DNA of 57,336 bases, filler included, from Porpidia crustulata (lineage: Eukaryota), in the NCBI GenBank assembly GCA_964255105.1. It is 6 parts of 6 records of this genome, joined end to end, with 100 filler letters (N's around TTAATTAATTAA, not from the genome) between each part and the next. Parts side by side here need not be neighbours in the genome. Positions count along the whole stretch, not along the records: positions 38,331 to 47,786 come from CAXUWE010000944.1; 5 more parts are not named here. One strand, 5' to 3'. The position numbers were made by a program, and so were the translations under genes. Position 1 is the stretch's first letter. The number at the start of each line of letters is the position of its first letter. A model generated the notes under the pieces. The model ran no database searches, was not told the origin of the DNA, and saw nothing but the letters and a program-made list of their open reading frames with translations. Shown piece by piece: positions 1-57,336 of this stretch.

Positions 1-474
1 ACCCAGGGCCCCATCACCTGCAACGCCTACCAGGACAGCTACAGCAAATGCTGGAACGACGTGCACGGCGGCTCCGTCGAATCCTGCGCCTCCGCCATGG
101 CTGCCCAGCTGCCCAACGGCCCCATGACTTCGACGAGCCACAATCTCACTCAAGTCCTGCGGGAGGGCGCTTCCGGCGGCCAGGGCGGCAACGGCATCAC
201 CTACATGATGAATATTGGCTGGATCCCCGGCTGCAACGCGTACAAGTCGCAGGCGGCGGACAATCCGATGGGCAAGAGTGGGGATAGCACCATTAGCTAT
301 ACCACGCTGATCAAGGATACGTACTACAAGTGCACGGGCAATAATGGGCTCGGCGGGTGGCAGGATGTGGGGTGTTTGCGCTACGGGTTTTTCCCGAGCA
401 ATATCAATGGGATTTTTGCGAGTCCGCCGCATCCCGAGAAGTTCTGGCAGGCGAATATGAATATTTGTGGGTGA
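1..474 (+). CDS. 3' part of a Cys-rich, probably secreted protein (5'-truncated by contig start)
   Basis: Frame open from base 1 to TGA at 472-474, with strong C/G third-position codon bias. Several Cys and a C-terminal C..NNGLGGWQDVGCLRY segment resembling tails of fungal extracellular proteins. Family not identified. Confidence 0.55.
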   Translation, partial: TQGPITCNAYQDSYSKCWNDVHGGSVESCASAMAAQLPNGPMTSTSHNLTQVLREGASGGQGGNGITYMMNIGWIPGCNAYKSQAADNPMGKSGDSTISYTTLIKDTYYKCTGNNGLGGWQDVGCLRYGFFPSNINGIFASPPHPEKFWQANMNICG

Positions 475-1302
475 GTTGGAAGTTTTGGAAAGGGGCATGG
501 GCGGTGTTGTTCTGGGGGGTTGATCGGAGGGTTTGGGTGCATATCCGTGTTCGAGGGATTGGCATGTTGGGCTGGCGTTGTCCGTGGGATTTGAAGGTAA
601 AAATATTGATTTCACGGGATATGCTTTTTGGGCAGAGTTGTAGAATCTTGGATATTGAATATTGTGAATTTGGAAGAAGAAAATTCCATTTTCCGTTGAT
701 CGAGATGTATCTCCTAGATGCTATTGATAACTTAGATGTCTAACCGCCAAATCTCAGAAATCAATGAACTTTCTTTCTATCCTTGCTTGTGATACTTAAT
801 TATCCCTCTCGCGAACGTTGCCTTGGTACGGGTAGTCCATATCTAAGGGAAACAACACAGATTTTGATTATGGATTTTGCATATGCTCAAATCCTATACC
901 CGAGCTTCAAATCCTTCGAGCACACCGCTTCCTACCTCGATTTTCCACATGCCATCTAATTTCCTAACCGGATGGCAATACTCGTGAAACTTGGTGGGCA
1001 ACTCCTCGACTCTTCCGCTGACTTCTGCACTATCTCCCTCCATAAACATTGGAGGGCTAGGGGCTGCAAGGTGTCAAGGGTACTGGCGGGTAGTCGTGCG
1101 TGCACGGTAAACAGAACTCCGTGTACTTTGCAATTCGTCAGATCGGTGTTTGCGACCTTTGATGGAGGTAGGGATCCCGTCTTTGAGAACAACCTCCAGC
1201 GTGGCTGTCATAAGACCGCACAATGCGGTAAGGGTGGAGCGGTTCTGTAGTTCGAAGTGATGCACGGGGTAGGAATCAGGCTTCAAATTGTGGCCTAGCT
1301 AT

Positions 1303-2264
1303 CTAGGAAACGTTGCCTGGGAGTTTAGGTGCTGCGTTCCGCTCTTTCGGTACTCCTGCGGGCTCTTGATCGTAGGGATTCCTATGCGGTGCTTCTGTTC
1401 CGTCGTAAACCATACTAACCACTTCCACAATCTCGAACGGTTTCTCCTTAAGCAACTGGCGCTCACAGACGCTTAACCTCCATCCAATGGCGACCTCGAA
1501 TGTGCCTTCATTCCCCTTGAACCTGACCGCTTCCAGAGGCGCTAACAGAGCTACAACCTCTCCGTCTCCTACCGGGCAACCGTTGGGCCTCAAGGGGAGG
1601 TAGAGTTGGTTGATGTTTAAGCGTATATCGTGCAGGTTCTTCATGCTGGCGAGGGTATCGCACATGAACGTCCAAGTTCTAGAGTCGCCTGTGGGTGCCT
1701 TACCGAGGTGTGGCAAGCGGTAGTATGTGGCTTCGAGGCGGAGATGGCGGACGTGCGTGAGGAAGTAGGGGGATTGAGAGCGGATGTCTTCGAGGAGGGG
1801 TAGTTGCCATACCGCGAATGTAGGGTCCGAGTAGAGGTGGGGGATGGTTTCGTTGTGCCTAACAGACTGTCAATGAAGGCTTCGACGCGAGGGGTGTAAT
1901 CAGTGTGATTAGCTACTTACACCAGGCTACAAGTCTTGCAGAGCGCTAGAAGCCGGTCGTTCGGGTATTCTTCCTTGTCCAGTATCGGGCAACCGTCGAG
2001 GCCTTCAACGCCATGCCGGTGACCATCCCTGGACTCTTCCTCGCACCTCAAGTGAGCTAGACGCTGGCCCATGTCCAGGAGATGAATAATTGAGTGGCCA
2101 AATACATGTTCGTAGATAGTCCTTCGGATCTCGATAGGTAGTTTCGTGAGGAAAGAGGATTGTGGTTGCGGAGCGGGCAACTTACGTTGGAGTATGGAAT
2201 CCTGCATCTCGATGTGGGAATCTGAAGCTGCAGACGTTATTGATTGATAGAGGGACTGCAGCAT
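1303..2264 (-). CDS. Hypothetical protein with an F-box-like 'SFLTKLPIEIRRTIYEHVF' motif (DUF7730-like), 2 exons
   Basis: Exon 1 2264-1921, intron 1920-1859 (GTAAGT...TTAG), exon 2 1858-1303. Splicing joins 'LLALCKTCSLV' to 'HNETIPHLYS' in frame. Confidence 0.65.
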
Positions 2265-3795
2265 GTTTCGTCTACTTCATACAATACGAGGCATGGTACC
2301 TGTTTATAATACACCACCCCCGTTGCCCCGGTGTCATACTCTAGTTTCGTGCGGAATCGTCCCGATTGTACAACCATAGCGAAAGACAATTCATCACTAA
2401 AAAGAGGCTTAACAAGACCTGATGGAGTAATTTTCCTCAAGTCCATATTCCACAGCTTCTGTAGCTTACATATTTGATCTTCTTCAGCCAAGAAATCTAC
2501 AATTTAATTGCTTCAAAACACCTGGCGATTCTTCTATTTCACTTCCTGAGTATCTATCCCCAAACCCGAATTATGTAGCGCTTCATTATCACTATTTTTG
2601 AGTGCCAAGTTTCGAAATTGTTGGTAAGTCCAACGCAGGATACTCTCAAGTCTCAAGACTAGTGAGAGGAATAATTCAAATTTTCGAGGAGCCGGCTCGT
2701 GTTTGCCGTTTAGTATTTAATCATCATACGTTCAATTCCTATCGACGCTGGCACAATGGTGTGGCGGTTTTATCTTTTCTCCGGCTGCCCTTCATGAAAG
2801 GAATTGGAGTGAGCGCTTTGAAATGTTATTGTTGAGACTCCAATGTTGACAATATCAATCGACATTAAGATAAAAAGGGTACAAATTTAAAGACCAAAAA
2901 TAGGAGGTAGAGAATGCGATTCGTGCTCCTTAATATTTCAATAAATCTTTCTCGAGACACAAGCACCAGAAGAACTTAATTTAGTGACGTTCAATTAATG
3001 ACAATAGGATTATCCCTAGACCCTGCAATAGTGGTTCCCGCAGCGTTGGTCTTGCGTACCCTTCACAGCTTGAAAATTCTGGGTCGAGCCTAGGGCAAAG
3101 ATCTTCGAGCGTTTCGCTCAACGATAGCATACGTCCTTGTACAACGATTTCCAGCTCAGCCATCGTCTACGACTCATCAGCACCATACAGCTGACGCCAT
3201 AGCTCGTTGCAAAAGTCGCCACAAAACGCCAAACGAGCCCTGTCTCCGCAAGTCCTGCAAAAGGTCTCTTCCCCCTGCCTCCATTTCATCCCCTCCACAA
3301 CGCTTGCATGCTTGAATGAAATGTGAACCGATAGTGATATATATCGTAGGAAGCTCGGCAGTAAACCCTCCCCAAATCTCCCCCCATGCTAGATGGTTAT
3401 TGGTCATATCTACGCAATGTATAAATTGCGTCTAAGAGCATTGGGGGCCAGAAAACACTGATCTTATTCGAAATGGTGCTGCAATTTCGACCGTCCATAC
3501 ATCCAGTACGAACCGAAATCCCACCTTTCGGTGATGCGATATATGGAAGCCTGCAGTTGGTGAAGAACCCGTGACCGTGACGACCAAGAAGCTGTGATGC
3601 AACCTGTCATGTCCTGCTACGCCATGCCCAACTCTAAGCGATTTAAAAAAAGGAACGATCCACTGGCTTAAGGAAGCGTGGTGCGTCCCTCAGCTACAGT
3701 GAAAAATCCATGCCACCGGAAGGACCTCCAAAACCAGTCTTGTCCGGCCATCCATCCGTAACCCCCTCTAACTCCAGAACATACAAACGCACGTT

Positions 3796-5835
3796 TCACC
3801 CTTCAAAAACCGCATGGTTCAACTCGACCCCGAAATCCTTGGCGATCCGCTTCATCTGCGCCTCCATATCATCTTCCATGCCGCCGCCCACACCGAAAAA
3901 CTGCCTTACCTTCCCAGCCCAGAACACCAAATCGCTGCCAAGCAGCACGAACTTGAAAATGATGTGGCGCCCAAAATTGACCGTCTTCTGGCGCAGACTG
4001 AGGTCGGGACTGTCGACGAGGCTGCGCGAGGCCCAGGTGCCGGTGATCTTGATGCGGTTGACGGGGGAGCCGAGAAACTGGTTGTTCTGCTGCACGATGC
4101 GCAGGTTGCGGCCGATGAAGATAAGCTCCTGCGGCCATTTTTTCTCGTCGCCGAGAATGTCGCGCATTCCCTGGCGCATCTTCTGCTGCATCTCATAGGC
4201 GCGTTCGGCCTGCTCGCGGCCGGTGAGGCCCTTGCGGATCTCGTCGGAGGTGGTGTTGTCGCCCCCGGCGTAGGGCCGCATCAGCGTGGCGGAGGCGAAG
4301 ATGTCGGCATTGTTGATGCCCCAGCTCTTGACGATGGTGTTGAGCGTGGCGTTGTCGAAGGTCATGAGGGATTTCCAGAAAAGGCTGTACTGGTGGCGGA
4401 ACTCGGGCGCCATGTGGATGTATAGGCCGTGATCGATGAGGACCAGCTCGGGTTTGCCGCCCGGAAGGCGGCGAATGAAGATGTTGCCGGGGTGAGGATC
4501 ACAGTGGACCCAGCCCCAGAGGAACATTTGGGCGGAGAAGAGGTCAATCATTTCGGTCATGACGTCTTTGAGAGAAAGGCCTAGGCCGCCTTTGTCCGAG
4601 GGGCCTTTCCACCAGTCACGATTGGGCTTGATTATTTCACTCGTTGGATGGCTTACTCCTACTTTCTGGACTTCTTCTTGCTTGGGAGGTTCTAGAGGGG
4701 TGCCGCGACAGCCAGGACTTCCTTGGCTACGCTTACCGAGCCATGGACGTGTGAGATTTTCTTTGTCCCATAGACGAACTCCCTCAATCCATTCTGCCGT
4801 CATGACACGTTTCGAACTCAAATCCCGGTATATTTTCGGAATGTAGACTCGGCCGCGGAGACGAGACTCGCCCGCGACGAGCTTTGCCATACGCTCGGAG
4901 TTGTCGGCTTCGTTCACAAAATCCGTCTCGAGCAGCAGTCGTTGCGAGATGAACGGTACAAGACTATACAGAGGAAGATCGAACCAAGCGGTGTATATCC
5001 AGGTAACAACCTTGAAAGTCCAAAGATCCCAGCCCACCTGCTGGGCAATCTCACTTTTTTGCACCTTGATCGCAACCTCCCTCCCATCCGGCAACCTTGC
5101 CCAATGGACCTGTGCCACGCTGGCGCTTGCTTTTGCAGTCCTTTCCATGACACCCTTGCCCGGCTCTCCGCTGAAACTTATGCCAAATACTTCCTCGGGC
5201 GATTTCCCAAAGTCCTCCCGGATTACTTTCTCCACCTCTTTCCAGCTATTCTGGGGAGCGTCATCGAACATCTTGGCAAACATCTTCTGGAATTCTGGAG
5301 GAAGGATGGCAGATTGCATTGCAATGGCTTGCCCGATTTTGAGGTACAGTCCTCCATTGGCGCGTAGAAGTTCGAACAAGCGCTCTGCATTGCGGGCGTG
5401 TAGTGCAGCGATGGATTCTGCGAGCGGTGGATTCGGACGGAAATTGATCTTGTAGTCCACCGCTACTATCAACCCGAGGCCGAAGGTGCGCGCACTGCGG
5501 GTTATGGATGAGGCATAAAACTGTTGGTCGAGGCCGTACAGTACACCCGTACCGAGAGTCAAGTATATGAGGCGGCGAGCCCATTTCCGTATTCGACGGT
5601 ATTGTTTAGCTGGCGCTGCTTTGGGGAGAGAATCTGGTGGAGGGAGGCCACTGAAGGGCTGGAACTGCTGCGGTTGGATAGACTTTACAGAAAAGAGTTT
5701 ACGGGAGGCCGATGGTGATAGATGGTTTTGCTTAGCAAGGCAACGTACGCAGAGGCCAGTCAAGGGACGAATCATGCCTTCCCCTGTGGACAGCTCTGCA
5801 CAAAGCAATGATATGGGGTTGATATGGAAGCACAT
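3796..5835 (-). CDS. ABC1/UbiB family atypical protein kinase (ADCK1/Mcp2-like, probably mitochondrial)
   Basis: Intronless 679-aa ORF with GGLYLKIGQ, ASASVAQVH, VAIKVQ, HCDPHPGN and DHG motifs. The true start may be MIRPLTG near 5775. Confidence 0.9.
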   Translation of the reverse strand: MCFHINPISLLCAELSTGEGMIRPLTGLCVRCLAKQNHLSPSASRKLFSVKSIQPQQFQPFSGLPPPDSLPKAAPAKQYRRIRKWARRLIYLTLGTGVLYGLDQQFYASSITRSARTFGLGLIVAVDYKINFRPNPPLAESIAALHARNAERLFELLRANGGLYLKIGQAIAMQSAILPPEFQKMFAKMFDDAPQNSWKEVEKVIREDFGKSPEEVFGISFSGEPGKGVMERTAKASASVAQVHWARLPDGREVAIKVQKSEIAQQVGWDLWTFKVVTWIYTAWFDLPLYSLVPFISQRLLLETDFVNEADNSERMAKLVAGESRLRGRVYIPKIYRDLSSKRVMTAEWIEGVRLWDKENLTRPWLGKRSQGSPGCRGTPLEPPKQEEVQKVGVSHPTSEIIKPNRDWWKGPSDKGGLGLSLKDVMTEMIDLFSAQMFLWGWVHCDPHPGNIFIRRLPGGKPELVLIDHGLYIHMAPEFRHQYSLFWKSLMTFDNATLNTIVKSWGINNADIFASATLMRPYAGGDNTTSDEIRKGLTGREQAERAYEMQQKMRQGMRDILGDEKKWPQELIFIGRNLRIVQQNNQFLGSPVNRIKITGTWASRSLVDSPDLSLRQKTVNFGRHIIFKFVLLGSDLVFWAGKVRQFFGVGGGMEDDMEAQMKRIAKDFGVELNHAVFEG

Positions 5836-6845
5836 CCATATCTCAGTCTACCATATAATCGTAAGCGAGTTGCTTTCGATGACGATTTCATTTTAGCCTC
5901 CTGTAGCGTGAAACTATCCTGCTATCTAATCACCTAATCAGAATCATTATGATATTGACACCTATGCGTGCTATGTTGTGGTACATTCTTGAAAGCAAGT
6001 CATGAGATTGACTCACAAGAGATAAAATGATAGGTTCTCTCAGTGTGGAATTGGTAGAGATGACTGGCACGACTGGCACCTGTGACATTGCTGTAACCGA
6101 AAGCCCCTGGTTTCACAATCCGATGAGTTTTCTGAGTTTACTCTCTGTACTGAAGGAGTGGGACAGTAACATAGCCCCAGGATATTAACACCGAATTCAG
6201 TTGTGCAACCTACTTGGATCTTTACAGAGAGACTTGCCCACGTACAAACTGTTGCCAATCAATCTTCCTACCGTGCATCCCAGTGAATTTGCACACAAGC
6301 GGACATCTCATTTAAAAAACAGTGGAGCGCGGATAGTAGGGAGAATCTGCCAAAGCAAATTAAATACTAACACCACTGACTTCCCTCAACAAACTAAAAA
6401 ACCATTCCTTTTCGCTCAAACATCCTAATTCATTTCAGCACCCACACTCCTACTCCCACATTCCTTTCTAGACGCTCCTTCATACACAAGTATTGAATTG
6501 TTTTATTGGACTAGAACCCTCGACCGCAGCCACAACGCGACTGCGCGCTAACTTTGAACCTTTACTCCTCCTGGCTAAGCCCGCCGTTGCACACCACCCC
6601 CAGAGAATCCAGTCCCCGCCTATTCGACCAACTTCATGCCCTGAATTCTCGTCTGATTGCCCCAAGTTTAAGGCGACTTATCGTGCTACACGATTCTTGT
6701 ATATGGGATCGCAGCCAAAGATGTTATTGTGAAGGACTGGCGGCGTCGTTGTGTACTGCTGGCGTAAAAGGGCAGATTACAAGACGGAGCCAATTTACTC
6801 TTGAAAGAGCCGGACGTTTGAAGAAGATTGAACGCATCAATCGCA

Positions 6846-9465
6846 ATGTTACGGCCAGCTACACCCCTCGCGATCCTTCTGCTCATTGCTTTTGTCCTTT
6901 TGCTTCTATCCGTGATCTCAACCCCAATTGTCAAAGGGATACCACTCGCATCGTTCCAAGGCGTTCAGTTCGGGGTATTTGGTTATTGCAAGGGCACTCA
7001 GTGTACTGGCGTACAGGTCGGATACACCACGAGTAAGTTCTCATCCTTTCATCGCGAAAGCAGGGTGCGGAAGAAGTGCTGGGTAGGAATGCCGAGGAGT
7101 CATGTATCAAGCCTTTCATGCTATTATCAAAGTTTTCAAGCACACGTTATGTCGTGCGAAACATTCTTTACAACGGACTAACATGGTCCTCCGCAGATTC
7201 TCAGACTCTTTTTGGTAACAGCAAAGATGATGCGGACTTCTCACTTCCCCCGGCTGCTCGATCCTCATTGTCTTCGATCTTGATAGTGCATCCAGTCGCC
7301 GCCCTCCTGACCCTCATCTGTTTTATACTAGCCGCTACCGCCCATCTACATTCACCATCTCATTCACCACGCTATCTTCTCGCGCTGCTGATCTTGCTAC
7401 TTCCAACTCTACTGCTCAGCCTTCTGGCATTCCTGGTGGATATTCTGTTGTTTGTGCCTCATCTCCAGTGGGGAGGATGGATTGTTTTAGCGTCTACCAT
7501 CCTGATTGCTGCAAGTGGTGTGGTGACCTGCGCCATGCGAAGGACACTGGTGAACAGGAAGGCGAGAAAGAAGAGGATAGCCGACAACGCGGAGATGAGC
7601 GGGGCAAACTTCTACAACCGTGAGCAGGACGCAGGTCGAGCCGAATCTCCCCCTCCACTCGGGCCGCTGTCAAATATATCGCCAACGGCCAATGGCACGC
7701 CAGTCTCGGAGAAACCGACGTTCGCCACCTTTGAGCCCAAGCGAGCTGTCGACGAAGAACGCATACCTCTCAATCAAAGATCACTTTCAAACAAGACGTT
7801 GCCAAGTACCGTAAGTGCAACGCTTACCGTATCAGAAAGTGAGTTTGATCGGTATGGAAGTCCGGGTAGAGGAGGTAGAGGTGGAATGCAAGGCGGACGT
7901 GGTGGAAGGTATAATGTTCCCCGGGATGAGTATGGGAATCCGTTACAGCCTTCAGATGCGTTTGGGCCTTTACCTCCAGGAGCTGTGCGACGGAGTCCTT
8001 CAGATAGAGGCTTAGACCGTCAATACTCAAACGACACGATGAACGTGCAAGGCTTCCGAGGAAGAGGGAGGGGAGGATATCCACCGAGGGGCTACGGGAG
8101 AGGCGGACCATACGGGCCTGGTAGAGGGGGCCCCGGGATGAATGGGAATGGGAGAGGAGCACCAAGGGGGGCTATGGCAGCTGGAGCGGGAGCAGGTTAC
8201 ATGGCAGGTGAGATGGGTGGTCGTGGTCAACGAGGGCCGCCCCCTGGTTACGGCAATGAAGGTCCTGCAGGAACCGGTAGAAGCCCATCCGCGCCAGGCT
8301 ATGGCAGACGCCCATCACCAGGTCCTCCGTCAGCTCCGGGAAACTACGGTAGGCGACCTTCTCCAGGTCCGCCGTCGGCGCCAGGAATATATGGCCGCCA
8401 AGCATCACCAGGACCTCCGTCCGCACCCGGCGGTTATGGTAGACAGCCATCACCAGGCCCGCCTACAGCTGCTGGCTACGTGGGGAGACAGGCATCGCCA
8501 GGCCCTCATGGGCAAAAAATGTATCGGGGCGAATCACCTCCACCACCCCTGCCCATTCAGCATCCACCTCCTGAAGAAATGATTGGACAAGCAGTGGAGA
8601 TGGACGCTTTTTCTGCAAGTCCGTTGCAATCACCTTCACAAAACCGACCAATGCAGTTGCGAGACAGTGATAGCGATGTTGGAGGTCTAGTTGCACTGCA
8701 GCAGCAAAGACCAGAACAGCAACACGATAGCATAACGAGCGTCTATAGCTCGCAAGAGTAGGTCACGTCCCTATCGTTATTTAACACAGCTGACAATTGT
8801 CCAGACAATATGTACCTCCTCGCACTGCTTGGGCGGGAGCTCCCACTCGCAATGGCACTCCACCTAACTTCTCCCAACCTCGCTCTCCCCTCGCCGCTCC
8901 GCCAGTGGAACTTCCTACTGAAGCCACCCCCCGAATCGCCCAAGAACCCCAAAGTCGTTCACACCAGCACACACGATTCAATTCCGGTGATAACTACTAC
9001 GAAGACGTGGATCCACGCTTTGCCGCCCCCGAAGAAATCGTCCCTCAACACCAACCACCTCAACCCGCATCAGTTCCCTCCTCGCTAATGCCTGGCCATG
9101 CTCACAATAATAACCATAATCTCAGCAACACACCAAACGATTCCAACTACCAATCCCATCTCGAACCTTCTTCGTCCTTCGAATCTATACAGGAAGGCGC
9201 TCGGTCTCCTGCCATAAGTGGAGATAGCGATTACACTTCCATTTCTCAGCGCGGCATTAACCCGGCTTGGAGACCGCCTCCTCAGCAGCAGCAGCTTGGG
9301 CCAGGACCGTATCGCGGACCACCGCCGCAGCAGCAGCAGAGGGACATGCTTTTAGGGGGGAATCCAGATTTCGAGCTGCCTGGGAGAGGGGGAAGAATGG
9401 GTGCAGGTAGAGGTGGACGGGGAGGGGGCCCGCCGCCAGGACCATATCCGGGGGGCTTAATATGA
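6846..9465 (+). CDS. palI: pH-response membrane protein PalI/Rim9 (Sur7/PalI family), 3 exons
   Basis: MLRPATPLAILLLIAFVLLLLSVISTP...FGVFGYC N-terminus, TM helices and a long Gly/Pro/Arg-rich tail. Exons 6846-7032, 7197-8757 and 8805-9465 with GT-AG introns that join in frame. Confidence 0.88.
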
Positions 9466-9488
9466 GATTTGGGGAGGCAAAAGGAGAT

Positions 9489-9588
9489 NNNNNNNNNNNN
9501 NNNNNNNNNNNNNNNNNNNNNNNNNNNNNNNNTTAATTAATTAANNNNNNNNNNNNNNNNNNNNNNNNNNNNNNNNNNNNNNNNNNNN
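9489..9588. other. Artificial contig-joining spacer
   Basis: 100 nt of N with a central TTAATTAATTAA (stops in all six frames). Identical spacers occur at four other places. Confidence 0.99.
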
Positions 9589-10223
9589 GAGGAGTGAGGA
9601 GTAGGGAGGGATTTTGGTAGGTGGGCGGTTGGGAAGGGATTCCCAAGGATTTCCTAATAGTAGCTAACAGTACCTAACAGTACCTAACAATTCCTAATAA
9701 TCCCTAAACAGTGGCAAGAATGCCACAGCGAAAGGAATCGAAGAGGAAACGCGTGGAAATGCTAAACCACATCCGCGCGTCATGGAAATGGGTCTATGCA
9801 ATTATTTCGCCCTACATGGTTCGTTTCTTCTTTCTTCTACGCAGTCAGCTTGAAGTTAGGGAATTACTGTTCGATATTGTATTAATAAGGGTATGGATAT
9901 CTATGTGCGGTGAATTTTCAGGATACGGGTTTTGAGGGTTTGGGTTTTGATGCTGACGGCTCGTGTCAGGGTCACCACAGAGATTTATCTTGTATAAATT
10001 ACGTGGTATCATAGACCCCTGCGCCGGTGCATCCGCGGCGCTGAACATATTCCGGCCGTGATTCCCTCACTTCCAACACGAGATCAGCACTTCAAAATCC
10101 TTGGCGTGGTGGCGAGGTCCGTGTTCTCTAGGGCGGAGTCAAGTCCATTCCCTCTCAAATGTAAAATGCGGGGGGTTGGTACGTTGAGTATCAAACTCTG
10201 CATCCCCCGGTCTCATCCAATAC

Positions 10224-11144
10224 TCACAAAGGCCTCCCGCGTTCAAACTTCCGGCAAATCTCGGCGATGCCTCCGCCATCGAAGCGTTCGTCAAGGCCGA
10301 CCCACATGTCCACCCAGCCCGCTCGCTTCGCCGCTCTTGCGTCTTCGAGGTTCCAGCTCTCTTCACCGTCTCTCTCGATGTAAATGGTTTGGTAGCCGCA
10401 GGCCTTGGCGGCTTGGCGGTCGGCAAAATGGGCGGCGACNNNNNNNNNNGGAGTGGCTTGTGGGCAAGCCAAGTTTCTTGGCTGCACCGGTGTAGATCTG
10501 GGGGGATGGTTTGTAGGCTTGGAAGTGCTCGGCGGAGAAGATGTGGTGCCAGTGCAGATCGGCGTGCTTCGCCATGTCCTGCAGGAGTTCGACGTTGCCG
10601 TTTGATAAAGTGCAGGTCTGATATCCTTCCCGGTTCAACTGTTTGATTCCGTTGGAGGAATCTAGCCAGCCGTCGAGGTGATGCCATATCCGTGATATCT
10701 CCTTCACTTCCTCGTCTCTCCACAATTCTGAAATGTGATTGTCCTTCAGCAGTTGCACGAGTGAGTCATGGTGATGCTGGTCGACGGAGATGAACGTCGA
10801 ACCCGGGTCATGGCTGCGTGTGAAATACATGTAGCTATCTCGCCACAATTGGGCGAAAGTCGGCCACGAGATTGCCTCACACTGAAAGCGAAGGTTGGCC
10901 GATAGAGAAGAGCAAGGGGAATTGAGGGTTTCGTGGGCACGGGCAGCGAGGAAATTCGTCATGGTCGAGCGCCAGTCGACGACGGTGCCGAAGACCTACA
11001 GAAAGACGATCCGTCAGCCTGCAGAGCCATCAGAGCATCTCAGCTACGGAAGTGCTGTTTGGGCGGAGAGACTGCGGCGGAAAGCGAAGGATACACAGGA
11101 CATACGTCAAAGAGAAGAGCCTTTGGCGGATTGATGCAGCTCAT
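10224..11144 (-). CDS. Haloacid dehalogenase type II (HAD-like hydrolase), 2 exons, 10-N gap at 10440-10449
   Basis: Exon 1 MSCINPPKALLFD (11144-11106), intron GTATGT...TAG, then VFGTVVDWR, giving HAD motif I (FDVFGT). Also TLSNGN, YKPSP and VAAH motifs. The frame change across the N gap probably reflects an arbitrary gap size. Confidence 0.88.
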
Positions 11145-13721
11145 GGTTTGAACTGTTTCGAAAGAGATGGTTCTAAGAATTTTTAGAAGAAAATCCATTA
11201 GATCAAGCACCAACACTTGTGTACCATTCCTTAAAGTTGTCAATTGATTGAGATGAACACGCGATTCACGTTGGGTCATTGACGTTATTCAGCGAACTGC
11301 ATGTAGCAACACCACTGTTCCCTAATGAGCAGCAGTTTGAGTAGTAAGGAAAATGCAAACAGGACAGAAGAACCTCATCTCATCAACAATGATGTCAGTC
11401 AGCAAATGATGTGAAGTATTAAAGATCCCACTCCTGTCAGAGCTAGACCCCAGCAGTGCTCGGGCCCTTGTCTATGTACCCCGCAGTGGGAGTCGCAGAC
11501 CTCGTAAGGAAAAGGGTATCAAGCCAGTTGATTGCCGTGTGACTAACTTGACAAGTTTCCGCCCTATGGTTTTGCCGGAGATGAGGTCGACTTGGCTCCT
11601 TGGAAAAGAAAAAGCATTGCTAAAGTAGTATTCCGTTGGCCATGAGTTCTTGGCTGTCCATCGTGCCCTGATGTACCGGTTGAAGAAATGACAGGTCAGG
11701 GCCAAGCACGCCTTATTGAGGCTTTACTTCGCACGAAAGGAGGAATATACAATTTAGACTTCTACGGTACCGAAAGAGAACAGCTTACCTAGTAGTGAGT
11801 GGATCAAGCATGATGGTATAAATTGTGCCTATTAAAGCGGTCAGTCTCTTACATTCTCCATCTGGTCACATTGATACCATGGTCCTTGAAGAAGTTCAGC
11901 GTAGAGGACGAGATACTTCAGATGGATGTCTCGATGGGTAGGAGTGCTCACGGTAGGTGTGGATGAGAGGTGACAGACCTGCAGAGCCGCCGGTACTCCT
12001 TCGCTTACTTTCTGCAACATTAGGCCATTTTGGGCCTCGAAATTAATGTGATGTGCCACGCTTGCAGAAGCTTTGAAGAGTAGAGGCCACGAAGCACCGC
12101 ATCTATGTGAAAGTGTACACTGTATCAACAGGAATGCAATTCCTGCGGTCCTGCCCATGGCCCAGATAGGTACTGGCAACATGATTTTGCTTAGTCACAC
12201 GGCCAAGTCAGGCACCAAGATAATGCACAGATGACACTCTCGTCCCACGTCGCATCGATGCGCATGTTCCACTGCGAGAACGTTGGAACCTTATTCCTAC
12301 AATCAGTGACCTTGATCCTGGCCTCGAACAAGGACAAGATGCCATCGCCCCAGTCATCTCTACGATGAAGGGGACCACGAATTCAGCTTTGATTACTGTA
12401 TCATCCTTCCGCGAGATTTTCCTCGCGTTCGTGGCTGAAACGATAGAAACAATTGACTTGGCCGTGAGAGGTTACTCAGGAACCGCCCAGCTCACCAGGT
12501 TCTACCCCCTAAATCGCCTTGGACCACTAGCAGAGGCTGCAGCTTCCCGAGTCGTGGGATTTGCGTGTCCATTGACCCCCCTATGGCTTGAGCTTCCTGG
12601 TGCTACTGGTCAACTAGTCGCTGCCCGGAAGCCCTAGTTACGGATAGACTTTACCAACCAAGACTGGCCACGAAATTTCCATTTCCCCTCGTCCATGGCT
12701 TGAGGCTTTCTTGTTGGGCAGGCCTCTTCATTCGTGCGATGCGAGTTCTCCTTCTATTTTGGACTAAATATGGCAATGATTATTCTTCCGGCATTCCCTA
12801 CCGAGTCTACCGCAAGCCAACAACCCCTGGCCCAAACCATGAGTGTGAATCCTTTTTCTACTGAGCAAGGATCCGGGGATGGTTCATGCCTGACGCCGTA
12901 TCTCAGCCATGTCATCGCCAATCTTTGAACCATTGCCCGTCCAAATCACGCCCACCGATGTAGCGACTTGACACTTCAACGCTGTGAATTTCTCGGTGCG
13001 CATGTTGCAATCCTCATTCGTGAAGGAAAGCTTGGAATGGGTGCATTGTGATGGGACCAGGAACTAACTGTCAGGGTATGCCTTTCTTTCGTTTCCAAAG
13101 CCCTACAACCACTGCGCTTTTTCACAAATCTGGAGAGCATGGATAAAGATGTTTGAATATTTCCTTCATCTAGTGACGAAAACTTAACATTGCAGCTAAT
13201 ATTTCAATATAGAACTAGTCCTCGCGAGTTATTTTCCATCAATCAACTCTCCGAACTGAGGCGCGATTAAACAACGAAGGCCTCTGGACGCGTCAGGATT
13301 GAAGTGGATCCGTATGGAGTCCTCTGGATCTTGTCCCAAGGCAGTATCGCACGCTGTCAAAAGAGCAGTTGATAGGGAAGAATCTGGTCACAAACTGATA
13401 GCGCTGTATTGAAAAGCGAAGTTGGCGGGCTGTCTTGCAAAGGGATGACAAGGTGCAATTCGCTGTGGAATTCTAGCTTGTCGCAACCTCTTTTTTGCCT
13501 TCCAACCTACCGCCTCGACGCTGACCCAAGTCTACCGTAGCCCCAGCGAGTCGAGTAACACACGCTTGTTACTTTCTGCTGTCCCGCCTCACTCCTTACA
13601 ATTCTCCGGTGCGAACATTGGGGGACAACGTGCCTCACTGTGGCAGGACCCATCGGATTATTCAATCCACACTACTCAGGTCACGGACACAACCCTTTCA
13701 AAACCCAGATCGATTTTCGAG

Positions 13722-16700
13722 ATGGCGCTTGAGAATGGATATACATTTCGGTCTCCAGCTTTCCCGGCTCCTCCACAAGCCATCCCGCACCAGACTCCGT
13801 CCAGAGCACCGCCTCGTGAATCGTCGCGTAACGATTCTCCTTCACCTTATCCATCATCTTCTCCACCCATGCTCCCATCTGAAAGAAATCTGCATCATCA
13901 CCAGCAACATGGGAGTCTGGATGCTGGAAAGGATGAGCAAATTTCGGCTCTAGATCCTAGGAGGTTTACTCCAAATCTACACGCTTCTCTCGTCTCAGAG
14001 ATTCTATCATTGCGAAGAGAAGTTGAGAATAAGGAAGGTGTCGTAGTACATCTAGAGGATGACCTTCATAAGACGAAATCCGAGAATGGACGACTGAATG
14101 AAACCATAAGAGCTCAAGCGAAAGATACACGAGCGGCCAAGAAGCATGTGCAAGCCCTTGAGAGTGGGACAATATCGGCCCTTGGCGATTTGGCCAAGGA
14201 AAGAGACACTGCAGTCGACAATCTTACTGAGATCCGAAAACGCTTGGAAGCCTCGCAGAACAAGGTTCGTGGGCAAGAAGAAGAAGCCAAGAAGAGCCAT
14301 GCTCTTTGGGACCAGGATCGGCAAAATTGGGATAATGATAAGCGTAATTTGGAACGAAAAGTACATGTTGTCGAAGGACGGCTCAAAACGATGATCGCGG
14401 AGGTTGCAACGGTGCAGGCGAACGGACTATACATGCCTGGTACTTACAACAATAATCCTGATGACGCTTCCGATGTGCAAGAAATTCTGCGGTCTAGGTG
14501 GAGCGATACAATAAGCACGAGGGACACAATAAGCACGAGGACTAACAGCGTGATAACTCGCCCTCGTGGGATGAGCAGTAATACATACGATGGAATTGAA
14601 TCGCAAAGCATCGAGCCTTTGACATCCAATAGATTTAGTGGGTTTGGGGGGCCCAAAGTGAACGGACTCAGCTTGGCTGAGGAGCTGGAATTTGATGAAG
14701 AAGACGAGAACGATCTCGATAACGGCCTTGCCTCTCCCAATGCATTACCTGAGGAGGCCATGTTTCAGTCTCGTGTGTCCTTGGAATCCCAGTCGCGAGA
14801 TCAGAAGGCCAGGAAATTGCTAGGCCTTGTAGAAGGTAGTGACCTGTCGATTCTGGAAGAGGCTTCAAGAGGGCAACCATTGAGCGTACTAGAACAAGTT
14901 CTGGCTGCATCTGAAGACACAGAGTATAGAGATAATTCCACTCAATTCTCTCCGCCACCTTCTCCCAAAACCGAACCGCAGCAGACGGAGATCTTTACAG
15001 AGAAGATAATCGAGCAACCAGAGCACGCAGCCAATCAGAGACGGAAACGAGTGTCCGTTCCGATTGAGCAAACGAATCTGTCTAAATCTGCGGGACGAGT
15101 ACAGGTACCGATGGTCTCTGCGGCCTGCCAGACGGTGACAGAACCATCTAGCCCAGCTTTGGCGCCAATCATAGCCCTTGAAGCCTCGCCACCTGCATTG
15201 ACCCTCTATGAAAGACTAGCCAATATGACATCCTCGTCAACGCAAACAGATCATGAGGAATTGCCTTCTTTCCCACCTGCAGGTATCCGTGGAGGCCCTT
15301 CGTCTATGACTATACCAGTGATAGCCATTCACCCTCCTGGCTCGAGACCTCCATCATCGCACACTAGTGTTGTATTGCCGCCACGAACGAAGAACGTATC
15401 CTGTCAAGCATCGATTGAGTTGCCAAGAAGCACCGCATCAGCCTCGATACAAACTGAGACACAAACGGATGAGTTAATAGGCAGTTCATTTCCCCAGCCC
15501 ACTGCATCTGCAATTTCTTTGAGGCAAACATCAACATCACAGAGCAATCTAGGAGCCCGGCAACTACCGCTTATTCGAGCAGCACCAACTAGAATTACAC
15601 GCCGAAACCTTCAGCGTCCGCCTCCAGTAGAGCCACCGCGAGCAAGGCGAAGGCCACCGTCAGTCAAGACCAAGGACTCATATCCAAATGATAATGGTCT
15701 ATTGAGAAATGATCAACGAGGTGATTTAGGACGACCCGTCAGATCTGGTAGCTTGTTCGCTGCCTTTGATGCCCCAGATGAGGATGAACATGCCGAAATC
15801 GACTTTAGCGACGATGACTTCGCCAGTGGGAAGCCAATCAAGAAAACCTTGACGAAGGTGCAAGACTCGTGGAAACTGATACCCCAGTCCACAGATATAC
15901 TTCCAGGGAGGCTGGAATCCGCTCATCAGGATGCAGTGCGAGAAGCTGAACCAGCTTCAAGAACAGTCTCACCGGCTATGGAGTCAAATAGTACGAAGCC
16001 GGCTACAAAATTGAAGACTACGAAGAAACCTTCCATCCCCTCCATTGCTACTAAAGCAGACGATATCCGTCGGAACGCCCTCATTTCTAGCGGGACAGCA
16101 GCTCACATGCATCGAACAGGAAGCCCTATTGCGTCTGCTGCGGTATCTCAAGAAGCGACCACGGCCTTGCCACCATTTCCAGTACCTACCCGGTCAAGTT
16201 CCCGTAGGATTCCCATAAGTGCAAGCGACAGTGCCCGTAGCCCTACACCAAACTCTGCAAGCTATTTTAGCAGCCACAATACTCGAGTAGCCGTGAAACC
16301 TGCCAGCAACCCGCTCCGCAAGGTCCAGTCTGCTACTGCTGTATCTCGATTTACTCGAAATCATGGCCAACAGAGTCCCAGCCGATCGCCACCTCTGCCG
16401 TCTCCCTCCACGATTGGATTAAGCAGTCCACAGCTGCCTCGAATGCCTCGAGAGGATTTCACATCCCGTTACCCCAACGGGCCCCAGCCGGCGGGACGAC
16501 GATCAAACACTGCCTCGTCAATCTTTACTACAAGCGAAACACCTACGGATTTCCCGAATCAGCCCACCAGCGTAGTTGATGCTATTGCGCAGACCATGGT
16601 CGGTGAATGGATGTGGAAGTACGTTCGAAAACGAAAGTCTTTTGGAATTGCAGAGTCCCCACAGGCCGAATTCGAAGCTAGTCGGAATACAACTGAGATC

Positions 16701-17741
16701 ACGAGCAGCCATGGTCTCCGACACAAGCGATGGGTCTGGTTGGCTCCCTACGAAAGGGCCGTTCTGTGGAGCAACAAGCAGCCTACTACCGGTCACGCCT
16801 TGATGGGTAAGAGTGGGCGAAAGCGTAAGTGGAAACCTTCCGTGAAGTAAAGCATTGTCTAATGTTGTGTTCCAGTTCTTATTCAATCAGTACTCGACGT
16901 CAAGGATGATACGCCGATGCCCAAGAATTCAGGTCCTCAACCAGCCTTTGGCCGGTCCATCCTTGTACTCACGCCACAACGAGCGTTGAAGTTTACTGCG
17001 ACGACACAAGAGCGCCATTACATATGGCTGACAGCGCTCTCATTCTTAAGCCACTCTGCCTCGGGTATGGACGACATTATCATGTCAAGGCCATTACCAC
17101 AACAGGAATATCCTCCCCCAATCCCCACTGGTGGCGGTCTTCGTCGTACTCCGATCCGTGATTCCATTCGAGTTGCCAAAGGACGGCCTCGCCCTACTCT
17201 CAATGGGCGCTCATATTCTACTCCATTTGGTAATGTCCAGGGTCAAGCAATCCAAGAAAGCGGCTCTCCCACCTTGGATATCGACGAAGAATCAGATGCA
17301 GCAGAACCTCCCCAAATCCCCCGCATGGCTGTTCATAGCCGCAAGCGAAGCAACACCGGACCTCGCCCCGTGCTACCAAACGCCTTTCACAGCTTCCCGA
17401 CCCATATGGCTCAGGCTTCCACCCAAAGCCTCCGGGACGTGGTAACCCGGGATCCACACTCCATCCCGCACGCCGACACAGTTCCCGCAAGTGGAAAGGG
17501 AGTTGCGAATTACCCACCAATGGTCCGCAATAATTTCTTCGATGCGGTTGGGACCATCAGGATGGAGGCGTTTGTTGATGGTGAGCATAAAGGGCTGAAC
17601 GGGTATGCGCAGAAAAAGGAACGCAGGAGCTACCGCACAAGGCATGGGAGGAAGAAAGACATGAGTTACTGGGGCGTGGGGATGTCGGCGGGGAGCGAGA
17701 TAACGCAGCAGCGCGGGGATGATCCGTTCAAGGGGTTTTGA
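13722..17741 (+). CDS. Num1/ApsA/Mcp5-type cell-cortex protein: N-terminal coiled coil plus C-terminal PH domain, 2 exons
   Basis: Coiled-coil region and an Mcp5-type PH signature AIAQTMVGEWMWKYVRKR...RHKRWVWLAPYERAVLWS. Intron 16825-16875 (GTAAGT...CCAG) joins GRK to LLIQSVLDVKDD in frame. Confidence 0.82.
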
Positions 17742-19072
17742 GAATCGGTAAGCTTGTTCAAAAGTTGAGGGACGCTTGTACAAAATTGGGTTACGATTCG
17801 GAATTGCTGGAGCTTGGATGCATTGCACGGTGTGGAACTGGGGTCATATCTGTCTATATATGGGAGTGAAGAAATCTCTTGCTAGGCGCAAGTTATATAC
17901 CATTTCTATCCTGCTTAGCAGCACTTTTGGATTCTCGGATTAGATATATGTATACAAGGCGGGTTTGAGTATCGCCTTACGCATTAACCTACTCTGCCGC
18001 GTCCTGATCGATATGTCTGGGTGTTCATGGCCATAGGGGGCTAAGAGAAATAATCTCCCCTGCAAGATATATCTACCCATCGAGGCAGACAGACCGATCC
18101 GGATTACCCAAAGCACCAACTCCGGAATCCCCCCACAACCGCGCACCTGGTACCCTACCAGCCACCCAGCTTTCAGCAAGATTTCTTGGAAATTTTCGGA
18201 ACGAAATGATATTCCCCTTTTGTAAATTGCGAATCTTGCATGCCAGCTTACGCCAAACCTGTTTTTCGATCGGGCTACGTGAGGTTTGGGGAACGATGTT
18301 CAGGATGATGACAATGAGTGAGAATTGAGGTTCGTTGAACAGGAGGAGGGAGGGGAGGGGTACAGAGCGCGTTTTTGACTGGCTCTTGGTGTTGATAAAT
18401 ACCTATATCGACAGCGCGGTACCTACGGGGTGGGTTTCCCAAAGATCGAGCGATCAATACGCACGGACCAAGCAGGCATATCTATCTCCCCACCTACCTT
18501 ATCGCATACGCGCATGTTTCCCAAAAGAATCGGACATCATGCACGCACGCGGAAAAACGCATCCAATATACGCAGTCATCCCACAAAGCCTTCTGTCCTC
18601 TCAATCTGTTGGCCTCTCGCTTTCCTTCGGATAAGCTTTCCCACATCTCCACCGAGGAAGACAAGCGAAACAGCCCTGGAAAAGACAGATAAGCCCAGCT
18701 TTATCGTGGACCCCCGGTCTGTACCTCGTGTCGATCCCTATCGGGACACACCACGCGGCTGCACCCAAGACGCCCGTTTCGGGTCGGTTTTTCGGTGGTC
18801 AGCTAGCTTTCTGCCGCCGTGGTCGCTCAAATGGGCTCACTCTCGCCACAAATAGGGAGGGAGGTAGAGTATGGGGACTTTGATTCGGAGTGCGTTGATG
18901 ATAGGCAACGCAAAACGACGGAGCTCGTCCGGCCAGGTCCAGATAACCGTCGATCGCTTCGCCACATCTCTCACACCTCACAAGCTTGCCACGCAGGGAT
19001 TTTTCACTCACTCACCGCGCCCTGCACGACACAATCGTCCAGCGTTGAGGTTTGGGCGAATCGGTGGTTTTG

Positions 19073-19172
19073 NNNNNNNNNNNNNNNNNNNNNNNNNNNN
19101 NNNNNNNNNNNNNNNNTTAATTAATTAANNNNNNNNNNNNNNNNNNNNNNNNNNNNNNNNNNNNNNNNNNNN
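19073..19172. other. Artificial contig-joining spacer
   Basis: N run with central TTAATTAATTAA, 100 nt. Confidence 0.99.
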
Positions 19173-19246
19173 TTCATCCTTTAGAAAATCAATCTATCGG
19201 TTCCACCAAAGCCTTTTGTTCAACAAATTCCATTAAAGTTATGTAA

Positions 19247-19533
19247 TGTTACGATCGGACCTTCCCCAACATCCCCAACATCCCCAGCAGGCCTTCGGTA
19301 GGGCTAGCGCCCCTAGGGGGGCTGAGCATCAGGCCACCGGGTCAGGGTGGTTCTGAGCCTAATGGGGTTTAGCGCCCCCCTGGCATCGACAATTTCCCAC
19401 CACCCTAAATACCGCCCTCCACCCGGATTTCCTTCCTCAGCAATAATTTCCTCGTTGATACCCCTAGTTAGCTAATTCCATCAGCCTTTGGCATTATCTT
19501 TGGGGCTGGGCCACCTCATATGCACCCTTAACA
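19247..19533. mobile_element. Solo LTR (287 bp) of an LTR retrotransposon
   Basis: Starts TGTTA and ends TAACA (terminal inverted repeat, TG...CA). Flanked by a perfect 5-bp target-site duplication TGTAA (19242-19246 and 19534-19538). GC-richer than its flanks. Confidence 0.85.
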
Positions 19534-19770
19534 TGTAAAGTCCGGACGAAAAATGCAATGATATAATAGGTTCATTATGAATAAAAGCATTTTATTAATA
19601 TTATTAATTCTATACTTTAATCCTATGTTTAGGAACAAATCTATACCCAATCGAGCCCTTGAAAGTGTAATTGAAGGTTGCAAAACCCCTCGATTTCTCG
19701 TCTCCTTATCGAGGCGGGACAGTGTCCCTTTCATGTGAACCGGAGCGCTCCTCCTCGGTAATCAATAAGC

Positions 19771-21580
19771 CTAGACGCTCGACACCTTCTCTTCAGCCTT
19801 CTTGCTGCTAAAATCCGGAAGCTTCTTCAACGGGATTGCAAGGACGAGGAGAACAGCGAACGCCGAGCAGGCCAGGCCACAGGCGAAGACGTCCTTGATC
19901 CCCGTCATGTAAGCGCCGAGCACAGCGTTCAAATCGCCACCGCTGAAGACGTTATGGAGATCGGTTGCGCCAGTACCTAGGACTAGGGTTGGATTGAGTT
20001 GAGGGGCAGAGGCCTTGATTGCCTGCAGCATGCGGTTGGCGAAGATGGACTGGGCCACTACGATGAAATAGGCAGCACTGCCGGATTGAGCCGCTAGTCC
20101 TAGGGTCAGTGGAAACAGCACATTTGTGGTGGAGTTGAAGTCTTTATCAGATGATACTTACTGAACATGATCCCAGTGGAGGTTGCCACGTCTTCGGGCT
20201 TGGAAAGTCCCTGGACTGCCATCATTGGGATCTGATTACCGAAACCGACACCAAACCCTAGGAGAACCTCACTGCCCGCGTATCGAGCTTTCGATGAGTC
20301 AATGTCCAGGGTATATAACAGAGCCATACCAGCAGTCGTAAGGAGTGCACTGATCAGCTGGTAGGGTTGCAGGAAACGAGTCCTCTCGATGAGCGCACCA
20401 CTAGACACGGCTCCCACTCCAAAGAAGACCAAAAAGGGGATGCAGTTGACGCCGCTTATGATGGCGGACTGGCCGTGAATGGACTGGAAGTATATGGGAA
20501 GATAGAACAACGCCTGGTAGAAAGCGGCGTTTGAGCTTGACAAGGAGTCCCTGGTTAGCAATTAAAGACAGGTCGCCGAGTAGGTGCTTACATGAAGGAC
20601 CACAAGACATTGATCCATGTCAGACGCGGTTTCACTAGCCGTAAGGGAATCATGGCATGCGCGCCCTGGAAGCTCTCACCAACGACGAAGGCAATGTTGA
20701 AGAGAATCCAGAGGACTAAGGTGGCGATTACGGAGCCGTTGTTCCATGCCTTGGTCTGGCCACCCCACTGCAGGGCCAGGATGAAACATACGAGCGACAC
20801 AAGTACTAAGCTAAAACCCGGAAGGTCTAGTTGTAGTATGATCTCTTTCCACGTCGCGGGGGTGGGCTTGATATGTTTCGGCACTCGCAAGAAGAGTAAC
20901 AACAGGGCCACGATAGGACCACCGAGCGGGAGGTTGATGTAAAAACACCATCGCCAGGATACCCCACTGGTTAAGGCCCCGCCGACTATAGGCCCAAGAA
21001 TCATGGCTGTCATGAAGATGCTCGTCCAGATGCCGATGAGCATAGGATGACGTTGGGGATGGGATACGTAGTTGATCACGATGATGGAGCCGTTCATTGT
21101 ACCGGTAATGCCGAGTCCTTGAATGGCTCGACCAACGATCACGGCAATGCTATTCGGAGCCGTTGCAGCCACAATGCTCCCAATCAAGAATACTGCAATA
21201 GAGGCAAGGTAGGCATACTTGACGTTGAGATACTTGTAAATCTTGCCCCACATCGCCGAGGTGGCGGCGGTGACGAGGAAAGTGGCGCTTCCATACCATC
21301 CAACGTCGTCCAGGGTATGGAATTCGTCAGTGATGGCGGGAATGGCAGTGGCGATGACACCAATCTCGAGAGCGGTGAGGAGACCGCTCATGGAGATGGT
21401 AAACATGATGAGAAACAAGCGCAAGCCGGTCGCGTAATCGGGCTCAGGTACGGCTTCGACGCCATCTTCCTGCTTCACTGGAACACTTTCGCTTCCTGCC
21501 TCGAAGTGCTCGAAGTGCTCGATGTTGTTCGTTGAGGCTGTCGAATTGCGGGCTTCCACCTTCGCTCCCTGGACTTCCAT
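19771..21580 (-). CDS. MFS drug/toxin efflux transporter (DHA2, 14-TMS type), about 3 exons
   Basis: Motifs TAIPAITDEFHTLDDVGWYGSA, GRAIQGLG, SWRWCFYINLP and YLPIYFQ. ORF pieces 21580-20588, 20561-20106 and 20121-19771 separated by short introns. Confidence 0.92.
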
Positions 21581-22230
21581 CTCAGCGCTCTTACTGCTGT
21601 CCGAGTCTCAAGTCTTGGATGAAAACACTCTGGTTCTATGTCGCTGTATCTTGTCGCGCTGCTCAGAAGACGAGAATCCGTTGACTCAGGAGGGATTGAT
21701 TCTCAATAAGCTTACACGGCAGCACGTTTGAAAGCAAGGGGCTTTTGGAGATGACGAGGTTGATGTTATTTAGATGTGCCATTCAATCAGATTCAGATGC
21801 GTCATTCATTCAGATGAACAAGCAAGGTCAACGGAGGAAAGGTCCGGTATGTACACATTCGTCCGCCTCGTCCGGTGCTCAACCAAGCCTCTCTCAACAA
21901 CCATCTGGATCTGGTACTGTCGCAACTTCCCTCAATGATGTAGTCACGTAATACAGTCATTGCAGCAAAATGTAGTTCATGCAGCTCAAGGCCGAGGGTC
22001 GGTGGTCGGTGATACCAGTCAATAGACACCGATCGCCACTTCTTACTTACCAATCTGTCCAACGACTCACGTTGACTTTAGTCAACGTGGTCACCAAAGC
22101 GGCCACCGGCATCCGGAGGACCACCAGGACCAACACTTGGTCCGCCGTGACTATACCGCAGGGTGCTTACTGCATGAGGTAGTACTAATTACGCTCTCAT
22201 TCGCGCTTACGTCATCTCGCTCGGATCCCA

Positions 22231-22340
22231 CCTTCTTCCGCCGATCTTCGATTACGTAAGACCGCTTCTTCCGCCGGTCTTATTTAGACCGCCTTCCTCC
22301 GCCGGTCTTATTTAGACCGCCTTCCTCCGCCGGCCTTACT
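22231..22340. promoter_or_regulatory. 28-bp tandem repeat forming two CGG-N11-CCG (Gal4-type) Zn2Cys6 sites in the MFS/TF divergent promoter
   Basis: Units start at about 22258, 22285 and 22313, with a partial copy at 22231. CGGTCTTATTTAGACCG occurs at 22275-22291 and 22303-22319. Confidence 0.6.
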
Positions 22341-22400
22341 CTTGATTGACTCTACAATTCAAGTTGGCGATTCAGCCGGCTGCTATATTCTGCTCCAAGC

Positions 22401-24924
22401 ATGGATGCCATCATTGCCATGTCCATGTCTTCTTCCCCGCATCCGCATCCGCATGCGGTACCCTCACATGACGCCTATACCCAATCCGAGGCCAAGCGGA
22501 GAAGACTGCGAAAGGGCACCCACAGCTGCTGGGAATGCAAGCGGCGGAAGATGAAGTGCACCTTCGACGACTCGCTCACCAATTCCACCACCATCTGCAC
22601 CAGTTGCCGGCGACGTGGCTCTCAATGTGTCAGTCAGAAGTTCCCTGATGTCGCCCCCTTCTCCACGGACAATACCCTCACAACCCCACGACCCATCTTT
22701 GGGGGTGAGGGCGTTTTGAGGGGTGAATCTCAGCACGCTGGCCGTTACAGCACCCTCTCGAACGGAATCGCACCTTTGACGCCGCCTAGTGAAGATGGCA
22801 GAAGGGCGGACTATGGCATTTCCAGTCCCACTTCCGTGTCGATGTCTGCGGAGCCTTCACGGCATCGCACATTCTATACATCTTCCAAGGTTCGTATGCC
22901 AGATTCCCGCATGATGATGGTCACTGACACTGCTTCATCAGCATCCTACCGTTGAAGATGACATTCCTCAACTCGCTATCTATAAGCCAGCCGAACAAGG
23001 CAAAAATGAGAGGCTGTCACGTTTCTTGCATGGATATCTCCCCTCGCGAGAAGACACGGAGAAGATTTGCGCAGCCAGCCATCACCGCTCTGTCTTGGGA
23101 CACGAGATAATGACCATACCATACACCACCCTAGACGAGAATGGTCTGAAAACGCCCGAAAGTTTACTAGAGATCCCGGCACCAGATGTTCATCCAGTTC
23201 TGATATCGAAGCATATGCTTTTGCTCGCCTCCTTCCTCCAGAATCTTCACCCTGATCTTCATGAGGAGATCAAAGGCCTGTCGGAATCGCCGCGTGTCAT
23301 AATGGAATGGTTAGTAGATCTTGCCACAAGTCTCGTTACGACGAATGACGAATTCTTTGGCTACATCGAAGGCCTGGAGTGCGTTATGCTCGAGAGTGTG
23401 TATCAAGCGAACATCGGCAGTCTCCGACGAAGCTGGCTAGCGGGTCGGAGAGCTATGAATATTGCACAGCTGATGGGCATTAACCGGTCGGATCATCAGG
23501 CGCAGTACAAGGTGCTTGACACGAAGACGGAATATCATCCGCAGCTTATGTGGTTCCGAATCGTCTTTCTGGACCGCTACCTCTGTCTCATGCTGGGCCT
23601 TTCACAGGGCTGCCTCGACCGTAGCATGGCTTCCGACGCCATGCTAGCAAACGATACTCCCATGGGACGTCTCGAGCGAATCCACTGTGTTATCGCCTCT
23701 CAGATCCTGGAGCGTAACCAATCCAAGCCAAGCTCTCACGAACTCGCCCTGACGCGAACTCTCGACGTGGAGCTACAGAGAGCGGGCAGGAGCCTCCCTA
23801 GCAAGTGGTGGTTAGCACCGAACCTGGACCTTCCCTCGAACGACGCGCAAGCTCTGTTCTGGAGTACGCGGCGGCTCTTTGCGCAGGTGCTACATTACAA
23901 CCTTCTTAATCAACTTCATCTGCCTTATATGCTTCGCTCTTCGTTGGCCGAGCGCAGTCACGAGTACTCCCTAATAGCTTGCGTGAACGCCTCGCGGGAG
24001 GTGCTTTCGCGCTTCATCACACTACGCAGCTTTAATGGGATCGCCTACAGCTGTCGCACCGTCGATTTCCTCGCCCATATGGCTGCCATGACCTTGCTAT
24101 TAGCCCACCTAGACAGCCACCTGTCAGAGACGACAAACCTCCTAGCTCACCAGTATCACAGCGATCGCGCTATGATTGAGCAGGTACAAGAGAATATGAA
24201 AGAGATAAATCGTGTCAATTCAGATACACTCAGTGCTCAGAGCGCCAACTTGCTAGGCCGGCTGTTGGCTATCGACATTTACACGGCGGATGGTCATCCA
24301 GAACATGCCAGGAGGGTGAGCGTGCAGGAAGCAGGGAACGGGACGGCGCTACTGGATCCGGATCGCGATGCCATCGTGAGCGTACACATTCCCTACTTTG
24401 GCATTATCAAGATTGCCCGTGAGGGTATAAGCAAGGAGATTCCCAAACTACAAGCTCCTACTGCGACAACCCATCGGCCAGGCCAGTCACAGATAATGGA
24501 CAGGTCTTCCAGTACAACCAGGACAGAAAACCAGATACGTCCCTCCAGTCTCGCTGGATCTAGGGAAACTTCAAATGTTGAGGCCATGACACCAGTCGAG
24601 GCTAGCTACGGCCATGTCGAGGCACTTGCGATGACGTCAGATACCTATGCAAAGGTTCAGGGGCAATTGGGGACGTCTACGATGCCGGCTAATGGCGCGA
24701 ACGATATTGCTACACATTTCGCGCTACAGCCCGAAAACAGCTTATCCGATCCTCTATGGGAACACGGAGGGTACCCTGAATTAGCTGCAGGGGGAGAAGA
24801 TTGGGCGTTCCAGGGCATCGACTTAGCTTACTTTAACAGCTTGACAAGGGGCACCGAAAATGAGGGAAATGAGGGTGTCGAATGGACTACAGTGGCAGAA
24901 GCCAGCATTAATAACAGTCAGTGA
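22401..24924 (+). CDS. Zn(II)2Cys6 transcription factor, 2 exons
   Basis: RRRLRKGTHSCWECKRRKMKC...CTSCRRRGSQC zinc cluster. Intron 22890-22941 joins in frame to the 632-aa fungal TF middle-homology ORF. Confidence 0.92.
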
Positions 24925-25361
24925 AGGTTGTCCAGCGATATTTGTAGAGGTATGGCGATCTTGCTTTATGTAAGCATTTATGATTAGATGTGGCACACTG
25001 AAATAAGATAGCGACAAAGACACCGATCAAAAATGAGAGTATCACTACGCCTTGTTGCACTTGCGGGTCAACACGCTCATCTTTTTGCTGGTTACTAAGG
25101 TCATTGGAGAGATTATCCCTCGACCTTCGTTCGTCCCACTCGCAATGCATGGGGTGGCTCCTGGATATTTCTATATTCGCATCAGCTTGATCTAATAACA
25201 CAGAGTCGTTTTGGACCTCTGATACTCTAAAGGTGACTTTACTTGATATCACACTGGCAGCCGAGGATTTGGACAAGCACACTGTTTATATTCTCTAGGA
25301 TGCCTGGTCTTATTCTACTATATAATACATCCCTCCTCCCTTCAAGTCCCGTATAGACGCT

Positions 25362-26952
25362 TCATGCAAGAACCGCCTTACATTCTTCAATCACATCGAA
25401 CGACCATAAATACTTGTTGATGTCGTCCATACTCTCCAGTGTCTTACCATCAGGAAGGTACCTCGCAGCGGCATCGCGAACGCTCTGTGGTGCCGGAGGA
25501 CTCGAATTGGACAATATCTGCACCGATGAGGCCCGATTCCTCCTAACCTGCTCAAGCAGTCGTAATCGCGCCTCGATAGTCCCCTTTTCATGTAGCTGAT
25601 CAAACAAGACACCGAGTGCTGCACCGTCCTCGATAGCTTGCCCCCCACCTTGTGCCTGGACTTTTCCACCCCCCAGAGTAATTAGAAAGGATTCGGCCGA
25701 GGACCTTATGTCACGAATATGGAAGAGAAGAATGCTTACAGGTAAGCATGGGATGCGCAGCATCGCCGATCAGCACGAGTCGGTCCTTGTGCCACGTCGG
25801 GATCGGTTCTCTGGCCACCAGTTTCCAATAGCGGACGTCTTTGGCCTTTCTGGTCTAGGGGTGAGATACGCGTTCTCGCATATGCACCATTCGCTGGGCT
25901 GGGGGAACTCACTCGACCACCGCCTGCAAGACCGGGCCGAAATCTTTCTTGGCATAATCCCTCAGGATGCTTGGTTCTACCGTCGCTCGAAAATCTCACA
26001 TCCAAAGTCTTAGTAATCGCGTATCGGTGGTTCGATGTGGGGGTATATCTATACCTTCGGTGGCATGCGAACTATCGAATGCCTGGGACAAGTAGAGAAA
26101 GTTCTGTACCTCATTGCTGAGTTTGCAACTTGGTCAGCAGCGAGTAGATACATATACACTATTAAGTGAGAGCAGAGAAAGAAACCACTTACTTTCTACA
26201 TGGATACCATACCAAAGCACCAGCGCCTGGAGCTCCTAAAAAGAACCTCTGGACGGAATCTTTGACCGCGGTTGCCGTTGCAGGATCTGATAGTAGCTCC
26301 TCGGTTGGCACCAACCATCGCATGCACGCCCAGCCCGTGTTGCTGGCTCGGATCTCCTCGTCGCCGAGGACATGAGCCACAGCTGTCGAATGCACACCAT
26401 CTGCAGCGACGATGAGATCGGCCTGCAAGACTTTGTTGTCTGCGAGTATAGCTTTCCCATGAACGGCGTCCTGTGCAGATCGTACAGATAACAAACATCA
26501 GAAAGCTCGAAAAAGAAAAAGAAAACCGGGGCTCGGTTGGTCCGTTTTTTTTTTTTTAAAAAAAAAAAAGAAACTTACATAGTCGACCACGTTGGCCCGA
26601 ACCTGAAGATCGACCGGGTATCCCGGTCCATCCTCTTGGGTTGCGAGCAACCTCAACTGATTGTGCAGATCGACCCGGTGCACGGTGTACAGTGGCACGC
26701 CGTAGGTTTCTTTGATGTTGTGATAATAGTTGGCGCTCACTTCTTCCATGGTGGTGCCATTGTAGAGGCCTCCGGCGCTTATGGCGACCATTTCCGACCG
26801 CTCGGGATCGAAGTCCCAAGATCGAAGGATCTTCGATGCATTTGGGGTTACGGTGATTGCCGCTCCTGATTCTCGGAGCAGGGATGATTGTTCGAGGATC
26901 TTCGATTCGTGTTAGCGAGGCATTGGAGCGTCTTTGGGGGGAAGGAAGGAGG

Positions 26953-26983
<31 letters not shown>

Positions 26984-27076
26984 GGGCAAACGAACCGTCA
27001 CTTTGTGTCCGGCTCTACGAAGTCCGATGGCGGCACTGAAGCCAGCTATCCCAGCGCCCACGATAATAACTTCCAT
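25362..27076 (-). CDS. FAD-dependent monooxygenase (salicylate hydroxylase-like), multi-exon
   Basis: [12 protein letters not shown] (GxGxxG), IVAADGVHS (DG motif), [11 protein letters not shown] (GD motif) and [10 protein letters not shown]. Exons are separated by GT-AG introns. Confidence 0.9.
26941..26981. repeat. (AAAG)n/(GGAA)n microsatellite in FMO intron 1
   Basis: gaaggaaggagggaaagaaagaaagaaagaaagaaagaaag read directly from the sequence. Confidence 0.85.
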
Positions 27077-28042
27077 TGTCCTAATCAGTCATAAACCTCA
27101 ATCAATTATAAATATCCTCTACTCCAATTTCCCATCCCTCGCCCGTAACATCCCCTCCATTGTATATCCAGAAATATTCCTAGGCACCATGTTATCTTCC
27201 ACAACCCCATCAAGCTAAAGCAGGAACCGCCGCTGCTAGCAATCTGACTCTGACTGTACTTCAGCTGCAGCCCGTACCTCCGTACCTCCGTAGACCCGCT
27301 CCAATTCCTAGCCATGCAGCATAGAATATGCCCCGCCGTACTCGCCGCACAGCATGCGGAGGTATCCAGAAGACGAAAGGATTTGGGATGGCGCAACAAA
27401 GAAACAAGCGTGTCTTCGGAAGAGGTCCACACCGAGTCCAGCGGAGGAGGCCAGCCGAAGAAGCACCACAGCGCCTATCGTAGGAAGAAATATATCGCCC
27501 GTAAAACGCGACAAAAAAAATAACGAAGGTGAGATACGAGATGTTGCAGTGCATCATGCGGGTGTGATGTTGCGTGCGGCATGCCTATCCTATGGATGAC
27601 TTACGGATATTACGTGGGAACGGTAGGGACTTTTGTTGTGGTTGTGTAATGTCCATCCTCATGGGCAAGTTTTGGTTTTATTAATCGCTGGTAAGTATCT
27701 GCGCTTGGTCTGTCCCGCTTGTTTGTTTCCCGACCGTTGATGATGATTTTACATTATGCTCGATGCCGTTCCAGTGCCATTTTGTATACCTCGCATTGGC
27801 TTATTGTTTCGATTATTCATCGACCTGAAGTTGTGGTTTCGGAAATTAATCTATCTGGGATTTCCATGCAAGGAGGTTTCCGAGCCTGTGAGCCTCTTGA
27901 GTGGTCTCATTGTACGTAACGTTATGGTTGTCAATATTATCGGTAGCAGGAGGTAAGAAAGGAATGCTAAAACAATTACACCACAGTCCCGCTGTAGCGA
28001 TACATGGCCAAGACGTCCATCACACAAACAAAACCCCGTCCC

Positions 28043-28652
28043 TTAAATCCCCGAATCATCCTGCACGCGAACCGCCCCACTAGTCCGACCCCCATTCCAC
28101 GTTGTACAAGTATCCTTCAGAACACCCAAACTACCAGCATCCATCAAACCCGAAATCTCCTTCTCCCTCTCCACGAACTGCACCGCGAACCCCTCACTCG
28201 CATGCCACGCGACATGGCAGTGCATGAGCCAGCTCCCCGGATTATCCATCCGAAACGCAATCACAAGATACCCGCCCGCGGCCAACGTCACCGTGTCCCT
28301 GCGCGGTGGGTTGGCGAAATTCAGCTTCACGGTCGAGGGCGCGTAGGCGCCGTTGCCCTGGGCGAGCACGAACGAGTCATGTCCGTGGAGGTGGATGGGA
28401 TGGTACGGGGAGGTGCCGGAGTGGTCGCTGATGACCCAGTAGACCCAGGTGTTGGGTGTGGGCAGCGGGAAGACGTTGTAGTCGATGGGGAAGACGGGTT
28501 GGTTGTTGGCGATGCGCAGGTTCGTGGGGTCGGACCAGTTGAGGTATAGGGAGGAGGAGTTGAGGGTCCATTGTAGGATGTTGGTGTAGTTTATGCCGAG
28601 TTCTAGAGATGAGGTGGTGCCGTCTCGGCCCGCATCGAGGGAGAGGTGGGGG
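28043..28652 (-). CDS. Laccase/multicopper oxidase, C-terminal part (5'-truncated at contig end)
   Basis: L3 HPIHLHGH and L4 HCHVAWHASEGF, NPPRRD, and the ascomycete laccase C-terminus DDSGI. Confidence 0.92.
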
Positions 28653-28752
28653 NNNNNNNNNNNNNNNNNNNNNNNNNNNNNNNNNNNNNNNNNNNNTTAA
28701 TTAATTAANNNNNNNNNNNNNNNNNNNNNNNNNNNNNNNNNNNNNNNNNNNN
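28653..28752. other. Artificial contig-joining spacer
   Basis: N run with central TTAATTAATTAA, 100 nt. Confidence 0.99.
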
Positions 28753-29089
28753 CTCCACAGCTACCCCACAGCCGCCATTTGGACCCTGCACATCATCATA
28801 CTAATCCTCACAAGGACCGCGATTGGAGAAACAGATGAGACTGATCGTCGTGCGTTTTAGACAAGAGCACCAAGACTAGTCTCATGTTGTTCTTTAATTG
28901 CGGGACAAGGCTTCGTCAATTCACAATGCTACACGGAGGAACTCGGGGGATCCGACCCTACCATTTCTCTTCCTCCCTCAGTCCTCTGTGCATCTCAAGT
29001 TTATACATGTTTGGCAATGTTTCGGAAGCTGATGTGCCCCCGAGCTAGTTGCACCACTAGCAGGCGAAATATCGAGTCGTTAGACTTCG

Positions 29090-29760
29090 TTCATGAACTA
29101 CTAGATACCTTATATCGGGTATGATCGTCCAGGATTCGACTAGAAAATTTAAATTCGAGAATGTATTAAATTCGTCGTTGAATCTCATTAATAATAATCA
29201 AGGTAATCGGAACTACGTTCAAGAAATTTGAATTCGAGAATTAATTAAAATAGAACTTGTGTTGAGATATACGATGGGCTGACTTAGGGTGAAAAGGGTT
29301 GTGGATTGAGTCGGTCTAGCTACGTGTCTATATATCGGAGGTCAGGTATCTTACTAGCGTAAGCACCCCGAACACCTAGTCGTAGGACCTAAATGCTCTG
29401 TTTTCAATAACTTGTTTAAATATCTACCGTAAAAATCGATTTTCATTAATTTAACTATTCAAGTAGATATATATATTAAAACTGTTAAGTACTTAGTAAC
29501 TAATTACAGAGTATTACAACATTCATTTTTCGACTAATAGTAAGTTGCAGCGCGTGCTGCGATAGTCCTACAGTCACGAAAAAATAAAATTTTATTGTGT
29601 TCGGGTTCTACAAGTAGTCATCCGTAGATACCGGTGACACAGATATATCGCGAACAATGTTTAATTAATTGTTTAAAGTTATTAATCCGTTAGTCTCTTC
29701 TACTTTCAATTCGTCGTACATGGTCTCATTTACAACTGGTTCAGTCAGTCCTTGAGTACA
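29090..29760. repeat. AT-rich, probably RIP-degraded repeat relic
   Basis: Abrupt AT/TpA-rich block with no ORFs and an internal duplication (aaatttRaattcgagaat at about 29144 and 29224), next to a very GC-rich ORF. Boundaries approximate. Confidence 0.45.
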
Positions 29761-29806
29761 TCTCGGCTACGTATCAATTCCTCCCGCTCCTTGCCGACCT
29801 CTAGAC

Positions 29807-30424
29807 ATGTCGGGTCTGTCATCACAAGCCCCCTGGCCTGGGGACTGCGAATGCTGGGCCTCGCTGATCCGCATCATCAGCCAGATTGAGGCAGCGGCTC
29901 CGGGGTCCCAAGCATCGCCATCATCGCAAGAACAGCAAGCGGCACCCTCATCAGACTCACGGCAGCCGCACCCCCCTCTCGCGCGCCACCTTCCCCTCGA
30001 CGAACGTCTCGTTCTCGGCGAACTCATTGTGAACCAGTGGGAGCTCCTGAACGGCTGCGCGCACTCGGCGTCGCACCTTGGACACAGGGGGCCTGCGCTG
30101 CTGCGGGTCGTGTGCGACGCCGTGGGGCGGGTGCTGACGCTCTACGAGCTGGCGGTGGTCTCGGCCGAGGACGCCCTGGCCGGACGGGCGTCGGTGGGCA
30201 CGCTGGAACTCGACGAGGCCGACGACGTCCGGGCTGTGGCGCGGGCGGCGCTGTCCTGGTCCACCGTCCGCTGCGGCGCCGTGCTGCAGGACATCGAGGA
30301 GGAGAGCCAAGACTACTCGGCAGAGGAGCTGCGGGAAGCCAACCACCCGGTTGTGAAGGATCTTACTGGTCGGACGCTTCGCTTGCTCGGGCAGGTGGAA
30401 AGTTGCGGTGGGGCGATCTTGTAG
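29807..30424 (+). CDS. Hypothetical 205-aa protein resembling the C-terminal region of AflR-type regulators; no zinc cluster
   Basis: Very GC-rich codon usage. CECWASLIRII...LPLDERLVLGELIVNQWELLNGC...VGTLELD pattern. Convergent with the AflR-like gene. Confidence 0.5.
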   Translation: MSGLSSQAPWPGDCECWASLIRIISQIEAAAPGSQASPSSQEQQAAPSSDSRQPHPPLARHLPLDERLVLGELIVNQWELLNGCAHSASHLGHRGPALLRVVCDAVGRVLTLYELAVVSAEDALAGRASVGTLELDEADDVRAVARAALSWSTVRCGAVLQDIEEESQDYSAEELREANHPVVKDLTGRTLRLLGQVESCGGAIL

Positions 30425-30810
30425 TCCAAGTCTGGCTCCGTGGATGTTCAGGCGCGTGGGTGGGACCAATGTTGTGTCACAGGTATGGAGGGCAAACAAG
30501 TCTAAGGTTATATGCGAGGCAAACATGAGGAATCAGGTCAGGCTCGAATTGCTACGAAATGAGAGCTGATGATATATACATGAGTGTGCGCCAGAGCGGA
30601 ACAATAGTCCCAGACCGAACCATGGTTCTAGACCTATATCGAACCGTCACACTACATGATTGACCTGTGAGCACTTTCTGCCGGACGGCCTGTTGACTCG
30701 CGACACGGCACTGAAGTCGTATAGCATAAAGAGCACGAAGCACTAAAGTGCAAACATCAAGGTTACTTGTGGTTAAGTTAATCAACATTCAGCCCGCATA
30801 TCCCTATGAA

Positions 30811-32094
30811 TTATCCCATAAGTACCAGGGCCCCCTGAAGACCCTTTAACCGCCTGATCAAGTTTTGTACAAGATCGCTGGCGGTACCACGCAGAAGGGC
30901 ATCACTGTCCCCCCAGTCCAGGATTCCGCGCCCAACATCGACCTGTGTCCGACCCTGTCTCTCCAACTCGCCCTGCATATCTAGGAGGGCGGCTAGCATC
31001 TTTCGAAATCGCACTTGGAGTATCGCTTTGATCGCTCGCGCCGTTGCCGGCATACCGAGTTCGTGGACCCCGAATCGTATCTCTGCCTTACCCCCGGGGA
31101 CGGGAAACACGCACGGCTGGTCTAGGAAGCCTCTGAAGCAGCGTTCAAGGCGACGTGCCTCATGATCATGTGCGGAAAAATTCGGGTCCATCGCCCTGGC
31201 GGATATGGCGCTGACCGTAGCATTGAATTTTCCTTCGAGCATCGAGACGACGCGCTCGGCAAGTAACGACAGAGTAAGTACAGCCCGGGGGTTGGCTGGG
31301 AGAAAACTCGGTCCCTCGCCGTACGATGCATGCTCACGGCAGGTGAAGATGCGATGTTTAAGTAGGCGGAAGTCCCTCTCAGCCCGGAGGACAAGCTCGA
31401 CTGAAGGCGTCGGCAGTCCGGCAGCTACGGACTGTTCGAGACTCGCGAGCGCTGTGAGAACGGCGATATAGCCTTGATCGGCCATTCCTGAGCCTGGAGC
31501 ATTCGGAACCGCTGCGTCGCTGACCTGAAAAGGGTGAAGGGGGTTTCTCCACAAGGTTTCGGGAGAGTTTGATGAGGGTTGACCGAGGCCTTTGAACGGA
31601 TGGATGACCTGGCCGTCGTGACCAAGAGCTGCATCGACATGGCCCACTGGTCTAGAGTCGACCCCAACGGTAGCTTGCCCCGTAGTGGGAGCATTCCAGC
31701 CGGTGCTGGAGGTCGAAGTTATGCTGCTCAAGCCGGCCGTCGTCCGGGAGCTGCGGTCGCGAAAAAAGCTGCTACTATCTACACTTGGATCGCCAGACGC
31801 CGATGTCAAATCGGCCGTCAACCCAACTTCGTCCACGTAGTCATCGCGAACTGTCTCTTGCGAGGGAGCGAATTGGCTGCCCATCTTCCTCGGCCTGCCC
31901 ATGCGCCGAACCGGGCTATAGACGCAAGGAATGGCCCTGCTGACGCATTTCTTGCATGCTGGCTTGCCCTGACTACATCGGACCTTGATTCTTTGGCAAT
32001 GGTCGCAAGCCGCGCGATACCTCACAGGCTGCCGGCCTTCACCCGCCGTTGGTGATACTGGCGATGGAGATGCGTAAATGCTGAGGGTCGTCAT
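30811..32094 (-). CDS. AflR-like Zn(II)2Cys6 pathway regulator
   Basis: Intronless 427 aa with RAACDHCQRIKVRCSQGKPACKKCVSRAIPCVYSPVRRMGRPRK. Confidence 0.9.
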   Translation of the reverse strand: MTTLSIYASPSPVSPTAGEGRQPVRYRAACDHCQRIKVRCSQGKPACKKCVSRAIPCVYSPVRRMGRPRKMGSQFAPSQETVRDDYVDEVGLTADLTSASGDPSVDSSSFFRDRSSRTTAGLSSITSTSSTGWNAPTTGQATVGVDSRPVGHVDAALGHDGQVIHPFKGLGQPSSNSPETLWRNPLHPFQVSDAAVPNAPGSGMADQGYIAVLTALASLEQSVAAGLPTPSVELVLRAERDFRLLKHRIFTCREHASYGEGPSFLPANPRAVLTLSLLAERVVSMLEGKFNATVSAISARAMDPNFSAHDHEARRLERCFRGFLDQPCVFPVPGGKAEIRFGVHELGMPATARAIKAILQVRFRKMLAALLDMQGELERQGRTQVDVGRGILDWGDSDALLRGTASDLVQNLIRRLKGLQGALVLMG

Positions 32095-32773
32095 TGCGAC
32101 TAGTTGAAGTCGAACATCTTGTAGGGCGATGGCGGTTGATAGGATCGCAGGTGGACAGTGAGTTCATAGGATGGAGCTGTTCACCACTTTGTCTCGCCCG
32201 AAGCTGAACACGCTGAGGTAACGTACTCAGTCACCTAATCTATCACCTTCTGGACCACTGCCCCACCCCCAACACGTATTTTCGGCAAAACACCACAATA
32301 CTACCCAGCCACGGCAGCTATCAGGGAGCAAGAATTGTCCGAGTCATCAAAGCTATTCATAACAATAAGTTCCTAGATACACGTACTCTCCCCATCAACT
32401 TCGCTAAATTCTGAAATCGGGACCAGAATTTTGAATACAGCGATGTTGAGGCTGTCCGCCTTTGAGACCCAATAAACATCCTGCTTGCTACCCACCAAAC
32501 GATCGTATTATTGTTTCTGTACCTACCTACCTTACCTACGTCTTGATCGCTCGGCCCAAGGACCTTTTTCCCCGACGCATTTATAGCCGTGTACTTGATG
32601 TCATTTACTGCACTGGTCACGAGGCACACACCTGATGTACGTGGAGGAGTCGACCAGCTTACAAACAGTCTATGGGTAGTCTACGGAATGATTCCACCGC
32701 TGCCGTCGCTCGTGCAAGATCAAACCATCTCGAGAGCCCCTGGGGAGTTGCTGTGTTGAAAGTCAAATCCCTT

Positions 32774-34777
32774 TCAGACACTGCCCGCGACGTCTTGGCT
32801 TGTCTTGTTGCTTGCATCGCTTTCATGAACCTCGGTCTCGACTACAGCCTCCGCAGGAATGAGGCTACCAGGCCACTTGGCAATGAAGGACGACAGGAAG
32901 GCCATGCCGAAAAGGGCGATCACCATAGCCCAGGCACCCCGGAGGCCAACCATCCACGCCTGGCGCACGCCGCGTAGAGTTTCGTTATCAAAGTTGTCTC
33001 GAATGCCGTACGCTCCCATTTGGAGCACCGCGTGAGACTCAACGCTAGGTGCGTACGTTGCTAGGTTTTTCAGCAGCAGGTTGTTCATAATCGTGTCCGA
33101 CATGGCGATCGCGATGACAGAAGAGAAGAATTGGGTCACTGCCATAGAGTTAGAACACGAAGCGAGCAATGTTACTGGAGCCACACTCACCACAAACCAC
33201 CGAGAGACCAAGTGCCTTGTCCCGCAAAGCGCTCAGAGCGCCAGCGATGATGACGGGGAGCTGCACTACCAAGCCGACTCCAAACCCAAGCACAAGCTGA
33301 TATCCAATCTGCTCGCCCAGCCCTGTGTCGAGGTCAAACTTATAGACGAGGCCGGCTCCGATGGTGGCGAGGACTGCGCCTACGATCATGAAGGGCTGGA
33401 ATTTACCGATCTTGCCAACAGCGATTGAAGATGCCATTGAGGCAGCAGCTAGAACAGGCGTGTCAGTCCGAGGCTATTCTATCGAGGGCAAGGCACTGGG
33501 TTGCTGTACTTACACACCGAGAGAATGATGGGGATAGTCCTAATTCCACTGTCTCTAGGAGACAGACCCTTGATGGCCTGAAAATAGACAGGAAGGTTGT
33601 AGACGATAGAGAAGTATGCTCCATACAAGCTATCATCCCGTCCATTACTCAACGTCCCACGAAGGAGCTGGCAGGGGGATGACCTCACAAGAAAACGTAG
33701 GCACAAGCCGCTGTGATACCCCGTATGTGAAGGATCCGCAAAATCAGCATTGCGCGGTCCTTCTGGTACCGTTCGTTGACTGCGAAAAGAATGGTCATCA
33801 AAGCCCAACCCACAAGCAAGCCGATGACGGTCGGAGTGTTCCACACCTTTGTCACGCCTCCCCACTGCAGTGCGAACAAGAAGCAAAGCATAATCCCAAC
33901 AAACAGGACGAAACCCAGCGGGTCAAAACTCAGGAACATCTCACGAAGCGGTGTTTTGTGTGTGGCTTTGACATGGGCCGGAGTGCGGAAGAAGAACAGG
34001 ATGCATGCTGCCGCCACACCGCCAATAGGCAAATTGATGTAGAAGCACCACCGCCATGTGACCGAATCCGTGAAGACGCCACCTAGCAGTGGGCCGATGA
34101 CGCTGGCGATACTGAAGACGGTGCCGACACCACCCACAATCGCAGGCACTTTTTCGGGAGGTGCGATGAAGGAGGCGATTGTGTAGCAGCCCAGGTTAGT
34201 CCCAGCGCCACCGGCTCCCTGGATGGCACGCCCAACAATGAGGGCTGGGCTGTTGGGCGCCAGGGCACAGATAAGGCTGCCGATCTCAAAGACTGAGATG
34301 GCAGCGAGAAAACTGGCCCGGACGGAGAAGGAGTTGTAACACTTGCCCCAGAATGATTGGAAGGCCGCTAGTGTAAAGAAGAATGCCGAACCATACCAGG
34401 CAACGTCGGCGAGCGAGTTGAACTCGGTGGTGATGACGGGAACAGCGGTCGAGATGATACTCTGAAGGCGGTCTTAGTCACTATACACAGATCATCCGAG
34501 TCGCAGGTAAGATTATGTTGACACTTACGATATCGAGTGCAGTCTATGATGGGTATGTTAGTCAAACGGTCCCGAGGGCAGGATAATATGAGGGTTTGCG
34601 TGGCAGACTTACCAGAAACGAGCTGAGCAGGAGACCGAGAATGATGGTGGCCTGCTTAGCTGTTGAAGGGTATACAATCTCCGACTCTGTCTTCTGAGGC
34701 TGAACTGGCTCATTGCTAGGCTGAATCCAAGGTTGAGCCCTCGGCAGCTCATACGGTTCTTTATCCATGACAGACAT
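32774..34777 (-). CDS. MFS efflux transporter (DHA2 type), multi-exon with a 15-nt microexon
   Basis: STAVPVITTEFNSLADVAWYGSA, GRAIQGAGG, TWRWCFYINLPIGG and YNLPVYFQ. Microexon TALDI at 34543-34529 is bounded by TAG and GTAAGT. Confidence 0.9.
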
Positions 34778-35069
34778 GGTGACTTTGGACCTGGTCTAAG
34801 TTCGAAATTCTGATATGACCGCGAACTATGAGTGCAGCGTCGAACAGGACAAGATAATACAACAGGTCAAGTACTCAAAAGAGCAAGTGCATGACGAGCA
34901 GTTGAAAAAACACGCGATGGCTTCAAGGTGTAGAGAGTCGCCAGCAGTTCTACTGTGCTAAGGCGGTTGGGGTCCTTTAGTGACAAAGCAAAGATGTTTG
35001 TAAGTATCACCCAAGGAAAACATTCTTTCGATAGCCTCAATAGCGGTTGGTGACAACAATAAATTCCCG

Positions 35070-35196
35070 GTGTGTGTGGTTTATGGAAAAGTGCCCGGTA
35101 TAAGTGCAGGGGAAAGTACCCGTGAAAAAGCATGATATATAATCAGCGGGCACTTTCCCCTACACCAACACCGGGTACTTTCCAATGCACACACGT
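35070..35196. mobile_element. MITE-like relic: long imperfect inverted repeats with internal GGAAAGTRCCCG direct repeats
   Basis: Left arm tggaaaagtgcccggtataagtgcaggggaaagtacccg (35084-35122) matches the reverse complement of the right arm (35147-35184), tggaaagtacccggtgttggtgtaggggaaagtgcccg. The right end reads ...CACACGT/A, like a pogo/Fot1-type TIR end. Confidence 0.6.
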
Positions 35197-35239
35197 ATCG
35201 TATCAATCATTTTCTGCAGGTTTGGCTGAATTATGAATC

Positions 35240-37250
35240 ATGAAATCGATTTGGCTTTCGTTTATTGACTGTTTAGACCCGGCCATGAGCCGAGCGGTTG
35301 CGAAAGTCAATTTGAAGACGACAGCTGGCGCAATATTTGGTGGCGAGTCTGCTTATCCACTACACCCAGCGTCTCTGAATTCCATTTTTCAGCTGGGCCT
35401 CATTGCCTGCTACGGTGGCCAGATCGAAAACGCTCGGAATGCTTTTGTACCCATCCATTTGTCTCGCCTGTACCTCAAGCACGGGAACATCGAAAGTGAC
35501 TACGTTACTGCCACCATCCATGAGGAGCTTCGCGGCCTCCGAGGCGCGTATGTTAAGCTGCAACTGTCAAACCAGGCGGGCGGTGTGGTGCTCGACATAG
35601 ACAGTCTACGCTGCATCAGCTATCTCAATGGCAAGTTATCCGAGAAACTCCAGCCGAGCCAATTTAGAAGTCCACTTGCCAGACTGGTATGGAAGTCCGA
35701 CATCCGTATGATGAACAATGCCCGATGTCGCCAAATATTCCCGCCTCCCCAAGAGAATGGCGATCAGGCTCATCTCTTCCCAGTCGTGAACAGGTTCGCG
35801 TCAGTCATTCTTGTCGATATTTACGAGAATTTGACCAACAGAGATGATGCACCTGAGCCCATCGATGACCCGGGTCACTTCGCTGCTTGGGTCAGAAGGC
35901 GCGTCGAGAGCAGCGATACGCCCCAGATAGCCGATGCGAAAAAGATGTCCAGCCACGATCGGTTGAAACTGCTGAAGGAAATTTACTCTCGGAAAGATGA
36001 GATTGTCGAGATCAAGATCGCGAAACGACTGCATGAGAACATGGAGACAATCTTACGCGAGCAAAAGCCTGCGCTTGAGATCTTACCTCAAGACAGTCTC
36101 CTAACGGCGCTCTATGAGACGGGGCTTTTCATGACGAGCGCCTACCCGCAGCTGTTCAATATATTTGAATCTCTTGGGCACGCCAACCCGAATTAGCGGA
36201 TTTGGGAGCTAGGCGCCGGTTCAGGCGGTGCAACGCGCGTTACGTTAAGGGCCCTCGTCGGCGCCAATGGCATCAAGCGATACAAGGACTATATATTCAC
36301 CGACATCTCGGCAGGTTCCTTGGCATCGGCGCGCGAATCCCTGGCCGAGCACCTCGATGTCCACTTTTCTAACCTGGACATCGAGCTAGACCTCCGACCC
36401 AAGGATATGAGGCCTCGTACGACGTCGTTATCGCGTCCCAGACCCTGCATGCTACTACGAGCATTGCGAATACGCTGGAGGACTGTCGGTGACTTCTAAA
36501 GCCTGGAGGAAAGCTGGTCCTAGTCGAGAACACCCAGAATGACGATCTGGTTGGCATCATATTGGGCACATTGACCGGATATTGGCATGGAATTCTTGAC
36601 AGGCGGACCAACAGCACGTTCCTGCGCCGTGAGGTATGGGACGTGGCACTTCGGGGCTCTGGCTTCTCGGGTGCAGAGCTGATTCTTTGCGACCATCTGG
36701 AGCCTCACATCACAACAACCGTCTTTGTGTCGAAATTTGTGCCATCCGAAGGTCCAGCGACTCGAGACCCAATTCTCAACCCGGCGACATCAAGAGTGCA
36801 GCTTTTATATAACTCCAGCCAAGCTCCGGCCCTGCTCTTTCAAATCTCTAGGAAATTGGAGCGTCGAGGCACTCGGGTCGAGATGGCCTCCCTCGGGGAC
36901 GCTGCCGGCTCTATTTCCCCCAACGCACCAGTGGTGAATTACCTAGACGAGTTGAACCTCTCGTTGGACGCGGATGAAGAGCAACTTGAGCGCTTCAAGG
37001 ATCTTGTTTCTAGCTTTCAGAGCTTGCTCTTGCTTACATCCGGTGGCATAGCGAAGGGCCGCAACCCCGACACTTCCTTTGTTTCTGGGCTGCTACGAAC
37101 TCTGAAGCCCGAAAAGCCCGGTATTAGGTTTATGTCCGTCGACGTTGATGACTTCGAGCCTGTGAACGAAAATCTCGTTCGGTGCTTGGTGGATCTGGCA
37201 TCGGGTCTCCAGCAATACGATGTTGGTAAGAGGAAGGACAGCGAAGGATT
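35240..37250 (+). pseudogene. Internal fragment of a highly reducing PKS (DH, C-methyltransferase, linker), pseudogenised
   Basis: DH segment YPLHPASLNSIFQ. MT segment ANPN*RIWELGAGSGGAT...YIFTDISAG with stop at 36194-36196, a frameshift near 36390 and TGA near 36490. No KS/AT upstream and no KR/ACP downstream. Confidence 0.85.
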
Positions 37251-38230
37251 TGGGTGGAGGGTTATTTTGCAGTCGATCCTCCAGCCTGTCTACATTCTTC
37301 TCAGTCTTCTCATTCTCTTGCTCGACCCCATGTGCCCTCGTTCTCGCACCTCCAATCCCCATTATCTTCTTTTCTTTCTTCTCAAACGGGCTTGAGCCCC
37401 TAGGGCTCAAGCCATAAAGTCCGACTTCTCCACGTCATTTGATTCAAAGTTTGATGTAGGTGTGTTCTTGCATTTCATACGTTTACCGCGATTTGGATCA
37501 GTCGAGTTTCCACCGCAACTCTTTGATTTCGTGGTCTCGATGGATGATGCCCCTCCGCCTCATTCTCCTATTATCATATCTTGCTATCCACCCATCTTCT
37601 TCACATTCTCACTCATTTGAATTCCACATATTCATTTCTTCTACTTCTCTTACATACTCGCAATGAGTTTCAAATAAAAAAGACATCCCGATCTACACAT
37701 TGGCATGATGTTGAGATTTTTGTATGGTTTCTGATTCTACGATTCTGTCGTTTTCCTTCTTTGAATCTTGATTTCGCATCGAGAATTTAAGACACTTCAT
37801 CACATGCGGCACGTCGGCATTGTCGAAGTCTCGATTTTCATGACACATTCGCCCTTCTTCACTCTCTTCATTTTAACTTTCATTCTTTTCTCCTCAATTT
37901 ATCTCATTTCTTTCTAATTCTACTCTTCTCTCAATCTTTCAATTTTCTTATACATTTCGTTCACTTCCGATTTTAGCATTATTTTCTTCTTCTTTTTCTT
38001 CACGATCTTCATCGTGACTTCTTCTCTATTCTTCATTCATTCGTCTACAAACCTCACTCAAATCAATCATCATCGTCACAAACCCACTCGTCTCTCTATC
38101 TCTCCCGCTTCAACATTTCTCATATCCACTATTCTATCCTCATCCCGAGCTGCGATTTCATTTCTCGGGGTCACTATTGTTTTTCATGTATATTAAAAGA
38201 AATATATAAAAAGAATAAGAGATCTTTGAT
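37250..38230 (-). mobile_element. Degenerate repeat, possibly the 3' end of a non-LTR retrotransposon, truncating the PKS relic
   Basis: Strong pyrimidine skew and stop-riddled frames. Perfect 11-bp hairpin GGCTTGAGCCC-CTA-GGGCTCAAGCC (37389-37413), followed on the minus strand by a GAAGAAAGAAAAGAAG tail. PKS similarity ends abruptly here. Element class is inferred. Confidence 0.5.
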
Positions 38231-38330
38231 NNNNNNNNNNNNNNNNNNNNNNNNNNNNNNNNNNNNNNNNNNNNTTAATTAATTAANNNNNNNNNNNNNN
38301 NNNNNNNNNNNNNNNNNNNNNNNNNNNNNN
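38231..38330. other. Artificial contig-joining spacer
   Basis: N run with central TTAATTAATTAA, 100 nt. Confidence 0.99.
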
Positions 38331-39255
38331 GCACAAACCTCTATTTTACCCCATCCCTCTCCTCCACCTACGCTCAAACCGCCGAATAACGAGAAGGGCT
38401 GCTTATAAATGTGCTCTGGGCGTGTTTGAATGAGAGTTTACAATTTGGCGAAAAATGAATCAAATCGCGGGGAAGTCCCAAAAGGCAAATACTGCTTTTG
38501 GTACTGCAACCATCACACCCATTGAATTAGCTGTCAATACTTGATATCGTAGATTGAAAGCTGTGCATATCATTTGCCCTCAAACTGAACATGAAGCTAG
38601 GAGGATCCTGTACTACTTCGTTCATCCTGTGTGGCCTTGACTCAAGAAATCAAAGGAACAGCGCCGGCTGGACGTTTCATGCAAGATTGGGAGAGCGGCG
38701 TGTATATAGGCTAGATTTTTGATAGAGCCATTCTGATACTAAGTGTAATTTTGTTCAATCCCACAGACGAGACCGGCGTGGTTCGAGCTGAATACGGACG
38801 CACCCATTTACAAGTAGATCGGTCATAAACCTAGCATAGACTTGGCACATTGTGCGACACTAAGTGCGTTTCATTGGCTTTGATTCTGGGTATGGATGGC
38901 TGGAGGGTGGAGTACAAGAGTATCTTGGCACCGTAGGTATGCAGTATACGTGTGAATGCTGGTATTGTACAACTATGCAAACGCCCGGTATAAGCGAAGA
39001 GCTTAGTTATCCAGGCTGTGGCTTGCTCTATCATTCATCTGGGTATCATCCCCGCATACCATCTCAATCATGATGGACGTGGAGATCGAAGATTGTATAA
39101 GTCCTTAATCATAACTGCTCACCACTCTTCGTTCGATCAACTCCGCCTCAACAATTCCTCCTTCAATCGTAGCACAAGATTGGTCATAGCAATTTCCCTA
39201 TAAGAGCATTACTCACCCACAACCTCATCCTTGCTACACATAAGCCAACTCTACA

Positions 39256-40240
39256 ATGGCTCCACTTACTTGGCTAGTGACTGACTGTTCCTCCGGCTTT
39301 GGTGAAATCTTTGTGCACAGTCTTCTTGCCCGTGGTGACAAAGTTATTGCAACAGGCCGGAAGGCTTCTGAGCGTCTCGTTCATCTCCAGAATACTGATG
39401 CCAAAATCCTCGATCTGGATACCACCGCCTCTCAGGAGGTGCTGAATGCCAAAGTGAAAGAGGCTGTTGAATTGTTCAATGGCATTGACGTGCTGGTGAA
39501 CAACGCCGGCTGGTGAACAACGCCGGCTACGTGGAAGCAGGTTTGGCAGAGGAAGTGAGGTATTGCAGCGTTCTCAAATCTTTTTATCCATCGTCTATCT
39601 AACATAACTTGCAGCCATGAAAAATAGCTAGATCAGATCAACACGAATCTTTTCAGCGCCATTGATATGACACGAGCTATTCTCTCCTACTTCCGCGAGA
39701 AACGATCAGGAAAGATTGTGTTCGTCGGCTCTTATGGAGGCTGGTGTGGCGAAGTCGGAGCAGCTCCGTACTGTACCGCCAAGTTCGCGTTGGAAGGTCT
39801 GTTGCACGCTGCAGATCCTGTATCAGAAGTGCACATATGCTTACGGCTTGAATTTCAGGCTATGTCAAATGTCTGCAGAAAGAAGTATCGCACTTTAACA
39901 TTCAGTCGATCATTTTCGAACCCAGCTACTACCGCACCAAGATCTTCTCCGCTCAGAATTGTAAAGTGTCATCTCCCACGCATGCCGACTACAACGACAT
40001 CTTCGCTGCTATGGTAGCTGGCGTTGAGGCCATCGACGGAAATCAACGCGGCGATTCGGTCAAGTGTGTGGAGCGTGTGATTGACGTGGTCAAGTCGGAG
40101 GGCATGGCTGCAGGAAGATCAATGCCCAAGAGACTGCCGCTAGGATCGGATACGATGGAGTTTGTGAGGGCAAAATGCTTAAGACGCTGAAACTTTGCGA
40201 TGAGTGGAAGGATGTGATTTGTAATACGGATTTGGAGCCA
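39256..40240 (+). pseudogene. Short-chain dehydrogenase/reductase pseudogene
   Basis: WLVTDCSSGFG (TGxxxGxG altered), IDVLVNNAG and YCTAK catalytic motif. Lesions: a 17-bp tandem duplication (39493-39509/39510-39526) causing a frameshift, an in-frame TAG at 39625-39627 and a frameshift near 40180. Confidence 0.85.
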
Positions 40241-41138
40241 GAGAAAGGAAAGGAGAACAAGGAACGCGGCCAATACAGCGTGTCGGCTCCTAGAAGAGTT
40301 CGATTCTGGATNNNNNNNNNNATTCTGGATATGGCTGTTTGTACGGATTGTTCGGCAACATCATCACTCTAGAGAGTAATCGTGTGCGCGAAGCGAATTT
40401 GCTGCCATAAGCGCCATATGCGCTACACATCTCCCAATAGCCGATTTAGAAGTAGAGCGTGTCTTGATGATCCACGATATCCAGAGGTACCTTACCCTGG
40501 CCTCCCTGTCAGCATAGTATCGGTGTGTCAACAAAAGCGATTACATACGTAATTTTCATGCTTGCATTTGGTATTCTGCTAGCTTAATATCCGTTTTGAC
40601 ACAAATCGACGCAAGGCGTGGATTCGGCTTGTCTGCTACATGAAAGAGACTACAGTGTGTATAGAGGGCCGTAGTATGCACATGCCGCTCCGTTTCGCAT
40701 CTGACCACAGCTTCTAGGGTGTCGCGGTCCTCAGCATCCGGTAGGTCTTGGTCCTCAGCGTCCTTCTGACGCTATGAAAGCCTCGTATGATGCATTCTTT
40801 CCCTTTCTCTTTGCACTTCAATATTCCCGTCTCTTGTCTTCACTTATTATTGCGTAAATCGACATGTACTTAGGCCAACGCCTTCTCGCATCACACCAAT
40901 AGCAGAAACTCTTGAACGAAATCGGTTATACTTTGCGAACTGCCACTCGTTTGAAGGTTTTGTTCAAGGTTGTGGCCAGTTACAGCTGCTTTTCAAAAAC
41001 TGCATGAAGTATGGCTTCGGGATTCAGCATCAGTGCAAGAATTGGGGCCAGCTTGTAGACTGGACAGCGAAATGGCAGTAATTGAGAGTGTCTGATCTCG
41101 GCTGTCCTCTGATTTTTCACGCTATCAGATTGCATGTA

Positions 41139-42512
41139 CTATGGTTCATCAAACCAACCGACTTCTATCAAAGCCAGAGAGGACGACGGCAATCTCTTGA
41201 TATCTATAATACTGAATCTCGAGTCTGCTTTCTGGACTAGACTAGTCCAATCCTCTAGATCGCGTTCCTTCGCGTTAAAGACTGCTTTCATGGCCAAGTC
41301 GTGGCATCTAAGATAATATGTTCAGTCGTAATGCCATCAACCAGCTCGAAATGTCATCACGTACAGTCCATTTCGCTCCTGATATTGCGAGACTGTGCCA
41401 GGAGCCGGCAGACAAAAGTCGTTTATTAAAATCTTTGTACCAGTCTTGAGCGCAGGAATCAGGTTCTTCAGGATACGGAGACAGTATCTATCTGACCAAT
41501 CGTGGAGGATCATACGCAAAAAATATATGTCGGCGCCTATGATTTTCTGCTTTGTGAAAAAGTCGTGAAATTCAAATTTCACCTTGCTGAGAACCTTGTC
41601 ATTCCACGTATCCCGTGCAGCATTAATAACTTGGGGCAGATCTTGCACAATGACTTGAATGGAAGGAAACGCCTTTCCTAGTTCTAGCGCAACTGCCCCA
41701 TCAGAGCCACCAACATCAACCACTACTCCTTTGCCTACCGTCGCCCAATCAAAGGCATTGATGATATTCCTGATTTCGAAACCGGGTGCCATCGAAAAGA
41801 ACCGCATGGCATCCGTAAATCGTTTTGCACGACTGGGTGAATCAGCCAAGTCGACGAAAAAGGGGTTCTCTGCCCCACTTGCTATATTAAAGGCCGTCTG
41901 TGAAGGTTCTTCCGATCCGGGCCACTTGGTCATAGCATCCACAAACCTAGTACTCGCCGGCCACATATCGCTACACGCCTGATCGAGGAATTCTCGTAGC
42001 AGAGGCACTTGAGCTATTGCTTTAGACGCTGCTGTATGTGCAATAAGATTATTTTCAGATATTCTGAAGATTCGATTTGTAGTTGCATGACGAAGGATTC
42101 GGCGTGTATCGTCTTCGTCTAACTGGCACGCATGGGCTATTTGTGTAAACGACGCCTCCTCGCCAATTGGAAAGCAAGACGGCATTCGGAAACGGGCGAT
42201 AGCATGAAGACTGATCAGATTATGCTATATTCTCAGCTTACGATAGATAGGAACAATGGGTCCCTTTACCGTACTGTCGATCTGATGGAATACAAAGCTC
42301 ACCGGACCGAGCATGAGGGCCTGGAGTTCATCCGTAGCCTCTACCACTGCATTCGAAGATGCGAGTATCGTGTCCGGAAGTTGCAGCTGCGAAGGTATGC
42401 TGATGTCGAAGTCAAGGGGCGGCAAGCCCTGGGAATTGATGAAGTCGTCCACTTTTGCAGTATTAAGCTGAATCAGACACGCGAGCTCTGCGATCCTGCT
42501 CATGGGTGCCAT
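41139..42512 (-). CDS. SAM-dependent O-methyltransferase (Methyltransf_2, OmtA/OmtB-like), 3 exons, 423 aa
   Basis: Exons 42512-42270, 42224-41365 and 41307-41139 splice in frame. Motifs VVVDVGGSDG, IVQDLP, HDFF, ILHDWSD and NAKER. Confidence 0.92.
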
Positions 42513-43090
42513 TCTCTCGGTCTGATAGCTGTCGTAATTCTCAAATTTCGAAGAATTATGCAGTATTGGGACGTCCAAATGTCAGGGAATGGAGTAGCCG
42601 TTGGTAACAGAGTCCTGTTGCAATCCCCTCGCCGCGTCAAGTTGCCCACACAGGCGGATCTGGTCGGAACAAAAATCTCCATTATATTCGGCTTCGGGTT
42701 GAACTTCTGCATGAGTAAGGCTATGCAAGGTTGATTATGTGAACATTGTGTGTTAGAGGTGCATTATTGGATGAACCTTGCACCAGTCGCTAATCTACGT
42801 GTAGGACCTACTTGTGTACTCCAACAACTTCGACAAGCCGTCTTGCGTTGCTTTGATAATAATTAGCCTATTCCATTTCTAGTGGGTATGAAAGGTGAAG
42901 CAATATTGTTTTACGGGGTGCTCCATCATGATGCCAAAAAGCCCTATGCATTAGGTTGATTGTTGAAGTATTTTGCTCTCTCTATGTATTCCAAAATGAG
43001 CCTTCCCTGTATGGTTTGTTCTCTATCCACATCTTGTGCACACCAGAATCACTATAGAGCTTCCTTCCATAGCTCGACAAGCAATACTAC

Positions 43091-43404
43091 TCAGTCGTCG
43101 GTGTATGCGTCGGGGTAGACGATCTCCGAATCGCGGTCAAATTCGGGATAAACAATATTGTCATCGTCGGTGCCAAAGTCGGGGTACACAATATTGTCAT
43201 CGACGTCTGTTGCCGCTATACCAGTCATTCCAGACGATGCTTGGGGAAGCCTACTACTAATGATACGTCGATGTACCACTATGTCACGACCAGTCAGTCG
43301 GGTTTATGAAGCAACACATCGGGGAATCTACCATCGGGCTTGTACACCGGTGCTGCGTACACGCAAAGACACATCGTAGCTAGATAGAGTACGGAGAGCT
43401 TCAT
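43091..43404 (-). CDS. Putative fungal RiPP precursor: signal peptide plus three acidic IVYP repeats, 86 aa, 2 exons
   Basis: Exon 1 43404-43332, 53-nt intron 43331-43279 (GTAGAT...CTGAC...CATAG), exon 2 43278-43091. Product: MKLSVLYLATMCLCVYAAPVYKPDVVHRRIISSRLPQASSGMTGIAATDVDDNIVYPDFGTDDDNIVYPEFDRDSEIVYPDAYTDD*. Divergent from the DUF3328 gene. Confidence 0.85.
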
Positions 43405-43486
43405 GATGATCATCCAATACTGATCAGTGACGGATTGCAGGGGATATTCTTGGGTTGATCAACAACCAACAACGGGGAATTGTCTC

Positions 43487-43492
43487 TTTATA
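43487..43492 (-). promoter_or_regulatory. Candidate TATA box of the precursor gene
   Basis: TATAAA on the minus strand about 85 bp upstream of the ATG at 43404. Confidence 0.4.
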
Positions 43493-44025
43493 CATAACAA
43501 ACCACAATAAACCGTTGTCATCAAGCTGCAGGGAATGAAAGATCGCAATTAGGAAGGTCCAAATGGTCCATACACGGTGTTCTCAAGGTTTGGGGTTTTG
43601 TATGAGCTTGGCCGGTTTACACAGGGCGAGGGCGGTGTTGTCCAAACTCGACCGAAGAATTCGTCCAATTAATCGGCACTGATCCCATCTACCTTTGACA
43701 TTTCAAGGCAAGAGTTGATAAGACTTGCTTTTAGATTTCTCTTCGGGGCCGTAGGCATCTAAGTGGTTGATTTCCTTACTGGGGCATATGCAATACAACG
43801 CTGCAACTAATTCCCTGCAACCAGTTCTACATGCGGTGATTCAGCTTGACATGCTTCTCCATTACAGCTATACAGCATACTCACCTAGTGTCTGCCATTT
43901 CTCGGACAGACCCAAGTCTTCTTGGGTAAGTACTAGACGTGATATTTACCCGAATTATCTGAGAATTCATGGACTTTGAACGTTCCTACCTTCAGTATAC
44001 CTCGAATTTCTTCTGATATTCCCGG

Positions 44026-44952
44026 ATGACTCCTTTCAGGTACAAGCCAATTCTGTCCACGGACGAAAAGGTTGAAGGGGGATTCGAGGAAGAAAGATTG
44101 GACCAACCGATCAAACCCAGAAAACAAAGATTGAATTTGAGCTTTCTCTTCCACCTGGTGCTGCTTGTAATCTACACCACAGGCAGTTATCTTATCATAC
44201 GGAAGGCAACTTTTCACTGCAATCAGAGAGACCATGGTATGCCAATCGATTGCCCGACAACTTAGCATCGTATCGCTAAAGTCTCCGCAGTCTTTGCCGG
44301 CCTAGCCATCAAGTACAAACCCCAACTCTACACCAAGTTCAACGAAAGCCCTTTTGCTGGCCCACCATCTGTCGAAACCGACACGGCGTGGCACGCTCTC
44401 ATGGGAAATATGAGCATCCGGGTGACCAAAGCGGAACTTGACTCCCACGGGCAAAATTCTGTCGAACTCCCTTCAGGGGGTTATCTTGCTTGGCTTGGTG
44501 TATTTCACGAGCTACACTGTGTCGTCAGTATGACCGCTCAAGAAGCTGCTAGTTTCAGTGGCCACCAGTCAGCTACTGACTACTACGGATATAGAAAATG
44601 CTTCGTCAATGGAGCTACAGAGAGCATTACCATCCCAACATGACGGCCCACGACCGTCACCATCTAGAAGTACACATAGGTTGGTCTGCTCGCTCCCATC
44701 TGGGACCTTCTAACGCCCATCCCAGATCATTGCATTGACTGGTTGCGGTCCGCCGCAATGTGCCACGCCGATACCTCAGCACTGGCAACTTTCAAATGGG
44801 ACAAAGGCCCCAAGCCGATGTTGGACACCAAACGAGTGCCACATAGATGTGTGGATTGGGAGGAGATGATCTCGTCCCATAAGAATCGCAGGGTCAGCCA
44901 CGAGGAGGTGGCCAGTATGATCCCTCCCGCTTCGGCTACGGCCGACCACTAG
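44026..44952 (+). CDS. DUF3328 / UstYa-family oxidase, 4 exons, 251 aa
   Basis: Exons 44026-44236, 44291-44523, 44595-44679 and 44726-44952 (756 nt, in frame). N-terminal TM helix (LNLSFLFHLVLLVIYTTGSYLII), FAGPPS..TDTAW, VFHELHC and HIDHC (two HxxHC motifs), then IDWLRSAAMCHADT and HRCVDW. Confidence 0.93.
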
Positions 44953-46280
44953 ATCTCGAGGTCAGACCTCACTGTGTGCGATGAAAAGCGCGAATAGAAG
45001 CGAACATTGTCAAGTGACGCTGTGTGGATATGCACAGTCACCAGGGTGAATTTTCGACCGGAAACCATAAGTTGTGCAACTGAAAGTGCTTTGCAGGAAA
45101 TGAGCTGACCGTGTATTGAAATCTTTGCATTGTGTACGTAAATATGGTAATTTTACCATCCACTAATACTATAGAGTATGCCGCATTACCCTCTACCTAG
45201 TCCCACATATCTTTGTTTGCGTAGGTTCAGCCTGTAATATTATCTAAACGTCGTGAGGATCGAAACTGATGGAAACCCTCATGATTATCTACCGGCACCA
45301 TAGGCATCCTTCTAATCATAATATGTCTCATGTCTGTCTATCTTGTTCATGGTCGTTTTGATGCCCGAGGTCAGCATACATGATGCAGGCATATCTTCTA
45401 GCACATAGTATCATCTCATCAGCCCACTATGCTCCTACTCGTAGCAGATATCTCATTCGATAAGGCTACATCAACTGAGATGCATATCCTTTTTCGGGTG
45501 GCGCAGATCTGGTCACTCGTTCGTTTTCTGTGCCCTGTTCTTGCAGGATCAAACGTGCTGCAATTTTATTGTCCATACAGCGTGTCTTCACGTCTTCCTC
45601 AACATAGGCGATTTACGGCTCTTACAAGCAGAGTTCAGCTAGCAGTTGCTAGCTACTCACACGTGGCATTTTTTTCAAAATCGTCTTACTGGCAGTTGTT
45701 CCTCCTTGTGGTGGGTAGTATTACCTCGAAAAAAAGGATGACTATTCAATTTTGCTTGCTTTGGTCAGCTTCAACGCTTTTGTACCCGCATAAGACGAGT
45801 GATTTTCTCTATCCATAAAAGCGATTAGTTGACATTTTTAGGTGCCGCAGATGGGATGACAAAGGGGCTCGCATAAAGGCTTCTGTGTCTATGATCACGG
45901 CTGTTTAGTCACTGTAACATCTTTGTATAAGGACATGCATAGTCTGCATCATTATGGTAGTACATGACAGCGCCTTGGGCCAAGATTGTGTCACACGGCT
46001 GAGACTGCTATAAGCCACGGCGAACGTGATCGCAACAGCAATCTTGGTTTCGTTCAATAGTTTAGTTTTTGACGATTGCTAGCAACGCCTATCGCCCGGA
46101 CTGCTATTGAATGAAGCCAGGATGTAGGTCCTTTCCCCGCCGATGACGCGTTTCTAAAATAGTCTTGGTCAAAGTACGAGTGTCTGGAGCTGTGTGGTAC
46201 ACAAAGGCGCCCGAAAGGTCTTGCTGATTTCCCATCCCAACGGTTTCGATGAAATCGGCAGTACTCGGTTCTTTTAAACT

Positions 46281-47786
46281 ATGTATGGCAGTTTGAAGAA
46301 GCCGCTTCTCGTTGCTCTGACGCTGATTTTTCAGCTTGGACCTCGATTCGTCAATGGTATGTACCTCGTCATGGGAGCCATGTGTTATCCATTTCTGGGC
46401 TGGTACCTTTCTCAGCTCTCTCATGGTAGGTATCCCGGAGCTATTCAAGGATATCCTGGAAAAACCCCTTCCACATTCCTTAACCGGCCGCTCTGGAGTA
46501 ATCAGACCCTATACTTTTATTATTACCCGGGGTTTTATCGCGCCTGATGGCGTTAACAAAAGCGTTCTACTTGTGAACAATGCTTTTCCAGGTAGTTTCA
46601 ATATTTTTCCTTCTTTTCCCTTTTCCCTTTTCCCCTTCTTTATTCTGTCAAATCGCTAAGGCCTTTGCTTGAATTTGTAAGGTCCCCTATTGGATGCAAA
46701 TTACGGCGACATCTTTCAAATCACCGTCATCAACAATATTTCTGGGCCTGAGGAAGGGACTCTCCTTCACTGGCATGGAATTACTCATTGTGGATCTCCT
46801 TGGTATGATGGCGTTCCAGCTGTTGACATGTGTCCAATTGCGCCTGGAAAGTCCTTCACCTATACCATCAAGGCAGAGCCCTATGGTACCTCATGGTGGC
46901 ATTCGCACAATTCTGCACAATTGGCGGATGGACTGATGGGTCCTATGATAATCCATGGGTTTGGTCTCCAAGTTCATAATCGAGATGCTGCTCGCTAATT
47001 ATAGTAGTCCGATCGCTGATGCATACGACGTCGATATTGGACCAGTTATTTTGGTTGGTCAAGCCGCTCTCTCAATCTTTCGGCATTGATGTTTATTAGA
47101 GTGACCACTATCATCTGGATTACAAAAGTTACATAGAAGAGTCCAGCGGTATCCCTTTCACAGTCCCCTTTGCAGACAGTAACTTGATTAACGGCACGAT
47201 GTACTCTACCTACCTATGACTGATAGGGTATAGTGCTCTATCAAGCTGATCAATAGCATAGGTTCTTCGACTGCTCTCTAGCAACGGACGGCCAAGCTTG
47301 CGTCCCTAATTCTCCAATATCAAAATTCTACTTTCAAACTGGAAAAACGTACCGGCTCCGTCTGATCAATGCCGGGGCTGATGGAATCCAATGTTTTTCA
47401 ATTGATGGACACAATATGACTGTCATAGCTAACGACTTCGTCCCTGTCGTTCCTTACCAAACAGATGTCGTGAGTCTGGGAGTAGGCCAACGCACTGACA
47501 TCATAGTAAAGGCCACAGGCAAAGACACCGATTCCTTCTGGATTCGCTCCAACATTACTACGATCGGAGCTCTAGCCCCTATACCACCACAACCCTACGC
47601 CCTTGCAGCAATATACTACTCTAAAGCAAATACTAGCGCCTTCCCCCAGTCTACCACAACCCCCCTAACCCAGACGTCCTGCGGCCAAGTACATCTTCAT
47701 CTCACTACCGCTCCAACCCCCTAACCTCCTCCAGATCACCCTCAAGAACGCCACCCCCCGTACCCCCATGAAGCCCCCAACCACCC
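46281..47786 (+). CDS. Laccase/multicopper oxidase, N-terminal part (3'-truncated at contig end; first exons uncertain)
   Basis: GFIAPDGV...NNAFPGP, L1 [20 protein letters not shown]2 [18 protein letters not shown] and GQRTD, across several GT-AG introns. Confidence 0.88.
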
Positions 47787-47886
47787 NNNNNNNNNNNNNN
47801 NNNNNNNNNNNNNNNNNNNNNNNNNNNNNNTTAATTAATTAANNNNNNNNNNNNNNNNNNNNNNNNNNNNNNNNNNNNNNNNNNNN
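47787..47886. other. Artificial contig-joining spacer
   Basis: N run with central TTAATTAATTAA, 100 nt. Confidence 0.99.
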
Positions 47887-50800
47887 GAGGAATAGCAGGG
47901 TCCGGAGATCAATGGGGTTGAAGCGTAGCTGGAAGGAAATAATGGAGTTCAGCGGGTTTGGTGGAAAAGCCCGATTGGGTAGACAGCTGACAGATGTCAA
48001 ACAAGAATTAGTATGTTAATAGTAAGCAGTCCTCGGAAGATCAGGAATCATCGGAAGCGTTGTGAAGATGACAATTTGAATCTCTAGGCTTCCAAGCCGG
48101 AGAAGTTGTCCCGGGACTGCCGCTACGGCGCGCGACTACGCCATCCACACGCAATCAGCGTATTACCCTAACCCTTAATCGTTATACTATCTTTCTCCCT
48201 TCCGGCGTACAGTTTCAGCCTCTTGATCGTACTGTCTCAGCATTCAAATCAGGAAGGCTTTTGCGATTGCTACCCTACTCCACTTTAGAACGCCGAAAGC
48301 ATGCCGTGGGGGTACACCGACGTCGACTGTCAGCTCTGCAGCAACTGGAAACCATGGCGTAAAGCCGCTCTTCGCATCCAATCGCCAAATCCTTCTCTGG
48401 GCGCGGGACTTTACCCATGACTGCCGGTCATGTAACTACCTTTCCGCAAAATACAAGCTACAAGCTTGCCTGTCTGATCCCTTGACTAGAACACTATCGG
48501 TGAGTCTGCAGATCCCATATTGCTCACCTGTTCTTCTTGAAGATGACCCTCATTCGTGGTAAGGTTGACTGTCATCCACCCTGTCACGTTCCCCGGCGCT
48601 ATCGGACAACGAGAAATTTTGGAAGATTCCTTCTAATACGCGCATATTGTGACATAGTCAGCATCTATATGAAGGATTCGCGGGAACAAATAACATGCTT
48701 GATATGGCAAAAGAAGGGCAAAAAGTGGAGAGCGATTTGTGATATAATGATTAATGACGCATTGGGGCTTGGGAGAATAGTCAGTAGTATACTAATCACA
48801 GATGTAATCATAGACAATAATCCTAGATTATATTTGTTCTTATTGGTGACTCAGTTTTATGAGATAGGTTAGAAAGGTGACGGTATCGTTGAATCCACAT
48901 TCAGCGTTTGCTATCTTACTTCCATTTCTTGCCTTATCATTTCCCTAGAAGAGCGGCTGGGACAACCACCATCATGGTTATGGTTCCAATTCCACGTGGC
49001 CGCCACGACGATACTGCAGTCGTTCCTGACCAACGGAGGGGGCGGTGCGATATTGCTGCAGCTGACACTGCATTACCGCACAGCCAGTCTCGGTACTTCA
49101 TGCTTCCTTCTGTAGCTTCGGGTTGTCGGGCGGACCGGAGAGCAAGAGATAGATCAACGCATAACTTGCCTATCATGGCTTCACAGCGTGATAGCTTCAT
49201 GTCGTTCTTCCAGTCCGTCTGCGTGCACGTACATACGTAAACTTTCATGTTGTTCCTTGTGTCACTGTGATATGGATGCATTCTTGAAACTGATGTATCG
49301 CACAAGGATGTAGTAATGCAATGTGAAACCAATTCTGTGTATCGTGTAAGACATGTGTTTTTCTTAATCACTTCTGAGATCTCAGATATGATCTTCAACA
49401 ACCTCATCGTACGCCATCAACCAAGACAGTGTTCGGACGGCAGCACGGTACGGAGTGAGTAGGCACATACGGGGGTAAGGGATCTCTGAGACTGAGATTG
49501 ATCGTTCTGGTTTCAAAGCGTCGGAACGCTTTCCGACGGGGACACGGCAGGAGCAGCCACTGGAGTTTCTGTTAGGGTTATGGGATCATCCATGATGGAG
49601 GGGGTTGTGAGATGGATCACAAAAGTACTGTGGCTTTGGTGGCTTTACTTTCTTAATTTCATATCTTCCCTGTCTTCGCATCAGCGCAAAACCGCGAGTA
49701 TGTTACTACGGTTTATATTACTGCTACCTAGGTACCTGAGCTATCATACTAGCACGATTAAGATCCTCCTGTGTCAGTTGGCTTGAGCTGCTTACAAGTC
49801 TTGGTCCTGTGCGGACGGTCAATTGCGGCGCATGACCTATATCCGCCTGGCTAGCATCAATCACATTATCGATAGGCTCTGCTTGAAGCCATTGATGTGC
49901 TCATCTTTGTTTGTGACACCGAATGATGGATTGGTCGAAAAGCAGATCGCAAGGATTTCCATGAATAATTGTTCCGCGGATAACGACCCTGCGGGATGCC
50001 TGATTTGAGGCGGAAGCGTGGCGACGAATTGAACTAGTCACCGATGCCAAACCCGTTGTCGTATGCTATAGGATATTGCTCCTAATCAGCCGAACAATTT
50101 TCGATCAATAAGGAACATTCTATCCGTGTAAGCACACAACCAAATCGGTGTCTTTCGTTCGCTACATCGGGATTTGAATGCTGTCTCTGAAAGTCACTAT
50201 TTCGCTACATTCGTCAGTGCATATTGCGGTTAAATCAGCAGCATCACATGTTCAACTTATATTCAAAGTAGCGGTCCATACGTATTTGGATAGGAATTGC
50301 GTTCAACGTAGTAACAGTAAATTCAGCTCAAAATACTGACGAGTCTACATTAAAACTCAAGATATTGCGGCCGATGAAAGAGCAGTGTATCTAAAGCTGT
50401 GCTCGAAGTAACGACTCATCCGTTCAGGAAATTCCGAATGCCTTCGGTTGACTCTCCTGCTTGCCAAAAACGTAATGGCATACGGCGATGGGTTTGGCAT
50501 CTATGACTAGCGCTGGGTTTTGACAAGATCTATTATCGTAAGCTGAAGCTTTAATCAAGTAGGTGGTAGTCTACGGAGTCGTACAGTGGATAGGTAGCCA
50601 GATAGCTCACCGCGGATGGTTTCCCGTACCCGAGACAGAACTCTTTTATTTCTAGTGGGCTTCTAGCAGCTTCCCAAGTCCCAACACGATGGGAGCTTTC
50701 TCGCTATGCAATCTTGGGGAAGTCCGCAAGTGACAGGGATAAGCTGGTGGAATCATACATAGTAGTATTAATTATAAATCTAAATAGACTTACGTATCGT

Positions 50801-52587
50801 GTATGATATACCACTAATTTGCGCATCTCGCGAATTTGATATTTGAGGCAGATGACGAGACAAGAACCAAAACAAGGCAGCATAGTGCAGGGCACAGTGC
50901 CCTCATAATTAAAATGATCTGACCGCAACGCTCGGCACAGCTGAGATGAGAGTATGGCAAGCGGTAACTTGATAGCTTAGGCGTTGTGATTGCGATCACT
51001 CAGCCACGCATCAGATTGGTGATGGAAAAATTAAGGAGTCATAAATATGACCACTGCAGTTCCAACGTGTGACTGGTCGATAACCTACTCCTGTGTCTGG
51101 GGATCCAATCAACCGGAGATCGATGATACCGCCCAGACCCTCCCAGACATCCGGTCATGATGTGGATTCAAGAACCCGACTTGTTTGTGTAGTAGTAGCT
51201 GTAAGATTGTTAGAAACAATTTACATCGTAGTGAAAAATCAAACATTTATTCTGATTTAATGATGCTGATTTTCATAGGCTTACCGAGCAGATGGATTAC
51301 ATCCGACTGACTACCAATGGGCGTACTTGCTAGGGTACGACAGGTAGGCAGCTAACAGCTTGGATGTACGATGATCGACGTTTAATCAGCCAAGCCATGC
51401 TGTTGCTGGGATCTGACTGAAGCCGTCTGACCTGGAGAGTAAAGTGGCTTTGGTTGGGTGCTGCAAGCTGCAGGTACACGCACGAGGTTGTTAGGGCTTT
51501 CAGGGGATAGACTTCCATACATGATACATCGATGCCCTAAGACAGACTAAGACGATCCCGAAAAGTTCTTCTTTGCGACCCGCCATACGATCCCAAATTC
51601 CCAATCAAAGGCCCAGGCATCTGCCTGCTCTACCCTGCCGACTAATCCGTTATGGGGAGCTTTAGTGTTGGTTCAGGCTCTTGAAACGTCTTTCATCCTG
51701 GTCCGGCACACCCTCCTCCATGTGGAATTACTGCTGGAAGGATGGTGCAGAGGAGAGTCAGAGTCCAGCAGGACGGAACTGCGTCCTGCGTCATCGTATC
51801 ATATTATTTATTTCCACTCCGGAACGGACCACACGAGATAATAACCGCCGGTGACAAAGGGATATGGTAGTGTACGGTGGTAACGTAAACTATAGCAGCG
51901 TTCATAATCAGAGTAATCTAATAATTCAGACGGCAAGACTGAAAATAAAATAAAAATGGTCTCGGCTGTTCAAGGGGTACCGGCATGCCATCTACATAAT
52001 TATATCGATCCCGTCGGATACGTTCACAATTTTTTTTTGGTAATTTTCCTTCCTTGCATGATATGTGTCTCGTTGCTGGCAATAGGTCCCATTCTTTCCT
52101 GCTCCACCCAAACTTCCATCCATATATCAGACCAGCTGCTCAGTCTGTAAACCTAAAGGCTTACTGCGCATCTCCTTACCAGGCTTGATTCGATTGCCTC
52201 GAAACGGATAATTTTGCCGCTGAATCTGCCTCGACACCATACCGTATCCTGCATACCTCAGGATCCTAAGCAATTCTCCACCGCAAATCCTTAGATTCCT
52301 AATAGAAGGCATAGTCGTATTCAGCAGCGAATCTCACCTGCAGCTGCACAACCTCGGAAAGCTCTGTCACCATCGCAGCTCAGCTGGAATTACGTGAACG
52401 TTGCGTTCTGGACACAGCCCTAATCTATTTGTGAGTCAGTCAGCGCGGCGCTATCCATCGTTGTGATTATTATATATCTCCCGCCCATCCATGTTCATCC
52501 CAACTTCCTTTGGTAGAACAGCTACTGACCATCGACCTAAGTCCTTCCGAAGCTTTTATGATACTCCGAGAGACCACACTTGCAAAC

Positions 52588-52650
52588 ATGGGACGCGGCG
52601 CATACGACACCACTGGAGTACCAAAACCCCAACCACCCAAACCTCGATAA
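52588..52650 (+). CDS. Candidate 20-aa micropeptide MGRGAYDTTGVPKPQPPKPR
   Basis: ATG in a strong Kozak context (GCAAACATGG), stop TAA at 52648-52650, and intron-like signals on both sides (52431-52541, 52794-52848). Confidence 0.35.
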   Translation: MGRGAYDTTGVPKPQPPKPR

Positions 52651-53819
52651 ATCTCATGGGCTCCAAGGATTCCCCGAAATCACTGCTCACAACTTGTCGC
52701 CGCATCAAGCTCTGGCGACTGCCTGCTGCCTCGCTCAAAGGAGGACAGTGGCTGTGGTGGTCCTTGGAAGACGGATGGATGACTCCCCGCTATGTACGTA
52801 CTATTTCATGCAGTCTATAATTACACCTTGCTAACGACATCCTGGCAGACGTCTTATTCATCCGCTCCACTCGCCCTTGACTTCCAATGTGCGCCGCGCA
52901 ACTTTTAATTTCTCGACGTCCACCGTGTTCACTACGACTCCTTCATCGCCAAATAGACTGTACCACCACCCTTGTCCACATTGTAGCACCAGCAAGATTT
53001 GCGACGTCCAGCGAATTACCCCCATGGAGCGAATTTCTAGGATTTCGACATCATACAGCATTTTCATATTTCCTTGCAACGAATTTCCTTGCATCGGTAC
53101 TTTTAAAAGTCTTTTCGGAGTTCGAATAGACCACGCGGGTTGGAATTCTGGGAGATACACAAAATAGATTATTCAGACTTCACAGTCATTTGAGAAGAGG
53201 GGAATGTTTGTACAACACCACTACTTTGTTTCCTTTGTGGGTTCCTGGGCATGGCTTTTTCTCACAGCGCTTGTTCTCGGCTTTGCTGGGTGCATAGGAA
53301 CAATTGAGGAGAAGCAAGCAGGGCGGGACCCGGGGATTCGGCTAGAGTCGGATTTAACAGTTTCGCGCTCTTAGCTCACATGCATAGATAGAATTCGATT
53401 TCTACTTTCACCCTTTCTTTCTCCGAGTGTGACTCAGTCGATTTGATGTCTGACTGTTAGTTTGCTTAACAGTTGAGACGGAACATGTAGGTTGATTGGC
53501 TTGCCCGGAAAACCCACACATCGCAAGACGGAGGCGAATCGATGCGAGATACGTGTGCAGCCGCCTGGTGTACTTTGTACCTATTGATGTTTTAAGAAAG
53601 TAGCGCTAACCCAGATTTGGCTAAATCGTCATGAGTGAACATCCAACCACTATCGTAAGGCAATCAGGGAAAACAACACCCACTTGAATGCTCATAAATA
53701 CACCTACTTGATTTGCAGCTTTTCAGAATAGGACTGGAGAGCCTTGCAGCTATCTAAGCTCACCGACTGGAGACTGGCAGTTCTCTTGGGCCGGAAATAG
53801 CTCGGATTCTCTCGACATT

Positions 53820-54684
53820 ATGGCCGACCCTACAGCTGCGACACCGAAGCCGAGCAGTAGTGTCAAGCTTGTCCTACTCGGCGAGGCAGCGGTAGGAAAG
53901 GTAATCCACGACCCTGCTTATCGAGATTGGACCGATAGACTGATGGTTGGCGGTGTGCAGTCTTCCCTAGTCCTCCGCTTCGTCAACAACGACTTCCAAG
54001 AAAATAAAGAACCCACGATCGGTGGTATGTCAAAGACCCTCACCGCACGCCTTCGACATATTCCATTCTAAGCCTTGCACAGCTGCCTTCCTGACTCAAA
54101 AATGCAATCTACCACATCGTACGATTAAATTCGAGATCTGGGATACCGCCGGTCAGGAGCGATTTGCCTCATTAGCACCGATGTATTATCGCAATGCACA
54201 ATCTGCCTTGGTCGTCTATGATCTTACCAAACCCACCAGCCTGATCAAGGCCCGTCACTGGGTCGCCGAACTCCAGCGGCAAGCAAGTCCTGGGATTGTG
54301 ATTGCGCTAGTTGGGAACAAGCTCGATTTGACGAATGAGGATAGCTTGGAGGAGACTACTACCGCTCATGGCGAGAATGAGGGCGCAGAGAACGGCGGAG
54401 AAACCGAGGGAGATGGTGATGCGAGAAAAGTGAGCACGAAGGAGGGAAAAGAATATGCGGAGGAAGAAGGACTATTGTTTTTCGAGACAAGTGCCAAGAC
54501 TGGAGTAAATGTGCAGGAAGTTTTCACAGCGATAGCAAACGCAATACCAGAAACGCAAATGAAGTCTTCCAGGGGTCCGGGTGCAACGAGTCAAGGTCAG
54601 ACTGCGTTGGGAGCAGGCGCGGAAAGGGTGAACCTTGCTGGAACACGGGGCGAAAGCGGAGCAAAAGACGGATGTGCTTGTTAG
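53820..54684 (+). CDS. vps21: Rab5-family GTPase Vps21/Ypt51, 3 exons
   Basis: [56 protein letters not shown] and a C-terminal CAC prenylation motif. Introns at about 53901-53960 and 54025-54081. Confidence 0.95.
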
Positions 54685-55049
54685 CAGGCGGCAATATCGA
54701 GTATTTCTCGACTTGATTTACTGGACTCTAGGTGTTATGGAGTTCACATACAGCCCTGCCCTGGTTTGTGTAAGAACGTTCTAACTTGTATTATTCTGAA
54801 CTGTTCATTAAGCTAAGTCACCATAACGGGTCAGCTTGCAACTGCATAAAGTTCTTAATTGTCAAATTTATTAATGTTGAAAGACCTAATCTTATCCAGT
54901 GTGATGTAAGAAACTTCCGATTCCCAACGCTCCGCAAAAATACCTTACTTCAAGATCACGAGAAGAGGATGGTGAAGCACAGAGGTAGCCCCTAGATGAG
55001 CTCCTTCCCTTAAGCTCCAAACTGTCAATGCCAGTCAAGTCTATTCTCA

Positions 55050-56460
55050 TACTAATACACTTCTACTCATCAGCCCGCACAATTTTCAGTAAGTTGCTTA
55101 GAGTTGTAATCCTATTATGCCCACCTCAGTGAATCTATCATTTGTAGTACAGTACCTTACAATTTAGCACATCATTGCGAGGACGGATAGGGCGGTTTTT
55201 AGCACTCCAGCAACGAATAGCAGCTGCTCCAGAAGGTTAAGCGGTAAACGAAAGAGGTATGATTCAAATTTCTATCAAAGACACATACTGCTAATACGCT
55301 TGAACAGTCATACCACTCGGATCATGGAGTCTTTAACCTCCACCGCAAAGGATACCTCCGCCTCTGCTCAATCTCGTCAAGTCCCCAGAGTATTTGACAT
55401 TCTATCTTCACTGCCATTTTAATTGGCAGTTTGGGTCTCAAATCCCCTAGAGCCGGTATATCTCATCTCTGCCAGAAAAGTATGGTGATCTCAATTTTCA
55501 TTCATAGAATCGTTACTTCTCAGCTTACAAGACGGCGGACCTTGAACTTTCTTCTAATGTAACCTGGATTCAGTCACATTGCACATCGGCAACGTTTTTG
55601 GCAAGCTTACTGACACGGAAATTGCAAGTTTCGACGGCTCGTAATCGCCTACAGTCGTCTACTGAATCCCTCCGCGCGGCGATGTGCTATCGTTCAAGAA
55701 CACCGAGAACGGAGCTACTCCTTTATGGGCGGGCAACTCCACCGCAGTACTTGATGACTACTTCATGGGTAGGATTACCTGGAGCAAGGGTAACGATATT
55801 TGTGTCCTTTCCTTAGTAAGTGGACGAGATGCTTGCTACCATGCCGTATTTGGTGTCTGACGACTAAGAAGATCGTGTAGCTCTATATCATCTACTCAAG
55901 CGATGTCTGTCTCCGCCACCCCTGCCACCATAGATGGTGACCCACGGCTGAGCATTCGCGAGGATAAAGGGCAACTACCTACCGCCATTATGAATATATT
56001 TGACGATGGAACGCATCATTTCTCCAATGGTAAATTCCACAGGCTCAAAATTATTTGGTAGTATCCGTCTCAGCAGACAGTCAGACGCCGTGATGACCAG
56101 CAAATAGTATTTCTACACAGTTGAATCATGTATTTGGCGTACGACAGACAGAAGGATGCTACACCAATCTTCATCCAAGATCTGACCTCGGCGGCACCTG
56201 CGAGGGAAGCGGAGCTGTCGCAATTATGCCATACTCCAGATCAACCAGCAGGAATCAACAGTGATCATTCATGATTTCTGAACGAGGAGCTTTACAGAGT
56301 AGCGCTGATCGTCGATGACACGTTCGTGATGCACATTTGATATAACCAGATCAATGCCTGGAAGTTTGATGAGGACGTTTCCTTGGTCATCGAAGAAGTC
56401 GAATATGGCCAACATATTTAGAAGCGCGGATAAGACAAGACGCGAAGTTCGTAGAAATCA
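55050..56460 (+). pseudogene. Possible degenerate multi-exon gene relic (unassigned)
   Basis: Several intron-like GT..CTRAY..YAG segments and protein-like pieces (RGDVLSFKNTENGATPLWAG; LIVDDTFVMHI*YNQINAWKFDE) interrupted by stops. Confidence 0.3.
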
Positions 56461-57336
56461 AAAGAATCGTCATCAAGGTCCAAACTCATCAACCCTCGTC
56501 ACTCCAGCTTCATCCATGTCTTTGTCCCCGACCCGTCGACGCAGACTTACAAGGTTCCAGAATCAGAATCAGATTCCAGGAAGGAGAGGAAGTGGGGCTT
56601 TTTTTTTATTTACAGAAGAGGAGGAAGCCCTCGCTGGGGACGACTGTTACGACGGTAATGAGGATCAAGCTTCTAGCAATGTATAGACCAACGTTCTGGT
56701 GTGCGTCGCTGCATCTGCAACGGAATAGTCATATTCATGGGCCGGTTCTTGTAAATGTAGATGATTATCTATACGTGTCCTTGATGTGGATCTCGATCGA
56801 TATCATGGGCAATCTTGCAATGAAAATGACCTGGAAGTGCAGTAACTCGCCATCTGGTACCACGTCGGCTCAAGTTCACGAATAGGATAGCAAGATGGCA
56901 TTATCAGTTGCAATATCGCTTATCTCTGTGAATGGGACGGGATAGGATAATGTGGCTGGTCAGACCCAAAACGGAGGAGTAGAAATTTGGTAACGTCGAT
57001 ATTGACCCTGATAATGTGGTTTAAAAAGTGTTGGCTCCACGTATGTTGGCTGAAACTAAGGTCAATCCAAGGGTTGGTGTCTAGGTTTTTGCTACGTATC
57101 TATCGGAAATCTCGAAATTACAGGAGTGAAGGTAACACCCAACATCAATGTTCTTGGAACAATGTTTCAAGTCGTGAATAATGAGTTTGCATCACGGTCG
57201 ACTCGCTAATGTCTTATCATCACAAATCCTTTCACCGCTTCCTTCCTTCCTCCACTCCAATATTTTCCGTTACACCAGCACCTTCCACATCCACAACAAC
57301 CGAATCCAAAACCGAAAACACCCCTCTTCATTCTCC

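Follow-up and report, generated by a model that had tools for sequence, protein, structure and literature searches.

A small gene for a putatively secreted peptide with three tyrosine-containing repeats lies head-to-head with a UstYa/DUF3328 oxidase gene in Porpidia crustulata, and the pairing recurs in several fungi that are only distantly related; we consider it fairly probable that the two genes specify the substrate and the enzyme of a ribosomal peptide pathway that resembles the dikaritin pathways but has an atypical precursor. Judging by sequence, the tri-repeat peptide is probably the substrate of the UstYa protein in an undescribed pathway of this kind. The window, the whole stretch of 57,336 nucleotides that was analysed, is composed of unlinked contigs concatenated via N44-TTAATTAATTAA-N44 linkers. 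The genes for an O-methyltransferase (OMT), the small peptide, the UstYa/DUF3328 protein, and a multicopper oxidase all lie within one 9.5-kb contig piece (38331-47786), in a gap-free stretch, as the initial annotation had claimed in placing the four genes on one contig. An independent assembly of the sole DNA run containing the stretch, probably its source sample, again recovered the four genes on a single contig of 7425 nt. The run's own (Logan) contigs cover 38354-40288 and 40359-47757, ending close to the contig end, and none of them bridges the locus contig to another contig. The spacings given in the initial annotation were also close: the divergent intergenic region between the two start codons of the peptide and UstYa genes (43414..44025), presumably a shared promoter region, measures 612 bp instead of about 620 bp, and the OMT gene lies 578 bp from the precursor stop codon, where about 580 bp had been estimated.

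The peptide gene (43091..43413, minus strand), delineated by reading of the sequence, intron enumeration, and homologues, matched no Pfam family. Its second exon encodes three units of D-D-x-I-V-Y-P-(D/E), the final unit ending with YPDAY. By eye, the N-terminus starts out basic and leads through a hydrophobic core (about 13 residues) to a small-residue site preceding a conserved Ala-Pro, and the same layout is visible in 8-9 full-length homologues, suggesting an ER signal peptide that is probably cleaved before the Ala-Pro. We found 20 homologues outside the window, including Usnea florida, Stereocaulon virgatum, and Hymenoscyphus fraxineus among the named sources. A first set contributed 11 of 11 candidates with E-values of 1.3e-18 to 6e-8, and nine more distant short members came from a profile search against 1.84 billion proteins. 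Fourteen of the 29 profile matches were fetched, giving these nine, one uncertain sequence (P0079), and four repeat proteins that were rejected as unrelated, among them bacterial D-D-N-I-V-W-G repeats; 12 longer multi-stretch matches lay outside the inspected set. A metagenome scan returned 21 loci with a sole relative, hereafter L001, and the other 20 were dropped as unrelated, sharing an 18-residue match at 61%.

Exactly three Y-P-(D/E) units occur in the window peptide and in every one of the 20 homologues, throughout which the Asp at position -5, the Tyr, and the Pro of the units are invariant. The repeat exon in the window is intact, every invariant position being free of replacements. 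The spacers match the presumptive cores in degree of conservation, some being specific to one unit, such as D-R-D-S-E, which is nearly invariant across classes, and a second invariant Tyr follows the last unit in YPDAY. Comparison of 38 codons between the window and L001 (13 identical, 19 with synonymous changes only, and 6 with replacements) shows that the peptide gene is under purifying selection. The repeat region contains no Kex2 dibasic site (KR/RR/KK/RK) in the window or in any of the 20 homologues. The small gene with three repeats and a putative signal peptide, as proposed in the initial annotation, is supported as real by the 20 three-unit homologues and the purifying selection.

The neighbouring UstYa/DUF3328 gene (44026..44952, plus strand) encodes 251 residues in four exons (44026-44236, 44291-44523, 44595-44679, and 44726-44952) separated by GT-AG introns of 54, 71, and 46 nt. 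PF11807 matches two of the exon ORFs above the gathering score (E-values 2.9e-12 and 8.6e-13), and the spliced model has one N-terminal hydrophobic segment and both HxxHC motifs, HELHC and HIDHC, so that the gene is as intact as first annotated. Both motifs are kept across an alignment of 26 UstYa sequences (A2). A tblastn search found one UstYa match in the whole window. The protein is 75% identical to the homologue P0012 over 248 columns and falls within an 18-row subclade with support of 100/98, which is bracketed by the four UstYa proteins paired with a peptide gene. A predicted complex of the lumenal part of P0012 (residues 62-249) and the peptide paired with it, P0004 (residues 21-68), scored 0.01, which is uninformative either way.

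The pairing of peptide and UstYa genes, whose synteny in other fungi had been proposed as a check, was found in four of four loci with an assessable neighbourhood (the window, L001, Stereocaulon, and a Logan contig), a count in which two of the four rest on indirect evidence and 16 of the 20 homologues lie outside the neighbourhood view. In L001, the UstYa gene (5020-4246, minus strand) and the peptide ATG (5737, plus strand) are again head-to-head, about 720 bp apart. The indirect cases are Stereocaulon, with adjacent locus tags on equally long contigs (UstYa N7G274_010243 and peptide N7G274_010244), and the Logan pair, in which UstYa P0012 and peptide P0004 each have a longest contig of 5652 bp. 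Because of the 20 homologues elsewhere and the recurrent pairing with UstYa, the small gene is more than a chance reading frame. An ordinary small secreted acidic protein, metal- or wall-binding or effector-like, could also be conserved along its whole tail with three fixed units and no processing sites if it functioned as translated, and three genome annotations label the homologue a hypothetical protein. The peptide and UstYa genes would then be adjacent only because of shared regulation or inherited synteny. We consider such an unmodified protein improbable, since the divergent pairing has been kept despite heavily diverged synonymous sites and across a well-supported UstYa subclade, and since the invariant Tyr-Pro follows beta-branched residues, the kind that UstYa enzymes cross-link in known products.

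The reading of the locus as a dikaritin-like substrate-enzyme pair is best judged against known systems. As in the dikaritins ustiloxin, phomopsin, and asperipin-2a, a UstYa gene with two HxxHC motifs adjoins a small gene for a protein with a putative signal peptide and repeated Tyr units, and aliphatic beta-branched residues lie close to Tyr. Tyr-Ile cross-linked dikaritin cores are YAIG and YVIPID. A single UstYa accompanies the precursor of asperipin-2a, as in the window. Known multicore precursors vary in copy number and undergo concerted evolution; the window family has only three units, fixed in number, with spacers as conserved as the units. The aliphatic residues precede Tyr in the order I-V-Y-P instead of following it, and the tail of the peptide is strongly acidic. 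Whereas ustiloxin and phomopsin clusters contain a tyrosinase and an N-methyltransferase, the window contig has a partial multicopper oxidase and a methyltransferase of the O-type; the scanned ORFs of this contig contain no tyrosinase domain, but the contig is only 9.5 kb long and a more distant gene is possible. Characterised dikaritin-type precursors are described as processed by Kex2, unlike the window units, which have no flanking Kex2 sites, and Tyr-Ile cyclisation, with cross-links between Tyr and beta-branched residues, is described among UstYa products.

The locus also resembles the Kex2-processed repeat proteins (KEPs), as defined in Umemura 2020 (PMC7329392), in encoding a putatively secreted repeat protein near a DUF3328 gene. 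The window family is not a KEP, since it lacks the defining Kex2 sites, and for this reason KEP mining cannot detect it. The literature searched contained no match in this context to the peptide motifs or the precursor family, and the motifs are absent from three supplementary files of PMC7329392; the IVYP core had indeed been noted initially as unrecognised. Pasinato & Singh 2025 (PMC12048977) describe lichen DUF3328 clusters, comprising Clans R1 and R2 and 'dikaritin homologs', among which a screen for Kex2 sites and tandem repeats gave no repeat precursor. The window locus is like these clusters in its UstY-type signature gene with HxxHC motifs and its origin in Lecanoromycetes, and its OMT recalls Clan R1, in which, according to the same paper, an OMT gene lies between two UstY genes, and a tyrosinase and an FGE-sulfatase are also encoded. 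It differs from Clan R1, as described there, in having one UstYa gene, and neither a tyrosinase nor a sulfatase was found on the short contig.

In the pathway we propose, the prepropeptide would consist of an ER signal peptide and an acidic tail, roughly 40 residues long, that carries three D-D-x-(I/V)-(V/I)-Y-P-(D/E) units. The UstYa protein would be held by its one N-terminal membrane segment with the HxxHC domain facing the secretory lumen, where the invariant Tyr of each unit might be the site of its oxidative modification. The precedents of ustiloxin, phomopsin, and asperipin-2a suggest, as the likeliest chemistry, that a neighbouring side chain takes part in an ether cross-link or a related oxidation. 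The OMT might conceivably methylate the oxidised Tyr, and the laccase could oxidise phenols, a task for which the ustiloxin and phomopsin clusters have a tyrosinase, although both steps are conjecture. The absence of Kex2 sites, the individual conserved identity of each unit, and the conserved spacers point to release by another protease or, about equally likely, to retention as one multiply modified acidic peptide. The initial annotation had envisaged an oxidatively cross-linked IVYP peptide; the dikaritin-like pair is supported, but the excision of small IVYP cores is not indicated, because Kex2 sites are absent, the copy number does not vary from three, and conservation extends to the spacers. 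A more far-reaching idea, which we hold to be possible but rather doubtful, is that the whole tail of about 40 residues is the mature product, made independently of Kex2 and modified three times by a dedicated UstYa subclade distributed from Lecanoromycetes to Leotiomycetes and, by the tree, probably Sordariomycetes.

Screens for fungal RiPPs search for signal peptides and Kex2-separated repeats near DUF3328 genes, as described in PMC7329392 and PMC12048977. Current pipelines miss the tri-repeat family because it does not pass the Kex2 filter and because its members are very small, often split by an intron, and frequently unannotated or mis-called. The family offers a concrete candidate substrate for one UstYa subclade, with the new core I-V-Y-P, in which the aliphatic residue lies ahead of Tyr, and a different maturation logic. 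If the whole tail were indeed the product, it would represent a new architectural class of fungal RiPP with a large, multi-site product of fixed stoichiometry, and the family might supply the precursor for those lichen DUF3328 clusters that have so far yielded none. The system comprises two genes, one for a 251-aa enzyme and the other for a peptide some 65 residues long, and this small size makes direct heterologous testing feasible.

The flanking genes could suggest another role for the UstYa protein. The OMT gene (41139..42512, minus strand; ATG at 42512, stop at 41139) is complete, as initially annotated, with two introns and about 415-423 codons for a class I small-molecule methyltransferase (Methyltransf_2, E-value 7.5e-30), the nearest solved structures being fungal and bacterial natural-product OMTs and LepI-type enzymes. 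An OMT gene adjoins the pair in both loci with flanking sequence, the window and L001, where a Methyltransf_2 gene lies beside UstYa. Piecewise identity between the two OMTs amounts to only about 27-54%, so orthology is not established, and membership of the OMT in the pathway is only suggestive. A short-chain dehydrogenase/reductase (SDR) gene (39244..40190, plus strand; adh_short, E-values 2.6e-11 and 3.6e-12) is separated from the other locus genes by a 10-N scaffold gap (40312-40321), across which alone it is linked to them, and it lies on a separate Logan contig.

On the other side, the multicopper oxidase of laccase type (46281..47786, plus strand, start approximate, identified by Pfam) is present as its 5' two-thirds, with Cu-oxidase_3 and Cu-oxidase domains at 46681-47724 (E-values 9.9e-30 and 4e-25) and the motifs HWHG and WWHSH in its frame translation. 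The third laccase domain, Cu-oxidase_2, which would carry the C-terminal HCH copper site, was not found downstream on the contig, as the gene runs off the end at 47786; we therefore rejected a truncated pseudogene. A Cu-oxidase_2 domain (28046..28651, minus strand; Pfam E-value 2.2e-40) is located where another contig piece (19173-28652) ends, and matches residues 378-580 of PDB 3sqr_A, of which the stretch at 47257-47724 matches residues 235-333. Each of the two pieces reaches a contig end, their orientations are compatible, and the former may be the 3' part that the laccase gene lacks. The laccase was correctly located in the initial annotation, but it is incomplete on the contig and was not found beside the pair in L001, the one other locus with flanking sequence. 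Its membership in the pathway is unsupported, and the literature search gave no relevant match for a combination of DUF3328 and laccase.

The literature also places UstYa homologues in non-ribosomal pathways such as that of cyclochlorotine, and with a small-molecule OMT, an SDR, and an oxidase nearby, the UstYa protein and these enzymes might tailor a product of that type, the peptide gene being a bystander. We regard this as quite unlikely because a Pfam scan of the ORFs on the locus contig revealed no NRPS, PKS, or terpene synthase, and because the peptide gene alone is kept as a partner from locus to locus, unlike the SDR and laccase genes. PKS fragments do occur at 35-37 kb of the window but on an unlinked contig, and the assignment of the OMT and SDR genes to them was rejected on this ground.

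Returning to the peptide gene as a candidate precursor gene, its signal-peptide and repeat exons are in different frames. Exon 1 extends to 43332 from an ATG at 43413 or, more likely, at 43404 (MKLS...), and exon 2 ends with the stop codon at 43091-43093. Ten GT-AG joins are possible. From the donor GTAGAT at 43331, the acceptor at 43279 gives a 53-nt intron (43331-43279), one valid join of these, and 86-89 aa, and the acceptor at 43216 gives a 116-nt intron and 65-68 aa. Comparison with L001 makes the 116-nt intron the more likely: the L001 intron measures 115 nt with canonical GTATGT...ACAG ends, both introns share position and phase (24 codons plus 1 nt after the start), and exon 2 of the 116-nt model begins 3 codons before DVDD, as in L001. 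The two exons and the donor proposed initially are hence retained, whereas the 53-nt intron is not, the acceptor probably lying 63 nt further on. Usual donors have the form GTRNGT, from which GTAGAT departs as a weak donor, and P0004, the closest relative, is a single uninterrupted ORF, but a decaying copy in which the frame break between signal peptide and repeats is a lesion seems very unlikely, since an insert of about 116 nt with GT-AG boundaries is placed exactly like the L001 intron, with conserved position and phase, and the repeat exon keeps all its invariant positions. In the 53-nt model, the sole dibasic stretch would be H-R-R, located in the leader.

The locus on this stretch of Porpidia crustulata DNA is built around a UstYa/DUF3328 oxidase gene (44026..44952, + strand) and a small gene for a putatively secreted peptide on the minus strand (43091..43413), in which a D-D-x-I-V-Y-P-(D/E) unit occurs three times. 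The initial annotation had described an intact 251-aa DUF3328 gene with both HxxHC motifs. This description is borne out by a spliced model of four exons separated by GT-AG introns of 54, 71 and 46 nt, which yields a 251-aa protein with a single hydrophobic segment near its N terminus and with HELHC and HIDHC as its two HxxHC motifs, and the Pfam search that had been proposed as a check returned PF11807 (UstYa) on two of the exon ORFs (E 2.9e-12 and 8.6e-13). Both motif positions are kept among 26 aligned relatives.

The combination of peptide and oxidase genes is not confined to the window: a search for the pair elsewhere, also suggested at the outset, found it again in a related metagenome locus (L001), in Stereocaulon virgatum and in the proteins P0012 and P0004. 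P0012 is the closest UstYa protein (75% identical over 248 columns), and a Logan contig of 5652 bp is the source of both this protein and the peptide P0004. The L001 oxidase shares 60-71% identity with P0012 by tblastn (Pfam E 3.3e-22 and 4.4e-11) and lies head-to-head with its peptide gene, the same arrangement as in the window. In S. virgatum, the UstYa homologue N7G274_010243 and the peptide N7G274_010244 are both encoded on a contig of 190,822 bp. The pair is thus present in all four loci judged, two of them by indirect evidence, with the other 16 homologues outside this count. A maximum-likelihood tree of 35 UstYa sequences places all the paired oxidases, four in number, inside one 18-row clade (support 100/98), within which the window, P0012 and Stereocaulon sequences form one branch (99/96). 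The L001 oxidase is sister to a 14-row group containing Sordariomycete matches (98/95), and this placement predicts a peptide partner in these relatives too. As a gene pair the locus is well supported; the chemistry proposed for it below is unproven.

The peptide belongs to a family of its own. All 11 candidates from a search with the repeat exon were members (E 1.3e-18 to 6e-8), and those with a named source, all annotated as hypothetical proteins, come from Usnea florida, Stereocaulon virgatum and Hymenoscyphus fraxineus. Profile searching among 1.84 billion representatives brought up 29 matches, and the 14 retrieved for inspection comprised nine further short members, one uncertain case and four unrelated repeat proteins. 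The nine form a more divergent clade whose units end in Y-P-E-P. P0067, P0075 and P0080, bacterial-looking proteins in which D-D-N-I-V-W-G recurs many times, also matched the fungal D-D-N-I-V-Y-P profile, probably by chance resemblance of acidic repeats. Each of 20 homologues carries exactly three Y-P-(D/E) units. Within a unit, the Tyr, the Pro and the D at position -5 never vary, I or V occupies position -2 in 59 of 60 cases, and V or I predominates at -1; a second Tyr always follows at +4 after the last unit. The spacers, for example D-R-D-S-E, are conserved almost as strongly as the units, and no dibasic site occurs in the repeat region of any of the 20 homologues. Of 38 codons compared between the window and L001, 13 match exactly, 19 have synonymous changes only and 6 encode a different residue, showing strong purifying selection across the whole tail.

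The peptide gene appears to be interrupted by an intron. Its signal-peptide-like stretch starts at an ATG at 43413 or, more likely, 43404 on the minus strand, and the three units, which end at a stop at 43091-43093, lie in a different frame. A simple frameshift lesion could produce such a break, but compared with homologues that lack the intron, the window gene carries about 116 extra nt with GT-AG ends, at a conserved position and phase, which argues against it. Ten possible GT-AG joins restore the frame. Among these, the 53-nt intron originally proposed (43331-43279) is a valid join with a perfect branch site, CTGAC, and is a possible form, but comparison with L001 favours a longer intron. 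The L001 peptide gene is likewise split: an exon 1 of 24 codons plus 1 nt precedes a canonical GTATGT donor, the intron is 115 nt long with the branch site CTAAC, and exon 2 starts three codons before D-V-D-D. In the window, 24 codons plus 1 nt precede the donor GTAGAT, and an acceptor at 43216 would give a 116-nt intron with a matching exon-2 start. Because exon-1 size and exon-2 start both agree with L001, we favour the 116-nt intron and a predicted prepropeptide of 65-68 aa.

Like dikaritin loci, the window locus combines a UstYa oxidase, HxxHC motifs and a repeat peptide, but the peptide has no Kex2 sites between its units, and no tyrosinase was found on its short contig. The peptide is accordingly not a Kex2-processed repeat protein, and the locus does not match the lichen DUF3328 cluster Clan R1. 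The study in PMC12048977 had Usnea florida among its genomes and screened for Kex2 sites and tandem repeats, with no repeat precursor reported. The peptide motifs are absent from three supplementary files of PMC7329392 and four of PMC12048977, the supplements of other papers lying outside the search. They were found in this context in no main text searched, subscription journals being outside the search, in agreement with the earlier remark that the IVYP core is not a recognised one. We rate the locus as a variant of dikaritin-type RiPP loci not seen in the literature searched. In the literature searched, IVYP turned up solely within the synthetic peptide IVYPW, which features in studies of dipeptidyl peptidase III. 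IVYPW is an inhibitor in the context of that enzyme, and its overlap with the IVYP units is probably a coincidence.

We infer the following chemistry throughout. The peptide would enter the ER, where the membrane-anchored, lumen-facing UstYa protein would oxidise the Tyr of each unit. According to PMC7329392, dikaritin DUF3328 proteins form ether links from Tyr to Ile or Tyr side chains, and ustiloxin and phomopsin additionally require a tyrosinase. In the window peptide, unlike in the known dikaritins, the aliphatic residue comes before Tyr; the third unit presents a Y-x-x-x-Y pair. The product might be freed by some other protease or kept as one multiply modified acidic peptide, two outcomes that are about equally likely given that there are no Kex2 sites and that the three units and the spacers are individually conserved.

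The window is not a single molecule, as five six-frame-stop linkers (N44 + TTAATTAATTAA + N44; 9489-9588, 19073-19172, 28653-28752, 38231-38330 and 47787-47886) join pieces of 9488, 9484, 9480, 9478 and 9456 bp. The pieces are contigs of a fragmented assembly, sorted by length; since they are unlinked, neighbourhood across linkers is meaningless. The peptide and UstYa genes, an O-methyltransferase (OMT) gene and a partial multicopper oxidase (MCO) gene all lie within the piece 38331-47786. A single public run, of DNA and probably the source of the assembly, contains the stretch; its contigs cover 38354-40288 and 40359-47757, the latter as one contig of 7425 nt with zero differences from the window, which together with the piece boundaries confirms that all four genes are on one contig. 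A 10-N scaffold gap (40312-40321) divides a short-chain dehydrogenase (SDR) gene (39244..40190, +) from the others, and beside the start of the run contig it leaves the SDR gene tied to the cluster by scaffolding only. Near this gap, the run contig starting at 40359 opens with 26 letters that resemble a transposase library adapter.

The OMT gene (41139..42512, -; Methyltransf_2, E 7.5e-30) is intact, encodes about 415-423 aa and has its ATG at 42512, 578 bp from the peptide gene stop, much as first described. Its nearest solved structures are small-molecule OMTs and LepI-type enzymes. L001 carries a Methyltransf_2 gene adjoining its UstYa gene (E 2.7e-14), on the opposite side of the pair and sharing with the window OMT only 54% identity over 44 aa and 27% over 109 aa. 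Different OMTs thus lie beside the pair in both flanked loci, and in lichen Clan R1 an OMT is flanked by UstY genes according to PMC12048977, which makes a role for the OMT plausible, though unproven. In L001, a gene for a fungal rhodopsin-domain (PF20684) membrane protein (418-816, -) is situated about 2 kb past the OMT, with no counterpart seen on the window contig.

The laccase noted near the DUF3328 gene (46281..47786, +) does have two MCO domains on the same contig (Cu-oxidase_3 and Cu-oxidase, E 9.9e-30 and 4e-25), but the gene is cut off by the end of the contig, and the next piece showed no third domain. Neither an MCO nor an SDR gene was found within 4.2 kb beyond the L001 UstYa gene, so membership of both is unsupported; no paper linking DUF3328 and laccase was found in the literature searched. 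A Cu-oxidase_2 domain, the third of a laccase and thus complementary to domains 1 and 2 of the MCO fragment, lies at the extreme end of another piece (28651-28046, -) and shares its best PDB chain, 3sqr_A, with the MCO fragment (residues 378-580 and 235-333, respectively). Judging by these matches, the two fragments may be halves of one gene, in which case the locus would extend to a piece with a Zn2Cys6 regulator (22350-24924) and an MFS transporter (20106-21607).

An early alternative built on PKS-like fragments at 35-37 kb was dropped because they lie on another piece (28753-38230). There, 35237-37395 (+) contains a PS-DH domain, a C-methyltransferase-like stretch and an HR-PKS KR-like NAD-binding domain, with no KS or AT upstream and an MFS gene at 33479-34473 in their place; these fragments represent either the remnant of a truncated PKS or a partial PKS of unusual type.

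What the first reader, a model, noticed from the sequence alone, without database searches (positions are those of the whole stretch)
43091..43210. Precursor repeats lack Kex2 KR sites and carry an I-V-Y-P core with Tyr/Ile swapped relative to phomopsin's YVIP
Seen: repeats DDNIVYPDF / DDNIVYPEF / DSEIVYPDAY at 12- and 11-residue spacing, separated only by Asp/Glu-rich spacers. The only dibasic site is RR after the signal peptide. The IVYP codons (ATT GTG TAC CCC / ATT GTT TAT CCC / ATC GTC TAC CCC) differ only synonymously, which suggests selection on the peptide. Established: ustiloxin (YAIG) and phomopsin (YVIP) cores are released at KR sites and cyclised through a Tyr aryl-ether to the Ile beta-carbon. 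Inference: a Kex2-independent precursor class needing another protease. An Ile-x-Tyr order could give a Tyr-O to Ile C-beta ring of the kind found in plant cyclopeptide alkaloids.
Basis: partly seen in the sequence, partly recalled or inferred. Interest (0 to 1): 0.82.

Follow-up and report, generated by a model that had tools for sequence, protein, structure and literature searches.

The report
Kex2-free three-unit fungal RiPP precursor
A tiny, spliced, secreted-peptide gene with three conserved Ile-Val-Tyr-Pro units sits head-to-head with a copper oxidase gene of the ustiloxin (UstYa) family in many ascomycetes, and probably encodes the starting peptide of an undescribed group of fungal cyclic peptides that standard searches miss because it has no Kex2 cutting sites.

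Summary
On the minus strand, 43413..43091 is a two-exon gene. Its 53-nt intron (43279-43331) is confirmed by a spliced RNA contig. It encodes a signal peptide, a short variable stretch holding the only dibasic site (RR), and three acidic units with IVYP at 12- and 11-residue spacing.

A UstYa/DUF3328 gene (44026..44952, both HxxHC copper motifs) is transcribed divergently from it.

I found 24 database relatives in Lecanoromycetes, Leotiomycetes and Sordariomycetes. Of the 25 members including the window, 24 keep three [IV]-x-Y-P-[DE] units and 1 is a fragment. Only the window's copy has a dibasic site.

Pairing with a UstYa gene is seen directly on one metagenome contig. It is shown by adjacent locus tags in two genomes, and suggested by equal contig lengths in six more.

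Between the window and that contig, synonymous sites are saturated while pN is 0.11.

Best reading: the precursor of an uncharacterised, Kex2-independent, dikaritin-like RiPP family. Its closest analogue is asperipin-2a (one UstYa, no tyrosinase).

The ring chemistry, and whether the units are excised at all, are inferred and not shown.

No held paper contains the extended unit strings I searched for.

Verdict: real, and a new variant of a known kind. Interest 0.7.

The parts
43332..43413 (-). Precursor exon 1: start codon (ATG at 43413, or in frame at 43404) and signal peptide, ending in phase 1.
   Evidence: Translation. The spliced reading is open from ATG to stop. The RNA contig covers 43332-43425. 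The signal peptide is judged by eye only: MK, a hydrophobic run, then VYA/AP, matching relatives.
43279..43331 (-). 53-nt intron (GTAGAT...ACTGAC...ATAG on the minus strand).
   Evidence: Predicted from the sequence. Confirmed by an RNA contig joint 43278>43332, 'skips 53', ends CT..AC on the plus strand. L001 has an intron at the same place, by my reading.
43091..43278 (-). Precursor exon 2: variable pro-stretch with RR, three acidic IVYP units, and the stop codon at 43093-43091.
   Evidence: alignments A1 and A2.
43178..43192 (-). Unit 1, IVYPD (context DVDDNIVYPDF).
   Evidence: conserved in relatives.
43142..43156 (-). Unit 2, IVYPE (context DDDNIVYPEF).
43109..43123 (-). Unit 3, IVYPD (context DRDSEIVYPDAYTDD). 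It has a second invariant Tyr and sits at the very C-terminus.
   Evidence: Y-P-D-x-Y is invariant in the 16 sequences of A2.
43414..44025 (.). Shared divergent intergenic region between the precursor and the UstYa gene (presumed bidirectional promoter).
   Evidence: Gene models. The same head-to-head layout is on L001. Promoter function is inferred and was not tested.
44026..44952 (+). UstYa/DUF3328 oxidase gene. Exons 44026-44235, 44290-44523, 44595-44679 and 44726-44952, giving 251 aa. The most hydrophobic 19-residue stretch starts at residue 40; HELHC at residue 143 and HIDHC at residue 175.
   Evidence: PF11807 hits above cut-off. Introns 1 and 2 are confirmed by RNA joints 44235>44290 and 44523>44595. 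Intron 3 and the full model come, with 75% identity to P0013 over 249 aligned residues.
41226..42581 (-). O-methyltransferase gene (PF00891), downstream of the precursor on the same strand. Possible tailoring enzyme.
   Evidence: E 7.5e-30. A PF00891 gene also lies beside the pair on L001, but on the other side, and only 23% identical over the aligned N-terminal and middle part. Its C-terminal part matches at 54% over 44 residues in tblastx. Membership in the cluster is uncertain.
46681..47721 (+). Multicopper-oxidase fragment. Only two of three cupredoxin domains were detected. Context only.
   Evidence: PF07732 and PF00394. No Cu-oxidase_2 domain downstream. 47787-47886 is partly masked. There is no counterpart on L001.

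Best explanation
This is the precursor-peptide gene of an uncharacterised, widely conserved, UstYa-dependent (dikaritin-like) RiPP pathway.

SHOWN:
- The small two-exon gene is real and its intron is spliced in RNA.
- It is under strong purifying selection.
- It is paired head-to-head with a UstYa gene that carries both HxxHC copper motifs.
- The family keeps three [IV]-x-Y-P-[DE] units and no Kex2 sites.

INFERRED:
1. The signal peptide takes the peptide into the ER.
2. There the membrane-anchored, binuclear-copper UstYa dimer oxidises a C(sp3)-H bond at each of the three units.
3. Most likely it couples the Tyr phenol oxygen to the beta-carbon of the Ile/Val two residues upstream, as in one ring of asperipin-2a and in 14-membered cyclopeptide alkaloids. 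The para-OH would be used directly, since no tyrosinase is present.
4. The acidic flanks (D-x-D-D upstream, D/E downstream) serve as the enzyme's recognition sequence.
5. Release does not use Kex2. I commit, narrowly, to trimming by non-dedicated peptidases down to protease-resistant macrocycles.
6. The neighbouring O-methyltransferase may add a methyl group.

Odds: UstYa substrate, about 0.7. This particular ether ring, about 0.4. Excision into small peptides, about 0.4, against about 0.35 for a product that stays whole.
For: Gene reality and expression:
- An RNA contig of a relative (12 differences over 225 bases) skips exactly 43279-43331.
- In the same run a second contig covers UstYa exons 1-3 with both introns removed.

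Conservation:
- There are 24 database relatives, named from Usnea, Stereocaulon, Hymenoscyphus, Rosellinia, Xylaria, Echria, Podospora, Lasiosphaeria, Parahypoxylon, Rhypophila and Cytospora.
- 24 of the 25 members including the window have three units; 1 is a 29-aa fragment.
- Y-P is invariant in all three units of A2.
- Window versus L001 over 38 codons: 22.8 synonymous differences on 22.7 synonymous sites, 10.2 nonsynonymous on 91.3 sites.

Pairing with UstYa, for 9 of the 24 relatives:
- Direct on L001.
- Adjacent locus tags N7G274_010243/010244 and AAE478_008742/008743.
- Same source and equal contig length 5652, 9046, 6727 and 32040.
- Same species and equal megabase contig length for Echria and Podospora, which is weak.

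Enzyme:
- PF11807 hits and two HxxHC motifs.
- DUF3328 enzymes are binuclear-copper, O2-dependent, lumen-facing dimers, and the cyclase AprY was shown to be copper- and O2-dependent in vitro (passages of PMC12435403).
- AprY is essential for asperipin-2a, whose rings are ethers between Tyr side chains and beta-carbons, in a four-gene cluster without tyrosinase (passages of PMC6514808).

Other:
- No tyrosinase was found among all 207 ORFs of 80 aa or more in the window.
- In Cytospora schulzeri the Tyr of unit 3 is Trp. An aromatic-for-aromatic swap fits a cross-linking role.
Against: - No product, mass or cross-link has been observed, so the chemistry is analogy only.
- The three units are position-specific. 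Unit 3 always differs, always ends the protein and carries a second Tyr. Their number is fixed and the spacers are conserved. This is unlike classical multi-core precursors and argues against simple excision of identical cores.
- No peptidase family was found in the window or on L001.
- For 15 of the 24 relatives I have no information on neighbours. Usnea florida and Hymenoscyphus fraxineus have a precursor hit but no UstYa hit among the 48 listed. That search has length and word limits, so this is not evidence of absence.
- The OMTs of the window and of L001 are only distantly alike.
- UstYa enzymes also hydroxylate, halogenate and transacylate.
- The signal peptide was judged by eye; no predictor was run.
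Confidence: 0.7

Rival explanations
1. Same pathway, but nothing is excised. After signal-peptide removal the roughly 40-residue, very acidic peptide is modified at all three units by UstYa and secreted whole, as a tri-macrocyclic ('stapled') peptide.
For: - The copy number is fixed at three in 24 of 25 members.
- Each unit has its own conserved identity, and unit 3 always ends the protein.
- Spacers are conserved while synonymous sites are saturated.
- No internal dibasic or other recurring cleavage motif was seen.
- No peptidase was found nearby.
- In some relatives the acidic region starts a few residues after the predicted signal cleavage site, for example Hymenoscyphus P0009.
Against: - Every characterised dikaritin named in the passages I read is a small excised peptide.
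- Conserved flanks can equally be enzyme recognition sequences.
- A possible relative, P0079 (E 1.1e-4), separates similar DD-x-IVYPDE units by KR sites. That suggests single units can stand alone.
Confidence: 0.35
2. It is a UstYa substrate, but the modification is not a Tyr ether ring. It could be beta-hydroxylation, dehydrogenation or halogenation of Ile/Val/Pro, or a cross-link through another atom.
For: DUF3328 enzymes carry out hydroxylation, halogenation, transacylation and macrocyclisation (abstract and passages of PMC12435403; passage of PMC12048977). Nothing in the sequence fixes the chemistry.
Against: - Tyr (once Trp) is the invariant centre of every unit.
- Tyr is enriched in repeats of Kex2-type precursors that lie beside DUF3328 genes: 65.6% against 38.2% (passage of PMC7329392).
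- The single-UstYa, tyrosinase-free layout matches the asperipin-2a cyclase case.
Confidence: 0.2
3. It is not a RiPP. It is an unmodified small acidic secreted peptide (an effector, metal-binding peptide or signal) that merely shares a promoter region with a UstYa gene acting on something else.
For: - No product is known.
- The Asp/Glu-rich composition could bind cations.
- The window also holds a PKS fragment, an SDR and an OMT that could belong to another pathway.
Against: - The head-to-head pairing recurs across three fungal classes.
- The invariant residues are Tyr-Pro with a branched aliphatic residue at -2, the kind of site that DUF3328 cyclases use.
- Both genes appear as spliced transcripts in the same RNA run.
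Confidence: 0.1
4. It is a chance open reading frame or simple repeat, not a gene.
For: It is short (86-89 codons) and needs an intron to join the signal peptide to the repeats.
Against: A spliced RNA contig exists. There are 24 relatives, with saturated synonymous and low nonsynonymous change. 0 of 200 shuffles reproduce the pattern.
Confidence: 0.01

Closest known systems
Asperipin-2a pathway of Aspergillus flavus (AprA precursor, AprY DUF3328 cyclase, AprT, AprR)
   Same: A small cluster with a single UstYa-family enzyme and no tyrosinase. The precursor is secreted, with Tyr-centred repeats. The rings are ethers between Tyr side chains and beta-carbons (passages). A review likens its macrocycles to the Leu-Tyr-Tyr di-ether of selanine A. 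That is the upstream-residue-to-Tyr direction proposed here.
   Different: The AprA core is FYYTGY. From recall, not from a call, it is repeated many times between Kex2 sites. Here there are three non-identical units, no Kex2 sites, a Pro after the Tyr and strongly acidic flanks. I did not compare the window's UstYa with AprY, because no AprY sequence was available from a tool.
Phomopsin and ustiloxin (PhomA YVIP..., UstA YAIG; the classical dikaritins)
   Same: A signal peptide plus repeated Tyr/Ile-containing cores, and a UstYa-family enzyme nearby. An ether links Tyr and Ile. IVYP is YVIP with Tyr and Ile exchanged, and IVYPDF/IVYPEF have the residue make-up of phomopsin-type hexapeptides in another order (that part is my recall).
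   Different: Those precursors are cut at KR by Kex2 and need a tyrosinase (UstQ/PhomQ) and two or more UstY proteins. Here there are no Kex2 sites, no tyrosinase and one UstYa. The Tyr-to-aliphatic order is reversed.
Kex2-processed repeat proteins (KEPs; Umemura 2020, PMC7329392)
   Same: A secreted repeat peptide encoded beside a DUF3328 gene. 22.3% of the 7878 KEPs have one nearby.
   Different: A KEP is defined by Kex2 sites between repeats, which are absent here. KEP-based surveys, the Venturia screen and the lichen screen therefore cannot find this family.
Plant cyclopeptide alkaloids / burpitides (for example selanine A and arabipeptin)
   Same: The proposed chemistry is the same: a copper-dependent Tyr-phenol-O to C-beta ether on an upstream aliphatic residue. 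No dedicated Kex2-type release is involved, and conserved recognition sequences flank the core (copper parallel).
   Different: The enzyme fold differs (BURP domain against DUF3328). No BURP family hit was found in the window. This is an analogy, not membership.
Lichen UstY clusters 'Clan R1/R2' (Pasinato & Singh 2025, PMC12048977)
   Same: Lecanoromycete clusters with a UstY signature gene and an O-methyltransferase. The authors found no repeat precursor after screening for signal peptides plus Kex2 sites. Usnea (Parmeliaceae, from recall) has a relative of this precursor.
   Different: Clan R1 has two UstY genes, a tyrosinase and an FGE-sulfatase. The window shows one UstYa and none of the others. 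I could not test whether either clan contains this precursor, and I did not open the paper's supplements.

Membership tests
Dikaritin-type RiPP precursor (ust-RiPS) | N-terminal signal peptide | tested here: inconclusive
   By eye only: MK, a hydrophobic run, then VYA/AP in the window. The same pattern is seen in 12 full-length relatives. No signal-peptide predictor was available.
Dikaritin-type RiPP precursor (ust-RiPS) | Tandem repeated core containing Tyr | tested here: met
   Three [IV]-x-Y-P-[DE] units. Y-P is invariant in A2.
Dikaritin-type RiPP precursor (ust-RiPS) | Kex2 (KR/RR) sites flanking each core | tested here: not met
   There is no dibasic pair between or after the units in any of the 25 members. 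The only one is RR in the window's variable pro-stretch.
Dikaritin-type RiPP precursor (ust-RiPS) | DUF3328/UstYa gene close by | tested here: met
   A divergent neighbour about 610 bp away. This recurs on L001 and in two genomes by adjacent locus tags.
Dikaritin-type RiPP precursor (ust-RiPS) | Product carries a Tyr ether cross-link | not testable with these tools
   This needs MS and NMR of the product.
UstYa / DUF3328 (the neighbouring enzyme) | PF11807 match above the gathering score | tested here: met
   47.3 and 49.1 bits on two exon ORFs, against a cut-off of 25.
UstYa / DUF3328 (the neighbouring enzyme) | HxxHC(x)nHxxHC copper motif | tested here: met
   HELHC at residue 143 and HIDHC at residue 175 of the spliced model. 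The motif definition is from PMC12435403.
UstYa / DUF3328 (the neighbouring enzyme) | N-terminal transmembrane helix | tested here: met
   The most hydrophobic 19-mer starts at residue 40, with mean Kyte-Doolittle 2.01. This rests on hydropathy alone.
Kex2-processed repeat proteins (KEP) | Repeats separated by Kex2 sites | tested here: not met
   A possible relative, P0079, does have KR sites.
Asperipin-2a-type cluster | Single UstY enzyme and no tyrosinase | tested here: met
   There is one PF11807 gene and no tyrosinase family among all 207 ORFs of 80 aa or more, nor among 87 of the 125 ORFs of 45-79 aa between 37.4 and 53.7 kb. About 460 masked bases could hide something.
Asperipin-2a-type cluster | AprR-type reductase and AprT transporter | not tested
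   An SDR (39244-40190) and an MFS gene (32777-34473) are in the window. Their relation to AprR and AprT was not examined, and neither is on L001.
Burpitide / cyclopeptide alkaloid | BURP-domain cyclase | tested here: not met
   No BURP family hit in the window.

The most novel reading that the evidence does not exclude
A new class of fungal RiPP. A peptide of about 40 residues, strongly acidic, is released by signal peptidase alone. It carries three copper-enzyme-installed macrocycles at fixed, non-equivalent sites, the third possibly bicyclic through its second invariant Tyr. It is conserved as a two-gene module (precursor plus one UstYa) across at least three classes of Pezizomycotina. It would be the first DUF3328 product that is a mid-sized multi-ring peptide rather than a small excised core, and a ready explanation for 'orphan' UstY clusters in lichens and elsewhere.
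Probability: 0.35. Interest if true: 0.85.

Novelty: new variant of a known kind. Interest (0 to 1): 0.7.

Why it matters
Genome mining for fungal DUF3328 RiPPs is built on the rule 'signal peptide plus repeats between Kex2 sites'. Passages in three papers state this rule. The lichen survey explicitly reports a 'mystery of the precursor peptide'.

This family breaks the rule yet is conserved, is seen as spliced RNA, and is tightly paired with its enzyme. It therefore gives three things:
- a concrete search motif for orphan UstYa genes;
- a minimal two-gene system, with culturable hosts among its carriers, for testing how a binuclear-copper DUF3328 enzyme recognises and cross-links a peptide;
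- a test of whether fungal dikaritin-type chemistry can work without Kex2, as the plant burpitide systems do.

Tried and rejected
- Whole-genome search of the window's own assembly: none is held.
The organisms of the ena/lgn/jgi relatives, including the KR-bearing P0079, stay unknown.
- ESM Atlas look-alikes of P0003: best score 0.80, below the level that means anything.
- Earlier findings of this scan: none for this genome.
- Profile search of 1.84 billion representatives: 29 hits.
  - 12 are family members.
  - 2 are possible relatives (P0079, P0082).
  - 15 I set aside: 14 after reading their sequences, and P0080 (3012 aa), which I did not fetch.
  - The 14 are 11 proteins with DNIVWG repeats (several with subtilase-like N-terminal parts), one trypsin-like protein with HLVYPPFDRRSD repeats, one with IVHPEFRGG repeats and one with ILYPECC repeats.
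- Multicopper oxidase as a stand-in for the tyrosinase: only two of three domains were detected, part is masked, and it is absent from L001. I do not count it as part of the system.
- O-methyltransferase as a conserved partner: the family is present beside the pair in both the window and L001. Identity is only 23% over the compared part and the position differs. Left open.
- Literature:
  - 'IVYP' anywhere in the text gave 152 papers. None of the 25 listed concerns fungal RiPPs.
  - Six extended unit strings gave one unrelated paper.
  - I screened the listings for 'DUF3328' from 2023 (21 listed) and 'dikaritin' from 2022 (20 listed). I saw no title or abstract describing a Kex2-free UstYa precursor.
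  - Two searches were too broad to help.
  - The library lacks most subscription journals, so this is not proof that the family is unpublished.
- Complex prediction of UstYa with the peptide was not run. The tool text advises against enzyme-substrate pairs.
- RNA run X1 covers only parts of the stretch. Parts without cover say nothing.
Full report
**1. What is at the coordinates**

The repeats lie on the minus strand.
- Reading 43276..43094 in frame gives 61 residues. These are a variable stretch beginning VHRRIISS..., then DVDDNIVYPDF-GT-DDDNIVYPEF-DRDSEIVYPDAYTDD, then the stop codon at 43093-43091.
Ile-to-Ile spacing is 12 and 11 residues.
- An upstream ORF (43413..43333) encodes MK plus a hydrophobic run ending VYA/AP. 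By eye this is a signal peptide.
- Removing a 53-nt intron (43331..43279; GTAGAT...ACTGAC...ATAG) joins the two pieces in phase. The result is one open frame of 86-89 codons.
- The pattern [IV][VI]YP[DE] occurs only once elsewhere in the six frames of the window. 0 of 200 shuffles gave three hits within 30 residues.

**2. The gene is real and its RNA is spliced**

One public RNA library, a soil metatranscriptome, holds a close relative (share 0.07). I laid it on 42950-45000.
- A 225-base contig, with 12 differences, covers 43148-43278 and 43332-43425. It skips exactly the predicted 53 bases, with ends CT..AC on the plus strand, which is GT..AG on the minus strand.
- A second contig of 561 bases covers the neighbouring UstYa gene with two GT..AG introns removed (44236-44289 and 44524-44594).
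- Five differences are listed inside precursor exon 2. By my reading of the codons, the two in the repeat region (43178, 43208) are synonymous. The three in the variable stretch (43221, 43227, 43234) change the residue.
- These are contigs, so they show presence and splicing. They do not show expression level.
- A second run holds the stretch identically and may be the source DNA. It is not independent support.

**3. The neighbour**

- 44026..44952 on the plus strand is a four-exon gene of 251 codons.
- It matches PF11807 (UstYa) above the cut-off.
- Its most hydrophobic stretch starts at residue 40. Both HxxHC motifs are present: HELHC at residue 143 and HIDHC at residue 175.
- It is transcribed away from the precursor. 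About 610 bp separate the two start codons.
- DUF3328 proteins have been shown to be membrane-anchored, lumen-facing, dimeric, binuclear-copper, O2-dependent enzymes. The same paper states that the cyclase AprY behaves alike in vitro (abstract and passages of PMC12435403).

**4. The rest of the window**

All 207 stop-to-stop ORFs of 80 residues or more were scanned against Pfam. So were 87 of the 125 ORFs of 45-79 residues between 37.4 and 53.7 kb.

Near the pair lie:
- an O-methyltransferase (41226-42581, minus strand);
- a short-chain dehydrogenase (39244-40190);
- a polyketide-synthase fragment with DH, methyltransferase and KR-type pieces only (35237-37392);
- an MFS transporter (32777-34473);
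- a Zn2Cys6 regulator (30814-32163);
- a multicopper oxidase showing only two of its three domains (46681-47721).

There is no tyrosinase, no peptidase, no second UstYa and no BURP domain. About 460 bases of the window are masked.

**5. Relatives of the precursor**

Three searches gave 24 database relatives, 25 members with the window:
- a word-indexed search with exon 2: 10 hits among 12 candidates;
- a profile search of 1.84 billion representatives: 29 hits, of which I accept 12, regard 2 as possible relatives and set aside 15, 14 of them after reading their sequences and P0080 unread;
- a profile search of the word-indexed database: 24 hits among 3520 candidates, 23 accepted.

Named sources:
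- Usnea florida and Stereocaulon virgatum (lichen fungi);
- Hymenoscyphus fraxineus;
- Rosellinia necatrix, Xylaria sp., Echria macrotheca, Podospora didyma, Lasiosphaeria miniovina, Parahypoxylon ruwenzoriense, Rhypophila sp. and Cytospora schulzeri.

Two subgroups appear:
- the window's type (...IVYP[DE]F...IVYPEFDRDSEIVYPDAYTDD);
- a sordariomycete type (...IVYPEP...[IV]VYPEPD[AP]D..[IV]IYPDLYTDD).

Features of the family:
- 24 of 25 members have three units. The exception is a 29-residue fragment. Two entries show a fourth [YW]P that lies in a mis-called N-terminal part.
- Spacing is 11-13 residues, once 7.
- Y-P in all three units, the D after the third, and the second Tyr of unit 3 are invariant in the 16-sequence alignment.
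- The residue at -2 is Ile or Val in almost all units. Exceptions are A, T, G and N, once each, two of them in the mis-called parts.
- The residue at -1 is V, I, Q or S.
- In Cytospora schulzeri the Tyr of unit 3 is Trp.
- None of the 24 relatives contains a dibasic pair. The window's RR lies in a stretch that differs in every species.
- Twelve relatives are full-length with a hydrophobic N-terminus, so for them the whole pro-region could be judged.
- My own spliced reading of L001 gives an RK at the exon junction.

**6. Selection**

The comparison is between the window and metagenome locus L001, over the 38 aligned codons of the repeat region.
- There are 22.8 synonymous differences on 22.7 synonymous sites, which is saturation.
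- There are 10.2 nonsynonymous differences on 91.3 sites (pN 0.11).
- The whole acidic region, spacers included, is therefore held by selection on the peptide, not only IVYP.

**7. The pairing with UstYa recurs**

- L001 (6249 bp) carries the precursor at 5727-6048. It has an intron at the same place.
- Immediately upstream on the other strand is a UstYa gene (4183-5165). It scores PF11807 at 79.9 and 43.5 bits, with tblastx identity of 70-79% to the window's exons.
- Next to that is a PF00891 O-methyltransferase.
- A search with the window's UstYa exon 2 among longer proteins gave 48 hits. They include N7G274_010243 of S. virgatum, whose precursor relative is N7G274_010244. They also include AAE478_008742 of P. 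ruwenzoriense, whose precursor is AAE478_008743.
- Four unnamed pairs share source and contig length: 5652, 9046, 6727 and 32040.
- Echria and Podospora share species and megabase contig length, which is weak.
- That gives 9 of 24 relatives with some evidence of linkage. For 15 I have none either way.
- U. florida and H. fraxineus gave no UstYa hit. That search has length and word limits.

**8. How it most likely works**

Shown: a conserved two-gene module, seen as spliced RNA, made of a secreted three-unit Tyr-Pro peptide and a copper-motif UstYa.

Inferred:
- ER entry of the peptide.
- Oxidative modification of each unit by the luminal UstYa, with the acidic flanks as recognition sequence.
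- The most probable chemistry is an ether between the Tyr phenol oxygen and the beta-carbon of the branched residue two positions upstream.

Reasons for that chemistry:
- Tyr is invariant and was replaced only by Trp.
- The residue at -2 is nearly always Ile or Val.
- The cluster has one UstYa and no tyrosinase, like the asperipin-2a cluster. There AprY is essential, and the rings are ethers between Tyr side chains and beta-carbons (passages of PMC6514808).
- A review likens asperipin-2a's macrocycles to the Leu-Tyr-Tyr di-ether of selanine A, a 14-membered cyclopeptide alkaloid type (passages of PMC11253845).
- From recall only: ustiloxin and phomopsin use a tyrosinase-made hydroxyl and the opposite Tyr-x-Ile order.

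Release cannot depend on Kex2. Two routes remain open, and I rate them nearly equal.
- Route one is trimming by general peptidases to resistant macrocycles.
- Route two is no excision at all.
- The fixed number of non-equivalent units and the conserved spacers favour no excision.
- All characterised precedents favour trimming. So does a possible relative (P0079) that separates similar units by KR.

**9. Comparison with what is known**

It works like a dikaritin, but it fails the Kex2-site criterion that defines the usual precursor and the KEP class.

It is therefore invisible to surveys built on that criterion:
- the kingdom-wide KEP survey (PMC7329392, passages);
- the Venturia screen (PMC9632046, passages);
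- the lichen survey (PMC12048977, sections 14 and 20 and passages). That survey reports UstY clusters with an OMT but no repeat precursor.

I could not test whether those lichen clans hold this gene. I did not open that paper's supplements.

Literature searches:
- Six extended unit strings found no relevant paper.
- The 'IVYP' listing showed none among the 25 shown of 152.
- The listings for DUF3328 (from 2023) and dikaritin (from 2022) showed no Kex2-free UstYa precursor by title or abstract.
- The library omits most subscription journals.

**10. Verdict**

- Kex2 independence is supported by conservation.
- The need for 'another protease' and the ring type remain inference.
- The ring type already has a fungal precedent.

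It is a new variant of a known kind. Its value is practical, as a search motif and a minimal enzyme-substrate pair. It also leaves a real chance of a new product type, a whole multi-ring acidic peptide.

Noticed in passing
window 35237-37392 (+): A fragment of a highly reducing polyketide synthase. Only the DH, a methyltransferase piece and an sdrA-like NAD-binding piece were detected, with no KS or AT upstream. It is probably a gene relic.
   Followed up: no
window 46681-47721 (+), 47787-47886: The multicopper oxidase shows only the Cu-oxidase_3 and Cu-oxidase domains. No third domain appears in any frame downstream. 88 of these 100 bases are masked. It may be truncated.
   Followed up: partly
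window 48000-53700: About 5.7 kb with no Pfam match in any ORF of 45 aa or more that I scanned. It is gene-poor or degenerate sequence between the oxidase fragment and a Rab/Ras-type GTPase gene (53712-54684).
   Followed up: no
window 9489, 19073, 28653, 38231, 47787 (pairs of 44-base N runs): Masked stretches recur about every 9.58 kb. Two 10-base runs lie at 10440 and 40312. They look like operator masking, not biology.
   Followed up: no
P0079 (138 aa, source unknown): A possible relative with a signal peptide and repeated units of the DD-x-I[VI]Y[PR]DE..Y.EEY type, each followed by KR except the last. Three of the units have Y-P and one has Y-R. This would be a Kex2-type cousin of the family (E 1.1e-4). 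I could not look up its organism or neighbours.
   Followed up: partly
P0090 (Cytospora schulzeri): Units 1 and 2 are only 7 residues apart, and unit 3 has Trp in place of Tyr (VIWPDTY).
   Followed up: no
one search hits P0064, P0066, P0073, P0075-P0077, P0081, P0084-P0087: Eleven proteins carry many D-D-N-I-V-W-G repeats, several behind subtilase-like N-terminal parts. They match the profile through D-D-N-I-V only. I judge them unrelated, but the repeat itself is unexplained.
   Followed up: no
window 43991 (5' region of the UstYa gene): The RNA contig of the relative carries 11 extra bases after 43991, upstream of the UstYa start codon.
   Followed up: no
L001 418-1217 (-): A fungal-rhodopsin-domain membrane protein (PF20684) lies beyond the O-methyltransferase on the metagenome contig. 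It has no counterpart near the pair in the window.
   Followed up: no
window 1-18000: Ordinary housekeeping-type genes: DUF7730, an ABC1 kinase, a SUR7/PalI protein, a HAD hydrolase and a large protein with an Mcp5-type PH domain. The cluster-like region therefore starts well downstream of them.
   Followed up: no
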